In this document: positions 1 to 64,000 of the stretch, piece by piece
How positions within the stretch are numbered: the stretch's first letter is position 1
How the letters are laid out: each line of letters opens with the position of its first letter
NCBI GenBank assembly: GCA_047638595.1
Contig: JBLIMJ010000002.1
Location: forward strand, 640 to 64,639
Source of the DNA: Acidimicrobiales bacterium
Lineage (GTDB): Bacteria; Patescibacteriota; Minisyncoccia; Phycocordibacterales; UBA918
DNA: 64,000 nucleotides
Direction of reading: 5' to 3'
Position numbers and translations under genes: made by a program
Notes under the pieces: generated by a model
The model's input: only the letters and a program-made list of their open reading frames with translations
What the model was told of the DNA's origin: nothing
Database searches by the model: none

Positions 1-2
1 AT

Positions 3-329
3 ATGGATGTCGCAACAGCTCGTATCTATAAAGATGCCATTAGCAACGAAGGTCGCGCGTATGGCGCCGGTATAGCGGGATCAATTGCTGAAGTGAAAAA
101 ACAAGTACAGGGTCGACTTGATGGAGAAACAAGGCGTTTTAAAGCAATGTACGGTGTTGACCCTTATCGCACATCAAATTTTGACCTTGTGATTAATACT
201 GCGCGCCATAGTCCTCAGACAGTCGCATTGACTGTGTTTGATACCTACAAAAAATGGTTAAAATCAGATGAATGGACACCGGTGCATTCGGAGGTGCCGA
301 TGGGCTTTTCCTACGACAACCGATATTAA
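3..329 (+). CDS. C-terminal fragment of a cytidylate (CMP) kinase-like protein (5-prime truncated by window edge) with a short extra C-terminal tail
   Basis: IAEVKKQ..RLDGETRR..DLVINTARHS..TV resembles Cmk C-terminus (LAEIKERD..ADALVLDSTTLSIEQV); ORF open to window start. Confidence 0.4.
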   Translation: MDVATARIYKDAISNEGRAYGAGIAGSIAEVKKQVQGRLDGETRRFKAMYGVDPYRTSNFDLVINTARHSPQTVALTVFDTYKKWLKSDEWTPVHSEVPMGFSYDNRY

Positions 330-581
330 TCTTCTGAATATACTCCATCTGCTTCGGCGAGCTTTCAGTTTTCTCGGTCATCGTATAGACATACGCCTCC
401 CTTCCAAACTTCACCTCTTCTCGTATCTCGAGCATCTCAACGCCTCTAACCCCGAGACATCTCAAAACCTAATATCATCTTGAAAGATAGGCTTTTAAAA
501 TCCTAGTTATCCTATACAAATGATAGTATCGCAAAGTCTCATAGCATCTAGAACTACAAAAAAGGTTACGCGACTAAGCTA

Positions 582-1028
582 TTAGGTAGTCTCTATGTTG
601 CTGGAATCAGTATCCTGCTTTACATATATATTGCTTGCAATAAAAAATACCAACACGTTCATTGCTATGGCGATAAGATTTAGAGACATTGCGGTGTCTA
701 TACTATTTCCATCTATAAAGAGATACGCCACAGCCCCAAAGGTAATTAATGGCAATACTAGGGCATACATCAATGACAACTTCACCACTTGAGCTGCATC
801 TTTCAGGGTATACTCCCTTTTTAAGAGATATACTGAACACATGACAGAGAGCCAGATACCCACAAATCCAACAATTCTCAAAAGAATAAGTTGCGATAAG
901 TTTTCAGGGTTATAATCAACAAAGTCCAAAAGAAACTCAATGCCTAAAGCAACAATAAAAGGCAGTGCCAAACCAGCTACAAAATAGTGCTGAACTGCAA
1001 TAAACCATGGAGCTGATTCTTTTTTCAT
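582..1028 (-). CDS. hypothetical polytopic membrane protein (148 aa)
   Basis: ORF with 4 hydrophobic helices; no recognisable family. Confidence 0.45.
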   Translation of the reverse strand: MKKESAPWFIAVQHYFVAGLALPFIVALGIEFLLDFVDYNPENLSQLILLRIVGFVGIWLSVMCSVYLLKREYTLKDAAQVVKLSLMYALVLPLITFGAVAYLFIDGNSIDTAMSLNLIAIAMNVLVFFIASNIYVKQDTDSSNIETT

Positions 1029-1090
1029 ACACGATTGATTACGTACCTAAAATAATACTCAATAATAACACCCTCCCTCAAAAATAAAAA

Positions 1091-1121
1091 CACGACACCT
1101 AAAGGGTGTCGTGTTTTTTCA
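1091..1121. terminator. intrinsic terminator hairpin ACACGACACC-TAAA-GGGTGTCGTGT followed by TTTTTT (A-run on other side, bidirectional)
   Basis: perfect 10-bp stem plus T-run read directly. Confidence 0.6.
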
Positions 1122-1129
1122 ATCTAATC

Positions 1130-1465
1130 CACCTAAGGTTCTAAAATCAATAGATGATTCTAGATACGAGGTGTGCAAGGAAGTGAGTGCGAGCCGTACT
1201 TGAGATACGGTGTGAGAAAGTGTTTAAACACTTTTGCAAGAGGTTGCCTGGTATTTTCTTTAGAAAATAATGACAACCTGTACAGCTTCTGTAAGAAGAG
1301 TTATTTCGCGAAACGTAACGAAGTTAATGAAGTGATGTTCAGAAATAAAAAGTGACTGTGGATACGAGGCGGGCAAGAAAAAAGGTCCAAGGCGTACTGA
1401 GTGGTACGGCGTCGGACCTTTTTTCGTAGCCTAACGAAGTAGACGTAGTGATTTTTTATTTCTGA
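1130..1465 (-). repeat. about 2.5 tandem copies of a terminator-associated structured module downstream of secY (hairpin-in-hairpin with GATACGAGG..GCAAG..CGTAC-loop-GTACGG core)
   Basis: repeated motifs gatacgagg(t/c)g(t/g)gcaag(g)aa and (g/c)cgtac..gtacgg at 1150-1213 and 1358-1420; repeated aacgaagt..agtgat at 1305-1335 and 1431-1458. Confidence 0.6.
1376..1426 (-). terminator. secY terminator: outer stem AAAAAAGGTCC/GGACCTTTTTT enclosing inner hairpin GGCGTAC-TGAGTG-GTACGGCG
   Basis: read from sequence immediately 3-prime of secY stop. Confidence 0.65.
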
Positions 1466-2740
1466 TTAGTACTCTCGTAGACTGACTTGTGCGTCGATCT
1501 TTCGGATTAGGTCAAGCACCACGTTCACCACAATAAGTAACGCAGTACCTCCAATAGCGAGCGAGGTTACTCCAGTGAACACTGTCATTCCTACTGGGAA
1601 TACTGCAATAAATCCAAGGAATCCAGCACCAACAAGTGTCAGACGTGTAATCACGTTACCAAGGTATTGTGCAGTGTGTGCTCCTGGTCGAATACCGGGA
1701 ACAAACGCTCCACTTCGTTGCAGGTTCTTCGAAATCTGTTCAGGATCGAACGTCACTGCTGTGTAGAAGAAGGTAAAGAGGAATACCAGTATAAAGTACG
1801 TAATTCCGTACATTACCTGATTGCTAATAAACCAATTTACTGCATCCAACGCCCCTGGTACCCAAGTAAAATTAAATGCTGAAAGAATATTCAGAATCAT
1901 CTGTGGGAATAGAAGGATTGAAAGTGCAAAAATGATTGGGATTACACCAGCTTGGTTCAAGCGCAATGGGAGGTATGACTGACTTCCGCCGTATGTCTTA
2001 GTCCCACGACTTTGTTTTGCGTAAGTAATCGGTATCGGACGCTCCGCTTCAGTCATCACTACAACGGCATAGATAATAGCGAGTCCTATAAAGACAAATC
2101 CTATATACAATGGAAGTTGTGATGGGTCAGTAAACGCAAATGCCAACTGACTCATGGTCTGAGGGATACTCGCAACAATTCCAGCAAAGATAATAATGGA
2201 TACACCATTACCAATACCAAATTCGGTGACCAATTCACCAACCCACATAAGAAGGAGTGACCCTGCAACAATCAGCATGACATTGACTCCAAATTCAAAT
2301 GAAGAAAGCCCTGAAATCACACCCTGGTTTTGCAAGAGTGAGAGAAATCCAAAACCTTGTAAAATTGCCAACGGTAATGTGAGCATACGCCCGTATTGTT
2401 GGAATTTTGCACGTCCTGATTCTCCGTCTTCTGAGTGCATCGCTTTCAGGCGTGGTGACATCACCGTTGAAAGCTGCATGATAATTGAGGCAGTAATGTA
2501 CGGCCCGACACCAAGCATTACAATCGAAAGGTTAGCCAATCCACCTCCAGAAAACATGTTCATCAAACCAAGGAATTCGTTATTTGAGAAGAACTGTTCC
2601 AAAACAGCTACGTCAACACCAGGAATTGGTATTGCGGCGAGTGCTCGAAAGATTATCAATGCACCGAGTACAAAAAAGATTCGGTTTCGAATTGTTTTCT
2701 CAGTGAAAGCTATCTTGAGCTTATGAATGAATTTCTGCAT
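1466..2740 (-). CDS. secY: preprotein translocase subunit SecY
   Basis: 424 aa, 10 TM helices, strong SecY similarity (GIGNGVSIIIFAGIV, plug and hinge regions). Confidence 0.95.
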   Translation of the reverse strand: MQKFIHKLKIAFTEKTIRNRIFFVLGALIIFRALAAIPIPGVDVAVLEQFFSNNEFLGLMNMFSGGGLANLSIVMLGVGPYITASIIMQLSTVMSPRLKAMHSEDGESGRAKFQQYGRMLTLPLAILQGFGFLSLLQNQGVISGLSSFEFGVNVMLIVAGSLLLMWVGELVTEFGIGNGVSIIIFAGIVASIPQTMSQLAFAFTDPSQLPLYIGFVFIGLAIIYAVVVMTEAERPIPITYAKQSRGTKTYGGSQSYLPLRLNQAGVIPIIFALSILLFPQMILNILSAFNFTWVPGALDAVNWFISNQVMYGITYFILVFLFTFFYTAVTFDPEQISKNLQRSGAFVPGIRPGAHTAQYLGNVITRLTLVGAGFLGFIAVFPVGMTVFTGVTSLAIGGTALLIVVNVVLDLIRKIDAQVSLREY

Positions 2741-2817
2741 TTTATAATTTCCGTATTAACTAATGTTTCGTATTTTAGCATGGAAAGAGCACCAGAGGTG
2801 CTCTTTACTCACTATTC

Positions 2818-3267
2818 TTACGCTACTGTTCCACCTGCTTTCTCAATCTTCGCTTTCGCTGAAGCAGATACTTCACATGCAGTAACAGTCAGTTTAAGAG
2901 AAAGTTCTCCTGTACCGAGTATTTTAACTGCAGGCGCTTTCTTGCGTCGTGATGAGATAAGACCTGAAGCAACAAGTGTTTTTGGATTTACCTCTGCACC
3001 TGCTTTAAATCCAGCTTCAAGTGCACTTACGTTAATCACTGTAGGCATTATCTTTTCAGCATTCACAGTCTTAGCACGGTTGATACCGTGACCTCGAAGC
3101 TTTGGAATCTTCTTGATAATCTCACGCATTTCTGGACGTGTACTGTTACCAGCACGAGCTGCTTGTCCTTTGTGCCCCCTTCCAGAGGTCTTACCACGCT
3201 TACCACCACGACCAATTCGTTTCTCAGTCTTTCGTGCGGTTGTTGGTTTTAATTCGTGTAATTGCAT
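2818..3267 (-). CDS. rplO: 50S ribosomal protein L15
   Basis: KRIGRGGKRGKTSGRGHKGQ motif; operon position before secY. Confidence 0.9.
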   Translation of the reverse strand: MQLHELKPTTARKTEKRIGRGGKRGKTSGRGHKGQAARAGNSTRPEMREIIKKIPKLRGHGINRAKTVNAEKIMPTVINVSALEAGFKAGAEVNPKTLVASGLISSRRKKAPAVKILGTGELSLKLTVTACEVSASAKAKIEKAGGTVA

Positions 3268-3268
3268 A

Positions 3269-3967
3269 TTATGAGCTTTTTAGTTGCTTAAGTGCTTCAA
3301 CAGCAGCCTTCGCGTTATTAAGCTTATTCTTCGACCGAGAAAAAATCTTTGCAGTAACGTCCTTTACTCCTGCGAGCTCAAGTACGGTACGTACTGATGA
3401 CCCCGCTACAAGTCCACGACCTGGTGCGGGCATCATCATCACTTCACTTGACGCATATTTTACATGTACATCATGAGGAATATGTTGATCTTTATTCATC
3501 GGTACGACAATCATATTCTTCTTCGCGTTACGTGCTGCTTTTTCAATAGCAAGTTGTGTATCTCCTGCTTTACCAACACCTACACCAACTTTTCCTTTCT
3601 TGTCACCAATAACCATTGAGACAGAGAATGAGAATCGTCGTCCACCAGCCATAACTCGAGTTACACGGCGGATACTTACAATTTTTTGTTCAAATTCTTG
3701 TCGAGGACGTTCAGTTCGTCGTCCACCACGTCGAGGACGTCGCGGATTACGCTGATTTCGTCGATCACCACTTGCGTGTGAGCTGCCAGAGCTTCGTCCA
3801 GGCGTAGCGCCTTTTGATTCTGTAGCATCAACAGCAGCGGGTGCATCGGTAGAAGCGGGTGTTTCCACAGGAGCAGATGCTTCTGTTTTCGTTTCTGTCG
3901 CTTCAGGTGCTGGGGTAGAGACTGTTGTCTCTTCCGTTGTAGCTTCCTGCTTTGTTTCTTCTGACAT
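3269..3967 (-). CDS. rpsE: 30S ribosomal protein S5 with about 90-aa N-terminal T/E/A/P- and Arg-rich extension
   Basis: C-terminal 150 aa match S5 (VTRVMAGGRRFSFSV..GDKKGKVGVGVGKA); N-terminal low complexity. Confidence 0.9.
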   Translation of the reverse strand: MSEETKQEATTEETTVSTPAPEATETKTEASAPVETPASTDAPAAVDATESKGATPGRSSGSSHASGDRRNQRNPRRPRRGGRRTERPRQEFEQKIVSIRRVTRVMAGGRRFSFSVSMVIGDKKGKVGVGVGKAGDTQLAIEKAARNAKKNMIVVPMNKDQHIPHDVHVKYASSEVMMMPAPGRGLVAGSSVRTVLELAGVKDVTAKIFSRSKNKLNNAKAAVEALKQLKSS

Positions 3968-3985
3968 ATATATTCAGATTAGTGA

Positions 3986-4336
3986 TTAAAATTTGAGACC
4001 AGCTTCACGGGCACCAGTTGCTAATGCAGCCACTGCTCCTTGATACTTGAAACCTCCTCGGTCAAATACTGCTGATTCTATACCTGCCTTCTTTGCTGCT
4101 TGCCCAAGGGTAGTTCCTACCTCTACTGCACGTTCTGAAAGTGTTCCCTTTCCTACCTTTCGTGAATCAGCTGATGCAAGTGTTGCATTAGTTTCATCAT
4201 TAATCAGTTGTGCATAGATGTATCGGTTACTACGAAATACCGCAAGACGAGGTGTAGTAGCAGATCCGATAACACGTGAACGAATGCGAGCATGTCGTCG
4301 TGTGCGTGTTTCTTTTTTGTGAATTGTTTTTTTCAT
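3986..4336 (-). CDS. rplR: 50S ribosomal protein L18
   Basis: RRHARIRSRV..PRLAVFRSNRYIYAQLIND typical L18. Confidence 0.9.
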   Translation of the reverse strand: MKKTIHKKETRTRRHARIRSRVIGSATTPRLAVFRSNRYIYAQLINDETNATLASADSRKVGKGTLSERAVEVGTTLGQAAKKAGIESAVFDRGGFKYQGAVAALATGAREAGLKF

Positions 4337-4371
4337 AATAGATCTTTAGATATGTAATGGTTTAAATTGCT

Positions 4372-4552
4372 TTAGATACGAGACGAGTGATGAAAATAAT
4401 TTGAGTCGTACACATGTTCCTTACAGGAACTGTACAGGTTGTCGATATTTCTAAAGAAATATCTGGCAACCTCTTGCGAAAGCCTCCCAGGCTTTCTCAC
4501 AACTAAAATTATTTTTTGAAACTCAACGACGTAGATGAAGTGATTTAAAGTA
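4372..4552 (-). repeat. structured intergenic module between rplR and rplF, same family as the secY/rpsG downstream modules
   Basis: contains agatacgag, gagtcgtaca..tgtacagg, and aacgacgtagatgaagtgat motifs shared with 1130-1465. Confidence 0.5.
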
Positions 4553-5086
4553 TTACACCGCTTTCTTACCTTGTTTACGGATGACATATTCCCCTTGATA
4601 CCGAATTCCTTTCCCTTTGTATGGTTCAGGTGGTTTAACCTTACGGATGTTTGCAGCAAACTGGCCGACTGCATGCTTATCAATACCTGAAACGGTAATG
4701 ACACTCTTTTCTACTGTTGTAGTCATGCCTTCTGGTACATCCATCAGTACAGGATGTGAGAATCCTACGCTGATAGTAAGTTTCTGTCCTTGTACTTCAG
4801 CACGGTACCCTACTCCTTCAATTTCAAGTACTTTACTGAACCCTTCAGTAACTCCTGTAACTAAGTTTCGTGCAAGTGCTGCGTAGGTACCCCAGAGAGC
4901 TTGTGCTGCCTTGGTTTCCTTTGCTGGTGCAAGAGTAATGACGCCATCTGCGACCACCACTGTTACATCTTCGCGCATATCTTGCGTCAACGTCCCTTTG
5001 GGACCTTTCACTGTAAGTACTCCGTCTGCAAATGTTACGTCAACACCTGCCGGAATAGTTACTGGAATTTTTCCTAATCGACTCAT
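4553..5086 (-). CDS. rplF: 50S ribosomal protein L6 (start taken at MSRLGKIPV; ORF extends 20 codons further upstream)
   Basis: MSRLGKIPVTIPAGVDV..; two repeated L6 domains. Confidence 0.9.
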   Translation of the reverse strand: MSRLGKIPVTIPAGVDVTFADGVLTVKGPKGTLTQDMREDVTVVVADGVITLAPAKETKAAQALWGTYAALARNLVTGVTEGFSKVLEIEGVGYRAEVQGQKLTISVGFSHPVLMDVPEGMTTTVEKSVITVSGIDKHAVGQFAANIRKVKPPEPYKGKGIRYQGEYVIRKQGKKAV

Positions 5087-5087
5087 A

Positions 5088-5483
5088 TTACCAGATGATA
5101 AAGAGTTGCTCTCCTCCAACGTTTGCCTTACGTGCATCTTCTCCATTGAGGATACCTACTGGCGTTGAAAGGATCATTTTCCCTTTACCGAACTTAACTG
5201 GATAAATTTCTGTAGCTTTTGTATAGACTCGACGACCTGGCTTTGAAACTCGTTTTACGCCACTGATTCGGTGTGAACCATTTGCGTCATACTGAAGCTT
5301 CATGTCCAAAGACTTAGCTACGCCTTCTCCTTTTGTTTCTGCTGTTACGAGATATCCTTCCTTTACAAGCTTATCTGCAATTGCATGCTTTAGCTTTGAA
5401 TACGGAAGTGATACTTCTTTGTTCCCTACCATTCCAGCGTTTTTCAACTGGATGATGAAATCTCCTACTGTATCGCCTACCAT
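5088..5483 (-). CDS. rpsH: 30S ribosomal protein S8
   Basis: MVGDTVGDFIIQLKNA..; conserved S8 C-terminus GGEQLFIIW. Confidence 0.9.
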   Translation of the reverse strand: MVGDTVGDFIIQLKNAGMVGNKEVSLPYSKLKHAIADKLVKEGYLVTAETKGEGVAKSLDMKLQYDANGSHRISGVKRVSKPGRRVYTKATEIYPVKFGKGKMILSTPVGILNGEDARKANVGGEQLFIIW

Positions 5484-5662
5484 GATGATTTCTTAATTCC
5501 TGGTATATGTCCTTCGTTTGCTTGCTCTCGGAAGCAGATTCGACAAAGGTCGAAGTCCCGCATGTATCCTCGTTTACGACCACACTGGTTGCAACGACGC
5601 ACTACACGAGATTTGAATTTCGGTACGCGTAGCGACCGAATAATTACTGACTTTCGTGCCAT
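5477..5662 (-). CDS. rpsZ: 30S ribosomal protein S14 type Z (zinc-binding)
   Basis: 61 aa, CNQCGRKRGYMRDFDLCRIC Cys4 motif. Confidence 0.9.
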   Translation of the reverse strand: MARKSVIIRSLRVPKFKSRVVRRCNQCGRKRGYMRDFDLCRICFREQANEGHIPGIKKSSW

Positions 5663-6333
5663 ATATTTATATTTTCTTAGGATAGTTTCATGAAGATGTC
5701 ATGACTTTCCTCTAATAATCCGGCTTGCTCACTTTCGCAAGTTCGCCTTCCACGTATACGTACTGCATGGTCACCCATAGCACAAAACACGCCTTCTGTT
5801 GCAAACTTTGAGAATCTTTCGATTATCCCGTTAGTTTGACTACAACAGAGCGGTCCTTCTTCACCTTCCTATTAAAGAATATGTGAGAGATGCGTATATC
5901 GCTTCGTGCACTAATATAGCAAAATACCCCATGAAGTCAATGGTAAAATCACTATTCTTACCCTTTTCAGGCGGTTGCTTTCTAAAGAAAACAACCGCCT
6001 GAAACACCTAGAAAGAGCTAAACACCCAAAATCAGGGCCATTTTGGGTGTTTATCTAAAATTCATATACAAAAACACGACAGCGAAGCTGTCGTGTTTTT
6101 GTATAGAGTTACCTCTTCGAACCGTTACGTTCTGTATCTGAGTTTTCAGTAATGTTTGACTTTCAACGGTACCGTCAAGTTTCTAAGTAAAATTTGTACT
6201 ACGTACAAATTCTACTAAGAACTTCCTGGCCGGACTCGACCGTTCTTTCTCTATGAAGAGAAAGAACATGTCTCCGACTTTTACCACTGAACGAAAGCAA
6301 AACTGTTTGCTTTCTAAAAACCAGAATCAGAAA
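5663..6333. other. 670-bp hairpin-rich noncoding spacer inside the spc cluster (between rplE and rpsZ); no ORF of 60 aa or more
   Basis: hairpins at 5964-6003, 6019-6051, 6070-6101, 6212-6236 and 6275-6375 (12-bp arms TTTACCACTGAA/TTCAGTGGTAAA enclosing the rplE 3-prime end). Confidence 0.6.
6070..6101. terminator. intrinsic terminator-like hairpin ACACGACAGC-GAAG-GCTGTCGTGT flanked by A-run/T-run, in the middle of the spc cluster
   Basis: perfect 10-bp stem; same ACACGACA stem motif as terminator at 1091. Confidence 0.55.
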
Positions 6334-6891
6334 CTATTTAGTTTCAGTTTCTGCTTTTTTCAGTGGTAAACCGATATGTCGTAAAAGCGCTTCAGCCTCC
6401 GCAGGAGTCTTTGCGGTTGTTACGATAGTTATCGCTAGACCAAACACATCTTTAATATCCTCGTTTACTGTTTCTGGGAAGATCGTATGGTCTTTCAGAC
6501 CAAGTGTGATGTTTCCCATTTCATCGATAGCTGTTGCATTTAACCCACGGAAGTCGCGAGTTTGTGGCAAAGCAACGTCGATAAGCTTATCGAGGAATGT
6601 TCGCATACGTTCGCCACGAAGTGTGACTTGGTATCCAACAATATCCCCTTCTCGTAGCTTGAAAGTCGCAATTGACATTCGAGCTGCTCGAGGTGACGCT
6701 TTCTGACCTGTAATCTGAGCAAGTCGATCTTGAATAAGAGCAATCTTATTTTTATCATCAATCTTACCAGTGCCCGTAGAAACGATAACCTTCTCAATAC
6801 GTGGTGCTTGCATTACGTTTGTGTATGCGAATGTATCCTTAAGAGAATCATACACGGCCGCAAGCTTTGTTTGCATATTTAATGTTGCCAT
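6334..6891 (-). CDS. rplE: 50S ribosomal protein L5
   Basis: 185 aa; KVIVSTGTG..; operon context. Confidence 0.9.
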   Translation of the reverse strand: MATLNMQTKLAAVYDSLKDTFAYTNVMQAPRIEKVIVSTGTGKIDDKNKIALIQDRLAQITGQKASPRAARMSIATFKLREGDIVGYQVTLRGERMRTFLDKLIDVALPQTRDFRGLNATAIDEMGNITLGLKDHTIFPETVNEDIKDVFGLAITIVTTAKTPAEAEALLRHIGLPLKKAETETK

Positions 6892-6893
6892 AA

Positions 6894-7205
6894 TTAGATT
6901 TTCTTACCTGAAGGTCGTGCAACACGAACCTTCGTAGTCTTATCACCATCTGTTTCGACCATGTATCCTACACGTACCGCCTTCTTACCTTCTAAGAGTG
7001 CTACGTTTGAAACATGAATGGGTGTACTTTTTTCAACAATTTGACCTGCTGATCGAGCACGTTTGTTCTTCTGGTGTCGTGTGACTACATTTACACCATC
7101 GATGAGTACTTTTTCAGTCTTTGGAAAAGCCTGTTCAACAATACCTGTCTTCCCTTTGCTTTTACCAGCGATCACGATGACGTTGTCTCCTTTTTTGATT
7201 TTCAT
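6894..7205 (-). CDS. rplX: 50S ribosomal protein L24
   Basis: MKIKKGDNVIVIAGKSKGKTG KOW motif. Confidence 0.9.
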   Translation of the reverse strand: MKIKKGDNVIVIAGKSKGKTGIVEQAFPKTEKVLIDGVNVVTRHQKNKRARSAGQIVEKSTPIHVSNVALLEGKKAVRVGYMVETDGDKTTKVRVARPSGKKI

Positions 7206-7222
7206 ACGAATTTCTATTTAGA

Positions 7223-7594
7223 TTAAACGACTTCGGGAGCCAGAGATACAATCTTCTGGAAACCAGCCTCTGATAATTCACGTGGGATAGGGCCAAACAC
7301 ACGGTTTGCCTTAGGTTCCTTCTTTTCTTTATCAATGAGGACAACAGCGTTGTCATCAAATGACACATACGAACCATCTTTTCGACGGTACGCTTTCCTC
7401 TGACGCACTACTACACCACACACGACGTCTTTCTTTTTAACGCCTTTACGTGGTTCAGCAGATTGTACTGAAAGAATTACCAACTCGCCTAGTTCAGCAT
7501 AACGCTTCTTAGAACCGCCAAGTACCTTAAATACTCGACCAATCTTACCTCCAGAGTTGTCAGTAATCTTTACAATTGTTTGTGGTTGTATCAT
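7223..7594 (-). CDS. rplN: 50S ribosomal protein L14
   Basis: MIQPQTIVKITDNSG typical L14 N-terminus. Confidence 0.92.
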   Translation of the reverse strand: MIQPQTIVKITDNSGGKIGRVFKVLGGSKKRYAELGELVILSVQSAEPRKGVKKKDVVCGVVVRQRKAYRRKDGSYVSFDDNAVVLIDKEKKEPKANRVFGPIPRELSEAGFQKIVSLAPEVV

Positions 7595-7598
7595 ACGC

Positions 7599-7874
7599 TT
7601 ATGCTTTTACGAGTTCAAAGTATTTTCGCTTTGAAACGGGACGAGTCTCCTTGATTTCGACCTTTTGACCTATAGTAGCTGTATTACCAGCATCATGCAC
7701 GAGATACTTCTTTGTACGTCGTTGATACTTCTTGTACTTTGGGTGCTTCACAAATCGTTCAACAGCCACTGTACAGGTATCTTGCATCTTCGCAGCAACA
7801 ACAGTTCCGCGTAGTACGCGTCCTCCTGTCTTTACTTCCGCTGTTGCTTCGGTTGTTTCTTTTTTACCAAACAT
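7599..7874 (-). CDS. rpsQ: 30S ribosomal protein S17
   Basis: GTVVAAKMQDTCTVAVERFVKHPKYKK typical S17. Confidence 0.9.
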   Translation of the reverse strand: MFGKKETTEATAEVKTGGRVLRGTVVAAKMQDTCTVAVERFVKHPKYKKYQRRTKKYLVHDAGNTATIGQKVEIKETRPVSKRKYFELVKA

Positions 7875-7879
7875 ACCAA

Positions 7880-8098
7880 TTATGCGTTTTTGTTAGACTG
7901 TTTTGCATTCCGTGCGTTGAGCTCCGTGAGGCTTCGTGCAACGTTTTTCTTGGCAGTACGAACTACCTTTACGTCACCCGTACCTGCACCAGCTGCACCA
8001 AAGCGAGATGAACGGAGTGCTTCTCGCTGTTCTTGAACAAAAGAAACAATCTCCGCATCACTCTTCTTTTGAATATCTTTATAGTTACTCATAGTCAC
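7880..8098 (-). CDS. rpmC: 50S ribosomal protein L29
   Basis: 72 aa, position between rplP and rpsQ. Confidence 0.85.
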   Translation of the reverse strand: MTMSNYKDIQKKSDAEIVSFVQEQREALRSSRFGAAGAGTGDVKVVRTAKKNVARSLTELNARNAKQSNKNA

Positions 8099-8103
8099 TT
8101 TGA

Positions 8104-8538
8104 TTACACACGAGTCTCTTCACGCTTCACAAACTTTGCTTTTACAGGGAGCTTACAAGCTGCCTTTCGCAATGCTTCTCGCGCGATTTCTTCAGAGACA
8201 CCGTCAATTTCGAATAATATACGACCGGGACGTACTTCAAACATGAAGTATTCAGGATCACCTTTACCTTTACCCATACCCATCTCGGCAGGTTTTTTGG
8301 TTACTGGCCGATCCGGAAAGATACGAATCCAAATCTTACCTGTTTTACCGAGTGTTCGTGAGATAACACGACGTGCAGCTTCAATCTGGTTTGATCGCAC
8401 ACGTGCTTGCGCAGTTGCTTTCAATCCGTATGAACCAAATGCTACGGTGACACCTCGTGTGTCAGGTCGCAATAGTTTTGCTGGACTTCTTCGCATCACT
8501 TGCCACTTACGGTGCTTTACCTTTTTTGGAAATAACAT
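8104..8538 (-). CDS. rplP: 50S ribosomal protein L16
   Basis: MLFPKKVKHRK..; GMGKGKGDPEY motif. Confidence 0.92.
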   Translation of the reverse strand: MLFPKKVKHRKWQVMRRSPAKLLRPDTRGVTVAFGSYGLKATAQARVRSNQIEAARRVISRTLGKTGKIWIRIFPDRPVTKKPAEMGMGKGKGDPEYFMFEVRPGRILFEIDGVSEEIAREALRKAACKLPVKAKFVKREETRV

Positions 8539-8549
8539 AACGTGGTTAC

Positions 8550-9263
8550 TTAAGCAGTACGATTAGTGTGTTGTGTCGCTTTCTTTTCCTCAGTACCTGT
8601 CTTGCGGTCTGCGAACACATCACCTCGATAAATCCAAACCTTAATACCAATCACACCATACGGTAGATTAGCGCGCTCTCGAGCATAGTCGATGTCAGCA
8701 CGAAGTGTTTGAAGCGGAATTCGACCTTTTTTAAGTTGTTCTTGTCGCGCCATGTCAGCACCACCAAGGCGGCCTGAAACACTGATACGAACTCCTTGAA
8801 CATCTCGGTTTGCCATAACTTTCTCAACAGTTTGTTTGAGTACACGTCGGAATGGCATTCGTTTTTCAAAACCTTCAACCACCATTTGAGCAACGATAGC
8901 TGCGCTTGTTTCAACAGAACGCACCTCTTCGATGTCAATTTTGATTTCTGGCTTTTCTGCAAGTTTCAATTTTCGTAAGAGCATATCGACATCATGTCGA
9001 AGTTTTGTTGCTCCTTCACCTGAACGACCGATGATAAGACCGGGACGTGCAGTTTTGATAAGAATACGTAGTGCCTTATCATCTCGCTCAATTTCAACAA
9101 CATCTACAGACATTCCCTTAAGCTTCTTTGCAAGAAGTTTACGGATTGCTGCATCAGTACGAAGATATTCGCGATACTTTGCTGGGTCAGTTGCGAACCA
9201 ACGACTCTTCCAGTCACGGTTGATACCCAGTCGTTGTACATATGGATGTGCTATGTGTGTCAT
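8550..9263 (-). CDS. rpsC: 30S ribosomal protein S3
   Basis: MTHIAHPYVQRLGINRDWKSRWFA; KH domain. Confidence 0.92.
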   Translation of the reverse strand: MTHIAHPYVQRLGINRDWKSRWFATDPAKYREYLRTDAAIRKLLAKKLKGMSVDVVEIERDDKALRILIKTARPGLIIGRSGEGATKLRHDVDMLLRKLKLAEKPEIKIDIEEVRSVETSAAIVAQMVVEGFEKRMPFRRVLKQTVEKVMANRDVQGVRISVSGRLGGADMARQEQLKKGRIPLQTLRADIDYARERANLPYGVIGIKVWIYRGDVFADRKTGTEEKKATQHTNRTA

Positions 9264-9275
9264 AGTATGTTCCTA

Positions 9276-9599
9276 TTACTTAGTACCGAGTTCAACGGCA
9301 ATGTGACTGTTTCGTTTGTTGATACGTGATGCACTTCCACGAGCTCGTGCTCGGAAACGCTTCAGTACAGTACCTTTGTTTACAGCCACCATTTTGATAA
9401 ATAGTGTATCTGCACTTTCGCCTGCTTGAATAGCATTTGCCTGTGCTGATTTGATAACCTTTGCAAATGGCTCTGCCGCTCGCTTTTCAGCAAACTTTAG
9501 TACTGCCAATGCTTCGTTAACTTTCTTCCCTCGAACAAGATCTGCGATAAGTCGAACCTTACGCGGAGACTGTCGGTAGTTTTTTAGAACTGCTTTCAT
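9276..9599 (-). CDS. rplV: 50S ribosomal protein L22
   Basis: MKAVLKNYRQSPRKVRLIADLVRGK. Confidence 0.9.
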   Translation of the reverse strand: MKAVLKNYRQSPRKVRLIADLVRGKKVNEALAVLKFAEKRAAEPFAKVIKSAQANAIQAGESADTLFIKMVAVNKGTVLKRFRARARGSASRINKRNSHIAVELGTK

Positions 9600-9615
9600 A
9601 GTTTCTTACGCAAGG

Positions 9616-9942
9616 TTATGAGGCTTTAGCAGCTTTAGCAGCTGCGATTTCAGCTTCTTTCTTCTTAACATCAAGTTCTTTCTGCATCTTTCCACCATGT
9701 CGGTAGAATTTTTTCGTGGGTGAGAATTCACCTAATCGATGACCTACCATATCTTCAGTTGCAAGAACTTCAATATGATCCTTTCCATTGTGTACTCCAA
9801 ATGTGAAGCCTACCATTTCAGGTGCAATCATCGAATCACGCGCCCATGTCTTGATTACTGCTGTTTCAACGCCTTTTTTACCAGCAATTTTTTTCAACAG
9901 TTTCTCGTCAACATAGGGACCTTTATATAGAGATCGTGACAT
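9616..9942 (-). CDS. rpsS: 30S ribosomal protein S19 (with Lys/Ala-rich C-terminal tail)
   Basis: [22 protein letters not shown].. Confidence 0.9.
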
Positions 9943-10448
9943 TGTATATATCTTAAAGAAGATGTTGCGAATATAGAAAACCGAACGGTTCGCTATATCC
10001 GCATACTTAATAATTATTCTGCCTCCCCTATCACATCGATAGGTTAGTGTAACGGTTTATTGTTAGGGATTGCCCTACCAGAGGCGAATCCAAAACGAGG
10101 TTAGAACGGGGCTATATTACGTGAAATATGTTGTAAAGTCAACACAATAATGGCCCCGGGAGGTCTCCCTGATCCATTGTACCAATTTGGTGTAAAATGC
10201 CGTTATCTCATAAGAAGTTAACAGATACAACTTGTATGAATGACTGATTCGCGGTACAAAGGGGTTAGGAGGTAAGAGATATGCCACAATTGTATGAAGA
10301 GTAGGCGATTTTGCCACCTGAACTACTTAAATCAGCCAAAAATGCGGAGCAGGAATTGAAAAACTTGCTAACTTGCTCTTAAAGGGCGTAACTGGCTTTG
10401 ATTCTGCGATTATAGCGCAATATCAAAGCACACAGGGAGAAACAAACG
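9943..10448. other. 500-bp structured noncoding region where rplB would normally abut rpsS; several nested hairpins
   Basis: hairpins at 9964-10010 (TGCGAATATAG..CTATATCCGCA with inner CGAACGGTTCG), 10030-10047, 10092-10141, 10142-10153. Confidence 0.5.
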
Positions 10449-10652
10449 ATGCCACACATGCTCACTGAACATGACCCGAAGCAAAGCGATGGGCAAGATG
10501 ACGGAAAAGCGATGGTCCTTAAGGTCCCACCGCTTGATTACGTCACAGAAGAAACAGATCCCCTGGGTAAGGCTAAAGGGCCTGCAGCAGAAGCAGTCGA
10601 CGTCGCAACAGAAGCTTTTGGGCCTGGGATTCTGGCTGGACTTAACCCCTAA
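10449..10652 (+). CDS. hypothetical small acidic protein (67 aa) encoded opposite to the ribosomal operon
   Basis: GGGAGA RBS 8 nt upstream; followed by hairpin plus T-run at 10672-10701. Confidence 0.4.
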   Translation: MPHMLTEHDPKQSDGQDDGKAMVLKVPPLDYVTEETDPLGKAKGPAAEAVDVATEAFGPGILAGLNP

Positions 10653-10671
10653 ACACCGCACACACTCAAAC

Positions 10672-10701
10672 TAAAGGCTGGGAAACCCGGCCTTTTCTTT
10701 T
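10672..10701 (+). terminator. hairpin GGCTGGG-AAA-CCCGGCC followed by TTTTCTTTTT
   Basis: read from sequence. Confidence 0.5.
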
Positions 10702-10722
10702 TATGTTATAGTCATTCTACAT

Positions 10723-11043
10723 ATGCCTAAACCCCGAGGAAAAGAACATACGACCCTTACGGAGACTGCTCAGGAGGTGGTTCGCATACTTAAAGGTATC
10801 TCCGGGGTAAAGATGATTGCTCCTGGCGAGATAAAAACTAACAGTCGTAAAGGTACAGGTGCACGCTTTGTGACCGCGGTATACACTACCGCGGGCATGG
10901 AACTCATTATCTCAGGACAAAGCGTACAGAAAGTAGCTATTCATACAGACGGAAATCCTAAAAATATATTTAAGCTACTTAAAGAACACAAGAAGATGAG
11001 AAATTTTGAGTTTAAACAGCGGGAGAGGAAGCCTGGAATTTAA
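10723..11043 (+). CDS. hypothetical protein (106 aa), basic C-terminus
   Basis: ORF; followed by perfect 13-bp-arm palindrome at 11042-11074. Confidence 0.4.
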   Translation: MPKPRGKEHTTLTETAQEVVRILKGISGVKMIAPGEIKTNSRKGTGARFVTAVYTTAGMELIISGQSVQKVAIHTDGNPKNIFKLLKEHKKMRNFEFKQRERKPGI

Positions 11044-11074
11044 ACAATACTACGTTTAACCGTAGTATTGTTTA
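11042..11074. terminator. perfect palindrome AAACAATACTACG-TTTAAAC-CGTAGTATTGTTT
   Basis: read from sequence. Confidence 0.45.
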
Positions 11075-11177
11075 AACTTCGATACAAAAGAATCTAATAT
11101 CTAACGAGCTTAGCTCCTTGCTTTTTTGTTTCTTTTGGGTATATTTCTTTAGGAAATCTTACACAAGGAAAAGAGCA

Positions 11178-11474
11178 ATGGCAAAAATTGGATTTAACGC
11201 TGTAAGTGAAGAACATAGCCACACTATCGATCAAGGCAACAAAATGAGGAAACTTTTTGCTGCCGTTGTACTCGCAGCATTTGATGATGCGATGGCTGAC
11301 GACAGGAAATACGGCAACGGTCCAGGAGTCATCGCACGCTGGGCTCGTTCACACGACGGTCGCGAAGTTCTGTTATGTGCAGGTATTGAACCAAGCGAAC
11401 GCGCTATAAGAGGAATGATGCAGTTTGTTGCTAATGGCGTGCCGACATCAAAAGCTCTGACAAGAAAAGAATAG
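11178..11474 (+). CDS. hypothetical protein (98 aa from MAKIGFNAV; ORF extends to 11118)
   Basis: AGGAAAAGAG RBS before ATG at 11178; convergent with rplB. Confidence 0.45.
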   Translation: MAKIGFNAVSEEHSHTIDQGNKMRKLFAAVVLAAFDDAMADDRKYGNGPGVIARWARSHDGREVLLCAGIEPSERAIRGMMQFVANGVPTSKALTRKE

Positions 11475-11579
11475 GTTGGGGGTATGTGAGTTACATACCC
11501 CTTTTTGTATTGTCTTTTTGACATTTACGGTGTTCGTCGCCAATCACTAAGTATATTTTTTTCGTCTTCGACTCCAAAC

Positions 11580-11734
11580 CTACTAAGTGTTCTCGACCCC
11601 ACCTCAACTGTCGCTAAAGCAACATGTTTCCGGCTTGGCAAGAGATCCGCAACTGCCTCAAGGCAGTTGTTAAAACAAAGAAAAACACTCCCTTTAAAGG
11701 GAGTGTTTTTCTTTGGTTTATCTCTTCCCACCCA
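11580..11734. repeat. tandem copy 1 of a 190-bp unit: degraded rplB 3-prime end (..IIIVSN-LGGKR*) plus three-stem structured bidirectional terminator
   Basis: P1 aagagat/atctctt, P2 caactgcc-tcaa-ggcagttg, P3 aaaacaaagaaaaac[ACTCCC-TTTAAA-GGGAGT]gtttttctttg. Confidence 0.75.
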
Positions 11735-11769
11735 AGTTACTAACTATAATTATTCGCTACCGCTCCAAT

Positions 11770-11925
11770 TCTAGTAAGTACTCGCGACCCCGACTCGTCT
11801 GTTGCTAAAGCAACATGACTCCGTCTTGGGAAGCGGTCACAACTGCCTCAAGGCAGTTGTTAAAACAAAGAAAAACCTCAGGCTTAAGCCTGGGGTTTTT
11901 CTTTGTTTTACCGCTTCCCACCCAT
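11770..11925. repeat. tandem copy 2 of the same unit, overlapping the true rplB stop
   Basis: P1 gaagcggt/accgcttc, identical P2, P3 apical stem CCTCAGGC-TTAA-GCCTGGGG: compensatory changes relative to copy 1. Confidence 0.75.
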
Positions 11926-12771
11926 CAGTGGTCCTGGCTTTCGTCTTGAAACAATCAATTTGTTTGAGTGTTTCTTCGGTGATCGAGTCTTTTGACCCTT
12001 TCCTGTTGGTCGACCTTGCTTTGTGCGAGATCGTTTGTGTCCTCGAGGAGATTTACCTTCACCACCTCCATGTGGGTGGTCAACTGCATTCTTCGCAGTA
12101 CCACGAGTCTTCGGTCGAAGTCCCATGTGTCGTGCGCGTCCTGCTTTACCGATTGATACCAGACGATGTTCTTCGTTTGATACTTCACCGACTGTTGCCC
12201 AACATGTTGAGAGTACCTTACGGATCTCAGTTGATGGCATTTTGAGTGTTGTGTATCCTGCATCGTGAGCGATCACTTCTGCGTGGATACCTGCAGCTCG
12301 AGCAATACGTGCTCCACCTTCAGGCTTCATCTCCACTGCATACACGAATGTACCAAGTGGGATGTTTGCGAGAGGAAGGCGGTTGGCTTTGGTTGGCTTT
12401 GCAGTTTCAGAAACTACAAATGTATCACCTTCCTTCATTCCTTGCTGTGAAAGAATGTACCGCCGTGCGCCGTCTGCATACAGAACTAAAGCAATGAAAC
12501 CAGTTCGGTACGGATCGTACTCGATAGTCTCTACTTTCGCAGGGACATCTTTCTTATCAAACTTAAAATCGATTTGTCGGTATTTTCGTTTATTACCAGC
12601 TCCTCGGTACCAGTTTGTGATACGTCCAGCGCTGTTACGTCCTCCTGTAGACTTCTTACCTTTTGTAAGTGCCTTTAGTGGTTTGCTTGCAGTTGAAGTA
12701 AGATACTTCTTGTACTCAATCACCGAGCCGTCACGACGGCCCGCTGATGTAGGTTTATATTTTTTTACCAT
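11908..12771 (-). CDS. rplB: 50S ribosomal protein L2 (start at MVKKYKPTSAGRR; ORF extends to 12834)
   Basis: KKYKPTSAGRR, VDHPHGGGEG motifs. Confidence 0.93.
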   Translation of the reverse strand: MVKKYKPTSAGRRDGSVIEYKKYLTSTASKPLKALTKGKKSTGGRNSAGRITNWYRGAGNKRKYRQIDFKFDKKDVPAKVETIEYDPYRTGFIALVLYADGARRYILSQQGMKEGDTFVVSETAKPTKANRLPLANIPLGTFVYAVEMKPEGGARIARAAGIHAEVIAHDAGYTTLKMPSTEIRKVLSTCWATVGEVSNEEHRLVSIGKAGRARHMGLRPKTRGTAKNAVDHPHGGGEGKSPRGHKRSRTKQGRPTGKGQKTRSPKKHSNKLIVSRRKPGPLMGGKR

Positions 12772-12840
12772 AATATCTGAGTGGTACCCAATAGTTAATT
12801 TCTGTGCTGTATGCTGCCACTGTATCAGTGACATTCATAC

Positions 12841-13242
12841 TTACACTAGGTTGATTGAATCTCCGTCTTTCAAATAGACGTATGCCTTCTTCACACCTTT
12901 TTCTGTTAATCGGCGTCCTTTTGTTTTCGACTTAAACTGTCGAGGAGTTTTGTTCACGATGTTGATTTTCACCGGCGTCACATTGTAGAGAGATTTAATT
13001 GCGTCGCGCACAAGGTACTTTGTAGCGTCAGGTCGAACGATAAATGTATGCACATTTCGTTCGCCCATACCTACTGCTTTTTCAGTAACGTGTGGCTTTA
13101 CAATTACACCCGCGAGATCGCGGTCAGTGGGAAATGAGTTACTTACTACAGGTTTTGTAGAGACTGTCTTTTCCGCTGTCTTCTCTCCAGTTTTTTTATC
13201 TGCTTTTGCAGATGTTTTTTTTGTTCGACTAAAGAGTGCCAT
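12841..13242 (-). CDS. rplW: 50S ribosomal protein L23 (N-terminal Lys/Thr-rich extension)
   Basis: C-terminal half matches L23; operon position. Confidence 0.85.
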   Translation of the reverse strand: MALFSRTKKTSAKADKKTGEKTAEKTVSTKPVVSNSFPTDRDLAGVIVKPHVTEKAVGMGERNVHTFIVRPDATKYLVRDAIKSLYNVTPVKINIVNKTPRQFKSKTKGRRLTEKGVKKAYVYLKDGDSINLV

Positions 13243-13264
13243 AATAATTTTTTATTGACTGTAA

Positions 13265-13957
13265 TTACGCTGTTGCCTTTTCATTCTTCTTAGCAGCTCG
13301 ATTTGCAAGTGCTTCGATAGAAACAGACGGGTCTGCGACAATCACATATTTGTAAGTAAGAAGATCAACAGTGTTGATGTCCTTAGCTTGTACAACTTCG
13401 ATATTACCGAAGTTTTGGAAACTTTTTTCAGTGTTCTCGTCACGCTTTGAAAGTACTACAAGTGCTGTATTCTTTCGCTTTGTTGCGAGTTCTTCAATAC
13501 CAGTTCCCTTTGCAAGTGCTACTACTGACGCTTTTGCTTCTGATGCTTTTGGAGCTTCAAATGCAAAGTTGTCGACGAAAATCATCTCACCATCAGCAAA
13601 TTTCTTTGAGAGTGTGATTGCGAAAGCTTTCGCTCGCAGATTTTTGTTAATTTTCTTTGAGTAGTCTTTTTCACTTCGAGGTCCGAAGGTAACACCACCA
13701 CCTGACCAGATCGGTGAACGTCGAGAACCGTGTCGCGCACGACCTGTTCCCTTTTGCTTCCATGGCTTTGCACCACCTCCGCGTACTTCACTTCGATCCT
13801 TTGTGTGTGCGGTACCTGCGCGTGCGTTGCTTTTCATTGACACAACAACCTCGTGTACAAGGTCAGCGTTCCAGTTTACACCGAATACTGATTCCGGAAG
13901 TGTTACCTTACCGTTTTCCTTTCCATCTTGAGTAAATATTTTTGTATCCATAAGCAT
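13265..13957 (-). CDS. rplD: 50S ribosomal protein L4
   Basis: KPWKQKGTGRARHGS motif. Confidence 0.9.
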   Translation of the reverse strand: MLMDTKIFTQDGKENGKVTLPESVFGVNWNADLVHEVVVSMKSNARAGTAHTKDRSEVRGGGAKPWKQKGTGRARHGSRRSPIWSGGGVTFGPRSEKDYSKKINKNLRAKAFAITLSKKFADGEMIFVDNFAFEAPKASEAKASVVALAKGTGIEELATKRKNTALVVLSKRDENTEKSFQNFGNIEVVQAKDINTVDLLTYKYVIVADPSVSIEALANRAAKKNEKATA

Positions 13958-14577
13958 TACACATTTCGTACCTCTACTAATGTTCCTTTTCGACCTGGTA
14001 CTGCTCCACTTACAAGAAGTAGATTTTCTGCAGCGTTTACTTGTAGTACGCGGAGATTTTTGACCGTTGTCTGGTCAGATCCCATACGTCCTGCCATTCG
14101 TGTTCCTTTAAATACACGTGCTGGCCCTGTAGCTCCAATTGAACCAGGTGCTCGCAACGTGTGTTTCTGTCCGTGAGTAGCTTTATTACCTTTAAAGTTA
14201 TATCGCTTTACTACACCTTGGAATCCTTTCCCTTTCGAGATTGCTGCAACAACAATGCTGTCTCCTGCTTCAAAAGTTGAAGCTTCAACTATTTGACCTT
14301 TTTCAAGACCATCCACTGATTCGTCGTAGTTTACTCGTGTTCGGAATTCCTTCACATGTCGGAAGTTTCCACCAGTGTGTCCACGTTCGGCCTTAGGCAC
14401 AAGACTCTCTCGTCGAGATCCTGTTGCTACCTGTACCGCACTATATCCGTCTTTCTCTTGCGTCTTCACTTGCGTGATGGTCGCTGGAGATACTCGGAGG
14501 ATAGTTGCTGCGTGACAAGTTCCGTCAGCGTCAAACACCTGCGTCATCCCTTCCTTCGTCCCTAAAATAAATTTCAT
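13957..14577 (-). CDS. rplC: 50S ribosomal protein L3
   Basis: MKFILGTKEGMTQVFD..; GKGFQGVVKR. Confidence 0.92.
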   Translation of the reverse strand: MKFILGTKEGMTQVFDADGTCHAATILRVSPATITQVKTQEKDGYSAVQVATGSRRESLVPKAERGHTGGNFRHVKEFRTRVNYDESVDGLEKGQIVEASTFEAGDSIVVAAISKGKGFQGVVKRYNFKGNKATHGQKHTLRAPGSIGATGPARVFKGTRMAGRMGSDQTTVKNLRVLQVNAAENLLLVSGAVPGRKGTLVEVRNV

Positions 14578-14627
14578 TTATTTAATTGAACTAGTCTAAT
14601 AATAGTAGCTTTGTTAGACCAACAAAT

Positions 14628-14697
14628 GAGAAATCGCACCGTTTTGGCGCGAGCAGAATGCTCACACAAAAACGGTGCGATTTCTGCCCATTGGTTC
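14628..14697. promoter_or_regulatory. 70-nt hairpin with perfect 17-bp outer stem (AGAAATCGCACCGTTTT/AAAACGGTGCGATTTCT) and inner hairpin GAGCA-GAA-TGCTC, upstream of rplC
   Basis: read from sequence; architecture like the other hairpin-in-hairpin modules. Confidence 0.5.
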
Positions 14698-15140
14698 TCA
14701 TGTCTGCAAGCAAACAATCATCGAACATAGGTCTTTTAAAGCTGGGAGTAGTATACGTATTTATACAATAATTGCAAGACATTCATGGTTACTTTTATTG
14801 GTACAAATTAACAAGCGCAGCGTTTAAAAAGGCGTGATGATTGCACATTTCGTAGTAATAACAATAGTGACGGTACCGCGACCACTCCAAAAGGTATAAG
14901 TTTTGCTACCTGCATCATTAATGAAGACAGAACGCCTCTTAAAGGTTACGAGGGTCATATCTGCCTGATGGATCATCCAGAACATTCAGAAGATTCCGAA
15001 CATTCAGGGACGTGGTGGTATCTATAAGAGGAGGAAAGGTAAGCATACCCCATCTCGGCGATATCTCTTCAAGATGTTGCGTTTGGCTAAAAGTGTAGTA
15101 CTGTTGCACTAAATTAGTACATCAACCATGGGAGATACCG

Positions 15141-15572
15141 ATGAGCAATTCAGATGGAAAAATAATAGTTGCAACAGCTGATGTTGGTGCTGTTCTTGCT
15201 CTGTTGAAACAGCTTGAGCTAGACACAAGTCTTATATTCACAACATCAGGTGAACCACTTGATGAAGGGGCGTTCGAGCGCCTCGGAGCAGAAGTCCGAG
15301 AAATATTAGCGACGCGTAACCTTCCTGTAGCAGATGTTTTGAGGCTTATGGAAAAGGTTGTGAGTGAAGAACCTCCAGTCCTTGCATTGCTGGATGAACT
15401 GTTCAGACCGCAGAAAGGACTCGAACTATTTGCTCCAATGGAAGCACATATGTTGTCAGACATTCCCATAATTCATCTGATTGAAGAGAAGCCGCACCGG
15501 GCATTCGACAATGGCGCAGAAATTCGTTCTGCAAAAGGAGCACGGAAAAAACAAACTCGTTTCAACACCTAG
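15141..15572 (+). CDS. hypothetical protein (143 aa) inserted between rpsJ and rplC on the opposite strand
   Basis: GGAGA RBS 6 nt before ATG; own terminator at 15627-15660; antisense ORF 15122-15469 is low complexity. Confidence 0.55.
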   Translation: MSNSDGKIIVATADVGAVLALLKQLELDTSLIFTTSGEPLDEGAFERLGAEVREILATRNLPVADVLRLMEKVVSEEPPVLALLDELFRPQKGLELFAPMEAHMLSDIPIIHLIEEKPHRAFDNGAEIRSAKGARKKQTRFNT

Positions 15573-15626
15573 CGCGGAAAGTACCCGAAGGCCACCTTGG
15601 TCTTCGGGAATTTTTATACATATAAC

Positions 15627-15660
15627 AAAAGACCGACAGCTTAGCTGTCGGTCTTTTGTT
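15627..15660 (+). terminator. AAAAGACCGACAGC-TTAG-GCTGTCGGTCTTTTGTT intrinsic terminator
   Basis: perfect 14-bp stem with T-run. Confidence 0.65.
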
Positions 15661-15795
15661 ATCCTCACGGACTATCAAATTTTCTTAAAATTGATGAGCT
15701 GCAAGGCGAGATGAAGTTTTATCGGGAGCGGTACATAGGTACCGTGACTGATAAAACTGAAATCTCAACGCCGCAGATCGCTCATTTAAGGAAAT

Positions 15796-16149
15796 TTAGA
15801 TCATTTTCACGTCGATGTTCACACCTGAGGGTAGTGACAAGTTCGTGAGTGCTTCAACCACTTTCGCATTCGGTTCCATGATGTCGATTACACGTTTGTG
15901 CATTCGCATTTCGAATTGTTCTCGCGCATCCTTGTGGACAAATGACGAACGGTTGACTGTGTATTTCTTGATTTCCGTTGGAAGCGGGATTGGTCCTACC
16001 ACTTTTGCGTCGAAACGCATTGCAGTATCGATAATCTGCTTTACAGATGCATCAAGAATCTTGTGCTCATATGCACGGACACGGATTCGAAGCTTTGGAG
16101 TTGCGTCCTTTGCTTCTTTCTTTGTGTCTTTTTTAGATGTTGTAGCCAT
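15796..16149 (-). CDS. rpsJ: 30S ribosomal protein S10 (ATG at MATTSK; ORF track start is TTG 7 codons upstream)
   Basis: RIRVRAYEHKILD..GPIPLPT.. Confidence 0.9.
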   Translation of the reverse strand: MATTSKKDTKKEAKDATPKLRIRVRAYEHKILDASVKQIIDTAMRFDAKVVGPIPLPTEIKKYTVNRSSFVHKDAREQFEMRMHKRVIDIMEPNAKVVEALTNLSLPSGVNIDVKMI

Positions 16150-16205
16150 AATAATTAATTGCTTTCGCAAACTTGCTAGATTGCTTTATATGCAAGACGT
16201 GTGAG

Positions 16206-16250
16206 GAATGAAACGCGAGGCGTACGTAAGGTACGATGAGCGTTTCATTA
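16206..16250 (-). terminator. tuf-rpsJ intergenic hairpin-in-hairpin: outer AATGAAACGC/GCGTTTCATT, inner GGCGTAC-GTAAG-GTACGATGA
   Basis: read from sequence; member of CGTAC..GTACG module family. Confidence 0.55.
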
Positions 16251-16290
16251 CCGAAACACAACGCAGCAGATGAAGTAATATGCGAGTTTG

Positions 16291-17481
16291 TTAGGCTACG
16301 ATTTTAGTAACTACGCCGGCTCCTACTGTCTTACCACCCTCACGGATAGCAAAGTTTGTCTGTTCTTCCATAGCTACAGGAGCTACAAGCTTCACTTTGA
16401 AAGTTGCAGTTTGTCCAGGCATAACCATTTCAGTACCTTCAGCAAGTGTTACGTCACCAGTTACGTCCGTTGTTCGGATGTAAAACTGTGGTTTGTAACC
16501 TGAGAAAAATGGAGTGTGACGCCCACCTTCTTCCTTACCAAGTACGTATACTTCAGCTTCGAACTCAGTGTGAGGAGTTACAGACCCCTTAGCAGCAAGC
16601 ACTTGACCTCGGTGTACCTCTTCTTTCTTAGTACCTCGTAGAAGGATACCTGCATTGTCTCCAGCTTGTGCTCGATCCAGTTGCTTGTTGAACATCTCAA
16701 CACCTGTAACAGTAGTTGTTGCAGTGTCTTTCATTCCAACAATTTCAATTTCCTCTCCAACCTTTACAGCTCCTCGTTCTACACGACCAGTTACCACAGT
16801 ACCACGTCCTTCAATTGAGAAAATGTCCTCAACTGGCATAAGGAATGGCTTATCAAGATCTCGTTCTGGAATCGGGAAGAAGTCATCCATTGCTTGCGTA
16901 AGCTCAAGAACTTTCTTACCCCATTCTCCAGCAGGATCTTCAAGAGCCTTAAGTGCTGAACCTTTAATGATAGGTGCGTTTTCGCCATCAAATCCGTTTT
17001 TTGTAAGCATTTCTCGAAGCTCTTCTTCAACGAGCTCAAGCATTTCTTCATCATCAACCATATCGCACTTGTTCATAAATACGATCATGTTTGGTACACC
17101 AACTTGCTTTGCAAGAAGTACGTGCTCACGAGTTTGTGGCATCGCACCATCCGTTGCAGCAACTACAAGTACCGCACCGTCCATCTGCGCTGCACCAGTA
17201 ATCATGTTCTTAATGTAGTCCGCGTGACCTGGCGCATCAATGTGTGCGTAGTGTCGATTTGGAGTCTCATACTCAGAGTGAGAAAGAGAAATAGTGATAC
17301 CTCGCGCCTTTTCCTCTGGCGCTTTGTCAATATCCTCTACAGCTTTAAGGTTTGCTGTGTAACCTTCACCAGCTTGTGCTAGTACGTTTAGAATTGCAGC
17401 TGTAAGTGTAGTCTTACCGTGGTCTACGTGACCAATAGTTCCTACGTTTACGTGCGGCTTAGTTCGATCGAAATCTGCCAT
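16291..17481 (-). CDS. tuf: elongation factor Tu
   Basis: 396 aa; [22 protein letters not shown] motifs. Confidence 0.97.
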
Positions 17482-17717
17482 AATAATAGCTTAACTTTAA
17501 TAAATATATACCGCACACGGCTGCTTCCTAATTTTAATATAAAAATAAAAAGCTTCTCCAGTGCAAATGTAGGGCCGCGAGAACATCGCGCCACATTTCC
17601 ACTGCAGGTATGACAATGAGCAGTATAGTTTCCCCGACACAGTATAAGTCGTATCGGTGCGGCAATAGTACCAGAATCGACCTTTTTTGCAAGCGATATT
17701 CTGGACCAGAATACAAA

Positions 17718-17757
17718 CAAACCGCACAATCTCGCGCATGCGATTTGATTGTGCGGT
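17718..17757 (-). terminator. AACCGCACAATC..ATTGTGCGGTT 12-bp stem with palindromic CGCATGCG loop, 3-prime of hypothetical gene
   Basis: read from sequence. Confidence 0.5.
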
Positions 17758-17764
17758 TATTACT

Positions 17765-18364
17765 TTATGGCGGTTTTCTATTTGAATTTGCTGCCAACGC
17801 CTGGCCCGGGTGAGTCACAATCTGACCATAGGTTTCGGGCACAGAGGCCCACACACTATCATCCGGTTGTGTTAACACTTCAGTCAGCTTGCTTTCAATG
17901 CGTTTCAGAAAAGCATGTTGCGCGTAACAAGCTTTATCAGCTGAAGCTACATATAGTTCATAAGGGCTACAGAGCATGTAGGTATGACCAACCCAAATGT
18001 TACTCACTGAAATCTGGGCTAGTTTATTTTCTTTGAACCAAAACGTTGACATTTTTTTAATCAACGGTTCATCACGAAAAAAATCAACTGAGCATTCCTC
18101 GAGCAAACCAAGCCGACTCAGAATAGTTTCGTCTGAGGCACTAGTTTCTAGTTGTAACACTAGAGACGCAGCTGTAGAGACCCACAAATCATCTGCTTCA
18201 GTCATGCCTCCTCTAACTTCACAACCAAAGGAGCAGTCATCGTACTCTTTCAAAAAGACTAACTTATCATCAGTATGTCCAGCTTCCCAGTCATAAGCTT
18301 CAAATATTGGGTTTAAAGGATCAAACATTTGCGTAACTCCATGGTTGCAAAATTTCTTCTTCAC
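17765..18364 (-). CDS. hypothetical cytoplasmic protein (199 aa) located between tuf and fusA
   Basis: ORF, no recognisable family. Confidence 0.5.
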   Translation of the reverse strand: MKKKFCNHGVTQMFDPLNPIFEAYDWEAGHTDDKLVFLKEYDDCSFGCEVRGGMTEADDLWVSTAASLVLQLETSASDETILSRLGLLEECSVDFFRDEPLIKKMSTFWFKENKLAQISVSNIWVGHTYMLCSPYELYVASADKACYAQHAFLKRIESKLTEVLTQPDDSVWASVPETYGQIVTHPGQALAANSNRKPP

Positions 18365-18585
18365 GGTCGAGTATGCATAATTTTAATGAATATGTAAAGC
18401 AAAAGACCAGCCAGTGCCGGTCCTTTGCTTTATTGGTCTTCAGTCATTAGGGTCAAGTTTCTAATTAGCTAATCGGTATATAGAGAGAGTAAATCATCAA
18501 CTTTTAATCCTTACTTTCACAAACGAATGATATCGTAAAAGTTTACTTTTATGATTCATGAGTGCAGGGAAAGAAAATTTATTTA

Positions 18586-18662
18586 CAGGATCTGTTCAGG
18601 TTATCGCTATTTTTACTAAGGTAAAAATAGCTGGTAACCTTCATTAAGACCTCACGAAGAAT
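18586..18662. repeat. copy A of 77-bp structured element (contains GCTATTTTTAC-TAAG-GTAAAAATAGC hairpin) downstream of fusA
   Basis: identical to 18694-18771. Confidence 0.8.
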
Positions 18663-18693
18663 ACTCCTCTGTTTCTTCGGTCTTTTAATCCTT
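18663..18693 (-). pseudogene. duplicated, frameshifted remnant of the fusA 3-prime end
   Basis: ctcctctgtttcttcggtcttttaatcc versus the true 3-prime end at 18807-18833 (cttctgtttcttcggtcttaatgcc). Confidence 0.6.
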
Positions 18694-18771
18694 ACAGGAT
18701 CTGTTCAGGTTATCGCTATTTTTACTAAGGTAAAAATAGCTGGTAACCTTCATTAAGACCTCACGAAGAAT
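18694..18771. repeat. copy B of the 77-bp element
   Basis: identical to copy A. Confidence 0.8.
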
Positions 18772-18806
18772 AAAAATAAGGCACCCTGCGGGGTGCCTTA
18801 TTTTTA
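18772..18806 (-). terminator. fusA intrinsic terminator AAGGCACCC-TGCG-GGGTGCCTT with flanking A/T runs (bidirectional)
   Basis: abuts fusA stop codon. Confidence 0.7.
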
Positions 18807-20993
18807 TTCTTCTGTTTCTTCGGTCTTAATGCCTCTCGCTGCTTTAATTTCGGCAGCGACATTTGGTGGTACTACTTCGTAGTGGTCAAATTCCATAGTC
18901 ATTGAGGCGCGTCCTTGTGTCATAGATCGTAGTGAGTTTGTGTATCCGAACATTTCAGAGAGTGGTACTTTCGCATTTACGATAGTCTTTCCTCCGAGTT
19001 CTTCAGAACCTTCAACCTGTCCACGCTTAGAAGAAATGTTTCCATTTACGTCTCCTAAGTATTCTTCTGGTGTTCGTACTTCAACCTTCATCACCGGTTC
19101 AAGGAGTACTGCGCTTGCACGCTTGGAAGCTTCTTTAAATGCATTGATTCCTGCAAGTTTGAAGGCGATTTCACTTGAGTCCACGTCATGGTATGAACCA
19201 TCGTAAAGCTCAATTGATACATCTTCCATCTTGTATCCAGCAACCTGCCCTCTCGCCATAGCTTCCTTACACCCTTTCATTACTGGAACAATGTATTCCT
19301 GTGGAATCACACCTCCCTTAATACTATTGATGAATTCGAAATGGTCTTCTCGCGTTACATTCTTTGCAAGCTTCTTTGGTTCACCATCCTCATCTAACTC
19401 TAGTGCTTCAAGCGGCTTGATTCGAATCTTCACGTGACCGTATTGCCCACGTCCACCTGACTGCTTGATGTACTTGTGTTCTGCTTCGGCCTCTCGTTGG
19501 ATTGTTTCTCGGTATGCTACTTGTGGCTTACCAATATCCGCTTCAACACCAAACTCTCGTTTCATTCGGTCAACAAGAATGTCGAGGTGAAGCTCACCCA
19601 TACCAGCAATAATAGTTTCAAGTGTTTCAGGATCAGAAGATACCTTAAATGTAGGGTCTTCATCAGAAAGTCGTTTAAGTGCCATTCCCATTTTTTCCTG
19701 GTCTTGCTTTGTTTTAGGCTCTACACGCACTGCAACCACTGGTTCAGGGAACGTAATAGTTTCAAGGAGCATCGGTGCATCCACATCACAAAGTGTATGT
19801 GAAGTTTTTACTTCTTTAATTCCTACCGCTGCAGCAATCTCTCCTGCGTACACTTCATCCACCTCTTCTCGTTTGTCTGCCATAAGTCGTACGATTCGTC
19901 CTACTCGTTCTTTGTTTCCAGTAGATGAGTTCATGATGTATGTCCCAGACTTCATCGTACCTGAATACACACGGAAGAATGCAAGTTGCCCCACAAACTT
20001 ATCGTCTTGTAGTTTGAACACAAGAGCGCTCAATGGTTCATCATCAGAAGGTTTCCGTGTGATGACAGTTTCTTCATCTTTGATGTCAGTTCCTTGAATA
20101 TCAGGAAGATCAAGTGGAGACGGGAGGTAGTCAACCACAGCATCAAGTACAAGTTGTACACCGATGTTCTGCAATGCAGTACCGGCCATAACAGGGAAGA
20201 TTTCATTTGCGAGCACCGCAACACGAAGTACTCGTTTCAAGTCTTCGTTTGAAGGTTCATTTCCTTCAAGAAAAGCTTCCATAAGCGCATCATCATGCTC
20301 CACAACTCGTTCAACAAGTTCCGCTCGACGTGCTACTGCTTCTGCAACAAACTCTTCAGGAATGTCCGCTTCAGTAACATCTGTTCCCATTTCTCCTGAA
20401 AAAGAGTACGATTTCATAGTGATAAGGTCTACCACTCCACGCATGTCATTTTCTGCCCCCATAGGAATCTGGATTCGGCACGCTTTCTTTGAAAGACGTT
20501 CTTCGATAGATTTAACCGCAGCATCGTAGTCAGCTCCCATTTTGTCCATCTTGTTTACAAAACAGATTCGTGGCACTGCAGCTTCGTCAGCATACCCCCA
20601 GTTTGTTTCAGTCTGTGGCTCTACACCAGCAGCACCATCAAATACCACAACCGCACCATCAAGTACACGCATAGAACGCTTTACCTCTGCAGTAAAGTCG
20701 ATGTGACCTGGAGTATCAATAATGTTAAAGGTGAACTTTTTATCGTTATTGTCTCGATCTGTTTCTAGTGTTTTTGACCAGTTACAAGAAATAGCAGCAG
20801 AAGTAATAGTAATACCACGCTCTCGTTCTTGGTCCATCCAGTCAGTGACTGTTTCACCGTCGTGAACTTCACCAATCTTATGACTCATTCCTGTATAGAA
20901 AAGAATTCGTTCAGATGTAGTTGTTTTACCAGCATCAACGTGCGCAACAATACCGAAGTTACGTAGTCGATCTAGTGGAAATGCTCGTGCCAT
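18804..20993 (-). CDS. fusA: elongation factor G
   Basis: 729 aa; AHVDAGKTTT, DTPGHIDF, NKMD. Confidence 0.97.
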   Translation of the reverse strand: MARAFPLDRLRNFGIVAHVDAGKTTTSERILFYTGMSHKIGEVHDGETVTDWMDQERERGITITSAAISCNWSKTLETDRDNNDKKFTFNIIDTPGHIDFTAEVKRSMRVLDGAVVVFDGAAGVEPQTETNWGYADEAAVPRICFVNKMDKMGADYDAAVKSIEERLSKKACRIQIPMGAENDMRGVVDLITMKSYSFSGEMGTDVTEADIPEEFVAEAVARRAELVERVVEHDDALMEAFLEGNEPSNEDLKRVLRVAVLANEIFPVMAGTALQNIGVQLVLDAVVDYLPSPLDLPDIQGTDIKDEETVITRKPSDDEPLSALVFKLQDDKFVGQLAFFRVYSGTMKSGTYIMNSSTGNKERVGRIVRLMADKREEVDEVYAGEIAAAVGIKEVKTSHTLCDVDAPMLLETITFPEPVVAVRVEPKTKQDQEKMGMALKRLSDEDPTFKVSSDPETLETIIAGMGELHLDILVDRMKREFGVEADIGKPQVAYRETIQREAEAEHKYIKQSGGRGQYGHVKIRIKPLEALELDEDGEPKKLAKNVTREDHFEFINSIKGGVIPQEYIVPVMKGCKEAMARGQVAGYKMEDVSIELYDGSYHDVDSSEIAFKLAGINAFKEASKRASAVLLEPVMKVEVRTPEEYLGDVNGNISSKRGQVEGSEELGGKTIVNAKVPLSEMFGYTNSLRSMTQGRASMTMEFDHYEVVPPNVAAEIKAARGIKTEETEE

Positions 20994-21338
20994 AATAATG
21001 TTAAATATGTGTGTAAATAATAAATCACGTAAAAAATAACTCTTACGCGCCTCCCTTCACCTTTTCATATACATATATATGTATTTCGTCGGAGAAAGTA
21101 ATTGTCCAAGGACAAAGTGCGAGTACTATACGGCATTTATCCCATTTAAGCAACGAAATAATACCCTTAAATGACCACTTAAAGCGAAGCTTTTAAGTGG
21201 TCAATTATGTGCAACATACATCCCAATACCTTTGGTTTAGGATGAATATTGACTTTTATACTAAAATATGATATAATACAAATAGGTTAAGGGAACGAAT
21301 ATTCACTTCGTTTTCACCCCGAGCAACAGGAGATCATC

Positions 21339-21779
21339 ATGATTCGCTCAATTGTACTTTCTATCACTATCTTCCTTGGCCTGTCTGGCCAGACTTACGC
21401 ACAGAGCATATCTGAAGCAGACATGGAAACGTCTTTCAACACCGGAAAGATGGTCGACAGCCGTATCGTCGATCAAGAATTTACTCGCATTGGTGGCACG
21501 GTGCCGCTCATGCTGGTCATGTTCGAAGATCCGAACGTAGCAGAACTCGAAAAGCTTTGTCTCGATGTCTGCATTTTTGAATTCACTGCCGTTGAGGGCG
21601 ATATGATGCTATCAGGCATCAAGGCAAATCCCGACGACATGCTGGATCTTCACATCTACAAAGCGTACATGGCCCTGCGTCACGTCGAGGCTCATGACAC
21701 AGGTAGTTTTTTCCACCAAGTGAGGAAGATTGCGAGGGGAAACCCTAGCATCCTTGTCGTGCGAGAGCCAAACAGCTAA
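21339..21779 (+). CDS. hypothetical secreted protein (signal peptide)
   Basis: MIRSIVLSITIFLGLSGQTYAQ. Confidence 0.5.
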   Translation: MIRSIVLSITIFLGLSGQTYAQSISEADMETSFNTGKMVDSRIVDQEFTRIGGTVPLMLVMFEDPNVAELEKLCLDVCIFEFTAVEGDMMLSGIKANPDDMLDLHIYKAYMALRHVEAHDTGSFFHQVRKIARGNPSILVVREPNS

Positions 21780-21933
21780 ATAATTGACAGGGCGGCCAGC
21801 GGCCGTTCTGTCACAACACGCGCTGTGTTTTCTAAAAAGAAAACCTCTGCGTGTTTTCTTTTAGATATGACATCGCATACCTTGACTTTATATAAAAATA
21901 TGTTATTGTATTCTTCTCAAATAGAGAAACGTT

Positions 21934-22512
21934 ATGAAACACATCATCAATCCCTTCACTTATTTACGTGAGGCATACACAGCTGCCCTCCAATCCTTTG
22001 AGTCAGAAGTTTCTCGAAGTTTTGCAGTGACTGCAACAGTGCTTATCCCTGTTTTTGTCGTACTCTTATTCTCTTCAACACTCACTAGTGCCGCACTCTA
22101 TGTATTCCCTGCGAAAACCGTAGACATCCAAGCGATACAAATTGATGTAAATACAGTTGAAATTACCCTCCAAGGTAATCAAACACTTTTAAATGCTGCA
22201 GAAGTAGAGTTTTATTTTGACCCGACATACGTACATGTATATGACGTGAGGCTATCGGAAAGCCTTTGCGAAGAACAATTTATCATTACAAAAGAAGTCG
22301 ACAACATTACTGGTCGTATCTTCTACCAGTGTGGGACAGTGACTCCATTTGCGGGACAAGATACAACCATTGCAACACTGAAAGTTATTCCGCTAAAAGT
22401 TGGTACTTCACCACTTTCATTTGGAAGCAATACAAACGTACTTGCACATGACGGATATGGCTCAAACGTCACCAAAGATCGTCTTGCAAGCATCTTCCAG
22501 TTCTCTGACTAA
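21934..22512 (+). CDS. hypothetical membrane-anchored protein
   Basis: N-terminal TM helix; ORF. Confidence 0.5.
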   Translation: MKHIINPFTYLREAYTAALQSFESEVSRSFAVTATVLIPVFVVLLFSSTLTSAALYVFPAKTVDIQAIQIDVNTVEITLQGNQTLLNAAEVEFYFDPTYVHVYDVRLSESLCEEQFIITKEVDNITGRIFYQCGTVTPFAGQDTTIATLKVIPLKVGTSPLSFGSNTNVLAHDGYGSNVTKDRLASIFQFSD

Positions 22513-22686
22513 AGAAAGCATGCAAAAACTTAAACACGTAACGGATTGCTCCGTTACGTGTTTTTTGACATCAGAAGCTTTTATTACTAGTCACAGCAAT
22601 CATCCATTCTCTGAAGTAACCAAGGTAAGATATATAAATGAGGAGTTGATGCTCCAATAAGTTCATCAAACCTGGGAGGTTTTATA

Positions 22687-23073
22687 ATGCGACATATACT
22701 TACTGCCCTTTGCTTAATGACATTTTCGTTTAGCCAGGCACACGCTGGCTCTGTGGATGAAGAATACATTTGGCTGCCAAAGGAACATACTGTGTGCATG
22801 ACACTCACTGGTCTTGAAGACACAGTCACGGAAGTGAGTTTTGCTGATTGCGGTACCATACCGTACGAAATGCGATTTAGGGTTGCGAACAAAACTGATG
22901 GGAATAATGGATTCAAACTTCTGAGTCTGGAATATATTTTTGTCGCCATTACCGAAGATGGCACAAGTATCGCATCAACAGAGATTCAAGTTCTGTACAG
23001 CATGGATCCACAACCAACTGATGATACAAGCGTATCAAAAGTATTTGTTGGTACCAAAAATATAAATCCTTAA
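22687..23073 (+). CDS. hypothetical secreted protein
   Basis: signal peptide MRHILTALCLMTFSFSQAHA. Confidence 0.5.
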   Translation: MRHILTALCLMTFSFSQAHAGSVDEEYIWLPKEHTVCMTLTGLEDTVTEVSFADCGTIPYEMRFRVANKTDGNNGFKLLSLEYIFVAITEDGTSIASTEIQVLYSMDPQPTDDTSVSKVFVGTKNINP

Positions 23074-23077
23074 ACAC

Positions 23078-23150
23078 GGAAGTGACCAAAGTAAAAATGA
23101 ATTTTTACTTTGGTCACTTCCCCTCCGCGCTTAAGCGCGGTTTTTGTTTG
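23078..23150 (+). terminator. two consecutive hairpins (21-bp stem GGAAGTGACCAAAGTAAAAAT.., then CGCGCTTAAGCGCG plus T-run)
   Basis: read from sequence. Confidence 0.65.
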
Positions 23151-23206
23151 AAAGAAATATCCCTCTCCTCCCGTATAATGAAAGTAATACTTAGTAACAA
23201 TTCTTT

Positions 23207-25288
23207 ATGAAGCAGAGCTTATACGACATAGTAGTAATCGGCGCAGGCTCAGGAGGTCTTACTACCGCAGTTGGTTTTTCCAAAGTTGGAAAGAAAGTTC
23301 TTCTTGTGGAACGTGAACATATCGGTGGAGAGTGCACTAACTCAGGGTGTATTCCAAGTAAAGCGCTTCTGCATCATGCGAAGAGTTATCATGCTGCCAA
23401 ACAGATTTCAGGACAGAGTAAAGAAGGTGAAACCTACCGTACAGAAGCATTCAACTACGTGCGAGACAAAGTAAATAGTATCCTTGAAGAAGAAACGCCT
23501 GAAACATTTGAAAAACTGGGTATTGATGTAGTCATGGGGGAAGCCGTGTTTCATACAAAGTGTTCAATCAAGGTAAATGGCACAACCTACGGGTATAAAA
23601 AAGCTATCATCGCCACCGGCTCCTCCCCACAAATGATCAAAGTCGAAGGACTTAAGACATCGGATGTCTTAAGTAATCAAAATATCTTTGAGTTGGACGA
23701 TGTGCCGAAGAAACTCCTTATCATCGGTTCAGGACCAATCGGAATGGAGATGGGGCAAGCTTTTGCAATGCTCGGAAGTAAGGTGACTATTGCAAGTATC
23801 GATAGTCGTTTCGCACGACTTGAAGATGATTCTATTTCACCAATCATTCAAGCTGAGTTTGAAAAACTTGGTATAGATATTCATCTTAATGCATTTATTC
23901 AAAAGGTGGAAAGTGACGAGGCTGTTTTCGAGCTGAAAGAGAACGATGAAGTAACTGGTGAAGTTACAGTGCCATTCGATAAAGTACTTATCGCCATCGG
24001 CCGAGTGCCGAACCTCCCAGAAGGCTTGGAGATTGCTGGAATCAAGTCAGAGTCGTACGGTATAGTCGTCGACAAGCAACACCGTACCAGCAATAAACAT
24101 GTCTATGCGGTAGGTGACGTCGCGCAGAAACTGAAATTCACTCACACTGCTGACGACATTGGGAGACAGGTGGTCATGCATGTCCTTAGTAAAGGATGGG
24201 TACGTTTAAATACTAAAAAAGCAGTACCTAAAGTTACCTACACAAAACCCGAGATGGCCCAAGTCGGTCTTTCTCACACAGCAGCGTTAGAAAAATATTC
24301 TGCGCAAGAAATAATGCGTATCGAAGTACCGTACACAGCAAACCATCGCGCAAACACCGACAATGAGACTGATGGTCTAATGATTGTCATCGCACGGCGA
24401 TTGAATGGTGCCGTACTTGGAGCACATATCATCGGCGTATCTTCCGGAGAAATGATTTCTGTTTTTACACTCGCTATCGACCGCAAGATTTCCATGTGGC
24501 AACTACGGCGAATTATCTTCGCCTACCCTACCTACTGCCTTCTGATTAAAAAAGCAGGTGACTATTTCTTTGCACAACAAATTGCATCACTGAAAAATGA
24601 TTTATTATATCAATTCAAAAAACATGCACCAAAAATAATTGCACTCATCTTTTGGGGAACTATCCTCTATACATTCCAACAGTATCGAATCGATAACAAT
24701 CTTTCATATCAAGCCATACTATTGCAAGGGCTTCACTTCTTTACGAGCACCATGTACGGACCGTTGGTATACATGGGACTCTACGCCATTCGTCCAATCA
24801 TCCTCTTCCCTGCAACACTTCTCACCGCACTCTCTGGGGCACTGTTTGGTTTCTGGTGGGGTATCGCGTACACCATCTTGGGAGAAAATGCTTCCGCAAA
24901 CTTCGCATACTGGATTGGTCGTTTCTTCGGCAAAGACTTACGCCTTGAAGACTCACTCATTGGCAACTGGGTAGAAGCACTACGAAAAAATGGTTTTGGG
25001 ACAGTGCTCCTTATGCGTCTTTTTTATGTGCCATTTGATCTGACTAACTATGGTTCTGGTATTGTGAAAGTGAAATGGAGTAAATATGCATTAGCAACTG
25101 TCATCGGCATCATGCCAGGACTCACAACCTTTGTTGCACTTGGTGCTGCTGTCGATATAGAAGAGTTTCAAATGAATGGTCTCACCTTCGATGCCCTTGA
25201 CCCAAAATTCCTCGCTCTTTCAGCAACAATATTCATCGTTTCGTTGCTACTTTCAAAATTCTTAAAGTATTGGAGAGCAAAACTATAA
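23207..25288 (+). CDS. bifunctional protein: N-terminal class-I FAD-dependent pyridine nucleotide-disulfide oxidoreductase (about 450 aa, CTNSGC redox disulfide, dihydrolipoamide dehydrogenase/mercuric-reductase-like) fused to C-terminal DedA/TVP38-TMEM64 membrane domain
   Basis: GAGSGGLT, GGECTNSGCIPSK, NADH-binding GSGPIGME, dimerisation domain; C-terminal 6 TM with DedA-like signature. Confidence 0.8.
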   Translation: MKQSLYDIVVIGAGSGGLTTAVGFSKVGKKVLLVEREHIGGECTNSGCIPSKALLHHAKSYHAAKQISGQSKEGETYRTEAFNYVRDKVNSILEEETPETFEKLGIDVVMGEAVFHTKCSIKVNGTTYGYKKAIIATGSSPQMIKVEGLKTSDVLSNQNIFELDDVPKKLLIIGSGPIGMEMGQAFAMLGSKVTIASIDSRFARLEDDSISPIIQAEFEKLGIDIHLNAFIQKVESDEAVFELKENDEVTGEVTVPFDKVLIAIGRVPNLPEGLEIAGIKSESYGIVVDKQHRTSNKHVYAVGDVAQKLKFTHTADDIGRQVVMHVLSKGWVRLNTKKAVPKVTYTKPEMAQVGLSHTAALEKYSAQEIMRIEVPYTANHRANTDNETDGLMIVIARRLNGAVLGAHIIGVSSGEMISVFTLAIDRKISMWQLRRIIFAYPTYCLLIKKAGDYFFAQQIASLKNDLLYQFKKHAPKIIALIFWGTILYTFQQYRIDNNLSYQAILLQGLHFFTSTMYGPLVYMGLYAIRPIILFPATLLTALSGALFGFWWGIAYTILGENASANFAYWIGRFFGKDLRLEDSLIGNWVEALRKNGFGTVLLMRLFYVPFDLTNYGSGIVKVKWSKYALATVIGIMPGLTTFVALGAAVDIEEFQMNGLTFDALDPKFLALSATIFIVSLLLSKFLKYWRAKL

Positions 25289-25352
25289 ACACAACATATA
25301 CCATAAAGGACGGAGAACACATCTCCGTCCTTTATTTTCAGAAACTGCTCAA

Positions 25353-25715
25353 TTAAGCAACTGGCCAGACTTTCCCTGAAATAACCCAAAAAGTACCTCC
25401 GATAATTCCTAGGATTAATATAAAACCTATAACTGCAAGTGTTATTCCTAAAACACTATGCTTTCTTTTTTTAGGTTCAGACTGTGCACTTTTAATGTCA
25501 CCTCCCTCAACAGTTTTTTCTGCTTCATTTTCTGTCTGTGCAGGTGCAGAGGTATCGGCCTCTACAGCAAAATCGTTACACGCTGTATACACGAGTTTAA
25601 TTTCTTCATCGGAATAGCCGGCTTCATGAAGTTCAGCTTGTATTTTTTCGTACGGGTATCCTATTTCGATACGTTCACGTACAGCATTTAATAATTGTGG
25701 ATCCAAGTCATTCAT
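25353..25715 (-). CDS. hypothetical protein with C-terminal TM anchor
   Basis: ORF. Confidence 0.45.
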   Translation of the reverse strand: MNDLDPQLLNAVRERIEIGYPYEKIQAELHEAGYSDEEIKLVYTACNDFAVEADTSAPAQTENEAEKTVEGGDIKSAQSEPKKRKHSVLGITLAVIGFILILGIIGGTFWVISGKVWPVA

Positions 25716-25784
25716 ATCTAATATTATGCCACACTAATGTACTGAGCTTCTATTTTATAAACAGAAACATAACCATCTAATCCT

Positions 25785-25816
25785 CAATGACAATTCTTTC
25801 TCGTTTTTCATCGACA
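25785..25816 (-). repeat. remote duplicate of the 3-prime end (last 12 codons and stop) of the AbrB-like gene at 26703-26888
   Basis: tcaatgacaattctttCtcgtttttcatcgac versus tcaatgacaattctttTtcgtttttcatcgac at 26719-26750; encodes VDEKRERIVIED*. Confidence 0.75.
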
Positions 25817-25924
25817 CTCTATTATTCTTCATAGCACTCAAGCCTGGGCAGACAGGCTATAATCCTTGACAATATTCATTTTGATTATATATTAGATTTG
25901 GAAGTATCATAGAAAGGAACTCCG

Positions 25925-26524
25925 ATGGGAACAGATCACAGCAACAGACCAAACATTCTCGACAACTTGATGGATCGCAGGACAATTGTGCTTGCCGATA
26001 AGATTACAAGTAAATCAATCGGCGAGATCTGCAATCAAATTCTGACTTTGCAGACAATCTCAAATGATGAAATATTTCTAATCATCCAAAGTGGTGGTGG
26101 TAATACGCACTCAGCACTGACCATGTGCGATATGATGACACATCTCATCACTGCACCGATTACTGGTATTGCACTTGGTGATTGCCACTCGGCTGCAACT
26201 TTCATCATGTTACATTGCGATACACGTATCGCTTTACCGCATGCAAAATTCATTATCCATTCTGGCACAATTAGTGGCGTCTCAACCCGCATGGATGATG
26301 CCGCGGAAGAAGAAGTGAAACATCTTCTTCAAGACATCCAGAGAACCTCAAAGGAGGTTGTGAAGGTTTATATGGATAGGCTTGGCAAAAGTAAGGCCCA
26401 AGTCGAAGCAATCATTGCTCGAGGTGACCAATCCTTCGACAACGCCCTTTCTGCAGAAGATGCCATGAAAATTGGTCTTGTTCAAAAAATCCAGACGGGG
26501 AAACTTCCCATATTTGGTAAATGA
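25925..26524 (+). CDS. ClpP-family serine protease paralog (divergent; Ser/His/Asp positions appear conserved)
   Basis: aligns with canonical ClpP at 60571: GDCHSAATF versus [15 protein letters not shown] versus MIHQPS; RTIVLAD..I..QIL..L. Confidence 0.65.
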   Translation: MGTDHSNRPNILDNLMDRRTIVLADKITSKSIGEICNQILTLQTISNDEIFLIIQSGGGNTHSALTMCDMMTHLITAPITGIALGDCHSAATFIMLHCDTRIALPHAKFIIHSGTISGVSTRMDDAAEEEVKHLLQDIQRTSKEVVKVYMDRLGKSKAQVEAIIARGDQSFDNALSAEDAMKIGLVQKIQTGKLPIFGK

Positions 26525-26544
26525 TTCTACCGAGGATTGAGAAT

Positions 26545-26570
26545 CCCGCGTTAAAGGCGGGGTTTTTTCT
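26545..26570 (+). terminator. CCCGCG-TTAAAG-GCGGGG plus TTTTTTCTTTT
   Basis: read from sequence. Confidence 0.65.
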
Positions 26571-26650
26571 TTTCCCTATCAAAGATACTAAAAGGATTGG
26601 GATTTATGCATACGTTTAGAAAATCATATAAGCACAATACATAATATCTC

Positions 26651-26688
26651 AAATACCTATCATACGATTAATCGTATGATAGGTATTT
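26651..26688. promoter_or_regulatory. perfect 17-bp-arm palindrome AAATACCTATCATACGA-TTAA-TCGTATGATAGGTATTT just 3-prime of the AbrB-like gene
   Basis: read from sequence; terminator or operator. Confidence 0.5.
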
Positions 26689-26702
26689 GTCTTTAAATAT
26701 CT

Positions 26703-26888
26703 TTACCCTACCCAATCTTCAATGACAATTCTTTTTCGTTTTTCATCGACGGTAATCTGCAGCTTTTGTTTTGACTGCCAGCGAAATAGACGCACTGCTT
26801 CTAAGGGGAGTGTGACGCTATAACTTTTTCCATTTGAAATTTTATTTAAAGACCGCACATTCTCTTCCCCTACCTTTCTTCGCGCCAT
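26703..26888 (-). CDS. AbrB/MazE/SpoVT-family swapped-hairpin DNA-binding protein (antitoxin-like, 61 aa)
   Basis: KSYSVTLPLEAVRLF..KLQITVDEKRKRIVIE pattern. Confidence 0.55.
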   Translation of the reverse strand: MARRKVGEENVRSLNKISNGKSYSVTLPLEAVRLFRWQSKQKLQITVDEKRKRIVIEDWVG

Positions 26889-27091
26889 AATAGTTTCATT
26901 ACACTTAATACATACATAGTATACCGTATCTTATAGAGAATCCTTGCTTTTATCCTTGTATTAAAGCAAGGATTCTTCTTAATATGATGACACATGTAGT
27001 TGTAAAAATATCAAGAGTGCTCTTTTGGCTATCACCAGGAGCTTGCTGAATACAAACCAAATACAAGAAACTGACCAACGGACCAGACAAA

Positions 27092-27119
27092 AAGGCGCGC
27101 AAGGAATCTTGCGCGCCTT
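27092..27119 (-). terminator. AAGGCGCGCAAG-GAAT-CTTGCGCGCCTT, T-run on minus strand
   Basis: perfect 12-bp stem. Confidence 0.55.
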
Positions 27120-27716
27120 ATCTATATCTACACCTGTGCCTTCTTGTCTTTCTTCGGTTTTTTTACTTCTTTTTTCCGGTCGTTGCCTTTTGCCATATTT
27201 AATTAATTATTTTTTACTTTGATAAGTATACTGCATCGGTGTTTCCAACAATTTCTCCTAGGAAAGGGAGGAATTGGGAAGAAAATTCACAATATGTCTT
27301 CCAGACATTTGCTCATTTCTCTTTTGTCATAACGTTGTACTTAGTACTAATAATGTATTCCCACTATTCTACTATAAATTTTTACATTATAAAATTAAGT
27401 TGTTTTCAGAAGTTCTTCAGACACCACATCCACTTCTCCAACACAGGTCTGAATCAGATATCCTGTTCTTTATCAAAAGTAATAACCTTCGCACAAAATC
27501 TATATTCTGTGCATTTAAAAACTGTAGTGTACGATAAGCATTACCTGAGTCTCAACCGCTATCCCTATCTCCACGACCGAGATGTGCTATGTATTTTTAT
27601 ATCTTCATTTTCTATAAGATACACATCGTGATTATGACCATGTTTAATAAGCGTTATTTTAAGTTTAAGAAATATCCCGCCTGGGATATAAAAGTATTGA
27701 GTTTATTCTCCGCAAT

Positions 27717-28136
27717 CTATAGCTTACATTCTCCTCGTGTATATGAAACGACACTACCTTGCGCACATGCACTACATGCATTGCCAAAAGTTTTTGGTAT
27801 CGGGTCACAGGGGGTGTTAACACATTGAACCTCCAGAAAACCACACACAGGTGCATACTCCATAGTGCACATCTCTGCACGTTTTTGTTTATCCGTGCAA
27901 ACAACCCCAAAAGTATCTGTCTTTACAGGAGGAATCTTATCATCGGTAACAATATCAATATCCTCAACGAGTGTTGAGGTTGAGTTGGGTGCTGATGCCG
28001 GGGTTGAAGTTGAAATTGGTTCCAGTATGGAATCTGGGGATGGCATCGAGGCTGGAGATGGTGCGAAAAAGATGACTGCCAATAGTGTCAGAAAAATACC
28101 TAACACAACAATTTTCTGTAGATTTTCCATATGCAC
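27717..28136 (-). CDS. secreted/anchored small protein with C-terminal Kazal-type serine protease inhibitor-like domain
   Basis: N-terminal TM; CTMEYAPVCG..C.NTPC....TFGNACSACAQGSVVSYTRGEC cysteine spacing. Confidence 0.55.
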   Translation of the reverse strand: MHMENLQKIVVLGIFLTLLAVIFFAPSPASMPSPDSILEPISTSTPASAPNSTSTLVEDIDIVTDDKIPPVKTDTFGVVCTDKQKRAEMCTMEYAPVCGFLEVQCVNTPCDPIPKTFGNACSACAQGSVVSYTRGECKL

Positions 28137-28544
28137 AAATTATCCTCTTTTATTTTAAAAAAGCAACATGCAAAAAGGCCACAGAAATTCCGTGACCTTC
28201 TACCTAAATCGCAAATTATTAAAATTTAAAATTTAATGTGACGCAAAATAGCATCATTTATCGATAGCCTACCTCAGCTTCAATACAAGCTGTTCTGGTG
28301 AAATACACCATACCGTAACTATCTACATAATATACTTTTTGGTTAATAATCCTTGTGGTCATCTTGACTCCTTATATAGTTTGAATTATAGAAAGCCAAG
28401 GGAATCATTCCCCTATAATGAACTTTCTACTTCCTACATTACCTCTATTATTTATTTTTATCAAGCAAAACTCGTGTCAAGGGGAACCCGTGACACTCTG
28501 ATAGACAACTCAGGATGCTCTCTAGATGGATCTTGTACAGGGTG

Positions 28545-30032
28545 TTACTTCTTATCTAAATCAAGAGTCTCATCAACATGAATCTGATCTACAAAGTCTG
28601 GCACATGGGATACAAGCATCATCGCTCCTTCATAGTCATGAAGTGCTTTTGCGATTACGGGAATATGGCGGAAGTTAATATGGTTGGTTGGCTCATCAAG
28701 AATCAACAGTCCAGGTTTCAGTAGCACTAAACGTGCAAATGCTACCAATCCTTTTTGCCCTTCAGAAAGAAGTCCGATGCGTGTTTTGATAATATCTCGA
28801 TTGATTAAAAAACCAGCAGCAACTGAACGCATGTCTTCTTCAATCTTCTTGTCCATAACCTCCATCAAACAGTCAAACACCGTCTGGTCAAAGTCGAGGT
28901 TTGAGAAGTCTTGACGGTAGTACCCGATAGTAACTCCAGGGGTTACTTCCTCACCAGTTGCATGCCCTGACGCTAGTGACTCAAGTAGTGTTGTTTTTCC
29001 AATACCATTGGGACCGACTATTTGTAAGTGACGCCCGCGCTTAAGCACGAGGTCACAGGGTACATCTTTAGGGTTGTGATTACGGATTACTTTATATGAA
29101 GTAAGTTTGAGTATATCCGTAGGGATATCTGTTTGTACAGGAATAGTAAAAGAACGAATAGTTTTATCTTCTTTTCGGACGTCTACTTTATTCTCTTCAA
29201 AGTCATCAACCTTTTCACGCATACGCTTTGCGACCATACGCATACCTCCCCCCTTGTTTGCAAAGAAGTTTGCCTTGTCTTTGTTTGCCTGAATCTCTTT
29301 TTCAAGTTGTGCATTTTTTCGTTTTTCCTTGTCCACCCGTAGCGCAATCTCTTTGATTACGTCATTGTAGTTTCCATCATACTGTTCAACCGTTCTATTT
29401 TGTGTATTTAAGTACAACACTCCCTGTGTGAAAGCATTAAGGAAAGCGGAATCGTGAGAAATAACAATAACGGTCTTCCTATATTCTCGAAGGAATTCTG
29501 TAAGGTGCTCAATCCCCTCTGTATCAAGGTTGTTGGTCGGCTCATCAAGAAGAAGTACGTCTGGATTTTGAATAAGTGCAGATGCCAGGAGGAGTCGTGC
29601 TTGCTGACCGCCGGAAAAACTTCCGATGATACGCTCCTTAAATGGCGCAACCATTTCAGGGTTCTTTGGAGCAAGATTTACCACCTCAAGAATATCGTCA
29701 ATCTTTGGGTCGATATCGTACACCTTTTCCTCAAAACACTTTTCAAAAAAAGCTCGGAGTGTTAACTCTAACTCGTCACGGGGGATTGTCTGACGTGAGA
29801 TAGCAATACTTGTTCGCGGCATGATGTTGATGTCTCCCAAGTCAGGCTTAAGAACGCCGGTGATAAGCGCAAAGAGTGTACTCTTCCCTGCACCGTTTTG
29901 GCCCATGAGTGTAAATTTCGCTCCTCGGCGAACAGAAAAACTCGACTCGATAAGAATCGGCTTTGTAGCATCGTGTTCATACGATACGTCATTGAATGAT
30001 ATGAGTCCTGCAGCTTTTGACATAGTGGGCAT
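28545..30032 (-). CDS. ABC-F family ATPase (two tandem ABC domains, no TMD)
   Basis: two Walker A (GQNGAGKST, GPNGIGKTT), two LSGGQ-type signatures (FSGGQQ, LSEGQK). Confidence 0.85.
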   Translation of the reverse strand: MPTMSKAAGLISFNDVSYEHDATKPILIESSFSVRRGAKFTLMGQNGAGKSTLFALITGVLKPDLGDINIMPRTSIAISRQTIPRDELELTLRAFFEKCFEEKVYDIDPKIDDILEVVNLAPKNPEMVAPFKERIIGSFSGGQQARLLLASALIQNPDVLLLDEPTNNLDTEGIEHLTEFLREYRKTVIVISHDSAFLNAFTQGVLYLNTQNRTVEQYDGNYNDVIKEIALRVDKEKRKNAQLEKEIQANKDKANFFANKGGGMRMVAKRMREKVDDFEENKVDVRKEDKTIRSFTIPVQTDIPTDILKLTSYKVIRNHNPKDVPCDLVLKRGRHLQIVGPNGIGKTTLLESLASGHATGEEVTPGVTIGYYRQDFSNLDFDQTVFDCLMEVMDKKIEEDMRSVAAGFLINRDIIKTRIGLLSEGQKGLVAFARLVLLKPGLLILDEPTNHINFRHIPVIAKALHDYEGAMMLVSHVPDFVDQIHVDETLDLDKK

Positions 30033-30114
30033 TATCCTACCTTATTCTGATAGAAAAGAAAGGTGGCCCGCCGGAAATGTCCGGACGGGCCACAAATGTG
30101 CATGCACGCAATAA

Positions 30115-30480
30115 TTATAGTTCGGCATACGAATCTTTTTCAAGTCGTATGTAGCTACCTGTCTGATGATCAAAATCAGAAATCTCTTTATCTGAAATCC
30201 TCTCATCGGGACTGAGATCGCGCAATGCACGTATCAACAACCCTTTTGCGACAGCGACATCATCATCACCCCAGACATAGTCGATTGCATGTTGTTGAAC
30301 CTCATTTTTATCCAAGATACGGACTTCAGAGCCAACCAATGCATCGCCAACAACGCTCGAGAGACCTTCTGGTGCGGCCACAATACGGGCGTGTCTGAAA
30401 CAGACATCTACCTGAGATTCTTCAGTAGACCTAACCGCTAAGTCATCATTGGTACTGTTCGGAACTTCGGTAAAATTCAT
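30115..30480 (-). CDS. hypothetical protein
   Basis: ORF only. Confidence 0.4.
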   Translation of the reverse strand: MNFTEVPNSTNDDLAVRSTEESQVDVCFRHARIVAAPEGLSSVVGDALVGSEVRILDKNEVQQHAIDYVWGDDDVAVAKGLLIRALRDLSPDERISDKEISDFDHQTGSYIRLEKDSYAEL

Positions 30481-30542
30481 CTTACTTCCTCCCTGTGCAA
30501 ATCAGTCTGACTATACCACATATATGTCTAAAGAAAAGAGTT

Positions 30543-31010
30543 TTAACCTTCTGAAGTAATCGCGTTGATAATATCAGTAATGGTTCCGTCGGTTGATAAA
30601 TCAACGCCAATACGTTTTGAGGTATTTAGTAAGAGTGTTTCAATGCCTGCTCGAGTCACTGCACCTGCTGCACTGTGAATCAACTTTGTCTCATCGAGTT
30701 TGTGTTCAAGCTGACCTTCGATGACTATATATTCCCCAATACTTGCTTCCACTCCATCAAAGTCAGTTTCGACTAACCCCGGCAATACTTTCAGGAACAT
30801 TGCAGGCTCATACCCTTCAATAGGCATACCGATTTTTTTACGTACCTCATCTTCAAGTGTGAAGCGAAATACATCTACAACATCAGCGTTAATTCTTTCA
30901 GGCGCTTCAGCCTGCTGTTCGGTCTTCACGAGCAAATCTAACCCACCAGAAAATACAAAAATTGCATTAAAAACAATAACAAGCGCTACGACAATGAGAA
31001 CATTCTTCAT
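30543..31010 (-). CDS. hypothetical membrane-anchored/secreted protein
   Basis: N-terminal hydrophobic segment. Confidence 0.45.
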   Translation of the reverse strand: MKNVLIVVALVIVFNAIFVFSGGLDLLVKTEQQAEAPERINADVVDVFRFTLEDEVRKKIGMPIEGYEPAMFLKVLPGLVETDFDGVEASIGEYIVIEGQLEHKLDETKLIHSAAGAVTRAGIETLLLNTSKRIGVDLSTDGTITDIINAITSEG

Positions 31011-31074
31011 GCCAAAAGTATACCACTTTATAAAAAGTCACCACAGAGCGCGCCTGACAGTATATAATGTAGGT

Positions 31075-32079
31075 ATGAAATGGATGTTTTCTATTTTTTT
31101 ATTTGGTGCTTTCATATTACCTGTTTTTGCGCAGGAGTTTAATGCTGGGTTTGTCCAAGGGCTATGGTACTCAGAGGAAAACGTTTTTGCAGATAAGACA
31201 GTCCGTGTGTACGTTGCTATACGAAACAATACTGGAAGTGATCTAACAGGAACTGTTAACTTCTATGATAATGACAAAAAAATTGGGAGTTCTGAAGTAT
31301 CGGCACTTGACGGCCGTATTATTGAAAGTTGGATTGACTGGACACCAACCGCAGGAGAACATACTGTATCAGCCTCTCTTTCTCGAACAAAACTTCATGC
31401 AGTGGGCGAGAGCGCTGAAGTAGTAACGGTCACTGACTCTCTTGCTAAAGATGCGCTTATTGTAGACTTTGATACTGATGACGATGGTGTCGGGAACGAA
31501 GAAGATGTTGACGATGACGGTGACGGCATTAGTGACGCAGTAGAAAAAAGAAACGGCACTGACCCTCTTGAGTTTAATGCACCAGAGCCCGAAGCTGTTT
31601 CCACTACCGAAGAAGCTGGTTCTACTGAAGATACACAAACTAGCACAAGTACCACAGTAGCTGAGGGTATCGAACATTATCTCACCCCTTCACGAGCAGA
31701 CTCAATGCTTGGAGGAATCACCCAGTTTGTAAATACAAAGAAAAAAGACTTAGACGAATACCGTCAGTCACGCGCGGTAGCAAGAGGAACTCAAACAGAA
31801 CCAGTCCCCGAAATAACTGTAAATGAAGATGGTTTTGGTGAAATCGTCCGCTCTACTGAACAGCTTGAAAAAGAACCCCCAAAAGTCGAAAAGCCCGGAG
31901 GATTTCTCGGTGATATCATCACCTTCATCGGCACTATCTTAGGAGGTATCTACACTGGTGTCCTTGCAGCCCTCTCCTTCTACCTCGGCCACCCCGTAAT
32001 CGTCCAACTCTCTCTCCTTTTCCTTATTCTTTTCGCAATGTTCAAAGTGGCCCAAAAACTCAGCGCTCGACCACAGTAA
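31075..32079 (+). CDS. secreted, C-terminally membrane-anchored protein with thrombospondin-type-3-like Asp-rich calcium-binding repeats
   Basis: signal peptide MKWMFSIFLFGAFILPVFAQE; DTDDDGVGNEEDVDDDGDGISD; C-terminal TM. Confidence 0.6.
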   Translation: MKWMFSIFLFGAFILPVFAQEFNAGFVQGLWYSEENVFADKTVRVYVAIRNNTGSDLTGTVNFYDNDKKIGSSEVSALDGRIIESWIDWTPTAGEHTVSASLSRTKLHAVGESAEVVTVTDSLAKDALIVDFDTDDDGVGNEEDVDDDGDGISDAVEKRNGTDPLEFNAPEPEAVSTTEEAGSTEDTQTSTSTTVAEGIEHYLTPSRADSMLGGITQFVNTKKKDLDEYRQSRAVARGTQTEPVPEITVNEDGFGEIVRSTEQLEKEPPKVEKPGGFLGDIITFIGTILGGIYTGVLAALSFYLGHPVIVQLSLLFLILFAMFKVAQKLSARPQ

Positions 32080-32088
32080 TATCTAATT

Positions 32089-32691
32089 ATGAACAAATCA
32101 TTGATACAATTTATTGTAAATTTGCTGATTGTTTTTTCATTAATATTCTCCAGTGAAAATAATCTTGCTTGGATACTATATGCACTGTTTGCTGAATGGC
32201 TAGTCTTAGTTGCGATAAGTCTCCATAAAGTATATTACGTAAATGCAAACAGGCACTCATTCTTATCAGCAGACGACCATGCAAGAGTATTTTGGGCAGC
32301 AGTGGGACTTGTTAACCTATTTAGTCTTTATGCCTTCATGATTCTTTCTGCACAGTTTGCACCGTTTAATATAGGTTATCTAACATATTTGTTACCCATC
32401 AGTATCTATCTGAGACAATACTGGACATACAAAAAATATTTTATAAAGGAAGGAAAGTGGCAAGACATAACCACAGGTAGTCTCATAAAAACATTTTACC
32501 TAAACATGTTTCCATTCTGTCTGCTAGGTGTATATACAATGTTATCAGAAATGACCACGTTACCCATATTAAATATTGAACTACTCTACTTTTTGATATT
32601 TATATACTTACTGAAGTTACTAATTGAGTTACTGGAAATAAACACCACTAGCAAACCAGGACCAGTGATCATGAATAGTAAGTTACATTAA
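32089..32691 (+). CDS. hypothetical polytopic membrane protein
   Basis: 5-6 TM helices. Confidence 0.5.
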   Translation: MNKSLIQFIVNLLIVFSLIFSSENNLAWILYALFAEWLVLVAISLHKVYYVNANRHSFLSADDHARVFWAAVGLVNLFSLYAFMILSAQFAPFNIGYLTYLLPISIYLRQYWTYKKYFIKEGKWQDITTGSLIKTFYLNMFPFCLLGVYTMLSEMTTLPILNIELLYFLIFIYLLKLLIELLEINTTSKPGPVIMNSKLH

Positions 32692-32771
32692 AATAATAGT
32701 GTCGGATTTTAGTACCACAACCGCCCCTTGCAAAAGTTTTATTTCCTAAGAGAGGCTTATATTTCCACCAA

Positions 32772-33302
32772 TTATAGCGGCTGCAGAGCAGCAAATATAG
32801 TAACTGCAAACGTTCCCATAAAAATTGCCAGATATATCCATTTCCAGCTTTTCTTTGAGAACTGCTCAGGTGAGTCTTTCAAGCTTTCGTACTCACCTTC
32901 CACCTGGATACCTTGGGCAATAAGTTTTTTAAGAAATTGCACTGCAAGATAACGCTCGTTTGACACAGTCTTAAGTGCAGAAAACTGATATCTATTGTCG
33001 CTGTATTTAATAGCCAGCAACTTAGGATTAGGGTTCCACGTTGTCATCTTCCGATCAAAATCAATTTTTTTATCATAAAATGCAGAATTTCTTTTAAGAT
33101 TCTTATAGTCTTCATATACTTCAGAAAATTCTGAAGTATTAAGTAGCTTAGTTTGACCACCAATAAAAGCTGCCTTTATCTCATGAGTATCACTGCTATC
33201 AATAATTGATTCAATAGTAGTAAGTGCTGGCTGTACATATTTTTGTGGATCAGGCTTATTGTTCATCATGTCTATTCTTACAGAACTTACACAAATTGTC
33301 AC
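32772..33302 (-). CDS. hypothetical protein with C-terminal TM
   Basis: ORF. Confidence 0.45.
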   Translation of the reverse strand: MTICVSSVRIDMMNNKPDPQKYVQPALTTIESIIDSSDTHEIKAAFIGGQTKLLNTSEFSEVYEDYKNLKRNSAFYDKKIDFDRKMTTWNPNPKLLAIKYSDNRYQFSALKTVSNERYLAVQFLKKLIAQGIQVEGEYESLKDSPEQFSKKSWKWIYLAIFMGTFAVTIFAALQPL

Positions 33303-33438
33303 TATCTACCCAGACTGTCTCACTCCACCCAAACAGCTTCCTCTTAAACCAATACCCTTCAGGTTGTCTTTAAGATACTTTATATAATTAGTGAACCATT
33401 TTTTCATATTTATAGTCTGTCGAAAATTAAAAGTTTTA

Positions 33439-33657
33439 CTGGGAACTGAGATTTTTTAAACGGGACAAGGTGAGCTGGACACAGCTCAAGACCTTTTGAG
33501 GTATTTTGAAGAATGAAAAATATCCAAAATATGTACAGTTTCTGTAAGAAAAAGGCCTAGAAATTTGTGAGTCGTACTTTGGGTACGGTGAACAAATTTT
33601 TGGACCTTTTAACGTCGTCTGGTGCAGAAAATGTCTGTTACCAATGGTAAATTTCAT
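33439..33657 (-). repeat. distal copy of rpsG-downstream module (includes degraded rpsG 3-prime end HW* and hairpin-in-hairpin with GAGTCGTAC..GTACGGTGAAC)
   Basis: aligns with 33763-33900 with a 90-bp insertion. Confidence 0.7.
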
Positions 33658-33762
33658 TTTGAAATGCACCCCAGGAGTATTTCCATTTTTATAGTCACCT
33701 CGTTCCTTAAAAATTGGGCAAATAAGAGGTAGCGAACAAAAAAAACATACAGTCAAATAGTA

Positions 33763-33900
33763 AGAATGCAACCTGGGAACTGAGATTTTCAAAAGCAGAC
33801 AAGGCAAAAGGCCCAAAAATTTGCGAGCCGTACATTGGTACGGTGAACAAATTTTTGGGCCTTTTAACGCCGTCTGGTGCAGAAAATGTCTGTTACCAGG
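33763..33900 (-). repeat. proximal copy of rpsG-downstream module overlapping true rpsG stop; contains perfect 18-bp outer stem AAAAGGCCCAAAAATTTG/CAAATTTTTGGGCCTTTT (33806-33865) with inner CCGTAC-ATTG-GTACGG
   Basis: read from sequence. Confidence 0.7.
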
Positions 33901-34366
33901 CGAAGTGGGCAAATGCTCGGTTAGCCTCTGCCATCTTGTGCGTATCCTCCTTCTTCTTCACTGCAGCTCCTTCTTCTTTAGCTGCAAGCATGAGTTCTGA
34001 AGCGAGTGCCTTGAACATTGGTACGCCCTTCTGACTTCGAGAAGCCTTGATGAGTGCACGTAGTGCAAGTGCGAGTCGTCGTTCGAGACGAACTTCGCGA
34101 GGTACTTGGTAGTTTGCACCACCAACACGTCGTGACCGTACTTCCATCTGCGGACCAGCGTTTCGAACTGCTGTATCAAAGATTTCAATTGGATCACCAC
34201 CACCTTCTTTTGCATCCTTTATTACATCGAATGCTCCATACACGATTTTTCGTGCAGTTTCTTTTTGACCGTTAAGCATCACGTAGTTGATGAGTCGTTC
34301 AACATCTACTGAACCAAACTTCATGTCTGGCTTGACGATTGGTCGTTTCTTTATTGGTCGTCGCAT
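33893..34366 (-). CDS. rpsG: 30S ribosomal protein S7
   Basis: [14 protein letters not shown].. Confidence 0.93.
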
Positions 34367-34552
34367 ATTGTTATTAATTAATGCGAATGAGAAATTGGCA
34401 TAAACCTATTTTCATTCTTCGCATAGTTTGGCTCCGAACCCTTGGGAGGTTGAACCGCGTCTACTATCTGTAGCGAATATAAACTATTTGTAATTGGCCC
34501 CGGGGACACCGTCCCCCTTCTAAATCTGAAAGAAATTGTTTTCTAGCGCGGC

Positions 34553-34632
34553 AGGCAAGAAATTTTTCATGAGTCGTACGTATAGTACGGTGAATGAAAA
34601 ATTATCGAAGCCTAACAAAGCTAGGAAGCAAT
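34553..34632 (-). promoter_or_regulatory. rpsL-rpsG intercistronic structured module (ggcaggcaagaaa plus AATTTTTCAT[GAGTCGTAC-GTATA-GTACGGTGA]ATGAAAAATT)
   Basis: same family as secY/rpsG terminator modules; position matches the known S7 autoregulatory site of str operons. Confidence 0.5.
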
Positions 34633-35046
34633 TTATTCAGATTTAGGCATTTTAGCTCCGTATCGTGACCGCCCTCGTCTCCGCGCATCCACACCTGTAG
34701 CGTCGTACTTTCCTCGTACAACAGTGTAGTTCACACCAATGTCCTTCACACGTCCACCTCGTACAAGTACCACAGAGTGTTCTTGTAGAGTGTGACCAAT
34801 ACCTGGGATGTACGCTGTAATTTCCTGACCGTTTGAAAGTCGTACTCGAGCAATCTTTCGAATCGCAGAGTTCGGCTTACGCGGAGTCTTTGTAGTTACA
34901 CGTGTACACACCCCTCGCTTAAATGGCGAGTTGTATGCGGTTGGTTTGTTCTCAATTGAGTTAAAACCAGACTGAAGAGCACCAGTTTTTGACTTGGTTG
35001 CTTTATCACGTCGTCGCTTTCTTGTTAATTGATTTATTGTTGCCAT
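34633..35046 (-). CDS. rpsL: 30S ribosomal protein S12
   Basis: [10 protein letters not shown]..; PKKPNSA-like region. Confidence 0.95.
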
Positions 35047-35189
35047 ATTAGCCCCGATACAATACTACATATACAATAATTTGCAACGAAAAAACCCGCA
35101 CGCACGCACAGGTTTTCCTTTTCTTGATCGTGATAAGCTTTCTTACTTCAACATTCGCTATAACAACATGTCTTGTTTCCTTATATGTA

Positions 35190-35828
35190 CTAAAAGGCTC
35201 GTACTCCTGTAAAGAGTTCGAGTAACATACCTACTAACGTTGAAAATGGCCCCCAAAGTACTTGAATGAAGATAAAAATGAAGATAAATGTCACAAAAAA
35301 GCCAAATTTTTCAATATAAGCAGTCATTTGACGATATTTCTGTTGAGCGTGAAATGGAAGTACTGCAAGAAGTATTTTTGATCCATCAAGTGGTGGTAAA
35401 GGAAGCATATTGAAACAGGCAAGCAGGAGGTTTATATAGACAATGGTCAGAGATAAATCAATGAACGCTGGGGAGAGTTCAAGGTATCCTGACATGCGTA
35501 TAATTATCGAGAAAATAAAAGCCAGGAGTATGTTCACCGCAGGTCCTGCCGCAGCAACTAGTGCCTCTCCCCACTTTTGATTACTCAGGTTATAAGGATT
35601 ATACGGAACTGGCTTTGCCCATCCAAATAAGATTCCGGCGTTACTAAAAAACAACAATGCGGGGATAATAATTGACCCTAAAGGATCCAAGTGTACCAAC
35701 GGATTACCTGAAAGGCGCCCCTGCAGGCGCGCAGTTGGGTCACCAAGAGCGTTCGCTGCATACGCGTGGGCCATCTCGTGTAAGACAATTGAAAGTATAA
35801 GTGCTGCAATAATTGCTATCTGTTCCAT
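35190..35828 (-). CDS. M50-family (site-2 protease-like) membrane metalloprotease
   Basis: LHEMAHAY HExxH in TM helix; 212 aa polytopic. Confidence 0.75.
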   Translation of the reverse strand: MEQIAIIAALILSIVLHEMAHAYAANALGDPTARLQGRLSGNPLVHLDPLGSIIIPALLFFSNAGILFGWAKPVPYNPYNLSNQKWGEALVAAAGPAVNILLAFIFSIIIRMSGYLELSPAFIDLSLTIVYINLLLACFNMLPLPPLDGSKILLAVLPFHAQQKYRQMTAYIEKFGFFVTFIFIFIFIQVLWGPFSTLVGMLLELFTGVRAF

Positions 35829-35919
35829 ATATATGTAGTTATGTGTGCCTTATACTACGTATTTATGCTTGCAATATCAAGTTGACATGGTAGTATAGCG
35901 CCACTAAACAACGATTTAT

Positions 35920-36162
35920 ATGGCAAAAGTATGCGCAATCACAGGGAAAAAAACCCAAATAGGGGGACGATATAGTAACCGCACTCGTGCGACGCAATTT
36001 AACCCTTGCGGGAAAGTAGCTCGACAACCAAACCTCCAGAAGAAACGAATCTTCGTACCAGAACTTGATACACACGTAGTGGTCAAAGTATCTACCAAAG
36101 CTTTACGAACTATCGCAAAGAACGGAGCGTACGTTACACTCAAGAAAGCAAAGCTTATCTAA
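35920..36162 (+). CDS. rpmB: 50S ribosomal protein L28
   Basis: MAKVCAITGKKTQIGGRYSNRTRATQ. Confidence 0.85.
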   Translation: MAKVCAITGKKTQIGGRYSNRTRATQFNPCGKVARQPNLQKKRIFVPELDTHVVVKVSTKALRTIAKNGAYVTLKKAKLI

Positions 36163-36198
36163 ACCTCTAAAATCAAAGTATCTACTTTGGCACAGAGT

Positions 36199-36240
36199 AA
36201 AAAACTCTCATCTTACCTGCAGGTAAGATGAGAGTTTTTT
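36199..36240 (+). terminator. 19-bp perfect stem AAAAAACTCTCATCTTACC-TGCA-GGTAAGATGAGAGTTTTTT
   Basis: read from sequence. Confidence 0.7.
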
Positions 36241-36274
36241 CATTATGGAATAATTCTGATGTAACATGCTGAAT

Positions 36275-37138
36275 TTATTGCTTCCAAATCTGCGTTCCGT
36301 CACTCTCAAGTGTAACTGTTCCCTCCTCTGCCGTGCTGTATGTCTCAACTCCATGATTAAACAACATGTCAGTAACCTCTACATGTGGATGTCCATAGCG
36401 ACTATCTTTTTCGGCAGAGACTATCGCAAGCTGTGGATCAACGGTTGTGAGGAATAACTCTGATGTAGAGGTGCGAGAGCCATGATGCCCCACTTTCAGA
36501 ACATCACTTTGCAGTGAACTTCCGATACTCTCCACTAAGTATTCTTCAATATTTTTAGGTGAATCACCTGTAAGAAGTACTGCAGTATCTCCGTAGATCA
36601 ATTGTAGAACAATAGACGATGTATTACTCTCCATATTTGACGCATCATTCACCGGAAAAAGAACCTGTAGTGTGACAGAGTCTCCCAATGTGAACATTTG
36701 CCCACTTCTGGCAAAAATAATCTCAGCCCCCTCTTCATCAATTGCAGTTCTATATACCGCAGCGGTTCCGCTATTACCTTCATTTTCAGTAGTCAGAACT
36801 GTGTCTACTTCGTACCTCTCTAATACGTCTATCAAACCGCCAATATGATCGGTGTCTGGATGAGTACCAATAACCATATCTATATTTCTATCGAAAAATG
36901 ACATCCGCTGTGATAATGCGCGCAAAACACTACTATTGGAACCACCATCAATGAGCACCTCTACCCCATCAGGAGTTTGTATAAAAATTGCATCCCCTTG
37001 TCCAACATCCAGAAAGTGAACTTTGAGATTCTGCCCGGTATGAGCTTCGCTCATACCGGGCAGAATCCATACTACCGGTACACACAAACCCAGAATTAAA
37101 AGTACCATTATTCGTATGCGCACAACCGTATCATTCAT
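36275..37138 (-). CDS. metallo-beta-lactamase-fold protein corresponding to the ComEC C-terminal domain, with N-terminal TM/signal
   Basis: HFLDVGQGDAIFI..IDMVIGTHPDTDHIGGL. Confidence 0.75.
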   Translation of the reverse strand: MNDTVVRIRIMVLLILGLCVPVVWILPGMSEAHTGQNLKVHFLDVGQGDAIFIQTPDGVEVLIDGGSNSSVLRALSQRMSFFDRNIDMVIGTHPDTDHIGGLIDVLERYEVDTVLTTENEGNSGTAAVYRTAIDEEGAEIIFARSGQMFTLGDSVTLQVLFPVNDASNMESNTSSIVLQLIYGDTAVLLTGDSPKNIEEYLVESIGSSLQSDVLKVGHHGSRTSTSELFLTTVDPQLAIVSAEKDSRYGHPHVEVTDMLFNHGVETYSTAEEGTVTLESDGTQIWKQ

Positions 37139-37188
37139 TATCTGCCATGATACACTACAAGGTAATTACACATTACAATTTATATATC

Positions 37189-37761
37189 ATGTACGAAGCA
37201 AAAACATTTACCATTCCCGTCATGGACGGGATTTCAGAAAGAACAATCAAAGAGCACCTTGGTCTCTACGCAGGGTACGTGAAACACGTCAATCTTATCC
37301 ATGAAAAAATTGCTGTATACAAGAACGAAGCGGAGGCAAATGGCTATGCAATAGCAGAAATGCAGCGACGCCTTGGATTTGAGTTTGGAGGAATGCGTAA
37401 CCATGAATACTACTTCACACAGTTTGAAGGAGGTGCCCAGGAAATCCCTGAAGGTGATTTTAGAACACTTGTTGAAACTCAATTTGATTCAACTGATGCA
37501 TTCGTTGAACACTTTAGAAATATCGCAATGACACGTGGTGTCGGATGGGCAATGGCATACGTTGACCGTCAAACTAACCAGTTGGTATGTACCTGGGTTG
37601 ATGAGCAGCACCTTGGACAGCTCGCAGACCTCGACATTGTCCTTGCTCTAGATATGTGGGAGCACTCATACATGCTTGACTATGCACCATCAGAAAAGAA
37701 ATCATATGTAGATGCATTCTTTGCAAACCTCAACTGGGAAGTTGTCGCTAATCGAGTTTAA
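37189..37761 (+). CDS. Fe/Mn superoxide dismutase family protein (divergent N-terminal His motif); start at MYEAKTF, ORF opens at 37147
   Basis: NHEYYF, GVGWAMAY, DMWEHSYMLDY match SOD ligand regions; HHxKHH motif degenerate (EHLGLY). Confidence 0.6.
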   Translation: MYEAKTFTIPVMDGISERTIKEHLGLYAGYVKHVNLIHEKIAVYKNEAEANGYAIAEMQRRLGFEFGGMRNHEYYFTQFEGGAQEIPEGDFRTLVETQFDSTDAFVEHFRNIAMTRGVGWAMAYVDRQTNQLVCTWVDEQHLGQLADLDIVLALDMWEHSYMLDYAPSEKKSYVDAFFANLNWEVVANRV

Positions 37762-39398
37762 CGAAAAGATATAGATGTATGATTGGCTGCAGAAGAGCTT
37801 TGCTCTTCTGCAGCCAATCTTTTTTCTACCTCCTGCTCTTCTTCAATCACCCATCCTGAAACTACAGGAGACGAACTAGAAGTTGTTTTTGGCTTCTTCT
37901 GCAATCGATACAACACATACCCTAGAAAAGCATACCCAATTATCACCACCCAAAATGGAAAGGTTGGCACAGCAAACGATGCAAACGGTACCCCTGCAAA
38001 GAAAGTTGCCACAATCAAAATATACGAAAGAGATATATGTGTCACAAACCCTATGAGCACTGCCACTGGTACTGAGACAAGTCCAACGAGTCCGGTGATG
38101 AATGTCAGTAACATAGCAATGGGTACCATCGGTAACACCAATACATTTACAATGACCGACACTATAGATAGTTCACCAATCTGATACAACAAAATAGGCA
38201 TTACGAAAATCTGCGTTGCGAGCGTTGCAGTAAGAAACTCTCGCATGCCTAATAAGGTTGGCATAAATTGCAAACGCTGTTCAATGTGAGTCGCTAGAAA
38301 AATAAGGCCTAAGGTCGCAAGGAATGACAATTGGAACCCGACGTCATACACCAGCAAATACGGATTGATGAGAATCATAATAATCCCTGCAAAGCACAGA
38401 GCACGCATGACTGCATAGGTACGCCCGGTAGATCGCGCAAAGAGTATCAGTGCAGCCATAATACTTGCTCGTACAACAGTCGCCGACAAACCAACAAGTA
38501 CTGCGAAACAGATTATTGAAGCAATACCAAATGGAACCCGAGCTTTATACGGAAGGATGTATGAAAGGACATAGGTAATGAAGATCACCACCAACATCAC
38601 GTTGTACCCCGAGAGCACCACAATATGAATAATGCCTGTCTTACGAAAGACTTCCTCAAGTTCGTCGCCGAGCGCTTGCTTGACTCCAAGAAGTAATCCT
38701 TCAGCAAGTCCTACCTGCGGTTCAGGTAATACTTCTTCAATGCTTTGCATAAACAGTTGTTTCACTTTAAGGATTTTTGATATGAAAATGTTACCTGCAT
38801 CTTTTTCTAAAGTCGCCACCTCTGCAAAAGAGACAACGTAGGAAACACCTCGAGCATGTAAGTAACCAGGATAATTGAACGTACGACTAAGATCAGTTTC
38901 AAACACACCCGGTTTTTTAAGATGTCCTTCAATAATAATTCTGTCTCCGTAAGAGACGTCTGTATAACGGTGTGTGGTAACTAGAAGTAGTTCATCTTCA
39001 ACTCGCACATACAAATGAATGGTCTTTTCACGAATATCGGGCTCACGTACAACCACCCCTTCAAGAATCACTTCTTGGTCAATCTGTGTTTCATATATCT
39101 GACTGATTTCATCAATAGCAGCAAATTCGAAACGAATCATCCCTAACACGCACGTAACAAGAAAAATTGAGACGAACGCAAGATTGCCCGAGCAAGGGGC
39201 TTCGCCCCTTGCTCGGGCAATTAACCCAAACGCCCCCGCAAACATCACCATCCAGGCAACATACGCAAATCCAATGTCAAACAACGATGCGGCAGCAACA
39301 CCTACTGCAAAACCAATGATTCCTATATAAAAACAAAAACTGCTCACTTTTTTAGTGTAGCAGAAACGATGCTGGTGTGATTCCGAAAATGGAAACAC
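37758..39398 (-). CDS. comEC: ComEC/Rec2-family DNA uptake channel protein (DUF4131 plus competence domain), lacking the MBL domain
   Basis: 546 aa polytopic; competence-domain helices; MBL domain encoded separately at 36275-37138. Confidence 0.75.
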   Translation of the reverse strand: MFPFSESHQHRFCYTKKVSSFCFYIGIIGFAVGVAAASLFDIGFAYVAWMVMFAGAFGLIARARGEAPCSGNLAFVSIFLVTCVLGMIRFEFAAIDEISQIYETQIDQEVILEGVVVREPDIREKTIHLYVRVEDELLLVTTHRYTDVSYGDRIIIEGHLKKPGVFETDLSRTFNYPGYLHARGVSYVVSFAEVATLEKDAGNIFISKILKVKQLFMQSIEEVLPEPQVGLAEGLLLGVKQALGDELEEVFRKTGIIHIVVLSGYNVMLVVIFITYVLSYILPYKARVPFGIASIICFAVLVGLSATVVRASIMAALILFARSTGRTYAVMRALCFAGIIMILINPYLLVYDVGFQLSFLATLGLIFLATHIEQRLQFMPTLLGMREFLTATLATQIFVMPILLYQIGELSIVSVIVNVLVLPMVPIAMLLTFITGLVGLVSVPVAVLIGFVTHISLSYILIVATFFAGVPFASFAVPTFPFWVVIIGYAFLGYVLYRLQKKPKTTSSSSPVVSGWVIEEEQEVEKRLAAEEQSSSAANHTSISFR

Positions 39399-39919
39399 AC
39401 CGGATTGAATGAGACTTGTATCACCCCAGTTCCTCCGACGCCTCAGGCTAGACTATAGGGTGACCGTTTTCGACACAAAGAAACAAGGCAATGGAAGCAA
39501 ATGAAATTATTAATCCGAAACCCAAAGTTTTCAGGAGGTTAAAAAACCAAAAAGTTATGGCTATATCCCTATTTTTGTACCGAGTTTTAGGAATTCAGCA
39601 AATCCCCTCGGGAAGAACGTGCTAATCTCAAAATACCCTCAAGGTAGTGAGTGGTCAATCTGTCTAGTGCATAAATAAAAAACCGTCCACAACATTTGTT
39701 GCGACGGTGACAAAGGGTAGTAATCTACCCTTTGTCTTTGAAGTCAGCGACCGCCCTGCGGGGATTTGGTAGATGACGGTTTTGGGGAACCATACTGACC
39801 CATGATAGGACCAAGACCCAGCGGCAAACTATTTTTTGATTTCAATGTTATTACTCCCTTTTCTGTGTCAAATTACAAATTTGTAACACAAGCAAATATA
39901 CTACTTGTCATAAAAATAA
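39399..39919. other. 520-bp noncoding region with several strong hairpins; ncRNA candidate or promoter region
   Basis: GACAAAGGGTAG-TAAT-CTACCCTTTGTC (39707-39736), CCGTCCACAACATTTGTTGCGACGG (39683-39705). Confidence 0.3.
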
Positions 39920-40336
39920 TCAAGCCTGTGCGTCTAGTGCTTCGTTTACCAAACGATCTGCTTCTTTGTTCTCAGCACGTAACACGTGGGTGTAAGATAC
40001 TGAAGCAAATTGGTTTTCTAATGCTTTAATGGCATCAACGTACGTTTTCAGGTTTGTATCCTTTACCTTATACGCTTCATTAAGTTGTCTCTCTACAAGT
40101 TGACTATCAAGTTTAAAATCTACCTGTAGTGCCTTTGAGTCAGGGAAAAATGTCTGCATGTGTTCAAGCGCTCGTTTGACCGCAGTATATTCAGCAACAT
40201 TGTTCGTAGCCTCACCAATATATTCGGAAAGTTCACATAAAACTGCATTTTTTTCGTCAAGTATCTGTACTCCAATACCAGAAGGTCCCGGATTTCCTCG
40301 GGCTCCCCCATCTGTAAATACTGTTACCTTTTTCAT
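39920..40336 (-). CDS. rnhA: ribonuclease HI
   Basis: TDGGARGNPGPSG..; DEDD-type catalytic residues. Confidence 0.85.
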   Translation of the reverse strand: MKKVTVFTDGGARGNPGPSGIGVQILDEKNAVLCELSEYIGEATNNVAEYTAVKRALEHMQTFFPDSKALQVDFKLDSQLVERQLNEAYKVKDTNLKTYVDAIKALENQFASVSYTHVLRAENKEADRLVNEALDAQA

Positions 40337-40485
40337 ATGTCATGTGTATTACTTAAAAAATAAATCTCCTTTTTAAAATCTGAAGCGCCAACTATACCAC
40401 ACCCACGTCACAACAGCGCATTGTATTATAAATACTACGGATAACCGTAGTACATCATACGTAATAAATGTTGATAGTGTGATGG

Positions 40486-42204
40486 TTACTCAACGATATC
40501 AACTATGCGCAGACGGGTTTGAAGGCGACCCATGAAGTATGACTGTTCAAGGTGAGCTAATAGTGTAAGCTCTGCCCCTACCTCGGGAACTACGGTGAAG
40601 TCTTCTGGTTTTTTAAAGAATGCGATCGCTTCACGTGCATACCCTTTAGTATCAAACTGTAACTTCGTATGCTCTTTTGTTTTTCCAAAAATAGCGACTT
40701 CTCTAGCTTTCACGTTTGTAAATTTATACAATGGCTTTGGATTATCCATACCAAACGGTGCTAGAGACTTCTGTTCTTCTATGACTTTGCTTGTAATATC
40801 ATCAAGGGTTAGCTCCGCATCGACCACTAATTGTGTATCAATATCAGCTGCATTTCCGAGCTTCTTGAAGACATCATTCATTGCCTGTGGCAGTGTGTGA
40901 ATATGTTCTTCTTGAACACCGAAACCTCCTGCCATATGGTGCCCTCCAAATTCATGAAGTAAGTCCGAGACACCCTCCATTATAGCAATAACACTACTGG
41001 CTCCATTTGACCGGCATGATCCCTTAATCTTCCCATTACCATCACGTCCCCAGACAAATGCGGGGCAGTTGTATTCTTCAGCAAGTTTATTTGCAGTTAA
41101 CCCTACAAGGGATGGTCTCCAATCTGGATTACCTAACACCAACACATCAGGAATTTCAACCATTGCTTTCATGCGTTTATGGACCTCTTTGGTCATCATC
41201 GATACCTTTCCTTTTCGTTCGTTGTTTAGTTTTTCAAGATGTTCCACAGCCGCTCCCGCTTCACCTTCATCAGTGGTTGCAAGCATACTAAACGCATCTT
41301 CGGGAGTATCCATACGGGACGCTGCATTGATACGCGGACCAATAGTAAATCCAATATCGTCTTCCGTGAGATACCGTTGATCTGCTTTTTGTTTTCTTAG
41401 TAACATTTGCAGACCAGGACGTCGTGACTTACGTAGAACCTGTAAACCATAATGCGCAAGAGCACGATTTTCATCACGCAGTGGCACCATATCGGCAATA
41501 GTGGCGATAGCGACCATATCCAACCACCATTTCTCCCATCCTACAGTTAAATTAAAGTCGCCCTTGGCAATCAATGCTTGCACTACTTTAAAAATCACTC
41601 CCGCCCCGCACAATCCTTTAAACGGATACGTATCACCTAGTTGTGGATTTACTATCGCGACTGCCTCAGGTAATAATTCCTTTGCTTGGTGATGGTCAGT
41701 AATGATGACGTCGACTCCCAACTCATTTGCTCTTGCAACCGACTCTATATCAGTGGTTCCACAGTCGATAGTAATAATCAACTCTGCGCCTTCTGTGGCA
41801 AGCTTTTCTACAGCAGAAACATTTAAACCAAATCCATCATAGTGCCGATGAGGAATGTGATTTTTAAAATTTTTATATGTGATTGCCTTAAAAAAATCGT
41901 GCAGTACGACCGCACCAGGAATACCGTCACAGTCATAATCACTATAAATAACAATCTGTTCATTGTTTGTCACTGCTTTCAAGATACGTTCCACTGCCAC
42001 ATCCATATCATGCAGGAGAAACGGGTCATGCAAGTCATCAACATATGAGGGGTTGAGAAAAGATTGTGCTGCTGCCTGTGTTTTTATACCTCGAGTATAA
42101 AGAAGCTGTTGTAAAAAGGGAGAATAGGACTGTAATTCTTTCTTTACAGTATCATCGTGTGTATCTGCCATACGGTAGGAAGTCATAATTCCGTATGATA
42201 CCAT
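40486..42204 (-). CDS. recJ: single-stranded-DNA-specific exonuclease RecJ
   Basis: DHH (DYDCDG, DHH) and DHHA1 motifs; 572 aa. Confidence 0.85.
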   Translation of the reverse strand: MVSYGIMTSYRMADTHDDTVKKELQSYSPFLQQLLYTRGIKTQAAAQSFLNPSYVDDLHDPFLLHDMDVAVERILKAVTNNEQIVIYSDYDCDGIPGAVVLHDFFKAITYKNFKNHIPHRHYDGFGLNVSAVEKLATEGAELIITIDCGTTDIESVARANELGVDVIITDHHQAKELLPEAVAIVNPQLGDTYPFKGLCGAGVIFKVVQALIAKGDFNLTVGWEKWWLDMVAIATIADMVPLRDENRALAHYGLQVLRKSRRPGLQMLLRKQKADQRYLTEDDIGFTIGPRINAASRMDTPEDAFSMLATTDEGEAGAAVEHLEKLNNERKGKVSMMTKEVHKRMKAMVEIPDVLVLGNPDWRPSLVGLTANKLAEEYNCPAFVWGRDGNGKIKGSCRSNGASSVIAIMEGVSDLLHEFGGHHMAGGFGVQEEHIHTLPQAMNDVFKKLGNAADIDTQLVVDAELTLDDITSKVIEEQKSLAPFGMDNPKPLYKFTNVKAREVAIFGKTKEHTKLQFDTKGYAREAIAFFKKPEDFTVVPEVGAELTLLAHLEQSYFMGRLQTRLRIVDIVE

Positions 42205-42233
42205 TACCCGGAAGATAATAATATTTCCGAACT

Positions 42234-42650
42234 ATGTCGACATCAATTTTCACCAAAATAATTAATCGAGAAATTCCGGCACACTTTATATACGAAGATG
42301 AACACTGTGTGGTAATTCTAGATAAATTCCCTGCAGTAAGGGGACAATCCTTGGTAATTCCAAAGAAACACGTCGACTACGCATTTGACTTAGACGATGA
42401 CACTTACATTCATTTATTCAAAGCAGCAAAGATGATTGCCAAAGCTTCGGACAAAGCACTTGCAGCTGAGCGTACCTGTTTAGTAGTGGAAGGATTTGAT
42501 GTGCCACATGTGCATATTAAAATTTACCCAATGCAGAGTACAAAGAAAGCACTTGGGTCTATTATGCCTGAAGGAAATGAAGCTACTGAAGAAGACTTGG
42601 CAATAGTTGCTACACAACTTATTGCAGCAATAGACCAGAAGATTGAATAA
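42234..42650 (+). CDS. HIT-family (histidine triad) hydrolase
   Basis: HVHIKIYP His-triad motif. Confidence 0.8.
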   Translation: MSTSIFTKIINREIPAHFIYEDEHCVVILDKFPAVRGQSLVIPKKHVDYAFDLDDDTYIHLFKAAKMIAKASDKALAAERTCLVVEGFDVPHVHIKIYPMQSTKKALGSIMPEGNEATEEDLAIVATQLIAAIDQKIE

Positions 42651-42655
42651 AACTT

Positions 42656-42690
42656 GGCCGGTAACAATATAATTGTTACCGGCCTTTTTT
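42656..42690 (+). terminator. GGCCGGTAACAAT-ATA-ATTGTTACCGGCC plus TTTTTT
   Basis: read from sequence. Confidence 0.7.
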
Positions 42691-42920
42691 CTATTTTGGT
42701 TGTAGGCGTCTAAGCACTGTTCCATGTATAGGACCACATGCCAGACTGCCTATAAGCCGAACGAAATTAGCTTTTGCGACACCTTGGGAATCTGACGGTT
42801 CACCAATTGGATTCCTGCGCCTAGGTTTTTCTTGAAACCGTTTCAGTGTGTTGGATTTTGGTTTTTTTAACATTCTGCACCTCCTTTATTACGGTACCAT
42901 ACAGAGTATCTGATGCAACT

Positions 42921-42964
42921 AGAAAGAATCACTGCTTTAATAACGTTATTAAAGCAGTGATTCT
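42921..42964. terminator. perfect 20-bp-arm palindrome AAAGAATCACTGCTTTAATAACG/CGTTATTAAAGCAGTGATTCTTT downstream of ybaK
   Basis: read from sequence. Confidence 0.5.
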
Positions 42965-43141
42965 TTATTGAATGATCTCAACTATATTTGGCTCTACTGC
43001 TCTTACATAATCTGACGACAACATAGCGATGCAATACTCGCTGTCGCCAGCACTGAAAATTAAATGAAGAAAGGAACGTAGTGTCTATTCTGAATTTACG
43101 TCTCAATTCCTTCCTTCCCTAGAAGGAATTGCTAGACGCAA

Positions 43142-43645
43142 TTACACGATGGATACGACGTTTGGTTTTACTACTTTAAGATAGTCTTCCGACTTCATCG
43201 CTATGGAACAACTCCGATCACCTGCATTAAATATTATCTCCTGATTTTCTAGAAGAGTTTTATCAACATATACTTCCAAACCAAATATATTTCCAAAAGG
43301 TGGAACACCTCCTGGTTGCACACCATCTGTAACTCTTTCAACTTCCTCAGGTAATGCGAAACGAATATCTGTAGCATGAAGAGCATGTCGTGCCTTTTTT
43401 GGGTCAAACTTTGCATCCCCTGGGACCACAATCTGAACAAATTGTTTTTGTTCTTCTTTGGGAACCTCCTTCTTTTTTATGCGTAAAATGAGTGCTTTGG
43501 CTCCTTGTGAGATAGAGTACTCAGGGCGTAGTGAGGCCGCCTCTTCACTAGTACGCACTGGGTCATGCTCAAAGCACTTATACTCCAGACTTGACTGGGT
43601 AAGTAGATCCTTGATTTGTTGTACTACGGGATGATAGCTAGACAT
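43142..43645 (-). CDS. YbaK/ProX-type aminoacyl-tRNA deacylase (trans-editing domain protein)
   Basis: FEHDPVRTSEEAA..GAKALIL pattern. Confidence 0.65.
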   Translation of the reverse strand: MSSYHPVVQQIKDLLTQSSLEYKCFEHDPVRTSEEAASLRPEYSISQGAKALILRIKKKEVPKEEQKQFVQIVVPGDAKFDPKKARHALHATDIRFALPEEVERVTDGVQPGGVPPFGNIFGLEVYVDKTLLENQEIIFNAGDRSCSIAMKSEDYLKVVKPNVVSIV

Positions 43646-43895
43646 ACAGGTGCTTTTGCTTCTTACAGTAGCTGTTCAGGTTATCAATATTTCTTTTCGG
43701 TACCTCAAGAAATATCTGGTCACCTCTTGTGACAGTCCCCCGGACTGTCTCACCTTGTGCGAGGGAGTATTCGGAACGTAATGCTGCTGCTTCCTCACTG
43801 ATACGGACTGCTTCATGTTCAAAGCATTGATAGTGACAATTCGCACTATCTAAAAGTTGCTTAATTTTCTGTACTGTTTGATTATACTCAGACAT
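43638..43895 (-). pseudogene. truncated/frameshifted tandem paralog of the YbaK-like gene (first 45 aa conserved, then frameshift)
   Basis: MSEYNQTVQKIKQLLDSANCHYQCFEHEAVRISEEAAALRSEYSLAQG versus MSSYHPVVQQIKDLLTQSSLEYKCFEHDPVRTSEEAASLRPEYSISQG; alternative frame gives RYFLRYRKE versus LILRIKKKE. Confidence 0.55.
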
Positions 43896-43899
43896 ACAT

Positions 43900-45051
43900 T
43901 TATTTCTTCAACGCTGGTGATTTTTGCAATGCATCAATTGCAGGTAATGTGCCATGTTCAAGAAACGTTAACATTGCGCCACCAGCAGTTGAAAGGAAAT
44001 TATATTTCTCCTGACAACACAATGCTTCTATAGATGCAACTGTATCTCCACCTCCAATAACTGAATACCCTTTCGCATCAGCAATAAACTTTGCTGTAGC
44101 AACAGTCTGTTCATCAAATCCATTTTCGTAATCTCCAAAAGGACCATTCCAGAGAACCATTTGTGCGTTTTTAATGTATTCTTTAAGCATGGCAGATGTG
44201 TCCGGACCCGCATCCATAATACGTTCGTCCTTGCGTACATCTTCAGGGATAGTGATACGTGTAACACCATCTTTTTGAACAATCACATCTATCGGGAGTA
44301 AAATTTTTGTATGGGTGAGCAATGGGCTGTCTACAAGACTTGCATCTGAAACAAGTGACGCACCCGTTTCAAAACCCTTAGCTTTAAAAAAATCATTTGC
44401 CAATGCGCCACCAATAAACAGATGATCATACACATCTAAAAACTTTTCAACTAACGGCATCTTTGTATCAAACTTGGCACCACCAATTAAAAAAAGTGAG
44501 GGTGATTTAGGTTGTAGTGCCTTAGAGAGTTCTTGGTACTCATGTACGAAGTTCAAGCCAGCGAACGAAGGGAGGAACTGTGTGATTGCTGAAAGTGATG
44601 CATGTTCTCTATGTGAAGCTGAAAATGCATCGTTTACATATATATCAACTAAGTCCGCGAGTTCTTTTGCATACTCAATATCATTTTCCTTTTCTCTTTC
44701 ATCACTACGAAGATTCTCGAGCATCAACACCTCTCCATCTTTCATTTCATCACGTAATTGTGTAGTAGTGTCACCTATAACTTCTTTAGAGAAAGAAACA
44801 GGAATGTAATGGGAAAGCACCTTTGCAATCGGTGCTACCGAAACGGTAGCATCGCGTCCTAAGTGACCTGCCATAATCACACGTGCACCACGCGAGGAGA
44901 GATACTGGATGGTTGCAATGCCACGAGTAATTCGAAATTGATTTTTCACTTCCCCGTCAACAATCGGTACGTTAATAGAGGCACGTAAAAAAACATACTT
45001 CCCCTGTAAGTTAGTACAGGTGGTAATACTTTTAAACAACTTTTTTTGCAT
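43900..45051 (-). CDS. pgk: phosphoglycerate kinase
   Basis: GKYVFLRASINVP; hinge and nucleotide-binding motifs. Confidence 0.9.
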   Translation of the reverse strand: MQKKLFKSITTCTNLQGKYVFLRASINVPIVDGEVKNQFRITRGIATIQYLSSRGARVIMAGHLGRDATVSVAPIAKVLSHYIPVSFSKEVIGDTTTQLRDEMKDGEVLMLENLRSDEREKENDIEYAKELADLVDIYVNDAFSASHREHASLSAITQFLPSFAGLNFVHEYQELSKALQPKSPSLFLIGGAKFDTKMPLVEKFLDVYDHLFIGGALANDFFKAKGFETGASLVSDASLVDSPLLTHTKILLPIDVIVQKDGVTRITIPEDVRKDERIMDAGPDTSAMLKEYIKNAQMVLWNGPFGDYENGFDEQTVATAKFIADAKGYSVIGGGDTVASIEALCCQEKYNFLSTAGGAMLTFLEHGTLPAIDALQKSPALKK

Positions 45052-45814
45052 ATGTTTCGGCAATATGTATAATCTCTGCGAATTCTTTTGGCTTTAAACT
45101 TGCTCCTCCAATCAAAAATCCGTCAACTTGTCCCACCTCGAATAATTCCTGTGCATTTTTACTCTTCACTGAACCACCATACAGTACCCGTACTTTTTTA
45201 ATTGCTTTACGTCCAAATTGGTCCGCAATAATTTTTTGAATAAAGAGTTTCATTTCATGCACATCTTCTGGTGTTGCGTGATTACCAGTGCCAATAGCCC
45301 ATACCGGTTCATATGCAATAACTAATTGTGCAAGTTTTGTTTTTGGGACATCGCGTAATGCTGAACGCATCTGCGCTTCAACAATACCAAAGTAATTTCC
45401 ATGTTCATCACGTGCTTTTTCACCCACACATACAATTGCGGTGATACCACTTTTGAAAACAGCCTGTACATCTTTATAGATTTCTTCATCAGTCTCTCCG
45501 GCAGCACGGCGCTCGGAATGTCCAATGATGACTGAGGTAACCCCAACACTTTTAAGCATTGGTAATGATACCTCTCCAGTATGTGCGCCGATACTTTCAA
45601 AAAAGACATCTTGTGCTGAAAGACCAATACGCTGTGAAGGTGAAAGTCGTTCCATCTCTGAAAGAAATGGAAAAGGGGGAGCAACTGCCACTAGACTCAC
45701 CAATTTCTTCCGACCAATAGCCTTACGAGTATCTAAAAATAACTTCCGTGCGTTACCAAGTGTCGCTGGATTCATTTTCCAGTTACCTATAATCAGTGGT
45801 GTATGTACTTTCAT
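45032..45814 (-). CDS. tpiA: triosephosphate isomerase (start at MKVHTPLIIGNWKMN)
   Basis: IGNWKMN, IGHSERR, AYEPVWAIGTG. Confidence 0.92.
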   Translation of the reverse strand: MKVHTPLIIGNWKMNPATLGNARKLFLDTRKAIGRKKLVSLVAVAPPFPFLSEMERLSPSQRIGLSAQDVFFESIGAHTGEVSLPMLKSVGVTSVIIGHSERRAAGETDEEIYKDVQAVFKSGITAIVCVGEKARDEHGNYFGIVEAQMRSALRDVPKTKLAQLVIAYEPVWAIGTGNHATPEDVHEMKLFIQKIIADQFGRKAIKKVRVLYGGSVKSKNAQELFEVGQVDGFLIGGASLKPKEFAEIIHIAETYAKKVV

Positions 45815-45948
45815 AATAAGGAAATTGTAGCACATGAAAATGTGTTTATTAGTCCAGGGAAATTTTAAGAGCACTGGAGTTCGTCCCACCTATTGTCTGG
45901 TAAACATCGGCCATTCCCTATGGTGCAAGAACCGGAGGGAAGTGGGCA

Positions 45949-47367
45949 TTAGTCCTCTTCCCTCCACTCTACAAACTTAAAGTCATCTGAAGTTTCAGGG
46001 GCGAGCGGCGGAGGATTATTTACCAAATCTCTATCATACGAATTATATCGAGTTTCAAACCCAGAACAATATGACCCGCCACAGCTCCATTTAGTACCAA
46101 CACGTCCATTAGAAACAATGGTGCCATTTATGGTTAATGAATTTCTTTTTGTGTATGAATCATGTATAGAAAATACACCTGATGTACTGTAATAGTTCCT
46201 TCCAAAATGGCCATTTTGAGCTACAAAAATACCGTTGAGTTCCATATCGTCAGGAACTACCAGCCCTACAAGCACTTCCTCTTCTGCAACAGCAAGTAAC
46301 CCAGAAGAAGCATTCGCATAGGTGATGTTATCATTAATGATTATAGAAGGGTCCACGCCGGGTGAGTCAGTATCAGCAGCTGCAAGAGTCACCTTAGTAT
46401 CGACAACACCTTCAAGCCACACTTTATCTTCTACAAAAATAAGGGGGCATTCTTCATTAATGGTATAGGTCGCATATGGATCATCATTATAAATTACATG
46501 TCGCTCAGTCTGCCAACCATTTTGGCTTGAGTACCCCCAATAATTATAGGTACTATCAACTACACGTACTTGCACATCCCCATTCCCCAAGAAAGTCACT
46601 CTATACCCATAATCGCCTGACGGTGGTATGTAGATACCTCCACTGTTCTCAGCTTTATCACGCATAATTGCTAAGTCAACAGTCAGGCCAGTAAAGTTAA
46701 TAGGCGTTGAGGGGAACGTCCATAAATCACCATTAGGGCCATCGCCATACACTGCATCTAAAGTAGTCCCGTTAGAATCTGGTGCACAAGATAGTGAACC
46801 GTCACATACCCAGTCTTCTTGACCACTTGTTACCGTAGAGTTATTTGTCCCATCCATACGAATAATACCATTGGAGTGATAGGGACCAATGATAGTTCGG
46901 TCACTGCCTGCCCATACGTTTGAATTAATAATATATGCGAACTCGGCAACTGTCGGACGAGCATAGCGAGCATAGACAGTTCGTTGTAAGGTAGGTTCTT
47001 CATAGGTTGAACCTGTAGAAGTAATATCTATTGATGAAACATCCCCACAAAAAGTATTACTGGCAATTTCAAGTGAATACTCTCCAATAGTTCCCAATTC
47101 TGGGTCATCGTACGTAAATACATATGGCCCTGGAAGCCCTGTTCCGTTAGTGACATCATCTGGGTTGTGCGCAAGATACCATTTATAATAATTGATTCCC
47201 GCTTCAGCAATTTGTCGTGCTTGTTCTTGTTGGTATTTAGATTCTTGAACACGTACTTGAGTGACTACAAACCCCATAAAACTTGCCATCATCGTAAAAA
47301 ATATTGCACCGAAGACAAGTACTAAGACAAGTAACGCACCCTTTTGCTGTAATGATGTGTGTTTCAT
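45949..47367 (-). CDS. pilus-associated protein with PilX-like N-terminal hydrophobic domain (472 aa)
   Basis: QQKGALLVLVLVFGAIFF N-terminus; cluster context. Confidence 0.5.
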   Translation of the reverse strand: MKHTSLQQKGALLVLVLVFGAIFFTMMASFMGFVVTQVRVQESKYQQEQARQIAEAGINYYKWYLAHNPDDVTNGTGLPGPYVFTYDDPELGTIGEYSLEIASNTFCGDVSSIDITSTGSTYEEPTLQRTVYARYARPTVAEFAYIINSNVWAGSDRTIIGPYHSNGIIRMDGTNNSTVTSGQEDWVCDGSLSCAPDSNGTTLDAVYGDGPNGDLWTFPSTPINFTGLTVDLAIMRDKAENSGGIYIPPSGDYGYRVTFLGNGDVQVRVVDSTYNYWGYSSQNGWQTERHVIYNDDPYATYTINEECPLIFVEDKVWLEGVVDTKVTLAAADTDSPGVDPSIIINDNITYANASSGLLAVAEEEVLVGLVVPDDMELNGIFVAQNGHFGRNYYSTSGVFSIHDSYTKRNSLTINGTIVSNGRVGTKWSCGGSYCSGFETRYNSYDRDLVNNPPPLAPETSDDFKFVEWREED

Positions 47368-47972
47368 ATGTTATCAATGACGTTACGTAATGCGGCGCTG
47401 GACCGTAACATAAACTGACCAGGTTCACGCACAGGGTCAATGTTCACAATGGACTTCATTTGTACGTACCGTATGTCTGTAACAGAACTCGTTGCAGTTG
47501 CAAGGACACCATTAGTATCGAAGTATGAAAATGTTGATGTCCCTTGAATAAGGTTCTGTACATATTCTGAAAGGATGTGCGTTTCGTCAGGTAACGAGGT
47601 GTCATATATCGGACTAGTAGCATTTGCATTATATATTCGTTTTGTGAGGACTGTTGAAGTCGCCAGTTCATACTCGACATACTCGACACTATCATCTCTA
47701 TCGATATCACTATAGAAACCAATGATATGATCTTCCATACGTGCAAGGGGAAAAGTACCATCATCCGCAAACGTCATTTCTCGCACATCTTGTGTCAGCT
47801 GTTGTACACCTATACGTGCATTATACACTTGATACGATTGTGCAATCGTATATGCATTAACTTTATAAAAAGAAGCAATGCTATTACTCACTGCTAACAT
47901 CAATATCGTATACAAAGAAACTACCACTATCATTTCTACAAACGTCATTCCTTTTTTGGTATGAGTATACAT
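47364..47972 (-). CDS. type IV pilin-like protein (prepilin N-terminal methylation motif)
   Basis: KKGMTFVEMIVVVSL. Confidence 0.65.
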   Translation of the reverse strand: MYTHTKKGMTFVEMIVVVSLYTILMLAVSNSIASFYKVNAYTIAQSYQVYNARIGVQQLTQDVREMTFADDGTFPLARMEDHIIGFYSDIDRDDSVEYVEYELATSTVLTKRIYNANATSPIYDTSLPDETHILSEYVQNLIQGTSTFSYFDTNGVLATATSSVTDIRYVQMKSIVNIDPVREPGQFMLRSSAALRNVIDNI

Positions 47973-47973
47973 A

Positions 47974-49764
47974 TTAATTAAGAATCACTGTCACTGTACT
48001 ACTACTGTTTATCGTAGTGCTTGCAGTTACTTCTGTAGTGTAACCAGTAGCATCAACGGTTAGAGTGTAGTCGTCAGCGTCATACAAGCCACTACTAAAG
48101 TACGTTTGGCCACATAACGAAGTGGTATCTGTTTGATCAACACTAGTATTTTCTAACCGCACGGTTGCATCTGGGATAGGTGTCCCATCTATTTCCTGTA
48201 CTAAAACACGTAATAATTGTGGAGTCGCTGCGCTGAGTGTGAACTGTACCGTCTCTGATGTATCAGGATTGAGATATAATGGCGAAGGAGCGCATACCTC
48301 CAGTACGTTATATCCTTCAGTAAGTACCTCAATATCATAGATGTCCCATTCAATATCAGAAACATTCCATTCTCCATCACCATCAGTTACACCTGTATTT
48401 TGATATTTTAAAATAGGTTTTGCAGTAGCATCAGTTCCGATAATTTTATCTCCAGCAATACTCAGTTGTATGTCACTGATTGAAGACTGTGCTTGCACAT
48501 ACGACAATGCCCACTGATGAAGCTGGGGTGTGTATGCAGTATCTGTTGTACTCAAAGTAGTCTGTAATGCAAGCGTATTGTAGGTCGCTACTGAAAGACC
48601 AGTCAGGTCCACAGGCGAATATGTGAAACCAATACTATTACCTGGCAAGTCCACATCAGGAACAAATGCTAAGCCACCTCCATTGTCATACAGGAGTGAT
48701 ACAGTTGCTGTAGTGGATGCTGAAGTGCTTGCTTGGAATGTGGCTGCGTACCATGATGTAATAGCGCCGGGAGCTGTACTGGTGCTCACTGCAGTCCCTG
48801 GTGTCCGATAGACACCTACATCATCACTCAATACTAATGAACCTCCAGAGACGGTGGTGCTTGGTACACTTGTTAAAAGTGAGGCGTCAGTAAAAATATC
48901 AATAAACGAACCATATGTAGGGAGCCCTACGGTCGTCACCAGTATGTCACTCAACTCATCAATCTGAAAGTTCATCGTTGATATCTGACTTTCAAGTACT
49001 GCAACAGGTAATGTGACAGGATTTGGGTTTGATGTTGTCGCTACATAAGTTCCATCTGTTGAATACCCACTATCAGTAACGGTGATTTGGTAGTTTGCAG
49101 CGGCAGGTGCTCCTGATAAATATGTGATGCCATTCAGATCCGTATAACGAAGCGTATCTATGGTAGACGTAGTAGTATCATTAAAAAATCGAACTTCCGC
49201 TCCTGACAGTGGCAATACGTTTGCATTAAACACATTCACACGAATGGTTCCTCCACCTGCAGTGGTCTCAATACTGGGAGGAACAATATTTGACACTAAT
49301 GCAGCAGTATCATTTTTCCCACGAAGGTCCCATGAATATTCAACTTTAATTTGTTTATAGTCAGCTAAAATACCGTTGCTATCAGCACCACCTATACCAT
49401 CAGCAACATCGTCAACATATTGAATCAAGATACGTTCGTTATACACGATACCATTGAGTGTTGTGGTGCTCGTTTGTGCAATATTCCCATTTGGCACCCC
49501 AGCAATGGTCCCGACATTGTTGTACGGCAAAGAACGAATATATTCCATCTTTTCAGACATAAGTGCCAATGCCCCAGCCTGCGCCTTCGACTTCCCAATC
49601 AGCTGCAGCATAAGTTGAAAACCTCCAAACAGCCCTCCAAACACAAGGGTAAAGATTGCAATAGTGACCAGTATTTCTACAAATGTGAAGCCTCTGTGTT
49701 GTGCACGTCCATAAAGAGAAAAATATCCCTTTTTTTCCTTACTAAAATACCCAACATTTTTCAT
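47974..49764 (-). CDS. large (596 aa) Thr/Ser-rich pilin-like protein with prepilin-type N-terminus
   Basis: RGFTFVEILVTIAIF; long T/S-rich repetitive body. Confidence 0.65.
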   Translation of the reverse strand: MKNVGYFSKEKKGYFSLYGRAQHRGFTFVEILVTIAIFTLVFGGLFGGFQLMLQLIGKSKAQAGALALMSEKMEYIRSLPYNNVGTIAGVPNGNIAQTSTTTLNGIVYNERILIQYVDDVADGIGGADSNGILADYKQIKVEYSWDLRGKNDTAALVSNIVPPSIETTAGGGTIRVNVFNANVLPLSGAEVRFFNDTTTSTIDTLRYTDLNGITYLSGAPAAANYQITVTDSGYSTDGTYVATTSNPNPVTLPVAVLESQISTMNFQIDELSDILVTTVGLPTYGSFIDIFTDASLLTSVPSTTVSGGSLVLSDDVGVYRTPGTAVSTSTAPGAITSWYAATFQASTSASTTATVSLLYDNGGGLAFVPDVDLPGNSIGFTYSPVDLTGLSVATYNTLALQTTLSTTDTAYTPQLHQWALSYVQAQSSISDIQLSIAGDKIIGTDATAKPILKYQNTGVTDGDGEWNVSDIEWDIYDIEVLTEGYNVLEVCAPSPLYLNPDTSETVQFTLSAATPQLLRVLVQEIDGTPIPDATVRLENTSVDQTDTTSLCGQTYFSSGLYDADDYTLTVDATGYTTEVTASTTINSSSTVTVILN

Positions 49765-49768
49765 GATG

Positions 49769-50995
49769 TTAAATACTGTCTCCTATTGAATAAATTGGTG
49801 CAATCATCGCCAATGCAAAGAAACCAACTGAGGCTCCAATAAACACCATTAGGACTGGTTCAATAATAGTTGAGAGATCTTTTGTTTTTTGTTCGACCTC
49901 TGTCTCATAAAAAATCGCAAGTTCCTTGAGCATTTTTGAAATACCTCCCGTTTCTTCTCCAACTAAAATCATCTCGCCCATAAGTACCGGGTATAAATCA
50001 TCTCGTTCGATAAACACTTCCGAAAGTGCGGTACCTTTTTCAACTCGCTTCGCAGCTTCAGCGATAATCTGTTTGTAAAAATGATTCTGTACGACTTCTT
50101 GCGTAATAGTTAACGCTCGAATTACATCAACCCCTGCGGATAAAAGTGAGGAGAGTGTACGCGCAGTACGTGCAGCATTTGTTTCTTTTGCCATAGTCCC
50201 AATAATCGGCAAACGCGGTATTATCCACGAGGTAGTAATCCTCCCGTAGCGAGTTCGTAGTGCATATATAAAGCCAACAATAAACGACACCATACCCACG
50301 AGTACAAGTACTGTATGGGCCACCATAAATTTACTTATAGCCATCAACGCCTGAGTAGTCGCCGGTAAATCCGTCTCTAGACTTTCGAAGGTTCCCGTAA
50401 TTGAAGGCATAACATAAATCATCATCAGGATTCCAATGATAACCAGAATGGTAATCACTATAATTGGATAAATCATTGCCCCTTTGATTCTTTTCCGTAA
50501 AGAGGATGATCGTTCCATTTGCACACTCAATGTCTGCAATGCTTCTGACATACCGCCACTCTCTTCACCTGCGCGAATCATCGCAACATATAGGTTATTA
50601 AATATTTTCGGATGTCGTGCGAGCGCAGCGTTAAACTGTTCCCCCTTATTGATCTGAGCAGACACATCTTTCATAACACCTTTCAAACGAGGGTTCTTAC
50701 TTTGTCGTTCTATCACAGATAACGATCGCGACAGGGGGAGACCTGCCACGAGCATCGAACCGAGATTACGTGTCACCATAACCAGTTCATCATCTTTTAC
50801 TCGACTGATTGCGTACTCAATTTTCTCGATATTAAGTAACGTCTTAATATCGAATTTTTTTGTTTCACCAATAGATGCAACGGTATGTCCCGCGACACGT
50901 GCTACCTCGTACACTGAAAACCTATCTGCCGCGTCAACAGTCTTGGTGACTTTTGTTCCATCTTTATCTTCTGCTGTGTAAGTAAACTTTGGCAT
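49769..50995 (-). CDS. pilC: type IV pilus assembly platform protein PilC/GspF family (start at MPKFTYTAEDKDG)
   Basis: two GspF domains, 3 TM. Confidence 0.85.
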   Translation of the reverse strand: MPKFTYTAEDKDGTKVTKTVDAADRFSVYEVARVAGHTVASIGETKKFDIKTLLNIEKIEYAISRVKDDELVMVTRNLGSMLVAGLPLSRSLSVIERQSKNPRLKGVMKDVSAQINKGEQFNAALARHPKIFNNLYVAMIRAGEESGGMSEALQTLSVQMERSSSLRKRIKGAMIYPIIVITILVIIGILMMIYVMPSITGTFESLETDLPATTQALMAISKFMVAHTVLVLVGMVSFIVGFIYALRTRYGRITTSWIIPRLPIIGTMAKETNAARTARTLSSLLSAGVDVIRALTITQEVVQNHFYKQIIAEAAKRVEKGTALSEVFIERDDLYPVLMGEMILVGEETGGISKMLKELAIFYETEVEQKTKDLSTIIEPVLMVFIGASVGFFALAMIAPIYSIGDSI

Positions 50996-50996
50996 A

Positions 50997-52751
50997 TTAT
51001 TCATTAATGACACGTAAGACTTCCTCGATGGTTGTGATACCCAAAGCTGCTTTATAGATACCATCTTCCAACATCGTCAACATTCCCTCTTTCTTTGCTT
51101 GTTCCTCGATTTGATCAGAGGTTCCTTTTGCCATAACAAGCTCTTTTATAGTTGGGGTAAAGGGAAGTATTTCATGAATACCCACACGCCCTTTATATCC
51201 TTCCTCCGCACCTACACTTTCCCCTGCATGATAAAATGGCACACTGTTCCAAGTCGAACGTGATTTAATAATCTTTTCTTCTTTCAATACATCTAAAATT
51301 TTATCGAGATCTACATGTTTGGATAGTTCAGCTTTTTCATTGGAGGAAAGGGTATAAGGTTCCTTGAGATTATCATTTACCTTTCGTACAAGTCGTTGTC
51401 CTACTGCAACACGAAGTGTGGAAACCATAAGAAATGATTCCACCCCCATATCCACTAAGCGAGCGACTGTTCCTGAAGCGGAGTTCGTATGCACTGTTGC
51501 TAAAACCAAGTGTCCTGTGAGTGCAGCGTTAATCGCAAGACTCGCGGTTTCTTGATCACGAATTTCCCCCACCATAATAATGTCGGGGTCTTGCCGCATC
51601 AGCGATCGTAAACCAGAAGAGAAGGTAAATCCTATTTCAGACTTTACCTGTGTTTGGTTAATTCGCGGCATCTGATACTCAATCGGGTCCTCAATAGTTG
51701 AAATATTTACCTCAGGAGTATTAAGGAGATCAAGAACGGTATACAAAGTAGTAGTCTTACCTGACCCTGTTGGTCCGGTAACCAGAATAATTCCTGTGGT
51801 TTGTCGCATTGTGTCTTGCAGTCGCTCTAGTGTCGAACCGTGAAAACCAACACCTTCAAGTGAGTACCCCGAACGATTCTCTCGCAACAGACGAGTCACA
51901 ATCTTTTCTCCATAGAAAATAGGAAGTACCGAAACTCGGAATGATACTTTCTGACCATCCATTTCCATTTTAAAACGTCCATCTTGCGGAAGACGTTTCT
52001 CGTCAAGCTTCAAGTTTGAAAGTACTTTGATACGTGCAGCAATCGTCGGCGCTGCATGCTTTGGTAATGTCATTGCATCGTGCAAAATACCATCGATACG
52101 ATACCGGACCAGCACTTGTTCCTCCATCGGCTCAATATGGATATCCGATGCTCCTTGAATTATGGCATGTCGTAAAAGTGTATCCACAATACGCACTACA
52201 GGAAGATCTTCTGCCATCTTTTTGAGATCCTCCTCACTGACGTCATCACCTCCTTCATCAGCAATGACCTTCAATGATGAAGACTCTTTGGCAATAATAT
52301 CGCCAAATTCATCTTTGAGTGTTTTCTGGTACTGGAGCAACGCATGACGCATTGAGTCTGTGTCAGTCAGACGAGGAAGAATTTTTAATCCTACTTTTTT
52401 CTTTATAAAATCAATAGCAGGGAGATCGGCAGTATCAAGCATTGCGACCTCAAGAGAAGTCTCGCTTTTCTTAAAAGCAATGATGTTGTGGTTGCGGGCA
52501 ACAGGTTCAGGGATAAGCGAAAGAATATCAAAGTTAATTTTTGTGTCTTTAAGAGACACAAAAGGTATACCAAGTACATACGACTCGACTCGACGTAGGT
52601 CGTCTTCAGTCATGTATCCTCCAGCAATAAGAGCCTCAGCAAGAGTTCGTTTTTCTTCAACCGCAATCTTTGAAGCTGCCACAAGGTCCTTTTTAGGCAC
52701 CAAGCCAGCATCAGTCACGAATCGTTTTAATTGATCATCTTGTATGCGCAT
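50997..52751 (-). CDS. pilB: type IV pilus assembly ATPase PilB/GspE family
   Basis: GPTGSGKTTTLY Walker A, Asp box, His box; N-terminal GSPII domain. Confidence 0.9.
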   Translation of the reverse strand: MRIQDDQLKRFVTDAGLVPKKDLVAASKIAVEEKRTLAEALIAGGYMTEDDLRRVESYVLGIPFVSLKDTKINFDILSLIPEPVARNHNIIAFKKSETSLEVAMLDTADLPAIDFIKKKVGLKILPRLTDTDSMRHALLQYQKTLKDEFGDIIAKESSSLKVIADEGGDDVSEEDLKKMAEDLPVVRIVDTLLRHAIIQGASDIHIEPMEEQVLVRYRIDGILHDAMTLPKHAAPTIAARIKVLSNLKLDEKRLPQDGRFKMEMDGQKVSFRVSVLPIFYGEKIVTRLLRENRSGYSLEGVGFHGSTLERLQDTMRQTTGIILVTGPTGSGKTTTLYTVLDLLNTPEVNISTIEDPIEYQMPRINQTQVKSEIGFTFSSGLRSLMRQDPDIIMVGEIRDQETASLAINAALTGHLVLATVHTNSASGTVARLVDMGVESFLMVSTLRVAVGQRLVRKVNDNLKEPYTLSSNEKAELSKHVDLDKILDVLKEEKIIKSRSTWNSVPFYHAGESVGAEEGYKGRVGIHEILPFTPTIKELVMAKGTSDQIEEQAKKEGMLTMLEDGIYKAALGITTIEEVLRVINE

Positions 52752-53022
52752 ATCTAGACGTGATTACATAAAACACACTGATAAAAAGAAGAATACCCAT
52801 CCCGACCCGTCGATAACCAAAATCCATCAAAAAAACTGCTAAAATTCTTTACCATACTAATGTACAGATCATAATTTATATCAGTTTTTTTACTCATATT
52901 TTGCATATCTTTATGTGTCGGGTTTTTGTAACCACATCTAAAAAGAACCTCCAAACATATCCCGTTCTTGCTATTTATTATACCGCACGCCCCTCGAGAA
53001 ATACCTCTCACCAATACACATA

Positions 53023-53052
53023 ATAAAACCCCCGGGAATAGTTCCGGGGGTT
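53023..53052 (-). terminator. AAAACCCCCGG-GAATAGTT-CCGGGGGTTTTT
   Basis: read from sequence. Confidence 0.65.
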
Positions 53053-53069
53053 TTTGCGCATACGGCGCT

Positions 53070-53963
53070 TTATTGTTCGGCGACGGCTTGTGCAACAAGC
53101 CGATCAATCTGCTGTTCAACCTGCTCGGTGAGAACAATAGATTGTCTGAAGTGTGCAGGTCGTGCCCGTGGGCGAGGTGACTGCTTTAGTGCAGATTCTG
53201 TACCTCTTGAAGGACGAGCCTTCGGACGAGGTGAAACATACACCGCAGTCATGTTTTTGGTTGATACAACAACACGTTGTGCATGATGATCACCATAGAA
53301 TACATGGTTGCCAATTTTCCCAATTTGTGTCAAACGTCCAAAATATCCTTTTTGACGTTCGCATGCTTCGGGAACACAGTATGAATGAGCGCCTCGTGCT
53401 TCTTTAGGAGCACGGAAGATACCCATCTGGTACTGCGCGTACCACCACGTAGTGCGCCACAGAATTGCTTGACCTCCTTCTGTTGAGAGGTCTTCAACAT
53501 ACTCATCCCCCATTGCGTTGTATTGGAACAACTTTGGGTTTTTAGGGTATGGCTGCCATGCAACTGCATGAATGGTCGAAGGAAAGCGCTTGTCTGCAAT
53601 TCTCTGCAAGAGCGTTGCAAACACTGCTTTTTGTCCCTGTACCGATTCACCTCGTGACTCGCCATCGATAAGCTTTGCAACAGAGTATACGTTGTGCACA
53701 TGTGGCATAACCATATACATAGTCGCAAGCGCAATGGCGATTGTTGCGAACACCGCAAACGTCCATGCCCGAATATCAACACTCCACTTCGCCAAATTGA
53801 CAAAGAGTCGAACGATTTCATGACCAAGCGGGATAAGAATCCCTTTGATTATAAATCGTCCAAGACGATATCCAGCAATTCCGATACCGCGGAGCGATAT
53901 ATGATTTGCCGTAGTTTGAAGTGTGTGACGGCTCACCGTCATCATTTTTTGAACCAATTTCAT
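53070..53963 (-). CDS. membrane-anchored cell-wall hydrolase (SleB/CwlJ Hydrolase_2-like domain) with C-terminal SPRPxARP repeats
   Basis: GESRGESVQGQKAVFATLLQRIADKRFPSTIHAVAWQPYP..QYNAM. Confidence 0.55.
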   Translation of the reverse strand: MKLVQKMMTVSRHTLQTTANHISLRGIGIAGYRLGRFIIKGILIPLGHEIVRLFVNLAKWSVDIRAWTFAVFATIAIALATMYMVMPHVHNVYSVAKLIDGESRGESVQGQKAVFATLLQRIADKRFPSTIHAVAWQPYPKNPKLFQYNAMGDEYVEDLSTEGGQAILWRTTWWYAQYQMGIFRAPKEARGAHSYCVPEACERQKGYFGRLTQIGKIGNHVFYGDHHAQRVVVSTKNMTAVYVSPRPKARPSRGTESALKQSPRPRARPAHFRQSIVLTEQVEQQIDRLVAQAVAEQ

Positions 53964-54222
53964 CGGTTTCTTCCTTTTTCTGCCTCAGGTTTAATTTTCT
54001 TAGAACATTACCTCTTTGGGTAACTCTTTATATAATAGCATAAATATACACTTTTGTCAATGTATTTACACCAAAATACGGCTTATTTACTGTGTTTAGT
54101 GCTTAAAATATCTATTAATTTACTGGAATTCTCCACATTACATTATTCGATGATAGCTAATAGTGTGCGTCTGGTATCCTACTTCATACAGTTCATTTCA
54201 GAAAAAATAATCTATACACTCT

Positions 54223-54293
54223 TTGACATCGCCTATATATAGGTATAAAGTAAGAGCATTGACTGATACGCGTGGTTCGAAAGAACCGCGCGT
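54223..54293 (+). promoter_or_regulatory. candidate promoter (TTGACA, 15 nt, TATAAA) and leader hairpin upstream of nusA
   Basis: read from sequence; spacing short. Confidence 0.35.
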
Positions 54294-54351
54294 TCTCCGT
54301 CTACATTAAAAATAACAGGGCTTGTCCTGTTCATAAATACAATTAAATAAT

Positions 54352-55848
54352 ATGTTTGACCTTAAAGTAATCCACTCCGTGTTAGGAGAGATGGAAGAAG
54401 AGCGTGGTGTTTCACGCGAAAAGATGATGGAGGCCATTGAACAGGCGCTTGCAACTGCATACAAGAAAGAATACGGAAAACGTGGACAAATCATCCGCGC
54501 TGCATTTGACCTAGATTCTGGTACAACAAATTTTGAACAATTGAAAACAGTGCTAGACGAGAGCATGTTGAAGCCTGATCTGGAAGATGGTGAAGAACCT
54601 GATCCAGAAGAAGAAGAGGCCCCTTCATTAGAGGATGGCGAGGTGCGTAAAGTACGATTTGACGCGGAAAAACACATCATGATCGACAATGCACGACTTA
54701 TTAAAAAAGATGTGGAACTTGCTGAGGAACTTATCTTCCCCCTAGAAGGAAAGGATGATTTCGGACGAATTGCAGCTCAAACTGCAAAGCAGGTAATCAT
54801 CCAGAAAATTCGTGAAGCTGAAAAGGAATCAGCAATGACTGAATTTGGACAAAAGGAGGGAGAAATCATCATGGGCCACACACAGCGATTCGAACGAGGT
54901 AATCTCTATGTTGATCTTGGTCGAGTAACTGCTGTAATGCCGTACGACGAACAAATTCCTGGAGAACGATTTCGACCAGGAGAACGAGTGCGTGCGACAC
55001 TTTTAAAAGTAGACGAAACTTCACGTGGTATTTTCCTTAAACTCTCACGAGCACATCCTGACTTTCTTGAAGGACTCTTTGCAGTAGAGACGCCTGAACT
55101 CCAAACGGGGGTAGTGGAAATCAAGGCAATTGCACGAGAAGCCGGAGCACGATCTAAGGTTGCAGTATACGCACATGATGACCACATTGATCCCGTTGGA
55201 TCACTTGTAGGACAGCGTGGTGTTCGTGTTTCAACTGTTATGAGTGAACTCGGGGGTGAAAAAATTGACATCATCGAATGGTCAGAGGACCCTATTTCAT
55301 TTATTGAAGATGCACTCTCACCAGCACAAGTACTTTCAGTAACTATTGAAAAAGAACCAACTGATGATGCTGACTTAGAGGATAATCGAGGGCACGCTAT
55401 TGTAGAAGTACAGCCTGACCAGCAATCTCTTGCTATCGGACGCGGCGGACAAAACGTACGTCTTGCAGCAAAACTTACTGGATGGAAGCTCGACATCATC
55501 TCTAACGCAGGTGAAGAACTAGCTGAAGCTGATGCTAGTGGAAAGGTGGATATTAAAGCTCCAGTGACTACAGAAGTCGGGGCCGACATCGATGCACTGG
55601 AAAGTGAAGACGCGACGACGACAAAACCAGAACTTCCGGAAGAAGATGAGGCTACAAACGACCGAGACCTTACCGATGAGAATCAAACAGAAGAAATCAA
55701 CGAAATTGATACTCCAGAGGAAGCTGAGGAACTAGTGGCGGAAGAAGCTAAAGCTGCTGAAGAAGAAATTGAGGCTGAAGTAGAGACAGGTGAAAAGAAA
55801 GAAGACGAAGAAGCTTCTGACGAAACTGTAGAAGAGACGAAGGAATAA
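54352..55848 (+). CDS. nusA: transcription termination/antitermination factor NusA with acidic insertion and long acidic C-terminal tail
   Basis: N-terminal domain, S1, two KH (GRGGQNVRLAAKLTGWKLDI). Confidence 0.9.
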   Translation: MFDLKVIHSVLGEMEEERGVSREKMMEAIEQALATAYKKEYGKRGQIIRAAFDLDSGTTNFEQLKTVLDESMLKPDLEDGEEPDPEEEEAPSLEDGEVRKVRFDAEKHIMIDNARLIKKDVELAEELIFPLEGKDDFGRIAAQTAKQVIIQKIREAEKESAMTEFGQKEGEIIMGHTQRFERGNLYVDLGRVTAVMPYDEQIPGERFRPGERVRATLLKVDETSRGIFLKLSRAHPDFLEGLFAVETPELQTGVVEIKAIAREAGARSKVAVYAHDDHIDPVGSLVGQRGVRVSTVMSELGGEKIDIIEWSEDPISFIEDALSPAQVLSVTIEKEPTDDADLEDNRGHAIVEVQPDQQSLAIGRGGQNVRLAAKLTGWKLDIISNAGEELAEADASGKVDIKAPVTTEVGADIDALESEDATTTKPELPEEDEATNDRDLTDENQTEEINEIDTPEEAEELVAEEAKAAEEEIEAEVETGEKKEDEEASDETVEETKE

Positions 55849-55913
55849 TACTTATCATCCTAATGCATAAAACACGTCATCCTTTAGGTGCCGTGTTTTA
55901 TGTCATGTGAATT

Positions 55914-55960
55914 AAACAGGTATATACCATAGTATATACTATGGTATATACCTGTTTTTA
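55914..55960 (+). terminator. perfect 21-bp-arm palindrome AAACAGGTATATACCATAGTATA/TACTATGGTATATACCTGTTT plus TTTT
   Basis: read from sequence. Confidence 0.7.
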
Positions 55961-56077
55961 AACTCTGTAATACAGAAAAGGCGCTCTATACTATCGCACA
56001 CAGTGCCTTTATTATGCGACTTCACGCACACGCGAAAATACGTTACGATATGCTCACTATAAGTATATACATTCACT

Positions 56078-56998
56078 ATGACTAAAGTTTTTGGACATCT
56101 ATCACCTGATACTGACGCAACATGCTCTGCGATTATTTGGACATGGTACTTAAACGAACACACCTCACAAGATGCAACAGCATATGTGCTGGGTGAACTC
56201 AATACTGAGACAGCATTTGTGCTCAATCACTGGAACGTAGCCGCTCCAGGAATCCTTGAAGATCTGACTGAAGGTGACGAAGTGGTAGTGGTAGATACAA
56301 ACAATCCGCAAGAACTTCCTGAAAATATTGCAGATGCTCAGATTGTGCAGATTATCGATCACCACAAACTCGTCGGGGGTCTTGCCACTTCCGGACCAGT
56401 AGATATTACGATGCGACCACTAGCATGTACCGCAACTGTCATGTACGACCTTATGGGAGAACATGCACAAACTATGCCAAAAGAAATTGTTGGTCTGATG
56501 CTCTCATGTATTCTTTCTGACACACTTGAATTCCGATCACCGACAACCACCCCTCATGATAAAGACGTGGCAGAAAAACTTGCAACAACTCTTGAAATAG
56601 ACCTTAGCTCATACGCAAGTGAGATGTTTGCAGCAAAATCTGATGTGTCTGAATTCTCTGATATTGGATTGGTTAAAATGGACAGCAAGAAATACGACGT
56701 CGGTGACAAAAATTTCCGAGTATCAGTGCTTGAAACAACAACTCCTGAAACTATCCTTACTCGAAAAGAAGGACTCATTGCTGCAATACAAGAATGTATC
56801 GCCACTGAAAACGATGTAGATGAAGTACTTCTCTTTGTAATTGACATCCTTAAAGAAGAAGCAACGGTGCTTACATACAATGATGTAACCAAGCAGGTCA
56901 TCGAAGCATCTTTCGGAGTTACCGTTGAAGGCGATACTGAGGTACTGCCAGGTATCATGTCTCGAAAGAAACAGATTCTCCCTTCTTTGAAAATGTAA
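56078..56998 (+). CDS. ppaC: manganese-dependent inorganic pyrophosphatase (family II, DHH-DHHA2)
   Basis: SPDTDATCSAI, DTNN, IIDHHK motifs; 306 aa. Confidence 0.8.
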   Translation: MTKVFGHLSPDTDATCSAIIWTWYLNEHTSQDATAYVLGELNTETAFVLNHWNVAAPGILEDLTEGDEVVVVDTNNPQELPENIADAQIVQIIDHHKLVGGLATSGPVDITMRPLACTATVMYDLMGEHAQTMPKEIVGLMLSCILSDTLEFRSPTTTPHDKDVAEKLATTLEIDLSSYASEMFAAKSDVSEFSDIGLVKMDSKKYDVGDKNFRVSVLETTTPETILTRKEGLIAAIQECIATENDVDEVLLFVIDILKEEATVLTYNDVTKQVIEASFGVTVEGDTEVLPGIMSRKKQILPSLKM

Positions 56999-57101
56999 TC
57001 TATCAACCTGCTGTGTATAGCCCGTCTTCCCCGAGGGAGGACGGGCTATACTATATATATGTAGGCGATGCCTCCACAATAAAATTTTTAACTAAAAAAG
57101 T

Positions 57102-57878
57102 ATGAATAATATAGGTACATCATTTTCAATTGTCAGTCTTGCTCTTTTGCTCACTTTCACAGGCTTTATCTTTGTTGCGCAAGCGCAAGAGACAGATACT
57201 GGCACAACACCGCAACAGCGTTACCAAGAACTCCGCGGTGGTGCAGAAGAAAAAAAAGCTAGTTTTGAAGCAAAACAAGTGGAACGAAAAGAAGAATTCC
57301 AAGCGAAAAAAGAGGAGAAACGCGCTGAGTTTGCCTCAAGCAGTGAGGATCGTAAAGAAGAAATGAAAGCTAAGAAAGAGGAGCGAAGAGCTGCCCTGAA
57401 TGAACGAGCTCAAGAACGAATTACAAAACTAGCAGCGAATGTTTCAAATAGAATGGAGGCTGCAGTGGCACGGATTCGTCAAATTATCACCAGGTTTGAA
57501 TCACGGGTTGATTCACTTTCTGAAAAGGGCATTGATACTGCCGCAGCACAAGCGGAGATAGACTCAGCTTCTGCATACCTAAATGCCGCAGAAGCTGCGC
57601 TTGCGGATATTGATAGTATGGTAGCTGAAGTTACTTCTTCAGAATCACCACGTGAAGCATGGGGAACTGCTCGAGAAACATACAAAGCAATCAAAGAAGA
57701 CTTAAAGGCAGCTCACCAAGCATTACGAAACTCAGTTACTCTACTGAAAGAAGCGGTGAGAGCAGCAGGTCTAGAACGAGGGTCAGGTGGTGCAGTACGA
57801 AACGAACGTAGTGACCGAAATGACAGTACGGAAGATTCAGACATCGATACTGTAGACGATGACACAACCACAGAATAA
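57102..57878 (+). CDS. secreted coiled-coil protein with KEE/RAE repeats
   Basis: signal peptide; repeated K(K/E)EE(K/R)RA motifs. Confidence 0.5.
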   Translation: MNNIGTSFSIVSLALLLTFTGFIFVAQAQETDTGTTPQQRYQELRGGAEEKKASFEAKQVERKEEFQAKKEEKRAEFASSSEDRKEEMKAKKEERRAALNERAQERITKLAANVSNRMEAAVARIRQIITRFESRVDSLSEKGIDTAAAQAEIDSASAYLNAAEAALADIDSMVAEVTSSESPREAWGTARETYKAIKEDLKAAHQALRNSVTLLKEAVRAAGLERGSGGAVRNERSDRNDSTEDSDIDTVDDDTTTE

Positions 57879-57904
57879 TTAATTAAAAATATAATAATAT
57901 AATT

Positions 57905-58330
57905 ATGGAACAAGAAAACCAAAACTCACAAGAACCAGTTGTAACTCCTAATGAGATGAAGATGCCGGAGGAGGCATTTGGAGGTTCATCTATCACTACA
58001 GAAGAGCCGACGACGCATCTTGGTATTATATTGGGAGTGCTCATTGTATTGCTTATCCTTATTCTGAGTGGTCTGTACCTCTGGACGACAACACTCACTT
58101 CAGAAGCCCCCATTGTGAATACTCCTGTAGTTGAACGACCAACTGCGGAAGAAAACAACGAACCAGAGAGCACTAAAGCTGAAGCTGAGGTGGAAACACT
58201 CCAAGCAGTCAGTACTTCAGACGAAATCGATGCAATAGAAGCTGACATTGAAAGCACCAACTTTGATGAGCTTGATGCTGAAATGGAAGCGATTACCGCT
58301 GAGCTTGATGCAGCACTTGAAGAATTTTAA
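57905..58330 (+). CDS. hypothetical single-pass membrane protein with acidic C-terminus
   Basis: ORF plus TM helix. Confidence 0.5.
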   Translation: MEQENQNSQEPVVTPNEMKMPEEAFGGSSITTEEPTTHLGIILGVLIVLLILILSGLYLWTTTLTSEAPIVNTPVVERPTAEENNEPESTKAEAEVETLQAVSTSDEIDAIEADIESTNFDELDAEMEAITAELDAALEEF

Positions 58331-58335
58331 TTGAC

Positions 58336-58387
58336 AACAAGGAACTAAAAAACGGCAGCTATAGCTGCCGTTTTTTAGTTCCTTGTT
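58336..58387 (+). terminator. perfect 24-bp-arm palindrome AACAAGGAACTAAAAAACGGCAGC-TATA-GCTGCCGTTTTTTAGTTCCTTGTT
   Basis: read from sequence. Confidence 0.7.
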
Positions 58388-58524
58388 ACTATACAATGTG
58401 AAACCTCGAATCTTCTCTGCACATTTAGTGGAAAAAAGTATCTCAATATGGTTTAATGCCCGAACTTTGAAGTGAGACGTTTATAAGAACTTTCTCTCCT
58501 CATTATTAATTTTGTATTTATATT

Positions 58525-59772
58525 ATGGATTTTGTTAAAGATTTTACAGTCACCAAAGAAGAGAATTCCCAAGTTAAAATTGAAGGAGAAATTCCTTTTG
58601 ACGTACTTGAAAAGCACCGAGCGAAGGCTATTAAAAACTACGGGAAGGACATGGAGATCGATGGTTTTAGAAAGGGTCACGTACCTGAAGCTGAAGTGGT
58701 AAAAAGAGTAGGAGAAATGGGTATTCTTACAGAAATGGCTGAACGAGCAATCGCCGAAGCATATCCTGAGGCATGTAAGCATCACGAAATAGATGCTATT
58801 GGGTACCCACAATTACAAATCACAAAAATTGCAGAAGGTAACCCACTTGGGTTCACTGCAACGGTTGCAGTTATGCCTGAAATTACTCTTCCGGACTATA
58901 AAGAAATTGCTGCAGAGGTAAATAAAGAAAAAGCTTCTATTGAAGTAACTGACGAAGAAATTGAAACACAAGTAAAAGACATCCTCCGGCAAAAAACTGC
59001 ATACGAGCGAATGCAGTCAGCCGCAGCAAAGAAAGATGAGTCTGAAACAACAACTGAAGATATGGGAGACACAACTGAGCTCCCTACCCCAGAGACTGTC
59101 GAGGCAGATACACATACCCATGATGATGGTACTGTTCATGAAGGTGCTGAACATGATGAAACACAGACACACACGCATGAAGACGGTACTGTGCACGAAG
59201 GTCCAGCACACGACGATGAAGAATTAAAAGCGGTGACTGATGATGAACTTCCAGAGCTTACCGATGAGTATGTAAAAACTCTTGGAGAGCCAGGACAGTT
59301 TGAAACAGTCAAAGGTTTCAAAGATAAAATAAAGGAGCATCTTGCTATTGAAAAAGAGAAAGAGGTGCACGCGGCACATCGTGCAAAAATCACTGATAAA
59401 ATTGTCGATGAAACAGTCATGAACCTTCCGCGTATACTCATTGACTCAGAGATTGAACAAATGTTTGCTCAAATGAATGAAGACCTCAAACGAGCAAATC
59501 TTGAAATGGACGACTACCTTGGACATATCAAGAAAACCAAAGAGGACCTCATCACCGAATGGGAGCCTGCTGCAGAAAAACGAGCAAAGCTTCAATTGGT
59601 ACTAAATGAAGTTGCTAAGAAAGAAGAAACAAAGCCTGACCAAGCACAAGTTGACACACAAGTTGACCAACTTCTCGAACAGTATAAAGACGCAGACGAA
59701 ACACGCGTGCGTGTATATGTTGCGTCTGTCATGACTAACGAAGCAGTCATGAAGATGCTTGAGGAAGCGTAA
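58525..59772 (+). CDS. tig: trigger factor with inserted His/Thr/Asp-rich tandem repeat
   Basis: N-terminal ribosome-binding GFRKGHVP motif; repeat THTHDDGTVHEG(A/P)xHD(E/D) x2 at about 59095-59215. Confidence 0.85.
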   Translation: MDFVKDFTVTKEENSQVKIEGEIPFDVLEKHRAKAIKNYGKDMEIDGFRKGHVPEAEVVKRVGEMGILTEMAERAIAEAYPEACKHHEIDAIGYPQLQITKIAEGNPLGFTATVAVMPEITLPDYKEIAAEVNKEKASIEVTDEEIETQVKDILRQKTAYERMQSAAAKKDESETTTEDMGDTTELPTPETVEADTHTHDDGTVHEGAEHDETQTHTHEDGTVHEGPAHDDEELKAVTDDELPELTDEYVKTLGEPGQFETVKGFKDKIKEHLAIEKEKEVHAAHRAKITDKIVDETVMNLPRILIDSEIEQMFAQMNEDLKRANLEMDDYLGHIKKTKEDLITEWEPAAEKRAKLQLVLNEVAKKEETKPDQAQVDTQVDQLLEQYKDADETRVRVYVASVMTNEAVMKMLEEA

Positions 59773-59795
59773 GCCTTCTCGCAGAGAGACAATCA

Positions 59796-59865
59796 AAACC
59801 CACTATCACATATGTTAGTGGGTTTTGTTTATGTATCAAAAAAGCCCGGCGTGCAGCCGGGCTTT
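59796..59865 (+). terminator. two consecutive hairpins after tig (AAAACCCACTA..TAGTGGGTTTT; AGCCCGGC-GTGCA-GCCGGGCT)
   Basis: read from sequence. Confidence 0.65.
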
Positions 59866-60183
59866 CCGTATTATTATGTGGCTTGAAGAGCACTATTAAC
59901 TGCAAATGAAAGAGATAAAACAAGACCGACAATAGACCTCCTCAACCGTCCATCATCCTTTACCAACATCCACAAGCGTTTCGTGATAGTTGCATGTAAA
60001 TACTGAAGTGGCGGATGTTGCATTACTTTTTCATGATGAGTAACCACTCGTAAGTATACAAGCACTGCCGCAAACACGCTTAGGATTGTAAAATTCCACA
60101 TTTGCCTATCCTCCAAAATGTATATATCCAAAAGCACTGTACACTTCATGAGTACGTAAGTAAAGATGACTTCCTTTTTTTAA

Positions 60184-60219
60184 TCTATCTTCATATCATT
60201 AATGATATGAAGATAGATA
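60184..60219. promoter_or_regulatory. perfect 16-bp-arm palindrome ATCTATCTTCATATCA-TTAA-TGATATGAAGATAGAT, 70 bp upstream of a small ORF (operator candidate)
   Basis: read from sequence. Confidence 0.45.
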
Positions 60220-60290
60220 CGTTTGTCGGTTGACAGAAAATTAATATATATATCATAAAAATATCCAAAATATTTCTGAAAGGAAAATGA

Positions 60291-60440
60291 TATGTTTAGG
60301 ATTAACCTGCAGAAACCTATCTGCATCGAAGGTGACGGTGGTACTGCAATAATTTCCAGAACCGGTTGCATCACTGACGGAGCGCCGGTGCATAAACCTG
60401 AAGGTGACGGCATCAACAATTTGGTCGACACCACAATTTA
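60291..60440 (+). CDS. small ORF, 49 aa (MFRINLQKPICIEGDGGTAIISRTGCITDGAPVHKPEGDGINNLVDTTI), below ORF-track cutoff
   Basis: AGGAAA RBS 7 nt upstream; own terminator at 60463-60492. Confidence 0.35.
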
Positions 60441-60462
60441 GGATCATCATCCTGATCCGACC

Positions 60463-60492
60463 ACGACGCTTCTTACTTGAAGCGTCGTTTTT
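60463..60492 (+). terminator. ACGACGCTTC-TTACTT-GAAGCGTCGT plus TTTTTC
   Basis: read from sequence. Confidence 0.65.
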
Positions 60493-60570
60493 CATTTCCA
60501 ACCCGCCCACTTTCTGGTACAGTACCACCATACTGATACGAAATATTAATTGAAATTATTGAAACCTTAT

Positions 60571-61170
60571 ATGAATGAACATACACAAGAAACGGGACAG
60601 TTGGTCCCAATGGTGATTGAAAAAACTCCTGGTGGAGAACGGGCGTTTGATATTTACTCACGGCTTTTAAAAGAAAGGATTATCTTTATTACTGGTGGTA
60701 TAGAAGACCATATGGCCAATCTAGTAGTAGCACAACTTCTATTCCTCGAAGCAGAAGATCCTAAGAAAGACATCTTCATATATGTAAACTCTCCTGGAGG
60801 AAGTGTGACTGCTGGACTGTCTATTATAGACACAATGAACCACATTAAGCCTGACATCGCCACTGTGTGTGTAGGGATGGCAGCGTCAATGGGATCACTC
60901 ATTCTTTCACAGGGAACCAAAGGTAAACGGGCAGTACTGCCAAACGCAGAAGTAATGATTCATCAGCCCAGTGGTGGTGCATACGGACAAGCTTCCGATA
61001 TCGATATAACTGCAAAGCACATCCTAAAGACTCGAGACCGTCTGAATAAAATGCTTGCAAAAGCGACAGGAAAACCACTTGCTCAGGTTGAAAAAGACGT
61101 AGACCGAGATTTCTTCATGGATGCACAAGAAGCAAAAAAATATGGCATCATTGATTCAATTTATAAATAA
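60571..61170 (+). CDS. clpP: ATP-dependent Clp protease proteolytic subunit (ATG at MNEHT; ORF track start is TTG)
   Basis: [11 protein letters not shown] Ser, MIHQPSGG His; 199 aa. Confidence 0.92.
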
Positions 61171-61284
61171 ATTAATCAATGATGAGCCGGAGCGTGAAAA
61201 GTGACTCAATGTCACTTTGCAAGACTCATTGAGACCTTAGTCCAATGAGTGGACAGTTCCTGTAAGGAATTAGAAACCTGACGC
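61171..61284. mobile_element. 115-bp insert-like structured segment between the clpP stop and a duplicated copy of the clpP 3-prime end
   Basis: flanked by catcattgattcaatttataaataa (clpP end, 61144-61170) and gctcattgattcaatttataaatag (61285-61309); internal CAATGA/TCATTG inverted repeats and GTGAC-TCAAT-GTCAC hairpin. Confidence 0.45.
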
Positions 61285-61311
61285 TCATTGATTCAATTTA
61301 TAAATAGAGTT

Positions 61312-61338
61312 AAAAGCGCACCCGTAGGGTGCGCTTTT
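61312..61338 (+). terminator. AAAAGCGCACCC-GTA-GGGTGCGCTTTT
   Basis: read from sequence. Confidence 0.7.
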
Positions 61339-61430
61339 ATCGACAATACCTACTAATTCTGCTATGTTTTGTAGTATCGGTAAACTACAGAGATGTCAGA
61401 AACGACTGATTATTAATTTATACATACCCT

Positions 61431-62960
61431 ATGCCCCCAGTAATACTACTGTCTGCAGTTGCTGCAGCACTCGCATTCGGCATAGCTTCTGGATACTATC
61501 TTCGACACCTGCACGCATTGTCAAAGAAATCTTCATTTGAACTCAATCTAAAAGAGAGAGAGCTTAATGCTGAAGAGAAAGCACTCAAAGTTCTTGAAAG
61601 AGCTGAGGAGAAAGCTGGAAAGATAGAAGCTGAAGCTAAAGCCGAAATTAAAGAAAAGGAAGAAGCAATCAAACATAAAGAAACCCGCCTTGAAAAAAAA
61701 GAGGAGCTTCTTGATGATAGACAAATAACTCTCGACTCTGAAAAAGAAGCAGTCCGTGCAAAAATTGATGAAGTAAAGGAAATCAAAGGACGTCTCGACG
61801 ACCGTAAAGGCGAGCTCGACACAAAGCTTGAAGAAGTTGCAAGTCTTACCCAAGAAGATGCATTTGAACAAGTGGTAACGCGAATGGAGAAAGAACGTGC
61901 TGAAGACCTCAGCGGACGAATAGTAAAACTTGAACGTGCCGGTGACGAGGCGTACGAAACTCAAGCACAAAACCTACTTCTGGCAGCTATTCATCGCATG
62001 GGTAACAACATGCATACCAGTGTAATGACTTCTAACGTGGAAATCCCAAGTGATGACATGAAGGGTAAGGTCATTGGAAGAGAAGGTCGGAATGTCCGCA
62101 CCTTTGAACGCCTCACTGGAGTTGATGTTCTTATCGATGATACTCCTGGCTACATTACACTCTCTTCATTCGATCCTATTCGAAGAGAAATTGCCCGAGT
62201 AGCACTTGAGGCACTTATGAAAGATGGTCGCATTCAACCTGCAAAAATTGAAGAAATAGTAGACGTATCACGAAAGGAGGTAGCTACAATGGTCCGAAAA
62301 ATGGGTGACAAAGCTGCATTTGAAGCAGGTGTGCCAAATCTTCATCCTGATCTGCTTACTATTCTCGGTCGTCTCCACTTCCGTACCAGTTACGGGCAAA
62401 ATGTACTCTGGCACTCCGTAGAAATGGCACAGATGGCCGGTGTCATTGCTGAAGAAATCGGAGCAGATGTTGCAGTTGCCCAAGCAGGTGCACTCTTACA
62501 CGATATCGGTAAGACCGTCAGTCATGAAGTGCAAGGAACACATGTCGAGATTGGTATTCGTATACTCCAGAAGTATGAAGTGGACGAGAAAGTAATTCTC
62601 GCAATGCGCGCGCACCATGAAGAATATCCATACGAAACACCTGAATCTATTATCGTACAAGTGGTTGATTCTCTTTCAGGAGCACGCCCTGGTGCACGTC
62701 GTGATTCTATTGAGAACTACATTAAGCGCTTAACCGAACTCGAAGCAATTGCTACTGAACTCGAAGGAGTAGATAAAGCATTTGCCATCTCTGCAGGGCG
62801 AGAGATACGCGTTATTGTAAACCCTGAAAAACTTTCTGACCTTGAGAGTAATACGCTTGCTCGCACTATCGCTACAACTATTGAAGCACAACTTCGATAC
62901 CCTGGTGAGATTAAGGTGCATGTTATACGTGAGACTCGCGTCATCTCCTACGCTCGTTAG
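61431..62960 (+). CDS. rny: ribonuclease Y (N-terminal TM, coiled-coil, KH, HD domains)
   Basis: GKVIGREGRNVRTFERLTGVDVLIDDTPG KH; LLHDIGK HD. Confidence 0.88.
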   Translation: MPPVILLSAVAAALAFGIASGYYLRHLHALSKKSSFELNLKERELNAEEKALKVLERAEEKAGKIEAEAKAEIKEKEEAIKHKETRLEKKEELLDDRQITLDSEKEAVRAKIDEVKEIKGRLDDRKGELDTKLEEVASLTQEDAFEQVVTRMEKERAEDLSGRIVKLERAGDEAYETQAQNLLLAAIHRMGNNMHTSVMTSNVEIPSDDMKGKVIGREGRNVRTFERLTGVDVLIDDTPGYITLSSFDPIRREIARVALEALMKDGRIQPAKIEEIVDVSRKEVATMVRKMGDKAAFEAGVPNLHPDLLTILGRLHFRTSYGQNVLWHSVEMAQMAGVIAEEIGADVAVAQAGALLHDIGKTVSHEVQGTHVEIGIRILQKYEVDEKVILAMRAHHEEYPYETPESIIVQVVDSLSGARPGARRDSIENYIKRLTELEAIATELEGVDKAFAISAGREIRVIVNPEKLSDLESNTLARTIATTIEAQLRYPGEIKVHVIRETRVISYAR

Positions 62961-63097
62961 TATTATTTTAATACCTAGCTTTGTTGAGCTTCAAAAAATA
63001 TTATTCACCGTATGTTCATACGACTCATGATATTTTTATCACTCGCCTCGCTATGTATTAAAAATAATACTAACGACATACAGATACGTAATAAAAC

Positions 63098-63132
63098 AAA
63101 ACACCGCGGACCATTTGAGTCCGCGGTGTTTT
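63098..63132. terminator. AAAACACCGCGGAC-CATTTGA-GTCCGCGGTGTTTT bidirectional terminator between rny and the PDT gene
   Basis: read from sequence. Confidence 0.7.
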
Positions 63133-63139
63133 ATGTTCC

Positions 63140-63706
63140 TTACTCCTCAAGCTTCACTGCAACCACAAACGCCGTATAGTTAAACTTTAAATCTTGAATT
63201 GATTCTTCCAATATCTCTAAGTCATAGAGTTCGGCACAACGTCGTGGAGCGATAACTGCAGTCGTGTCAGCCAATGTACCGTTACCTAAATCTTCTGCCG
63301 CTTTAGCAGTATCAGCATACTGAGAAATCTCCGCGTCAGGCCATACGCGTTGCAAATACATACGACACTGTTTGATTGCTTGATCATGTGAAGTAACGGC
63401 AGTAATGTGTGAAGAAGTCATGCCTGGCTTCACTAAAAGCATGTGGTGTACATCAATCTCAAACATCCGTTCTACGGAAAAGCGATGTTTCGCCATGGCA
63501 TGTACTGCTTCTATTACGATGCCACCATTACTATTTTCAATCGGGAAAATTCCTCGATCAATTTCACCTGCTTCAAGTGCTGTCAGTACTGTTTCAGCAC
63601 TAATAAGTGGGAGTATTACTGCGTTTTTTATAAAATGCTGTGCGACATAATCTTCACCTGCTTTTTCAGAGAAACTCCCTTTGGCTCCCATAATTCCAAT
63701 TTTCAT
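63140..63706 (-). CDS. prephenate dehydratase domain protein (no ACT domain; start at MKIGIMGAKGSF)
   Basis: PDT-domain N-terminus KIGIMGAKGSFSE, TAVIAP.. Confidence 0.65.
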   Translation of the reverse strand: MKIGIMGAKGSFSEKAGEDYVAQHFIKNAVILPLISAETVLTALEAGEIDRGIFPIENSNGGIVIEAVHAMAKHRFSVERMFEIDVHHMLLVKPGMTSSHITAVTSHDQAIKQCRMYLQRVWPDAEISQYADTAKAAEDLGNGTLADTTAVIAPRRCAELYDLEILEESIQDLKFNYTAFVVAVKLEE

Positions 63707-63887
63707 CACGACAGAATACCACAGTGTAAAAATGTGGAAAACATTACAACACACAAAATGCTCATTACTAGACGTTGCAGGGAAATAACCTTGCTATATA
63801 ATGTTTTACAAGCCATTAGGGCACCGTGTCAGGGTTATAAGCCGACACACAAATGTTTTACTCGCCATTAGTTAATATTCAGACAAT

Positions 63888-64000
63888 ATGAATAAGGCAG
63901 ACATCATTAATAGAGTACACGAAGAGCTTGGTATCACTAAAGCTGATGCAGAACGAGCAATCGAGACAGTAATGTCTAGCATCGTGGAAACATTAGCAGC
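63888..64000 (+). CDS. HU/IHF-family DNA-binding protein, 3-prime truncated by window edge
   Basis: MNKADIINRVHEELGITKADAERAIETVMSSIVETLA. Confidence 0.7.
   Translation, partial: MNKADIINRVHEELGITKADAERAIETVMSSIVETLA

Follow-up and report, generated by a model that had tools for sequence, protein, structure and literature searches.

Whether the nested hairpins behind secY, at positions 1130-1465 of the window (the whole stretch of 64,000 nucleotides analyzed in the present study), belong to one homologous family, and whether such a family terminates the transcripts of the genes that it follows, is the question raised by this locus. The original prediction described at least seven homologous loci of a dispersed, possibly mobile or recombining terminator or processing module downstream of ribosomal genes. 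Much of bacterial diversity belongs to the Patescibacteria (CPR), the genomes of which are tiny and densely packed, and one group of them, the Saccharibacteria, can now be grown and transformed.

Results

A family of hairpins across the Patescibacteria

The hairpins form a real family, referred to here as X, of rod-shaped elements of ~120-140 nt that occurs Patescibacteria-wide and the fold of which is under selection. Public genomes contain its core, GAGNCGTAC-N4-6-GTACGRTGA, in at least 120 stretches, almost all of them from Patescibacteria/CPR, and the form of the core with a fixed loop, AGNCGTAY-N5-RTACGRYG, has four exact matches in the window versus 0.00 expected from 100 shuffles. A covariance model constructed from 44 copies (R1) detected 10 copies in the window, with E-values from 1e-22 to 2e-4. 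Related CPR genomes carry the module, as would be expected from the original prediction, with 120 covariance model matches in 98 CPR loci (706 kb in total) and E-values down to 1e-27 for the best matches outside the genome of the window. By label, the X-bearing loci belong to Saccharibacteria (43), other Parcubacteria (19), Kaiserbacteria (18), and Peregrinibacteria (1); such deep conservation, spanning Saccharibacteria, Parcubacteria, and Peregrinibacteria, is indicative of a conserved partner. The helices are wholly different among copies of one genome, copies within the window having only the core and loops in common, and the core is the same across CPR classes.

The family has apparently not been described previously. 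That the motif was not recognized as a described RNA family in the original prediction agrees with Rfam 15, which gave no match at the gathering score and, for X or for the second element Y introduced below, none even at E<=10, and a literature search by organism, topic, and literal core sequence returned no relevant description. A phage origin was dropped because 2.9 million viral contigs contained no match.

Regarding the window, the motif was found where it had been placed and represents one module family, but it comprises 10 copies, three of which had been missed (15678-15795, 62957-63074, and 330-447). The locus at 1130-1465 contains X as two tandem copies, not one, while X at 1143-1340, 4355-4553, and 33436-33650 is present in composites with the second repeat, Y. 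The "related nested hairpins" at 9964-10010, 14628-14697, 17540-17600, and 17718-17757 lack the core, give no model match at E<=1, and are plain hairpins. The copies and their neighboring terminators are listed below, P0 being the basal and P4 the apical helix.

330..447, minus strand: X copy I, core AGGCGTATGTCTATACGATG, directly after the stop (327-329) of the plus-strand ORF 3..329; R1 33.2 bits, E 2e-6
1086..1118, minus strand: canonical intrinsic terminator past copies A and B on the secY transcript, 14 pairs (6 G-C) and then a T-run; not part of X
1143..1340, plus strand: X copy B; R1 25.9 bits on the 5' part, 1143-1266; Y element (1212-1298, plus strand) inserted just past the 3' half of the core (..GATACGGTG/TGAGA.., slash at the junction)
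1341..1461, plus strand: X copy A; R1 80.2 bits; 22-bp P0 ending at the secY stop (1466-1468, minus strand); fold of -42.9 kcal/mol versus -30.7 for the complement
4355..4553, plus strand: X copy C, at the junction of rplF (stop 4553-4555) and rplR (start 4336); R1 56.9 bits; oppositely oriented Y element (4417-4500) in place of the 3' half of the core
15628-15660: GC-rich hairpin past copy J, not flagged by the terminator scan
15678..15795, plus strand: X copy J, directly after the rpsJ stop (15796-15798); R1 68.8 bits; core variant GAGCGGTAC..GTACCGTGA, a compensatory flip of C-G to G-C in P4
16169..16288, plus strand: X copy D, between tuf (stop 16291-16293) and rpsJ; R1 89.6 bits
33436..33650, plus strand: X copy F; R1 40.8 bits (match 33527-33640); Y element (33470-33551, plus strand) inserted in the conserved internal loop after ..ACAAGG
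33776..33894, plus strand: X copy E; R1 57.5 bits; basal helix taking in the rpsG stop (33893-33895) and last codons; fold energy -68.8 kcal/mol
34523..34642, plus strand: X copy G, between rpsL (stop 34633-34635) and rpsG; R1 91.8 bits; last four rpsL codons paired in P0 with a perfect 11-nt inverted copy at 34521-34531
62957..63074, minus strand: X copy H, directly after the RNase Y stop (62958-62960, plus strand); R1 80.6 bits
63096-63134: canonical bidirectional terminator past copy H

Secondary structure and covariation

From the base upward, X consists of P0, which is specific to each locus and holds an A-run and a T-run; tandem G.A/A.G pairs (AGAU/AGAU); the 3-bp helix P1 (U-R-C/G-Y-A); a conserved internal loop (5' NAGGC / 3' AAC-NNN); the freely covarying 4-bp helix P2, followed by AA(G) / (C)GNAG; the freely covarying helix P3 of ~10-12 bp, in place of which a second subtype has a purine-rich zipper; tandem G.A with an invariant G.U; and P4, a nearly invariant apical helix (CCGUAC/GUACGG) closing a free loop of 4-6 nt. 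A crude extension of P0 paired 9 positions at the median, 19 at the upper quartile, and at most 25, and up to ~27 were counted by eye. The invariant G.U is present in 113 of 119 copies, and one position of P0 is U.G in 45 of 120. The 3' strand of P1 reads G-Y-AGAU, with T as Y in 26 of 88 copies (GTAG in ~30%).

Compensatory changes occur in 23 of the 26 pairs, paired cells make up 87.3% of the alignment versus 63.7% after shuffling, and the covariation score is 0.528 versus 0.143 for shuffled (reached by 0/500 shuffles) and 0.09-0.12 for slid alignments. The covariation on which the original prediction depended was thus found, and its view of one dispersed homologous module instead of look-alike independent terminators was borne out by the covariance model and compensatory pairs. 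The internal loop also co-varies outside Watson-Crick pairing in alignment A2, CUAGG occurring with AACAACG, CGAGG with AAC(G/A)AAG, and CAAGG with AACGCAG. This co-varying loop and the invariant apical helix imply a conserved binding partner.

Two descriptive points of the original prediction require revision. The flanking motifs do exist in the sequence, but they represent both strands of the P1 and P2 helices and the conserved internal loop, not gene-stop sequences. The A/T-rich run that was considered to follow the module pairs, as an A-run with a T-run, inside the basal helix; of 87 copies, 37 had at least 5 T within the 8 nt past P1 when the sense strand was read, and 34 when the antisense strand was read (~40% each).

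Placement and folding strand

At its 3' end, the folding strand of X adjoins the stop codon of an opposite-strand gene, and P0 often pairs this stop codon and the codons just before it with an inverted copy located at the far side. The gene at the 3' side was on the opposite strand in 85 cases versus 26, and its stop was located 36-57 nt from the core in 73 of 89 cases, which corresponds to 7-9 or 13-23 nt past P1. All 10 copies in the window follow this rule of placement and orientation, including opposite-strand copies 700 bp apart.

The X strand, antisense to the upstream gene, folded more stably in 120 of 129 whole elements (median difference, -12.7 kcal/mol), and the variable helices alone also favored it (P0, 67:19, p 1.5e-9; P2-P3, 69:14, p 9e-11). 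The complement still forms a strong hairpin (mean, -47.7 kcal/mol per 166 nt); in this sense-strand version, the invariant G.U becomes A.C, the tandem G.A becomes U.C/C.U, and the conserved unpaired bases are all pyrimidines. A transcription- or replication-linked C-to-T bias would predict an asymmetry opposite to that of X. To our knowledge, no terminator or REP-like repeat described previously has antisense polarity at stop codons.

The restriction to ribosomal genes did not hold, because the genes adjoining X belong to 73 unrelated families across 92 loci and are diverse housekeeping genes (EF-Tu, RpoD, MetK, MreB, FtsW, PilC, SecY, and ribosomal proteins). An autoregulatory leader of ribosomal proteins was rejected, X also being located after RNase Y, a cmk-like ORF, and dozens of unrelated genes, and on the wrong strand for such a leader. 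Some copies are inside operons, at the rplF/rplR, rpsL/rpsG, and tuf/rpsJ junctions; copy C, in the spc operon, ends 19 nt ahead of the rplR start codon, and its orthologues in loci L037 and L070 are similar (~20 nt). At a convergent junction (locus L009), two copies face each other, each beside its own gene. In one MAG, two copies precede same-strand tRNA genes by ~10-17 nt, one found by the scan and the other by eye at the cut end of locus L071; a general linkage to tRNA genes was dropped because only these two copies adjoin them. One copy in locus L043 is ~75 nt upstream of rpsL in the sense orientation and, together with the copies upstream of tRNA genes, suggests that X-strand RNA is not always a dead end. 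No conserved promoter was found upstream of X on its own strand, only a mild enrichment of TANNNT on both strands with no consensus match.

Regarding termination of the gene's own transcript, 0/10 copies in the window met the simple terminator consensus as whole elements in a sense-strand scan, and the only match inside any of them was a 6-bp fragment of copy E (33829-33810). Considering also the antisense fold, the operon-internal copies, and the terminators located past copies A/B and H, this function cannot be upheld for X.

Turnover and the nested Y element

Copy F is a tandem duplicate of copy E (62 nt, 97% identical), including a pseudo-copy of the rpsG 3' end. The rplF/rplR junction contains an intact orthologous X in loci L037 and L070 and is empty in L105 and L112; the tuf/rpsJ junction of loci L032 and L087 also contains X. 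An internal unit of ~100 nt is 96-97.5% identical at non-orthologous sites, each with an unrelated P0 (one pair in locus L043 and one in L099). X copies change by tandem duplication and by the copying or conversion of this ~100-nt unit from P1 to P1', and are preferred targets of Y. Breaks in gene order occur at junctions that X or Y marks, 12 kb separating rpsG from fusA and 1.2 kb separating rpsJ from rplC.

The mobility suggested by the original prediction therefore survives as turnover, namely, tandem copies E and F, presence and absence at rplF/rplR, and near-identical units, but not as classical transposition. Direct repeats indicative of target-site duplication were found as flanks in 0/46 cases (k=3 and k=4), and a 4-bp flank match at two copies in L099 was discarded on the basis of this general test. 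The 40 window ORFs scanned included no transposase, recombinase, HUH enzyme, or reverse transcriptase; an autonomous parent element was rejected on this ground for transposase, recombinase, and reverse transcriptase, and because no split halves of X flank an ORF.

Y is a second structured element, nested within X copies B, C, and F, and also present outside X at the following sites.

18579-18655 and 18688-18764, minus strand: two tandem Y elements, 100% identical, downstream of the fusA terminator
43659..43753, minus strand: solo Y element, with a truncated duplicate of the 5' end of a gene on one side and the intact tRNA_edit gene on the other
61194..61269, plus strand: solo Y element, downstream of clpP; flanks formed by a direct repeat (21/22 nt) of the clpP 3' end

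Loci L032 and L087 have a Y element at the same place as the pair past fusA. A MITE of the IS200/IS605 type was rejected for Y, the subterminal hairpins of which vary in sequence between copies and covary.

Comparison with known elements

Similar to attC sites, X is located directly 3' of an ORF, often overlapping the stop, in a fixed orientation and with the folding strand antisense to the ORF; both are within ~60-140 nt and have a few conserved boxes, including an AAC triplet, with pairing but not sequence maintained elsewhere. However, X does not have the basal pair RYYYAAC/GTTRRRY, its invariant AAC facing NAGGC instead of GTT; its conserved part is apical (P4) as well as basal; and it flanks essential core genes and is conserved across a superphylum, not within cassette pools. 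No integrase or attI was seen, and no recombinase was present among the window ORFs scanned.

REP, BIME, and REPIN sequences are, in the same manner as X, dispersed, multi-copy, strand-specific extragenic hairpins behind genes, for which homogenization within a genome is possible, and REPs are targets for insertion elements, as X is for Y. In contrast to X, which is ~120 nt and has GTAG in only ~30% of copies, REPs are 20-40 nt with a GTAG or CGTC tag; they are near-identical within a genome and species-specific, whereas the helices of X vary and its core is the same across CPR. The 40 ORFs scanned in the 64-kb window included no RAYT (Y1/HUH) gene. X differs from MITEs in having no shared terminal inverted repeats, P0 being locus-specific, and no target-site duplications (0/46).

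Rho-independent and bidirectional terminators and the mycobacterial TRIT also follow genes as hairpins flanked by an A-run and a T-run, and TRIT is likewise a recognizable sequence family recurring behind many genes. Unlike these, the fold of X has been selected on the antisense strand, its T-run pairs in the basal helix and is missing in ~60% of copies, some copies are operon-internal or upstream of canonical terminators, and the internal loops and apical helix are conserved, neither of which a thermodynamic terminator requires.

Several smaller resemblances were discarded. The tandem G.A occurs twice, but is flanked symmetrically by Watson-Crick pairs in most copies (A2) and has no 3-nt bulge, which excluded a kink-turn; no L7Ae-family ORF was found next to rpsL. 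Mimicry of the 16S rRNA 3' domain and an 11-nt tetraloop receptor were short resemblances noted by eye that were not colinear or not conserved. A replication-strand ssDNA signal, such as that of IS200/IS605 or a primosome site, was rejected because X changes orientation with the gene over less than 1 kb and its folding strand would serve as the template for the leading strand.

Discussion

We tentatively propose, with a probability of approximately 0.3, that X is a strand-specific, factor-recognized hairpin that acts on antisense-polarity transcripts at gene 3' ends. The functional molecule would be of antisense polarity and, in the simplest case, the RNA of polymerases approaching a gene 3' end from downstream, which may originate from a convergent gene, the next promoter firing divergently, or spurious promoters of AT-rich sequence. 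The rod would fold in this antisense RNA and a conserved cellular factor would recognize the invariant module of P4, G.A pairs, and loop, whereupon the incoming transcript would be stopped or processed at the gene boundary, and antisense transcription may thereby be kept out of mostly highly expressed genes. In the sense direction, the weaker fold of the complement would allow read-through in operons. A factor has to be postulated because a U-rich run is present in only ~40% of copies, equally on both strands, and intrinsic termination is therefore not the general mechanism.

Against this proposal, two sites in the window (A/B and H) have a canonical, apparently bidirectional terminator between X and any incoming antisense polymerase; with the unflagged hairpin past copy J, an antisense guard would be redundant at these three sites. 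Inside operons, the only possible source of antisense RNA would be promoters within the next gene. An invariant P4 helix closing a free loop is equally typical of a protein-recognized DNA hairpin and of an RNA.

An alternative that we consider possible, though with the odds against it, is that the complement of X acts in the mRNA as a sense 3'-UTR element, either as a 3'-end stabilizer, a processing site segmenting polycistronic mRNAs, or a conditional attenuator, in which a ribosome at the stop codon in P0 masks the 5' arm of the basal helix and only translated mRNA is read through. The complement is certainly part of the mRNA and is still a strong hairpin; it lies between the stop codon and a canonical terminator (A/B and H) or the unflagged hairpin (J), as well as inside operons, and the placement and orientation of X are tied to the upstream stop codon, which, at 7-23 nt before P1, is within the ribosome footprint. 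The A-run and U-run flanks in ~40% of copies are also consistent with this reading, whereas their U-run is missing in the other 60%, and no whole copy in the window passed the terminator scan, only the fragment inside E. The consistently better fold of the other strand, freely varying helices included, argues against the sense strand, as do the mismatches that replace its invariant G.U and tandem G.A and the exclusively pyrimidine composition of its conserved unpaired bases.

By analogy with attC or REP/RAYT systems, X may instead be a folded single-stranded DNA or cruciform arm recognized by a conserved DNA enzyme, whether selfish, domesticated, or a recombination or boundary site, a reading that we also regard as possible but doubtful. 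An invariant P4 with an unconstrained loop, a strand-specific fold with no visible promoter, and the attC-like combination of an antisense folded strand starting at or over the stop, few conserved boxes with an invariant AAC, and covarying helices are consistent with it, as are the near-identical ~100-nt units with unrelated P0, the gain or loss of X at rplF/rplR, and the gene-order breaks at rpsG-fusA and rpsJ-rplC. However, the orientation of X follows the neighboring gene and not the replication strand, and a flip within 700 bp (copy I versus A/B) is hard to explain for ssDNA exposed in replication. The AAC box without its GTTRRRY partner, the absence of the enzymes searched for among the 40 window ORFs, and of target-site duplications in 46 cases, and the essential core genes on the flanks, the order of which is largely conserved, also argue against a DNA element, and purine-rich loops that co-vary in an isosteric-looking manner are found more typically in RNA.

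It is less probable, and in our opinion unlikely, that each X is an independent gene for a small RNA of ~100-130 nt that acts in trans or sequesters a protein, is transcribed from its own weak promoter, and is placed antisense only to avoid read-through. The fold is on the X strand, TAAAAT-like hexamers often precede the AGAU of P1 by 6-7 nt (alignment A2 and a logo), and a rod with purine-rich loops resembles protein-binding RNAs. The A-run of the hexamer, however, pairs with the T-run of the 3' arm and is conserved no better than this partner, a start at P1 would omit the covarying P0, copy C and its orthologues in L037 and L070 leave no room for a promoter, and the tight register with the stop codon is left unexplained.

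Ordinary intrinsic terminators that evolved independently and resemble each other by chance or composition are refuted, in spite of the A-run and T-run flanks and some P3 helices that look like GC-clamped terminator stems (copies A and E), by the 0.00 core matches expected by chance, model E-values down to 1e-27 in other genomes, co-varying conserved loops, operon-internal copies, and the canonical terminators past some copies.

In a broader and rather unlikely reading, X would be the recognition module of a new CPR-wide machinery that polices gene boundaries on the antisense strand, either through factor-dependent termination or degradation of antisense transcripts at gene 3' ends or through a single-strand-specific recombination system that treats even housekeeping genes as cassettes of "ORF + hairpin". 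The termination version, if true, would represent a structured-RNA alternative or complement to Rho-type antisense suppression, and in either version, Y would be a second structured element parasitizing X sites.

At the density found in the window (one per ~6 kb), X would be among the most abundant conserved non-coding features of CPR genomes. Copies of X and Y make intergenic regions longer, are landmarks of junctions prone to rearrangement within the ribosomal-protein cluster on which CPR phylogeny draws, and could mislead predictors of terminators and sRNAs. The covariance model of X provides a CPR-specific genomic marker. According to one transcriptome paper, TM7x lacks validated small RNAs.

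A resemblance to domain V of group II introns (and the U6 ISL) was also noted. X differs from it in having no 2-nt bulge or upper helix and GNRA in only 1 of 33 tetraloops; it also has no D1-D4 or D6, is not inside genes, and has no match to Rfam Intron_gpII at E<=10. The similarity, which we take as a lead only, is the near-identity of the halves 5' GAGCCGUA ... UACGGU 3' in X to what is presumably the lower helix of domain V, including the position of the AGC triad and the G.U wobble.

Identification and structure of element X

The present results establish X, a rod-shaped hairpin of approximately 120 nt located directly behind stop codons, as a genuine, abundant, and deeply conserved element of CPR genomes with an unusual polarity. 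Its motif was confirmed by inspection at every core locus listed in the original prediction, and the pattern AGNCGTAY-N5-RTACGRYG gave 4 exact matches against 0.00 expected (100 shuffles). A covariance model (R1), constructed from 44 aligned copies (alignment A2), matched 10 window copies (E 9.5e-23 to 2.4e-4), a density of one per 6.4 kb; copies I, J, and H had been missing from that list, while its four "related nested hairpins" lacked the core and were not matched by R1. All genes around the finding (secY at 1466-2740, rplR, rplF, rpsJ, tuf, rpsG, and rpsL) are on the minus strand.

Copies of X in the window matched by R1
330-447, minus strand, copy I
1143-1340, plus strand, copy B
1341-1461, plus strand, copy A
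4355-4553, plus strand, copy C
15678-15795, plus strand, copy J
16169-16288, plus strand, copy D
33436-33650, plus strand, copy F
33776-33894, plus strand, copy E
34523-34642, plus strand, copy G
62957-63074, minus strand, copy H

The architecture was derived with alignments A1 and A2 and RNAalifold on the strand on which the motif had originally been read (the folding strand). The basal helix P0 is variable (median of 9 paired positions, upper quartile 19, and maximum 25 by crude extension; approximately 27 bp by eye), with an A-run in its 5' arm and a T-run in its 3' arm. Above it follow a symmetric tandem G.A/A.G (AGAU/AGAU), P1 (U-R-C/G-Y-A, with A-U and G-C approximately equally frequent), an internal loop (5' NAGGC / 3' AAC-N3) in which AGGC and AAC are invariant, P2 (4 bp), AA(G) / (C)GNAG, P3 (10-12 bp), a tandem G.A with one G.U, and the apical helix P4 (CCGUAC/GUACGG) with a loop of 4-6 nt. 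In a second subtype, P3 is exchanged for a symmetric purine-rich stretch (..GAGCAACGGAGU-P4-AUGAGUAGCGGAAG..).

The structural covariation that had been proposed as a check was found. In alignment A3 (120 matches, 98 other loci), 87.3% of pairing cells were paired against 63.7% after shuffling, the covariation score was 0.528 against 0.143 in shuffled alignments (0/500 shuffles) and 0.09-0.12 with slid partners, and 23 of the 26 pairs showed compensatory double changes. A3 was fitted to R1 itself; MAFFT/RNAalifold, which is independent of the model, concurred (23/30 pairs compensatory). By inspection of A2, loop base N covaries with the three bases behind AAC (U with AAC, G with RAA, and A with GCA). 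P4 is near-invariant, yet shows rare compensatory flips (CGGUAC/GUACCG in J; CGUAU/AUACG in H and I), and its loop is free of constraint (40% T), with neither GNRA nor UNCG on either strand.

Nested repeat Y

The hairpin-in-hairpin appearance described originally is real, but is due to a second element, Y (approximately 80-95 nt), revealed by repeat analysis and inspection of loci. Its layout is GUGAG, a P1 hairpin, GCAAGA, a long P2, UGNACAG, and NNNCU-GUA-AGN'N'N'. Because Y is nested in X, long versions occur at 1130-1465, 4372-4552, and 33439-33657.

Copies of Y in the window
1212-1298, plus strand, nested in X copy B
4417-4500, minus strand, in X copy C in opposite orientation, taking the place of half the core
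33470-33551, plus strand, nested in X copy F
18579-18655, minus strand, solo
18688-18764, minus strand, solo
43659-43753, minus strand, solo
61194-61269, plus strand, solo

Copy F corresponds to E plus Y, inserted after ..ACAAGG of the conserved internal loop, and the identical position is occupied in L008, L075, and L041 (L-numbers denote loci from other public genomes), whereas L073, the orthologue of L008, is empty. Y was also found in L003, L032, L087, and L088. Thirteen copies, drawn from both the window and other genomes, could be aligned well, with compensatory changes in 20 of 26 predicted pairs. Outside X, Y is sense to the flanking genes in 9/9 cases. Y is a second undescribed structured repeat and has no match in Rfam.

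A 47-codon truncated duplicate at 43754-43895 (minus strand), approximately 60% identical to the N-terminus of the tRNA_edit (YbaK-like) gene at 43142-43645, terminates exactly at a 5' junction of Y (CAAGG|TGAG). Other Y copies are flanked by direct repeats of the final approximately 22-25 nt of clpP (61150-61170 and 61290-61310) or fusA (18664-18690 and 18805-18827); homology-facilitated illegitimate recombination is one possibility for these duplications.

Coupling to stop codons and polarity

In folding-strand orientation, the gene 3' of X was more often on the opposite strand (85 cases versus 26; crude ORF calls), and with a stricter ORF definition its stop codon was 36-57 nt from the core in 73/89. 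Stop codons lie beyond the 3' AGAU by 7-9 nt in 15 cases and by 13-23 nt in 38, inside the 3' arm of P0, and P0 thus often consists of the stop and last 1-4 codons paired to an inverted far-side copy. In copy G, CCTAAATCTGAA (rpsL ...PKSE) is perfectly mirrored; the conserved S7 terminus ..AW* is paired in copy E, GTTTAAG in L037, and the gene end likewise in L016 and L044. This placement is kept by 10/10 window copies, including I and H, which are on the opposite strand to A-G. Two copies in MAG CAZWYJ01 (L071, approximately 397-520; L119, 1889-2116) lie approximately 10-17 nt upstream of same-strand tRNA genes, an exception to the antisense rule implying that RNA of X polarity is made there.

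Relative to the abutting gene, the folding strand is the antisense strand. Segments of 166 nt averaged -59.5 kcal/mol on this strand and -47.7 on the complement, and it was the more stable in 120 of 129 segments. Since conserved G.A/G.U positions could dominate this result, the variable arms alone were refolded, connected by a neutral GAAA loop; the same strand was favored 67:19 for P0 (Wilcoxon p 1.5e-9) and 69:14 for P2-P3 (p 9e-11). U.G occurs at one P0 position in 45/120 copies, G.U closes P4 in 113/119, and the unpaired conserved bases are purines on the folding strand. The opposite pattern would be expected from deamination bias of the coding or leading strand; therefore, the asymmetry reflects selection. 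Orientation tracks transcription, not replication, because copies I and A/B are opposite within 1 kb. This polarity was the main surprise and represents a paradox: selection acts on the antisense strand, though only its complement is surely transcribed.

Relationship to terminators and known families

The motif family was correctly seen in the original prediction, whereas its interpretation as terminators of ribosomal operons was not supported: X is neither confined to ribosomal genes nor a canonical terminator. Genes abutting X have varied housekeeping roles (92 proteins in 73 clusters), with EF-Tu, RpoD, MetK, MreB, FtsW/RodA, PilC, and PilT-like proteins recurring. A consensus scan flagged canonical terminators in the region (1118-1086, 6105-6065, 18767-18810, 18432-18395, 63096-63134, and 61339-61311), but none of the 10 whole copies as a sense-strand terminator, the sole sense-strand match within any copy being a 6-bp fragment in E. 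At A/B and H, the order is stop codon, X, and canonical terminator; the hairpin that comes next at J (15628-15660) was not flagged. Copy C stops approximately 20 nt short of the rplR start codon, as do its intact orthologues in L037 and L070, and the str and tuf-S10 clusters contain copies G and D, respectively, so that sense transcription must traverse X. At least five T in the 8 nt just past P1 were found in 37/87 copies in the sense and 34/87 in the antisense direction.

In the original prediction, the motif was not recognized as a described RNA family, and X is apparently undescribed: Rfam 15, including its intron models, gave no match, and we found no paper describing the motif. Integron attC sites are nearest in logic (bottom-strand fold, directly 3' of an ORF, structure kept over sequence), but their defining R''/R' boxes are missing; REP/BIME elements are nearest in genomic habit, but differ in size, tag, and within-genome identity. 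The apical hairpin presumably shares features (AGC, G.U) with the lower domain V helix of group II introns, but lacks its bulge, upper helix, and GNRA loop. According to a transcriptome preprint on TM7x, this organism lacks validated small RNAs (10.1101/2022.03.25.485537).

Distribution and turnover

The element recurs in related genomes, as had been proposed for checking: among contigs representing one genome per species, the core pattern TTCACCGTAC-N4-6-GTACGRCTC matched at least 120 stretches. Among the matches listed, record titles named 43 Saccharibacteria, 18 Kaiserbacteria, 19 other Parcubacteria/Paceibacterota (Zambryski-, Nomura-, Vogel-, Lloyd-, and Uhrbacteria), 15 "Patescibacteria group", and 1 Peregrinibacteria; 14 were unclassified and 10 had other labels, of which L091, L035, and L047 look like chance matches in coding DNA. 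R1 added approximately 20 unseeded copies within the same 706 kb, and no match was found among 2.9 million viral contigs.

X is kept at tuf/rpsJ in L032 and L087, at rpsL/rpsG and behind rpsG in L041 and L043, and behind secY in L070 and L105. At rplF/rplR, it is present in the window, L037, and L070, and absent in L105 and L112, where the spacers are 15 and 27 nt, respectively. The module, originally proposed as possibly mobile or recombining, shows signs of turnover in this gain and loss, in E and F, a tandem duplication including a pseudo-copy of the rpsG end, and in near-identical units. No target-site duplications were found around X, no split halves flanking ORFs, and no mobility gene among the 40 window ORFs. 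In two other genomes, the inner approximately 100-120 nt (P1 to P1') are 96-97.5% identical between non-orthologous sites, with P0 unrelated from copy to copy (L043 and L099). The two L099 copies are separated by 6.8 kb; the L043 pair (2529-2647, plus; 3117-3235, minus) is inverted around rpsL with internal units 96% identical, and its upstream copy is in sense orientation approximately 75 nt ahead of the rpsL start. These sequences would be consistent with gene conversion among copies or with units being copied into palindromes already present, as well as with outward growth of P0 through quasi-palindrome correction.

Possible functions

We infer function from these features. Our leading reading, to which we assign a probability of about 0.3, is that X may act at the 3' boundaries of genes as a factor-recognized hairpin in RNA of antisense polarity, and would guard against antisense transcription, whether convergent, divergent, or spurious. 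Its polarity and boundary position, the facing pair at the L009 convergent junction, and the bias to highly expressed genes are consistent with this guard; however, no conserved promoter precedes it, and it would be redundant wherever a bidirectional terminator shields X. Somewhat less probable is a sense 3'-UTR element, either a stabilizer or processing site or a ribosome-gated attenuator, the latter being conceivable because the stop codon in P0 is no more than a ribosome footprint away from P1; genomic context agrees with this, but the strand tests contradict it. We rate equally a site of folded DNA, similar to attC or REP, for a putative conserved enzyme, which would fit the combination of an invariant helix and a free loop, the promoter absence, the ORF-plus-hairpin geometry, and the copy/conversion behavior; no such enzyme was found among the 40 window ORFs, and this reading leaves the coupling to transcription unexplained. 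It appears improbable that the copies are independent sRNA genes, and chance or ordinary terminators are refuted.

Neighboring features of the window

The ribosomal-protein/EF cluster is broken at two junctions (20993-33893 and 14578-15795) that carry X or Y as a mark. The rpsG-fusA gap holds approximately 12 kb of unrelated genes, including an ABC ATPase, an oxidoreductase-VTT fusion, a second ClpP, and a surface-repeat protein; the rpsJ-rplC gap is approximately 1.2 kb, and its insertion contains a lone hairpin with 27-bp arms (14629-14685; 89% complementary, 3-nt loop) that is neither X nor Y. Two tandem repeats of approximately 190 bp (11572-11734 and 11763-11924), 78-100% identical in parts, each close with a near-perfect hairpin with 25-bp arms and then a T-run (11671-11720 and 11861-11910). 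The structured-looking spacer from copy G to the rpsG start codon (34367-34520), which includes a GGCCCCGGGGACACCGTCCCCC hairpin and has no Rfam match, may represent an S7-type leader or some other element. Directly after the trigger-factor gene, at 59792-59863 (minus strand), the Bacillus sRNA ncr1175 of Rfam matched below threshold (36.9 bits, gathering score 60; E 0.006); this match is probably a terminator hairpin.

Follow-up and report, generated by a model that had tools for sequence, protein, structure and literature searches.

A conserved structured RNA able to base-pair with the 3' end of the rplE coding sequence lies at a break in the spc ribosomal protein cluster of Patescibacteria

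Few gene orders in prokaryotes are as conserved as that of the S10-spc cluster, and the spc cluster is the classical unit regulated by ribosomal protein S8. Other well-known RNA-based controls include sib retroregulation in lambda, where a structure past the terminator, present in read-through transcripts only, provides a site for RNase III and so makes the message of the upstream gene less stable. The trp and erm attenuators involve segments that pair in alternative ways (1:2, 2:3, 3:4). Conserved structured RNAs in ribosomal protein operons include the E. coli spc S8 operator and the candidate leaders reported by Eckert and Weinberg (2020; PMC7247131). The S8 site is characterized by the pairs A596-U644 and G597-C643, by A642, by a 7-nt asymmetric loop, and by the (G-C).U641 and A595.(A-U) base triples (PMC4176348).

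Here we compare these systems with a locus of Patescibacteria in which rplE and rpsZ are separated by a spacer containing conserved RNA structures. The pairing of one of these (Block A) with the last rplE codons may be a new control of ribosomal protein messages. Our main reading, to which we give a probability of about 0.55, is that the spacer represents a break in the spc cluster that is specific to this lineage, in a minimal version without cargo, and is made up of a Block A trailer, a terminator, a promoter, and a Block B leader, with a mechanism that we infer from these parts. We found no description of the Block A motif in the literature.

The analysis covered a 64 kb stretch of DNA (the window). 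The genes that border the spacer, identified with Pfam, are:

6334-6891, minus strand, rplE (L5)
5477-5662, minus strand, rpsZ (S14 type Z)
5088-5483, minus strand, rpsH (S8)

The genes for L6, L24, and L14 were likewise confirmed by Pfam, and all genes in this part of the window are on the minus strand. The gap between rplE and rpsZ (5663-6333, 671 nt) contains no ORF of at least 60 aa; the longest, with a GTG start, has 48 aa. The spacer as a whole folds at -245 kcal/mol, far beyond chance (shuffles, -162 +/- 4 kcal/mol; z -19.6). Thus, a preliminary description of this DNA was right to report a long, non-coding, hairpin-dense spacer, and right that the two genes are normally adjacent, given that they are 27 nt apart in Desulfosporosinus outgroups. 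Three of the stem-loops that it listed were recovered, at 5964-6003 (-28.1 kcal/mol, z -9.5), 6019-6051 (-15 kcal/mol, z -3.8), and 6070-6101 (-19.1 kcal/mol, z -6.9), the last of which is also called by a terminator scan, with a U-tract, at 6105-6065. A further proposed stem-loop, at 6212-6236, is no hairpin by itself (z 0.08) and turned out to be the junction between two helices of a larger structure; the adjoining hairpins are P4b (6267-6242) and the P5 hairpin (6221-6176; -17.7 kcal/mol, z -5.7). The 12-bp inverted repeat noted at the rplE end is present as TTTACCACTGAA (6370-6359) and TTCAGTGGTAAA (6291-6280), and a terminator near 1091 (1078-1118) does have a AACACGACA stem in common with the one at 6070-6101. 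That the hairpins at 6160-6320, inverted repeat included, form one conserved multi-helix motif that recurs after rplB had gone unremarked.

A covariance-model scan of the whole window against Rfam 15 gave zero matches reaching the gathering threshold, and the window contains no tRNA and no tmRNA. A permissive scan of the gap retrieved just hairpin-and-terminator-shaped sRNA and miRNA models, far under their cut-offs. The best of these (Spy1186876) is a hairpin-driven match on the opposite strand that scores 31.7 bits against a threshold of 208.

The closest relatives based on RplE (up to 91% identity) are metagenome-assembled genomes of Patescibacteria/Paceibacteria. We fetched 160 loci for comparison of the rplE-rpsZ junction. 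In CPR relatives the two genes are between 98 nt and >4 kb apart, and the cargo inserted at the junction (0.1 to >4 kb) is unrelated from genome to genome. For example, a toxin resembling MazF/PemK is found in L081 along with an RHH antitoxin, and other ORFs are found in L085. Because distances and inserted material vary among relatives, the junction is most likely a lineage-wide operon break and cargo hot spot, with the window representing its minimal, cargo-free version. Comparison of the spacer with these loci (nhmmer, blastn) revealed two separately conserved stretches, Blocks A and B. Block A keeps its place directly 3' of rplE whatever comes next, and Block B is found directly 5' of rpsZ. 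In the closest relatives (L081 and L085) 1.4-3 kb of genes separate them, so the two blocks are independent modules. The gap is therefore modular and conserved rather than the decayed remnant of an insertion that had been suggested for it, even though insertions are frequent at this junction in relatives.

Block A and the parts of rplE that it faces comprise the following features:

6158-6321, minus strand, Block A, a 165-nt multi-helix RNA motif, defined by an alignment (A4), covariation, and a covariance model (R1)
6359-6370, minus strand, X (TTTACCACTGAA), rplE codons (G)LPLK, forming helix alpha with X' (12-bp perfect complement)
6328-6353, minus strand, beta, a hairpin around the rplE stop codon (6336-6334), -8 kcal/mol, z -4.5
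6314-6306/6301-6293, minus strand, helix P1
6291-6280, minus strand, X', the 5' strand of helix P2
6278-6276/6235-6233, minus strand, helix P3
6272-6270/6240-6238, minus strand, helix P4
6267-6258/6251-6242, minus strand, helix P4b
6229-6172, minus strand, helix P5, with an invariant G-C pair and bulged A6180
6171-6162, minus strand, X'', a downstream mimic of X

Block A is found after rplE in about 25 Paceibacteria loci, with RplE identities of 68-91%. The A4 alignment of 22 distinct copies supports six helices (P1, closing P2, P3, P4/P4b, and P5), and P5 in these copies has an internal loop and a variable tip. This structure has 39 pairs, 27 of them with compensatory change, and 93.5% of its cells are paired; none of 500 shuffles reaches the observed values, and slid controls are 35-52% paired. 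Most of these helices were also recovered independently by RNAalifold, where covariation was seen in 26 of 30 pairs, and R1 scores 167 bits on Block A. Pair counts are indecisive as to strand (93.5% paired in sense vs. 92.5% in antisense), as are counts of G.U vs. A.C. Short variants have P5 capped by GC-GUAA-GC above tandem G.A pairs, and this cap reads as a GNRA loop on the gene strand only. No frame is open across the copies, which are 146-169 nt long, and Block A matches no Rfam family. These alignments and folds argue that Block A is a well-supported structured RNA.

Several nucleotides outside the regular pairs are also conserved. These include the single-stranded stretches UUUUUAG, AAGAG, and CGG, and an invariant GGA/GA internal loop between P3 and P4. 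In P5b, an A-U pair, a G-C pair, and a bulged A are invariant and are kept even where the remaining P5 is replaced, as in L081. A mobile hairpin module of 80-90 nt sits within the P5 arm in L081 and L028. The distribution of Block A is patchy: it is missing from the close relatives L005, L087, and L084, and so is dispensable.

Alpha and P2 (X':X'') use the same X' nucleotides and are mutually exclusive. Between X and X' lie the stop codon within beta, a U-run (6320-6316) able to pair with the A-run after X, and then P1; beta-equivalent hairpins are present in relatives. Across 22 loci, alpha has 86% of cells paired and 46 double-change cells, a value reached by none of 500 shuffles, and its compensatory changes track synonymous and conservative codon changes in X. 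P2 has 80.5% of cells paired and 24 double-change cells (also 0/500 shuffles), and in each genome X'' imitates X, the following A-run included. In L018, X' matches X'' better than X, and in L134 X' fits X only; these individual genomes show alpha and P2 as pairings each apparently selected in its own right. The likeness of X'' to X could also come from duplication or gene conversion, not selection for pairing. The 226-nt region made up of X and Block A has a minimum free energy of -88 kcal/mol (z -10.9), in a fold that contains alpha. Long complements of X downstream of the stop codon (p<=0.05) occur in 12/24 loci with Block A vs. 6/92 without it, and a clade-wide rule that the CDS end pairs with its trailer was rejected, as it holds just where Block A occurs. 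A -1 frameshift at the A-run after X was likewise rejected, on inspection: the run is absent in relatives having CAA (Gln), and the shifted frame stops after three codons.

Block A is also encoded after a second ribosomal protein gene in the window:

11908-12834, minus strand, rplB (L2), the gene before copies 2 and 3
11717-11867, minus strand, Block A copy 2, directly after rplB (R1 75.4 bits, E about 1e-17)
11522-11677, minus strand, Block A copy 3, in tandem with copy 2 (R1 53.3 bits, E about 1e-10 to 1e-12)

The R1 search identified no further copy in the 64 kb, and none in the first 20 kb with filters off. In copy 2, X' (ACCGCTTCCCA) complements the last rplB codons (TGGGAAGCGGT, 11920-11910), and in copy 3, X' (ATCTCTTGCC) matches the X'' of copy 2 (GGGAAGAGAT). 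Further relatives were fetched through RplB homologs. The motif also follows rplB in L161 and in L162/L163 with partners compensated; the X/X' pair at the rplB end is TGGAAAACGGT/ACCGTTTTCCA in L161, compared to TGGGAAGCGGT/ACCGCTTCCCA in the window. Given the match of X' to the rplB end and the compensated partners in relatives, the motif thus seems to have been retargeted in evolution to another gene end by matching one strand.

Downstream of Block A, the spacer contains:

6106-6131, minus strand, a 26-nt box (AACGTAACGGTTCGAAGAGGTAACTC) just before the terminator, with two mini-hairpins, the second closed by a GUAA loop
6065-6105, minus strand, an intrinsic terminator with an A-tract, a CACGACAGC/GCTGTCGTG stem, and a U-tract (bidirectional shape)
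6019-6053, minus strand, hairpin 2, terminator- or insulator-like, with compensatory changes in L081 and L085
5964-6004, minus strand, hairpin 3, a 17-bp stem conserved with compensatory changes in L081 and absent in L085
5913-5940, minus strand, a promoter-like site (TTGACT, 16-nt spacer, TG-n-TATATT, i.e., an extended -10)

The terminator has 19 pairs including an A/U extension, seven of which are G-C; its loop has 3 nt and its tail reads UUUUUGUAU. It fits the stem, loop, and U-tract pattern of intrinsic terminators (-19.1 kcal/mol, z -6.9), and in six relatives or copies (including L005, L087, L081, and L085) its stem differs in sequence and keeps its pairing. The box that precedes it occurs once in the window, which led us to reject it as a genome-wide terminator signal. 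It is near-identical in L005, L087, L081, and L085, where 2-3 repeats flank inserted cargo. Complementarity of X'' to the box (AACGGT in the window) is lost in L085 and was taken as chance. The promoter-like site has 10/12 consensus matches plus the TG and is the single scan call in the gap; its match count alone is not above chance in this region (one found, 2.1 expected), and the elements CATTGACTTCA...TATTTTGCTATATTA with their flanks are invariant in the window, L081, L085, and L083. Both sites (6105-6065 and 5940-5913) thus fit the consensus of intrinsic terminators and sigma-70 promoters and are conserved. These two parts of the gap are ordinary; what differs is their position, inside a gene cluster that elsewhere forms a single operon. 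The conserved terminator followed by a conserved sigma-70-type promoter is what speaks, by inference, for the suggestion in the preliminary description that the spacer uncouples the distal spc genes.

The last module of the spacer is the predicted leader of the genes that follow:

5663-5906, minus strand, Block B, a structured 5' leader of about 245 nt for rpsZ-rpsH-rplF and the genes downstream, defined by covariation

The conserved stretch carrying Block B extends over about 5926-5663 and is common to eight loci. It consists of a long-range closing helix, an extended hairpin of ~80 nt, and GNRA-capped hairpins. The ~80-nt hairpin has the invariant core GGACCGC-CUGUUG / CAACAG-AAG-GCG, and across the loci the invariant stretches read GGACCGC-CUGUUG...CAACAG-AAG-GCGUGUUUU. 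RNAalifold predicts 61 pairs, 19 of them with compensatory change, and 94.4% of cells are paired vs. 34-50% when slid; this structure was derived from the same alignment as the pair counts, an alignment of 7-8 fairly similar sequences. Two invariant G.U pairs mark the gene strand, and the GNRA loops read right on that strand only. The final hairpin is predicted to sequester an AAGGGAG-like sequence. Single-sequence folding gives a z of only -2.3, and Block B has no Rfam match and no conserved ORF. The support for Block B is weaker than that for Block A. A 26-nt likeness between Block B and positions 52510-52535 of the window falls inside a 584-aa ORF and was taken as chance.

As a conserved, covarying structure in the 5' UTR of a ribosomal protein operon, directly upstream of rpsZ-rpsH, Block B is in the position expected of a ribosomal protein leader. 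Because of this position it is most likely an autoregulatory leader, and it would be a candidate ribosomal leader in a phylum with none described in Rfam. Both blocks resemble the known leaders in being conserved structured RNAs of ribosomal protein operons, and differ from them in that neither matches the Rfam leader families. Block A differs further in that it is downstream, not upstream, of the gene with which it pairs.

With lambda sib, Block A shares a sequence beyond the stop-codon or terminator hairpin (X') that can extend a duplex into the 3' end of the upstream ORF. The likeness is to the long helix predicted in silico when X:X' stacks on beta. Block A differs in being branched, with three further helices and the decoy X'', and alpha, at 10-12 bp, is short for RNase III alone. 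Like the trp and erm attenuators, Block A has three segments with mutually exclusive pairings, and its first segment (X) is in a translated ORF, such that ribosome position could choose the fold; unlike in these systems, where the ORF encodes a leader peptide, it is here an essential gene at full length, and the element is 3' of the gene. Attenuation in the classical sense, another suggestion of the preliminary description, does not hold, as the alternative helices do not overlap the terminator stem: X'' (6171-6162) is ~55 nt from the terminator (6105-6065), outside its stem, leaving no 3:4 logic. A group I intron, with X:X' as P1 and X':X'' as P10, was also rejected. Intron_gpI gave no match even at E<=10, the rplE ORF is whole and reaches its own stop codon ahead of the element, and X and X'' both pair with one set of X' nucleotides rather than with neighboring sets. 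Thus, Block A is a member of neither the Rfam families, nor the S8 operator, the group I introns, or the trp-type attenuators. By analogy, it would work most like a cis-regulatory mRNA structure of the retroregulation/attenuation kind.

Under our main reading, Block A would be transcribed as the 3' trailer of rplE, and X' would pair either with X, enclosing the stop codon and P1, or with X'', closing a three-way junction. The box, the intrinsic terminator, and the two hairpins would end the upstream unit, probably at 6065, and the sigma-70-type promoter would restart transcription, with a new unit from near 5906 in which the Block B leader precedes rpsZ-rpsH-rplF. Ribosomes at the rplE end may keep X single-stranded, and X' would then pair with the decoy X''. 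In an untranslated message, the long X:X' duplex may stack on the stop-codon hairpin and alter the fate of the message via stability, RNase cleavage, or protein binding. The fate of rplE (and rplB) mRNA would in this way be coupled to translation, which would make up for the coupling that was lost as the operon broke apart. We tentatively suggest a new class of riboregulator for Block A, a cis-acting trailer in the form of a three-way junction located after ribosomal protein genes, whose guide strand senses translation of the ORF end. Just as tentative is the idea that this strand sets message fate by alternating between the last upstream codons and a decoy copy of them. It is unusual for an RNA to be built to pair both with the coding end upstream and with a decoy of it. 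Should Block A act as a translation-sensing switch, an organism with a reduced genome would restore coordinated synthesis of ribosomal proteins after operon fragmentation, and a 3'-located type would be added to the ribosomal protein regulatory RNAs. Some observations speak against such a mechanism. In the rplB copies, beta is a 22-bp hairpin that looks like a strong terminator ahead of the motif, and an efficient terminator there would leave the motif seldom transcribed. There is no visible output domain, X'' being outside the terminator stem, and the motif is absent from some close relatives (L005, L087, and L084).

Some features of Block A recall DNA mobility. X'' repeats X directly, together with the A-run that follows, and tandem copies occur in L096 and L006 as well as after rplB in the window. 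The junction is a hot spot for cargo, and in L085 ~130 nt (the 3' part of Block A plus the box) are directly repeated on either side of the inserted genes; presence of the motif varies among close relatives, and its P5 arm harbors the mobile 80-90-nt hairpin module in L081 and L028. Block A could thus be a scar or passenger of mobility, either a small non-autonomous element or a cassette attachment region that targets the 3' ends of ribosomal protein genes. X and X'' would then be a target duplication and the 26-nt box a recombination site for cargo entry. We regard both parts of this explanation as unlikely. Block A occurs after rplE and rplB only, is always co-oriented, and has three copies in the 64 kb and none elsewhere in it. 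Its sequence diverges in step with RplE, with helices kept by compensation over 68-91% protein identity, and therefore points to long vertical inheritance under structural selection. Of the marks of a MITE or integrative element, the locus has a direct repeat (X/X''); neither terminal inverted repeats nor an associated recombinase or transposase gene is present, and neither the P1 pattern nor the box pattern had a match in IMG/VR. A target duplication would also not explain how X' tracks synonymous changes in X.

Another improbable alternative is that Block A mimics rRNA and binds a ribosomal protein (S8 or another) for feedback (retro)regulation of the genes upstream, with the pairing to coding sequence being incidental. 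The same motif after two different ribosomal protein genes suggests a shared trans factor, S8 regulates the E. coli spc operon at rplE (PMC4176348), and Block A has invariant unpaired or special nucleotides in the GGA/GA loop and in P5b, the latter retained where the remaining P5 is replaced (e.g., L081). P5b recalls three elements of the S8 site, A596-U644, G597-C643, and A642 (PMC4176348), in that an A-U pair occupies columns 107/154 in 21/22 copies, a G-C pair occupies columns 108/153 in 22/22, and column 152 is A in all. However, there is no equivalent of U641 and hence no (G-C).U triple, the equivalent of A595 (columns 106/155) is a covarying Watson-Crick pair, and a 1-nt bulge replaces the 7-nt asymmetric loop. 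In addition, the equivalent of U598-A640 varies to C-G in four sequences, and the likeness spans ~5 nucleotides and could be chance. Identity with the S8 operator or 16S helix 21 site was rejected, as the loop and both triples are missing though the flanking pairs and bulged A are present. Of the small ncRNA proposed in the preliminary description, the structured part stands, with two conserved, covarying elements in the gap; their positions favor a cis-acting 3' trailer and 5' leader over a free-standing sRNA gene. Release of Block A plus the terminator (~6321-6065) as a stable, 3'-UTR-derived, trans-acting sRNA is quite doubtful in our estimate. This conserved structured region does end in a strong terminator, it has the conserved single-stranded stretches noted above, and its weak Rfam resemblance is limited to hairpin-plus-terminator sRNAs. 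Those matches are far under threshold (31.7 vs. 208 bits) and on the opposite strand, however, no conserved promoter or processing motif is found upstream, and X' is matched to the immediately upstream gene in each copy, which argues for cis action. A hidden small protein-coding gene, or chance AT-rich hairpin noise, is effectively refuted. Several ORFs of 20-48 aa can be drawn in the gap, but they are not conserved, every frame is interrupted by stops in most relatives, and the length differences among elements are not multiples of 3; the folding z values (-10.9 and -19.6) and strong covariation argue against noise.

The copies after rplB sit in a second break of the cluster, as rpsS starts only at 9942 and genes for DUF6280 and DUF2103 are encoded between rplB and rpsS on the opposite strand. 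In this entire Patescibacteria lineage, the S10-spc cluster is broken at several fixed points (rpsJ|rplC, rplB|rpsS, and rplE|rpsZ). At each of them the junction has been rebuilt from conserved RNA structures together with terminators and promoters, and it is at these points that accessory genes land. The rplB|rpsS break is conserved more widely than the motif.

In close relatives, the 26-nt box and its terminator recur in the rplE-rpsZ gap 3' of every inserted gene. In the homologous locus L085, the cargo is flanked on both sides by a direct repeat of ~130 nt, composed of the 3' part of Block A (the conserved structured RNA after rplE) and the 26-nt box. Together, these two observations suggest that the box region is the site at which cargo entered by recombination.

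26-nt box, with terminator where stated
Window 6106-6131, box
L085 4747-4812, 5412-5481 and 6744-6806, box plus terminator
L081 4802-4876 and 6254-6309, box plus terminator

The gap cargo of L081, the closest relative, includes two overlapping ORFs at 5599-6254, judged from sequence alone to encode an RHH-type antitoxin-like protein (100 aa) and a PemK/MazF-like toxin (123 aa). Some relatives carry two tandem Block A copies 3' of rplE (L096 3296-3601; L006 4554-4880). The second copy in L096 has a truncated P5, and its X (for a copy directly after rplE, the last codons of that gene) is the X'' (downstream mimic of X) of the first copy.

A hairpin repeat of 80-90 nt, GUGAGAAAG..CUUUCGCAAGAGGUUGCCAGAUAUUUCUUUAGAAAUAUCGACAACC, is dispersed over the window and the relatives' loci. 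It takes up a large share of the window's unusual rplF-rplR gap (216 nt) and is absent from that gap in L081; in L081 and L028 it is located within the P5 arm of Block A. In its behaviour it resembles a small, MITE-like mobile module.

Hairpin repeat copies
Window 1208-1297, plus strand
Window 4417-4506, minus strand
Window 18686-18750, minus strand
Window 43626-43753, minus strand
L081 4661-4757
L166 and L169, both 1658-1747

The S10 cluster has a second break between rplB and rpsS, which contains two tandem Block A copies and two opposite-strand genes. A promoter-like site precedes the rpsS leader of ~170 nt. Relatives L161-L171 keep both this break and the DUF2103 gene.

Second break, 9943-11907
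11908-12834, minus strand, rplB (upstream border)
11118-11474, plus strand, DUF6280 gene
10723-11043, plus strand, DUF2103 gene
10142-10114, promoter-like site TTGACT-17-TAATAT
9616-9942, minus strand, rpsS (downstream border)

A third break of ~1.2 kb separates rpsJ from rplC and carries an inserted ORF, at 15141-15572 (plus strand) or 15122-15469 (minus strand); this gap is at least 420 nt in relatives as well. The rpsJ trailer is a long imperfect hairpin (~15790-15680), and the terminator stem is similar to those at 6105-6065 and 1078-1118.

Third break, 14578-15795
15796-16170, minus strand, rpsJ (border)
~15660-15625, terminator, stem ACAAAAGACCGACAGC
13957-14577, minus strand, rplC (border)

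Follow-up and report, generated by a model that had tools for sequence, protein, structure and literature searches.

A probable clade-wide spacer between rplB and rpsS in a Patescibacterium, with tandem structured RNAs at the end of rplB

Introduction

Few gene arrangements of Bacteria are as conserved as the S10-spc cluster, on which "syntenic ribosomal protein" phylogenies and binning checks are built. The stretch of DNA analysed here (64,000 nucleotides of contig JBLIMJ010000002.1, hereafter the window) carries this cluster in the order rpsJ-rplC-rplD-rplW-rplB-rpsS-rplV-rpsC-rplP-rpmC-rpsQ-rplN-rplX-rplE. Within it, rplB and rpsS lie 1,965 bp apart, and three small genes occupy the gap on the opposite strand. 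This raises the question of whether foreign genes were inserted into an operon, as proposed in an earlier interpretation made from the letters alone (the sequence-only reading), or whether the gap is part of how the cluster is organised in these bacteria.

We consider it probable (roughly 0.7) that these 1,965 bp form a spacer that separates independently transcribed blocks of a ribosomal-protein cluster fragmented throughout a clade of Paceibacteria, and not a recent insertion. The rplB block would end at an intrinsic-terminator-like hairpin starting at the rplB stop codon. This hairpin is embedded in two tandem trailer RNAs of ~200 nt, the outer helix being made of the last rplB codons and their downstream complement. 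The rpsS block would have a separate promoter of the sigma-70 type (10142-10114) and a structured leader of ~170 nt after it. Ordinary guest genes, differing from genome to genome, fill the space between the blocks, with ORF2 as the usual resident and ORF3 (DUF6280) and ORF1 as sporadic additions.

Layout of the gap

The genes and predicted signals of the gap and its borders are:

9616..9942, minus strand: rpsS (uS19); Pfam Ribosomal_S19, E 3e-32
9943..10113, minus strand: structured 5' leader of rpsS; fold z-score and conservation
10114..10142, minus strand: predicted rpsS promoter TTGACT-17-TAATAT; consensus scan and conservation
10232..10260, plus strand: possible promoter TTGTAT-17-TACAAA, which would face ORF1 and ORF2
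10449..10652, plus strand: ORF1, acidic small protein of 67 aa, a near-orphan with one homologue; predicted terminator at 10673-10695
10723..11043, plus strand: ORF2, basic DUF2103-like protein of 106 aa; Pfam and clade conservation
11178..11474, plus strand: ORF3, DUF6280 protein of 98 aa; Pfam; predicted terminator at 11478-11502 (terminator scan)
11908..12771, minus strand: rplB (uL2); Pfam Ribosomal_L2_N and L2_C; the ORF reaches 12834, homologues align from the ATG at 12771

The start of rplB is probably at 12771, the 287-aa form being covered by tblastn alignments over residues 1-287 with up to 96% identity. The distance between the two ribosomal genes, which both carry the expected Pfam domains, and the three plus-strand ORFs of 67, 106 and 98 aa agree with the sequence-only reading; other parts of its description needed revision. 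What it took for a 500-bp noncoding stretch is not uniform, since the conserved promoter and leader of rpsS take up the first ~200 nt of it (9943-10142). It had assigned a ribosome-binding site and a terminator to every ORF: terminator-like hairpins do follow ORF1 and ORF3, but ORF2 lacks an obvious Shine-Dalgarno sequence and is followed by a 19-bp AT-rich palindrome (11039-11076). It recognised no family, whereas ORF3 belongs to DUF6280 and ORF2 scores above the DUF2103 cut-off, both families being still of unknown function. Finally, the rplB-end units that it described as duplicated terminators are indeed duplicated, but they are more than terminators, namely tandem structured RNAs of ~200 nt.

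Both GC skew and AT skew reverse sign at ~9950-11450, as expected for plus-strand coding, and GC content varies from 0.37 to 0.51 across 9943-11907. The ORFs are separated by spacers of 70-134 nt with hairpins between them and do not form a single tight operon. Identical ORFs recur in the same order on two further contigs, one from Logan (L001) and one from JGI (L002), and their proteins are recorded in an NCBI metagenome assembled genome (MAG). Hence, the arrangement is real and not an assembly artefact.

A break shared by related genomes

The relatives of rplB identified with tblastn are MAGs of Patescibacteria/Paceibacteria, and the organism is a Paceibacteria-type Patescibacterium. Among the 39 related loci with both genes, rplB and rpsS are separated by 263-5,653 bp in 38 (median of the 39 loci: 1,570). 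The canonical, empty arrangement with a spacing of 35 bp was found in a single, distant locus (L082); for the closest relatives (L003, L004, L006), the contigs are not long enough to judge. In about two dozen further loci rpsS is absent from the stored downstream flank, and for about a dozen of these loci that flank extends over nearly 6 kb. The rpsJ-rplC distance is also variable in related loci, from 151 to 4,076 bp. Overall, the cluster is cut at rpsJ|rplC, rplB|rpsS, and rplE|rpsN, with spacers of 0.3 to >5 kb that contain their own predicted terminators and promoters and unrelated genes.

The contents of these spacers vary by genome, their ORFs group into few shared families, and the guest genes face either direction. 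A Pfam search of 61 spacer ORFs from relatives revealed PG_binding, DUF4398, radical SAM, YdjM, PhoH/PIN, Lgt, PIG-L and similar domains, and none of the families of integrases, transposases, or phages. The gap between rplB and rpsS thus appears, from these comparisons, to be a clade-wide break and not a recent mobile insertion. We found nothing in the literature on split S10 operons in CPR bacteria.

The predicted signals upstream of rpsS are also shared. The motif TTGACW...CGTAMTAT, in its strict form, occurs 73-252 nt (mostly 148-206) upstream of rpsS in 17 of the 39 related loci, and the promoter block is kept in L005, L007, L009, L014, L021, and L075. Hence, rpsS is predicted to have its own conserved promoter of the sigma-70 type. 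The leader has a minimum free energy of -49.5 kcal/mol (z = -3.4 relative to shuffled sequences), is conserved in L007, L008, L009, and L207, and gave no Rfam match in the scan of the window, even at E <= 10. Its conservation and fold z-score are what bears on a possible role as a ribosomal-protein autoregulatory leader, in which a protein of the operon would bind a mimic of its rRNA site. The block at 10232..10260, missed by the consensus scan, is conserved between the window and L207 (alignment A3). The promoters, terminators, and unit boundaries given here are predictions from sequence and conservation.

The idea of a unit inserted into an intact S10 operon fits these data poorly. The break is common to nearly all related loci and has very different contents; rpsS has its own conserved predicted promoter, rplB its own predicted terminator, and ORF2 resides there across the clade. 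The sequence-only reading had suggested a comparison of synteny, and would have abandoned the insertion if the same three genes, with clear housekeeping homologues, were present throughout the lineage. This comparison shows a gap that is lineage-wide and contents that differ; ORF1 and ORF3 are patchy, and the place kept by ORF2 across the clade goes part of the way towards that refutation.

The resident and guest genes

Homologues of ORF2 were found in 38 loci, on the antisense strand downstream of rplB, with 47-85% identity. They belong to a family of 772 homologues with 25 invariant columns, the invariant residues including His9, Glu60, and His74, and in L208-L210 the gene is head-to-head with rpsS. 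ORF2 is a clade-wide resident of this position that is usually head-to-head with rpsS. Its match to Pfam DUF2103 (PF09876) passes the gathering cut-off (27.1 bits for a cut-off of 22.4, E 3.9e-6) but is marginal and partial, covering profile positions 7-84 of 98; most homologues have a precomputed PF09876 tag. The protein has a net charge of ~+12, a single stand-alone domain, and no cysteines. Its predicted fold has no confident structural neighbour, and its profile retrieved only chance matches (E ~1) among PDB sequences. ORF2 may be a nucleic-acid-binding or processing factor, which is only a guess given the marginal, partial match and the lack of a confident structural neighbour. We rejected a tie between ORF2 and the trailer RNA by local co-occurrence, since L208-L210 have ORF2 without a local trailer copy.

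ORF3 matches Pfam DUF6280 (PF19796) with 120.2 bits (cut-off 27, E 4.4e-35). Among its 184 homologues, the named ones are from Rhodobacterales, and the closest DUF6280 relatives (62-75% identity) are alphaproteobacterial where named, so that some horizontal acquisition did take place in the rplB-rpsS spacer. A related copy in L022 shares the distinctive C-terminus of ORF3. The literature search on DUF6280 returned nothing. The sole real homologue of ORF1 is P0242 (58% identity, 67 aa), which in L207 occupies the equivalent place upstream of rpsS. The alignment of the two loci (A3) shows changes at third codon positions, with the ribosome-binding site and terminator conserved. Since the ORF1 region has 51% GC, we considered that it might be an RNA gene, and rejected this because its fold z is only -1.1 and the substitutions relative to L207 are coding-like. 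The description of these genes as accessory thus holds in part: the opposite strand does carry non-ribosomal genes, of which ORF1 and ORF3 have a patchy distribution in related loci and so are accessory, but ORF2 is widely conserved.

A structured trailer RNA

Three copies of the trailer RNA were identified in the window:

6161..6374, minus strand: third copy, at the 3' end of rplE; model R1 133 bits, E 2e-35
11527..11734, minus strand: unit 2, tandem copy; direct repeats D1-D3; member of alignment A1
11718..11924, minus strand: unit 1; model R1 186.5 bits, E 2e-50; alignment A1

In unit 1, the last rplB codons and the stop codon pair with their complement at ~11825-11835 to form helix P1. This encloses H1, a terminator-like hairpin of 25 bp (11861-11910), and H2 (11839-11859). 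Beyond P1 lie P3, a long hairpin (H4), and a tail resembling the end of rplB, with which P1 of unit 2 is built. The tandem repeat of ~190 bp (~11572-11734 and ~11763-11924) takes in the rplB stop codon, and the direct repeats D1-D3 are 78-100% identical with a spacing of 190-191 nt. The unit 2 sequence on L001 scores 116 bits. In the copy at rplE, the 5' strand of P1 is inside the coding sequence and the stop codon is in the H1 loop; this position is also occupied in L007, L009, L015, and L034. H1 has the G+C-rich hairpin and following U-run of a predicted intrinsic (Rho-independent) terminator, with a minus-strand terminator site (CAGGCTTAAGCCTG and AGGTTTTTCT) at 11892-11879, inside the 25-bp palindrome. 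As it looks like an efficient terminator, transcription of the remaining trailer after rplB would be limited.

The trailer is a conserved structured RNA, with values well above those of shuffled and slid controls. In alignment A1 (MAFFT and RNAalifold), 58 of 68 pairs have compensatory changes. Across 94 copies, 96.1% of the cells pair, compared with 61.9% when shuffled and 35-42% when slid, and 64 of the 68 pairs change on both sides; these pairing counts are inflated because alignment A5 was fitted to the model, and the independent MAFFT/RNAalifold result agrees with them. The covariation score is 0.663 for a control of 0.163. A G-U pair that marks the sense strand is retained in 76 of the 94 copies.

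This RNA of ~200 nt is previously undescribed. Rfam 15 gave no match at the gathering thresholds in the window and only sub-threshold hairpin look-alikes at E <= 10; on 15 related loci, it gave only tRNA, tmRNA, and one group I intron located elsewhere, and no match on the trailer. We found no literature on a tRNA-trailer RNA in Patescibacteria. Group I introns are common in these bacteria (PMC13011429). We rejected this identity for the trailer, since no unit matches RF00028, the upstream tRNAs and tmRNA are complete (ARAGORN, Rfam), and rplB ends with a stop codon of its own. Rfam supports neither a self-cleaving ribozyme nor any other of its families. Readings of the ribozyme or intron type also face the inconstant place of the upstream gene end in the trailer: at the P1/H1 junction for rplB, in the H1 loop for rplE, and in two registers for tRNAs.

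The 94 copies follow 42 tRNA genes, 1 tmRNA gene, 24 rplB, 4 rplE, and 6 tandem units, while 17 are unassigned. The metagenome copies mostly overlap tRNA 3' ends, plus one tmRNA gene, and the overlap with the tRNA end has two registers (~9 and ~25 nt). The pairing of P1 and H1 in tRNA contexts competes with the tRNA's own fold and is hard to square with a simple stabilising role. Copies with lower scores or manual assignments follow fusA, rplL, ftsZ, and a GNAT gene, so that the observed upstream genes include tRNAs of many isotypes, tmRNA, and the mRNAs for uL2, uL5, EF-G, bL12, and FtsZ. Three loci of 8-10 kb have 3-4 copies each. We infer that the trailer may be co-transcribed as a 3'-end module, with a role in processing, stability, or termination-insulation. 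A broader proposal seems to us speculative and unlikely: the trailer would be a new sense-strand RNA class, specific to the Paceibacteria clade, that clamps the 3' ends of highly expressed RNAs by pairing and serves as a general platform for 3'-end processing, quality control, or termination. Its quasi-palindromic ACUUAGU/ACUUAGU helix would be read by a dimeric protein (the DUF2103-like protein beside rpsS is one candidate partner), and the spread of the trailer would have fragmented the ribosomal-protein cluster.

Alternative explanations

The presence of small genes on the opposite strand, each with its own hairpin, could suggest a recently acquired accessory or mobile cassette, such as a toxin-antitoxin or anti-phage module, between rplB and rpsS. 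The patchiness of ORF1 and ORF3, the Rhodobacterales affinity of the nearest DUF6280 relatives, and the variation in GC are in line with this. Yet nearly all relatives have this gap with different contents, and the clade-wide residence of ORF2 largely refutes a cassette as far as this gene is concerned. The searches did not reveal the expected functions either. For ORF1-3 and the 143-aa ORF at 15141-15572, PADLOC and NCBIfam gave no match and PHROGs only two, at E 0.08-0.28. Phage collections had no match to ORF2 or ORF3, and plasmid collections none to ORF3. Pfam, NCBIfam, and PADLOC found no toxin or antitoxin domain in ORF1-3, whose spacing and intervening hairpins differ from the adjacent, co-transcribed pair of small genes of a toxin-antitoxin system. 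There is no ORF of a size suitable for a recombinase, transposase, or integrase within 9943-11907, and such families are absent from the 61 spacer ORFs of relatives. No repeats flank ORF1-3; the only long direct repeats are the tandem ones, and both copies (11572-11734 and 11763-11924) lie to the same side of these genes. We thus regard the mobile or defence module of the sequence-only reading as very unlikely. Alternatively, the rplB-end repeats might be att-like scars of integration, the trailer being or deriving from a small integrative element whose repeated integration at the 3' ends of rplB, rplE, tRNA, and tmRNA genes opened the spacers and brought cargo. The end of each unit does repeat, directly and in degenerate form, the 3' end of the upstream gene (TGGGTGGGAAGCGGTAA and TGGGTGGGAAGAGATAA in the window), the units stack in tandem, they are multi-copy (as in the three loci with 3-4 copies), and the targets would resemble the attB choice of integrases. 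Against this, no recombinase family was found in the 61 ORFs, the two registers of overlap with tRNAs give no single crossover point, and the inverted complement of the target is not produced by integration. Moreover, the rplB trailer is at the orthologous position across relatives with 68-96% rplB identity, and a P1 strand co-varies with the local rplB C-terminus (e.g. L043, L067, and L074), which together indicate that selection has long maintained it by vertical descent; a function at the RNA level is suggested by the conserved G-U pair. Hence, we find integration scars improbable.

The convergence of the plus-strand genes on rplB, and the divergence of the ORF1/ORF2 side from the rpsS promoter region, could also mean that expression of the ribosomal-protein genes is modulated when ORF1-3 are transcribed towards rplB, through either transcriptional interference or antisense RNA. 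We give this little credence. A hairpin ends each plus-strand gene, H1, which lies between ORF3 and rplB, is symmetric and looks like a bidirectional terminator, and the convergent layout needs no special pleading since hairpins separate the transcription units. The genes overlap no ribosomal-protein coding sequence, and in relatives the guest genes face either way. As for a chimeric contig or bin that joins Patescibacteria ribosomal genes to foreign DNA, the NCBI label "Acidimicrobiales bacterium" conflicts with the Patescibacteria affinity of rplB, and DUF6280 is otherwise alphaproteobacterial where named. Nonetheless, the same junctions are present in three independent data sources, ORF2 and the trailer units link the stretch to Paceibacteria relatives on both sides, and a whole contig placed in the wrong bin accounts better for the label. 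The probability of such an artefact is close to negligible. We therefore retain a spacer between blocks of a fragmented cluster as the most probable explanation.

Significance

A clade in which S10-spc is cut into blocks that would be separately promoted, with kilobases of fast-changing unrelated genes between them, shows that the arrangement is not obligatory. It also calls for caution, as such gaps in ribosomal operons should not be taken for insertions or mis-assemblies. The most useful by-product is the trailer RNA, which is abundant, has strong covariation, and lacks an Rfam match. Its first helix is built from the 3' end of the adjacent tRNA, tmRNA, or mRNA, which opens 3'-end formation and RNA processing in Patescibacteria to direct testing. 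ORF2 is a concrete candidate for a lineage-specific factor of translation or RNA processing in organisms with reduced ribosomes.

Comparison with known systems

The S10-spc operons of the E. coli type have the standard bacterial order of ribosomal-protein genes. The window keeps this order from rpsJ through rplE, but its breaks are not at the classical S10/spc/alpha boundaries.

Structured RNAs immediately 3' of ribosomal-protein coding sequences are known in the Rfam literature, such as the L17 downstream element and Bacteroidales-1. The trailer resembles them in its place 3' of a ribosomal-protein gene, a likeness by description that serves as a lead. Unlike them, it is multi-copy, also follows tRNA genes and a tmRNA gene, has no Rfam match, and uses the 3' end of the upstream gene itself to form its first helix. 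REP/BIME, ERIC, and other MITE-like palindromes are families of intergenic repeats located at the 3' ends of genes. The trailer is similarly short, multi-copy, and hairpin-rich; it lies after stop codons, is sometimes in tandem, and overlaps terminators. It differs in being much longer (~200 nt), multi-helix with covariation support, and strand-specific (the G-U pair), with orthologous sites kept and one helix tailored to each upstream gene. Integrase attachment sites occur in tRNA and tmRNA genes. The trailer likewise involves the last ~9-25 nt of such genes and housekeeping 3' ends, its units are stacked in tandem, and each unit repeats the gene end directly on its far side, but the repeats enclose no integrase or cargo, and the inverted complement of the gene end co-varies.

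ORF3 is a strong full-length match to the DUF6280 proteins of Rhodobacterales, which are encoded by lone chromosomal genes, and has the same invariant core. There the gene adjoins efp or mrp, whereas ORF3 lies beside ribosomal genes in a Patescibacterium and has a shortened C-terminus, as does the Patescibacterial copy in L022. A "DUF2103-like" effector domain has been discussed in Menshen and type III CRISPR contexts (PMC12065111). No CRISPR or defence gene was identified among the ORFs near ORF2, nor by PADLOC, and in contrast to that effector domain ORF2 is a stand-alone, single-domain, cysteine-free protein with a fixed place beside rpsS in a CPR clade.

The gap between rplB and rpsS

The ribosomal protein genes rpsJ, rplC, rplD, rplW, rplB, rpsS, rplV, rpsC, rplP, rpmC, rpsQ, rplN, rplX, and rplE lie in their usual order on the minus strand of the window. 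The sequence-only reading had placed 1,965 bp and three plus-strand ORFs between rplB and rpsS, and the ORF coordinates and Pfam searches bear this out. The features of the region are:

9616-9942, minus, rpsS (Pfam)
9943-10113, minus, rpsS leader, ~170 nt
10142-10114, minus, promoter-like site of rpsS in a conserved block, TTGACT-17-TAATAT
10449-10652, plus, ORF1, 67 aa
10723-11043, plus, ORF2, 106 aa
11178-11474, plus, ORF3, 98 aa
11527-11734, minus, trailer RNA unit 2
11718-11924, minus, trailer RNA unit 1
11908-12834, minus, rplB (Pfam), homologues aligning from the ATG at 12771

The sign of GC and AT skew flips over ORF1-3, and a ~190-bp tandem repeat (~11572-11734 and ~11763-11924) takes in the rplB stop codon. 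The individual terminators initially proposed for the three ORFs correspond to terminator-like hairpins 3' of ORF1 and ORF3, while ORF2 is followed instead by an AT-rich palindrome. Identical ORF1-3 occur in the same order on one Logan contig and one JGI contig, and an NCBI MAG carries the proteins as well, which rules out an assembly artefact. This MAG is labelled 'Acidimicrobiales bacterium', whereas rplB and its neighbours are of Patescibacteria/Paceibacteria, and the label probably results from mis-binning of the contig. Mis-binning is also probable for a close relative labelled 'Patiriisocius sp.' (L006).

The ribosomal cluster is split across the clade

A scan of species-representative genomes for rplB gave 80 loci, nearly all from Patescibacteria MAGs labelled Paceibacterota, Kaiserbacteria, Nomurabacteria, or "Saccharibacteria". 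Synteny comparison revealed that the gap is common to these relatives, and the one-off event first envisaged for this genome does not hold. The rplB-rpsS distance ranges from 35 to 5,653 bp (median 1,570) in the 39 loci with both genes, the canonical 35 bp being found only in the most distant of them (L082). In about two dozen further loci rpsS is absent from the stored downstream flank, which extends over almost 6 kb in roughly a dozen of these. The rpsJ-rplC distance varies likewise among relatives, from 151 to 4,076 bp. The break at rplB|rpsS is therefore clade-wide, a property of the lineage rather than an event in this genome.

The window itself has a 1.2-kb gap between rpsJ and rplC (14578-15795) and one of ~0.7 kb between rplE and rpsN (5664-6333). 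The former contains a plus-strand ORF of 143 aa (15141-15572), for which Pfam, PHROGs, PADLOC, and NCBIfam gave no family. The latter is a second cluster break of the same kind as that at rplB|rpsS, with further hairpins and a promoter-like TTGACT-17-TATATT near 5938-5910. The rplE boundary accommodates large foreign genes as well: in the related locus L210 (1-1333), rplE is directly followed, at the expected site of rpsN, by a gene whose product is at least 659 aa long and has an SLFN-g3 helicase domain.

A promoter-like site and a leader are conserved ahead of rpsS, and a terminator-like hairpin stands at the rplB stop codon. The block holding the promoter-like site is conserved in several relatives and in the related locus L207, and a TTGACW...CGTAMTAT motif lies upstream of rpsS in 17 of the 39 related loci, mostly at 148-206 nt. 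The leader (fold z = -3.4 relative to shuffles) is conserved in L007, L008, L009, and L207, matches no Rfam family, and may be an undescribed ribosomal-protein leader. From these sequence features, we infer that rpsS heads its own transcription unit.

Resident and guest genes in the spacer

In the spacer, ORF2 is a conserved resident and the guest genes are variable. The three proteins had been described as lacking any recognisable family, which was wrong: ORF3 belongs to Pfam DUF6280 (E = 4e-35) and ORF2 clears the gathering cut-off of DUF2103 (27.1 bits, for a cut-off of 22.4). Homologues of ORF2 (47-85% identity) lie antisense and downstream of rplB in 38 loci, making the family the usual spacer resident, and are head-to-head with rpsS in the three contexts checked. 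None of its 772 homologues in the protein database has an informative name, and a phage search gave no matches. The family is small, has a net charge of ~+12 (counted from sequence), and shows 25 invariant columns, including Arg5, Gly6, His9, Lys30, Arg48, Glu60, Gln66, Lys70, and His74. ORF2 could act in nucleic-acid binding or processing, with its expression divergent from the rpsS promoter region.

The 184 homologues of ORF3 (62-75% identity) are from Rhodobacterales wherever named, where DUF6280 is a lone chromosomal gene whose neighbours are efp in one contig set and mrp genes in a second. L022 holds another Patescibacterial copy with the same distinctive short C-terminus as that of the window (G[VI]PTSxALTRK), which argues for a resident subfamily and not a one-off transfer. 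Phage and plasmid searches with ORF3 gave no matches. ORF1 has a single real homologue, also of 67 aa and 58% identical, which occupies the corresponding place ahead of rpsS in L207. The alignment of the two DNA sequences shows third-position changes in ORF1 and a kept RBS and terminator, indicating a real small gene.

Few families are common to the spacer ORFs of 37 relatives, and guests occur in both orientations. Pfam searches of 61 such ORFs identified peptidoglycan-binding plus DUF4398 proteins (5-6 members), radical SAM (2), YdjM (2), and single cases of PhoH/PIN, Lgt, PIG-L, PIN, HEPN, and others, and no integrase, transposase, or phage family. One recurrent family of 402-508 aa (L017, L018, L020, L049, L053, and L068) combines a peptidoglycan-binding domain with a long acidic DUF4398-like repeat region, and its gene directly adjoins an ORF2 homologue in 5 of the 6 loci. 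The gap did not qualify as a toxin-antitoxin system, a defence system, or a mobile island, and to frame it as an inserted mobile or defence unit was wrong. As originally posed, the finding is fairly ordinary in this lineage; it gains interest from the conserved ORF2 and, above all, from the trailer RNA family.

A structured RNA at the 3' ends of genes

The trailer is a structured RNA element that occurs in multiple copies and is linked to the 3' ends of genes for tRNA, tmRNA, and translation. The ~190 nt 3' of the rplB stop codon are 67-79% identical in many relatives, with a common architecture, in order:

X, made up of the final ~10 nt of rplB together with the stop codon
hairpin H1, long and terminator-like
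hairpin H2, short
X', complementary to X
P3, whose inner hairpin is variable
hairpin H4, long, with a quasi-palindromic ACUUAGU/ACUUAGU helix and a central U-U mismatch
a tail resembling X

X' tracks X even when the rplB C-terminus differs (L043, L067, and L074). RNAalifold on a MAFFT alignment of 17 sequences gave 68 pairs, 58 of them with compensatory changes. The covariance model built from this alignment scores unit 1 at 186 bits and hits a third copy in the window (6161-6374, minus strand, 133 bits). The latter runs over the end of rplE: the 5' strand of helix P1 falls within the coding sequence, and the H1 loop contains the stop codon. The rplE position is occupied in four relatives too, and one copy follows fusA. 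Between the tandem units, a 37-nt block comprising H2 and the A-rich arm of H1 (11650-11686 and 11840-11876) is 100% identical, with flanks at 78-90%, a pattern that suggests recent gene conversion.

A metagenome scan with the core motif found at least 120 stretches, and nearly all of 80 loci taken from them match the covariance model. Copies abound in the metagenome loci L087-L166 (e.g., L106:1436-1702, L144:6205-6481, and L154:1091-1683), most of them beginning ~9 or ~25 nt within the 3' end of a complete tRNA gene. When the 94 best copies were fitted to the model, 96.1% of cells pair, against 62% when shuffled and 35-42% when slid, and both sides change in 64 of the 68 pairs. A single G-U pair persists in 76 of the 94, which indicates that the folding strand is the gene-sense strand. 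Upstream of these copies are 42 tRNA genes (16 isotypes), 1 tmRNA, 24 rplB, 4 rplE, 6 tandem copies, and 17 unassigned, two of which were placed by manual inspection of upstream ORFs, one after rplL and the other after a GNAT gene. A copy that follows ftsZ scores lower and is not among the 94. The upstream tRNAs and tmRNA are complete (ARAGORN, Rfam), and overlaps with the tRNA 3' end cluster at ~9 nt and ~25 nt. In the 25-nt register, the tRNA T-arm pairs with a complement further downstream to make P1, and the acceptor 3' strand falls within H1.

The element matches no Rfam family and did not qualify as a group I intron. The metagenome locus L096 has a group I intron (4331-4534, RF00028, 58.6 bits) and three trailer copies that do not overlap it.

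Interpretation and comparison with known systems

We favour, with a probability of about 0.7, the structural and evolutionary reading as a whole: rplC-rplB and rpsS onward would be separate transcription units, and the spacer between them a permissive site where ordinary genes pile up. The specific functions proposed for the RNA and the proteins are much more tentative. The trailer might be co-transcribed with the upstream gene and act in 3'-end processing, stabilisation, or termination-insulation, and the quasi-palindromic helix of H4 may be a recognition site for a dimeric protein. Two points remain odd: in tRNA contexts, base pairing by the trailer is in competition with folding of the tRNA itself, and after rplB most transcripts should end at H1, before the remaining trailer unit is made.

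It is improbable that the trailer units are integration scars or of mobile-element origin. Such an origin would fit their stacking in tandem and the make-up of each unit's end, where a copy of the upstream 3' end precedes a further terminator-like hairpin, but no recombinase was found in the spacers, the complement of the gene end is inverted, the tRNA overlaps fall in two registers, and the element has long been maintained at orthologous sites, with covariation.

In the literature covered, which was incomplete, neither the split operon nor DUF6280 nor a Patescibacteria tRNA-trailer RNA was described, which is weak evidence of novelty. The known kinds that come nearest to the trailer are RNA motifs downstream of ribosomal genes and REP-like repeats, but it belongs to neither. 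The gene order of the window is that of the canonical S10-spc operon, but its breaks do not fall at the classical S10/spc/alpha boundaries.
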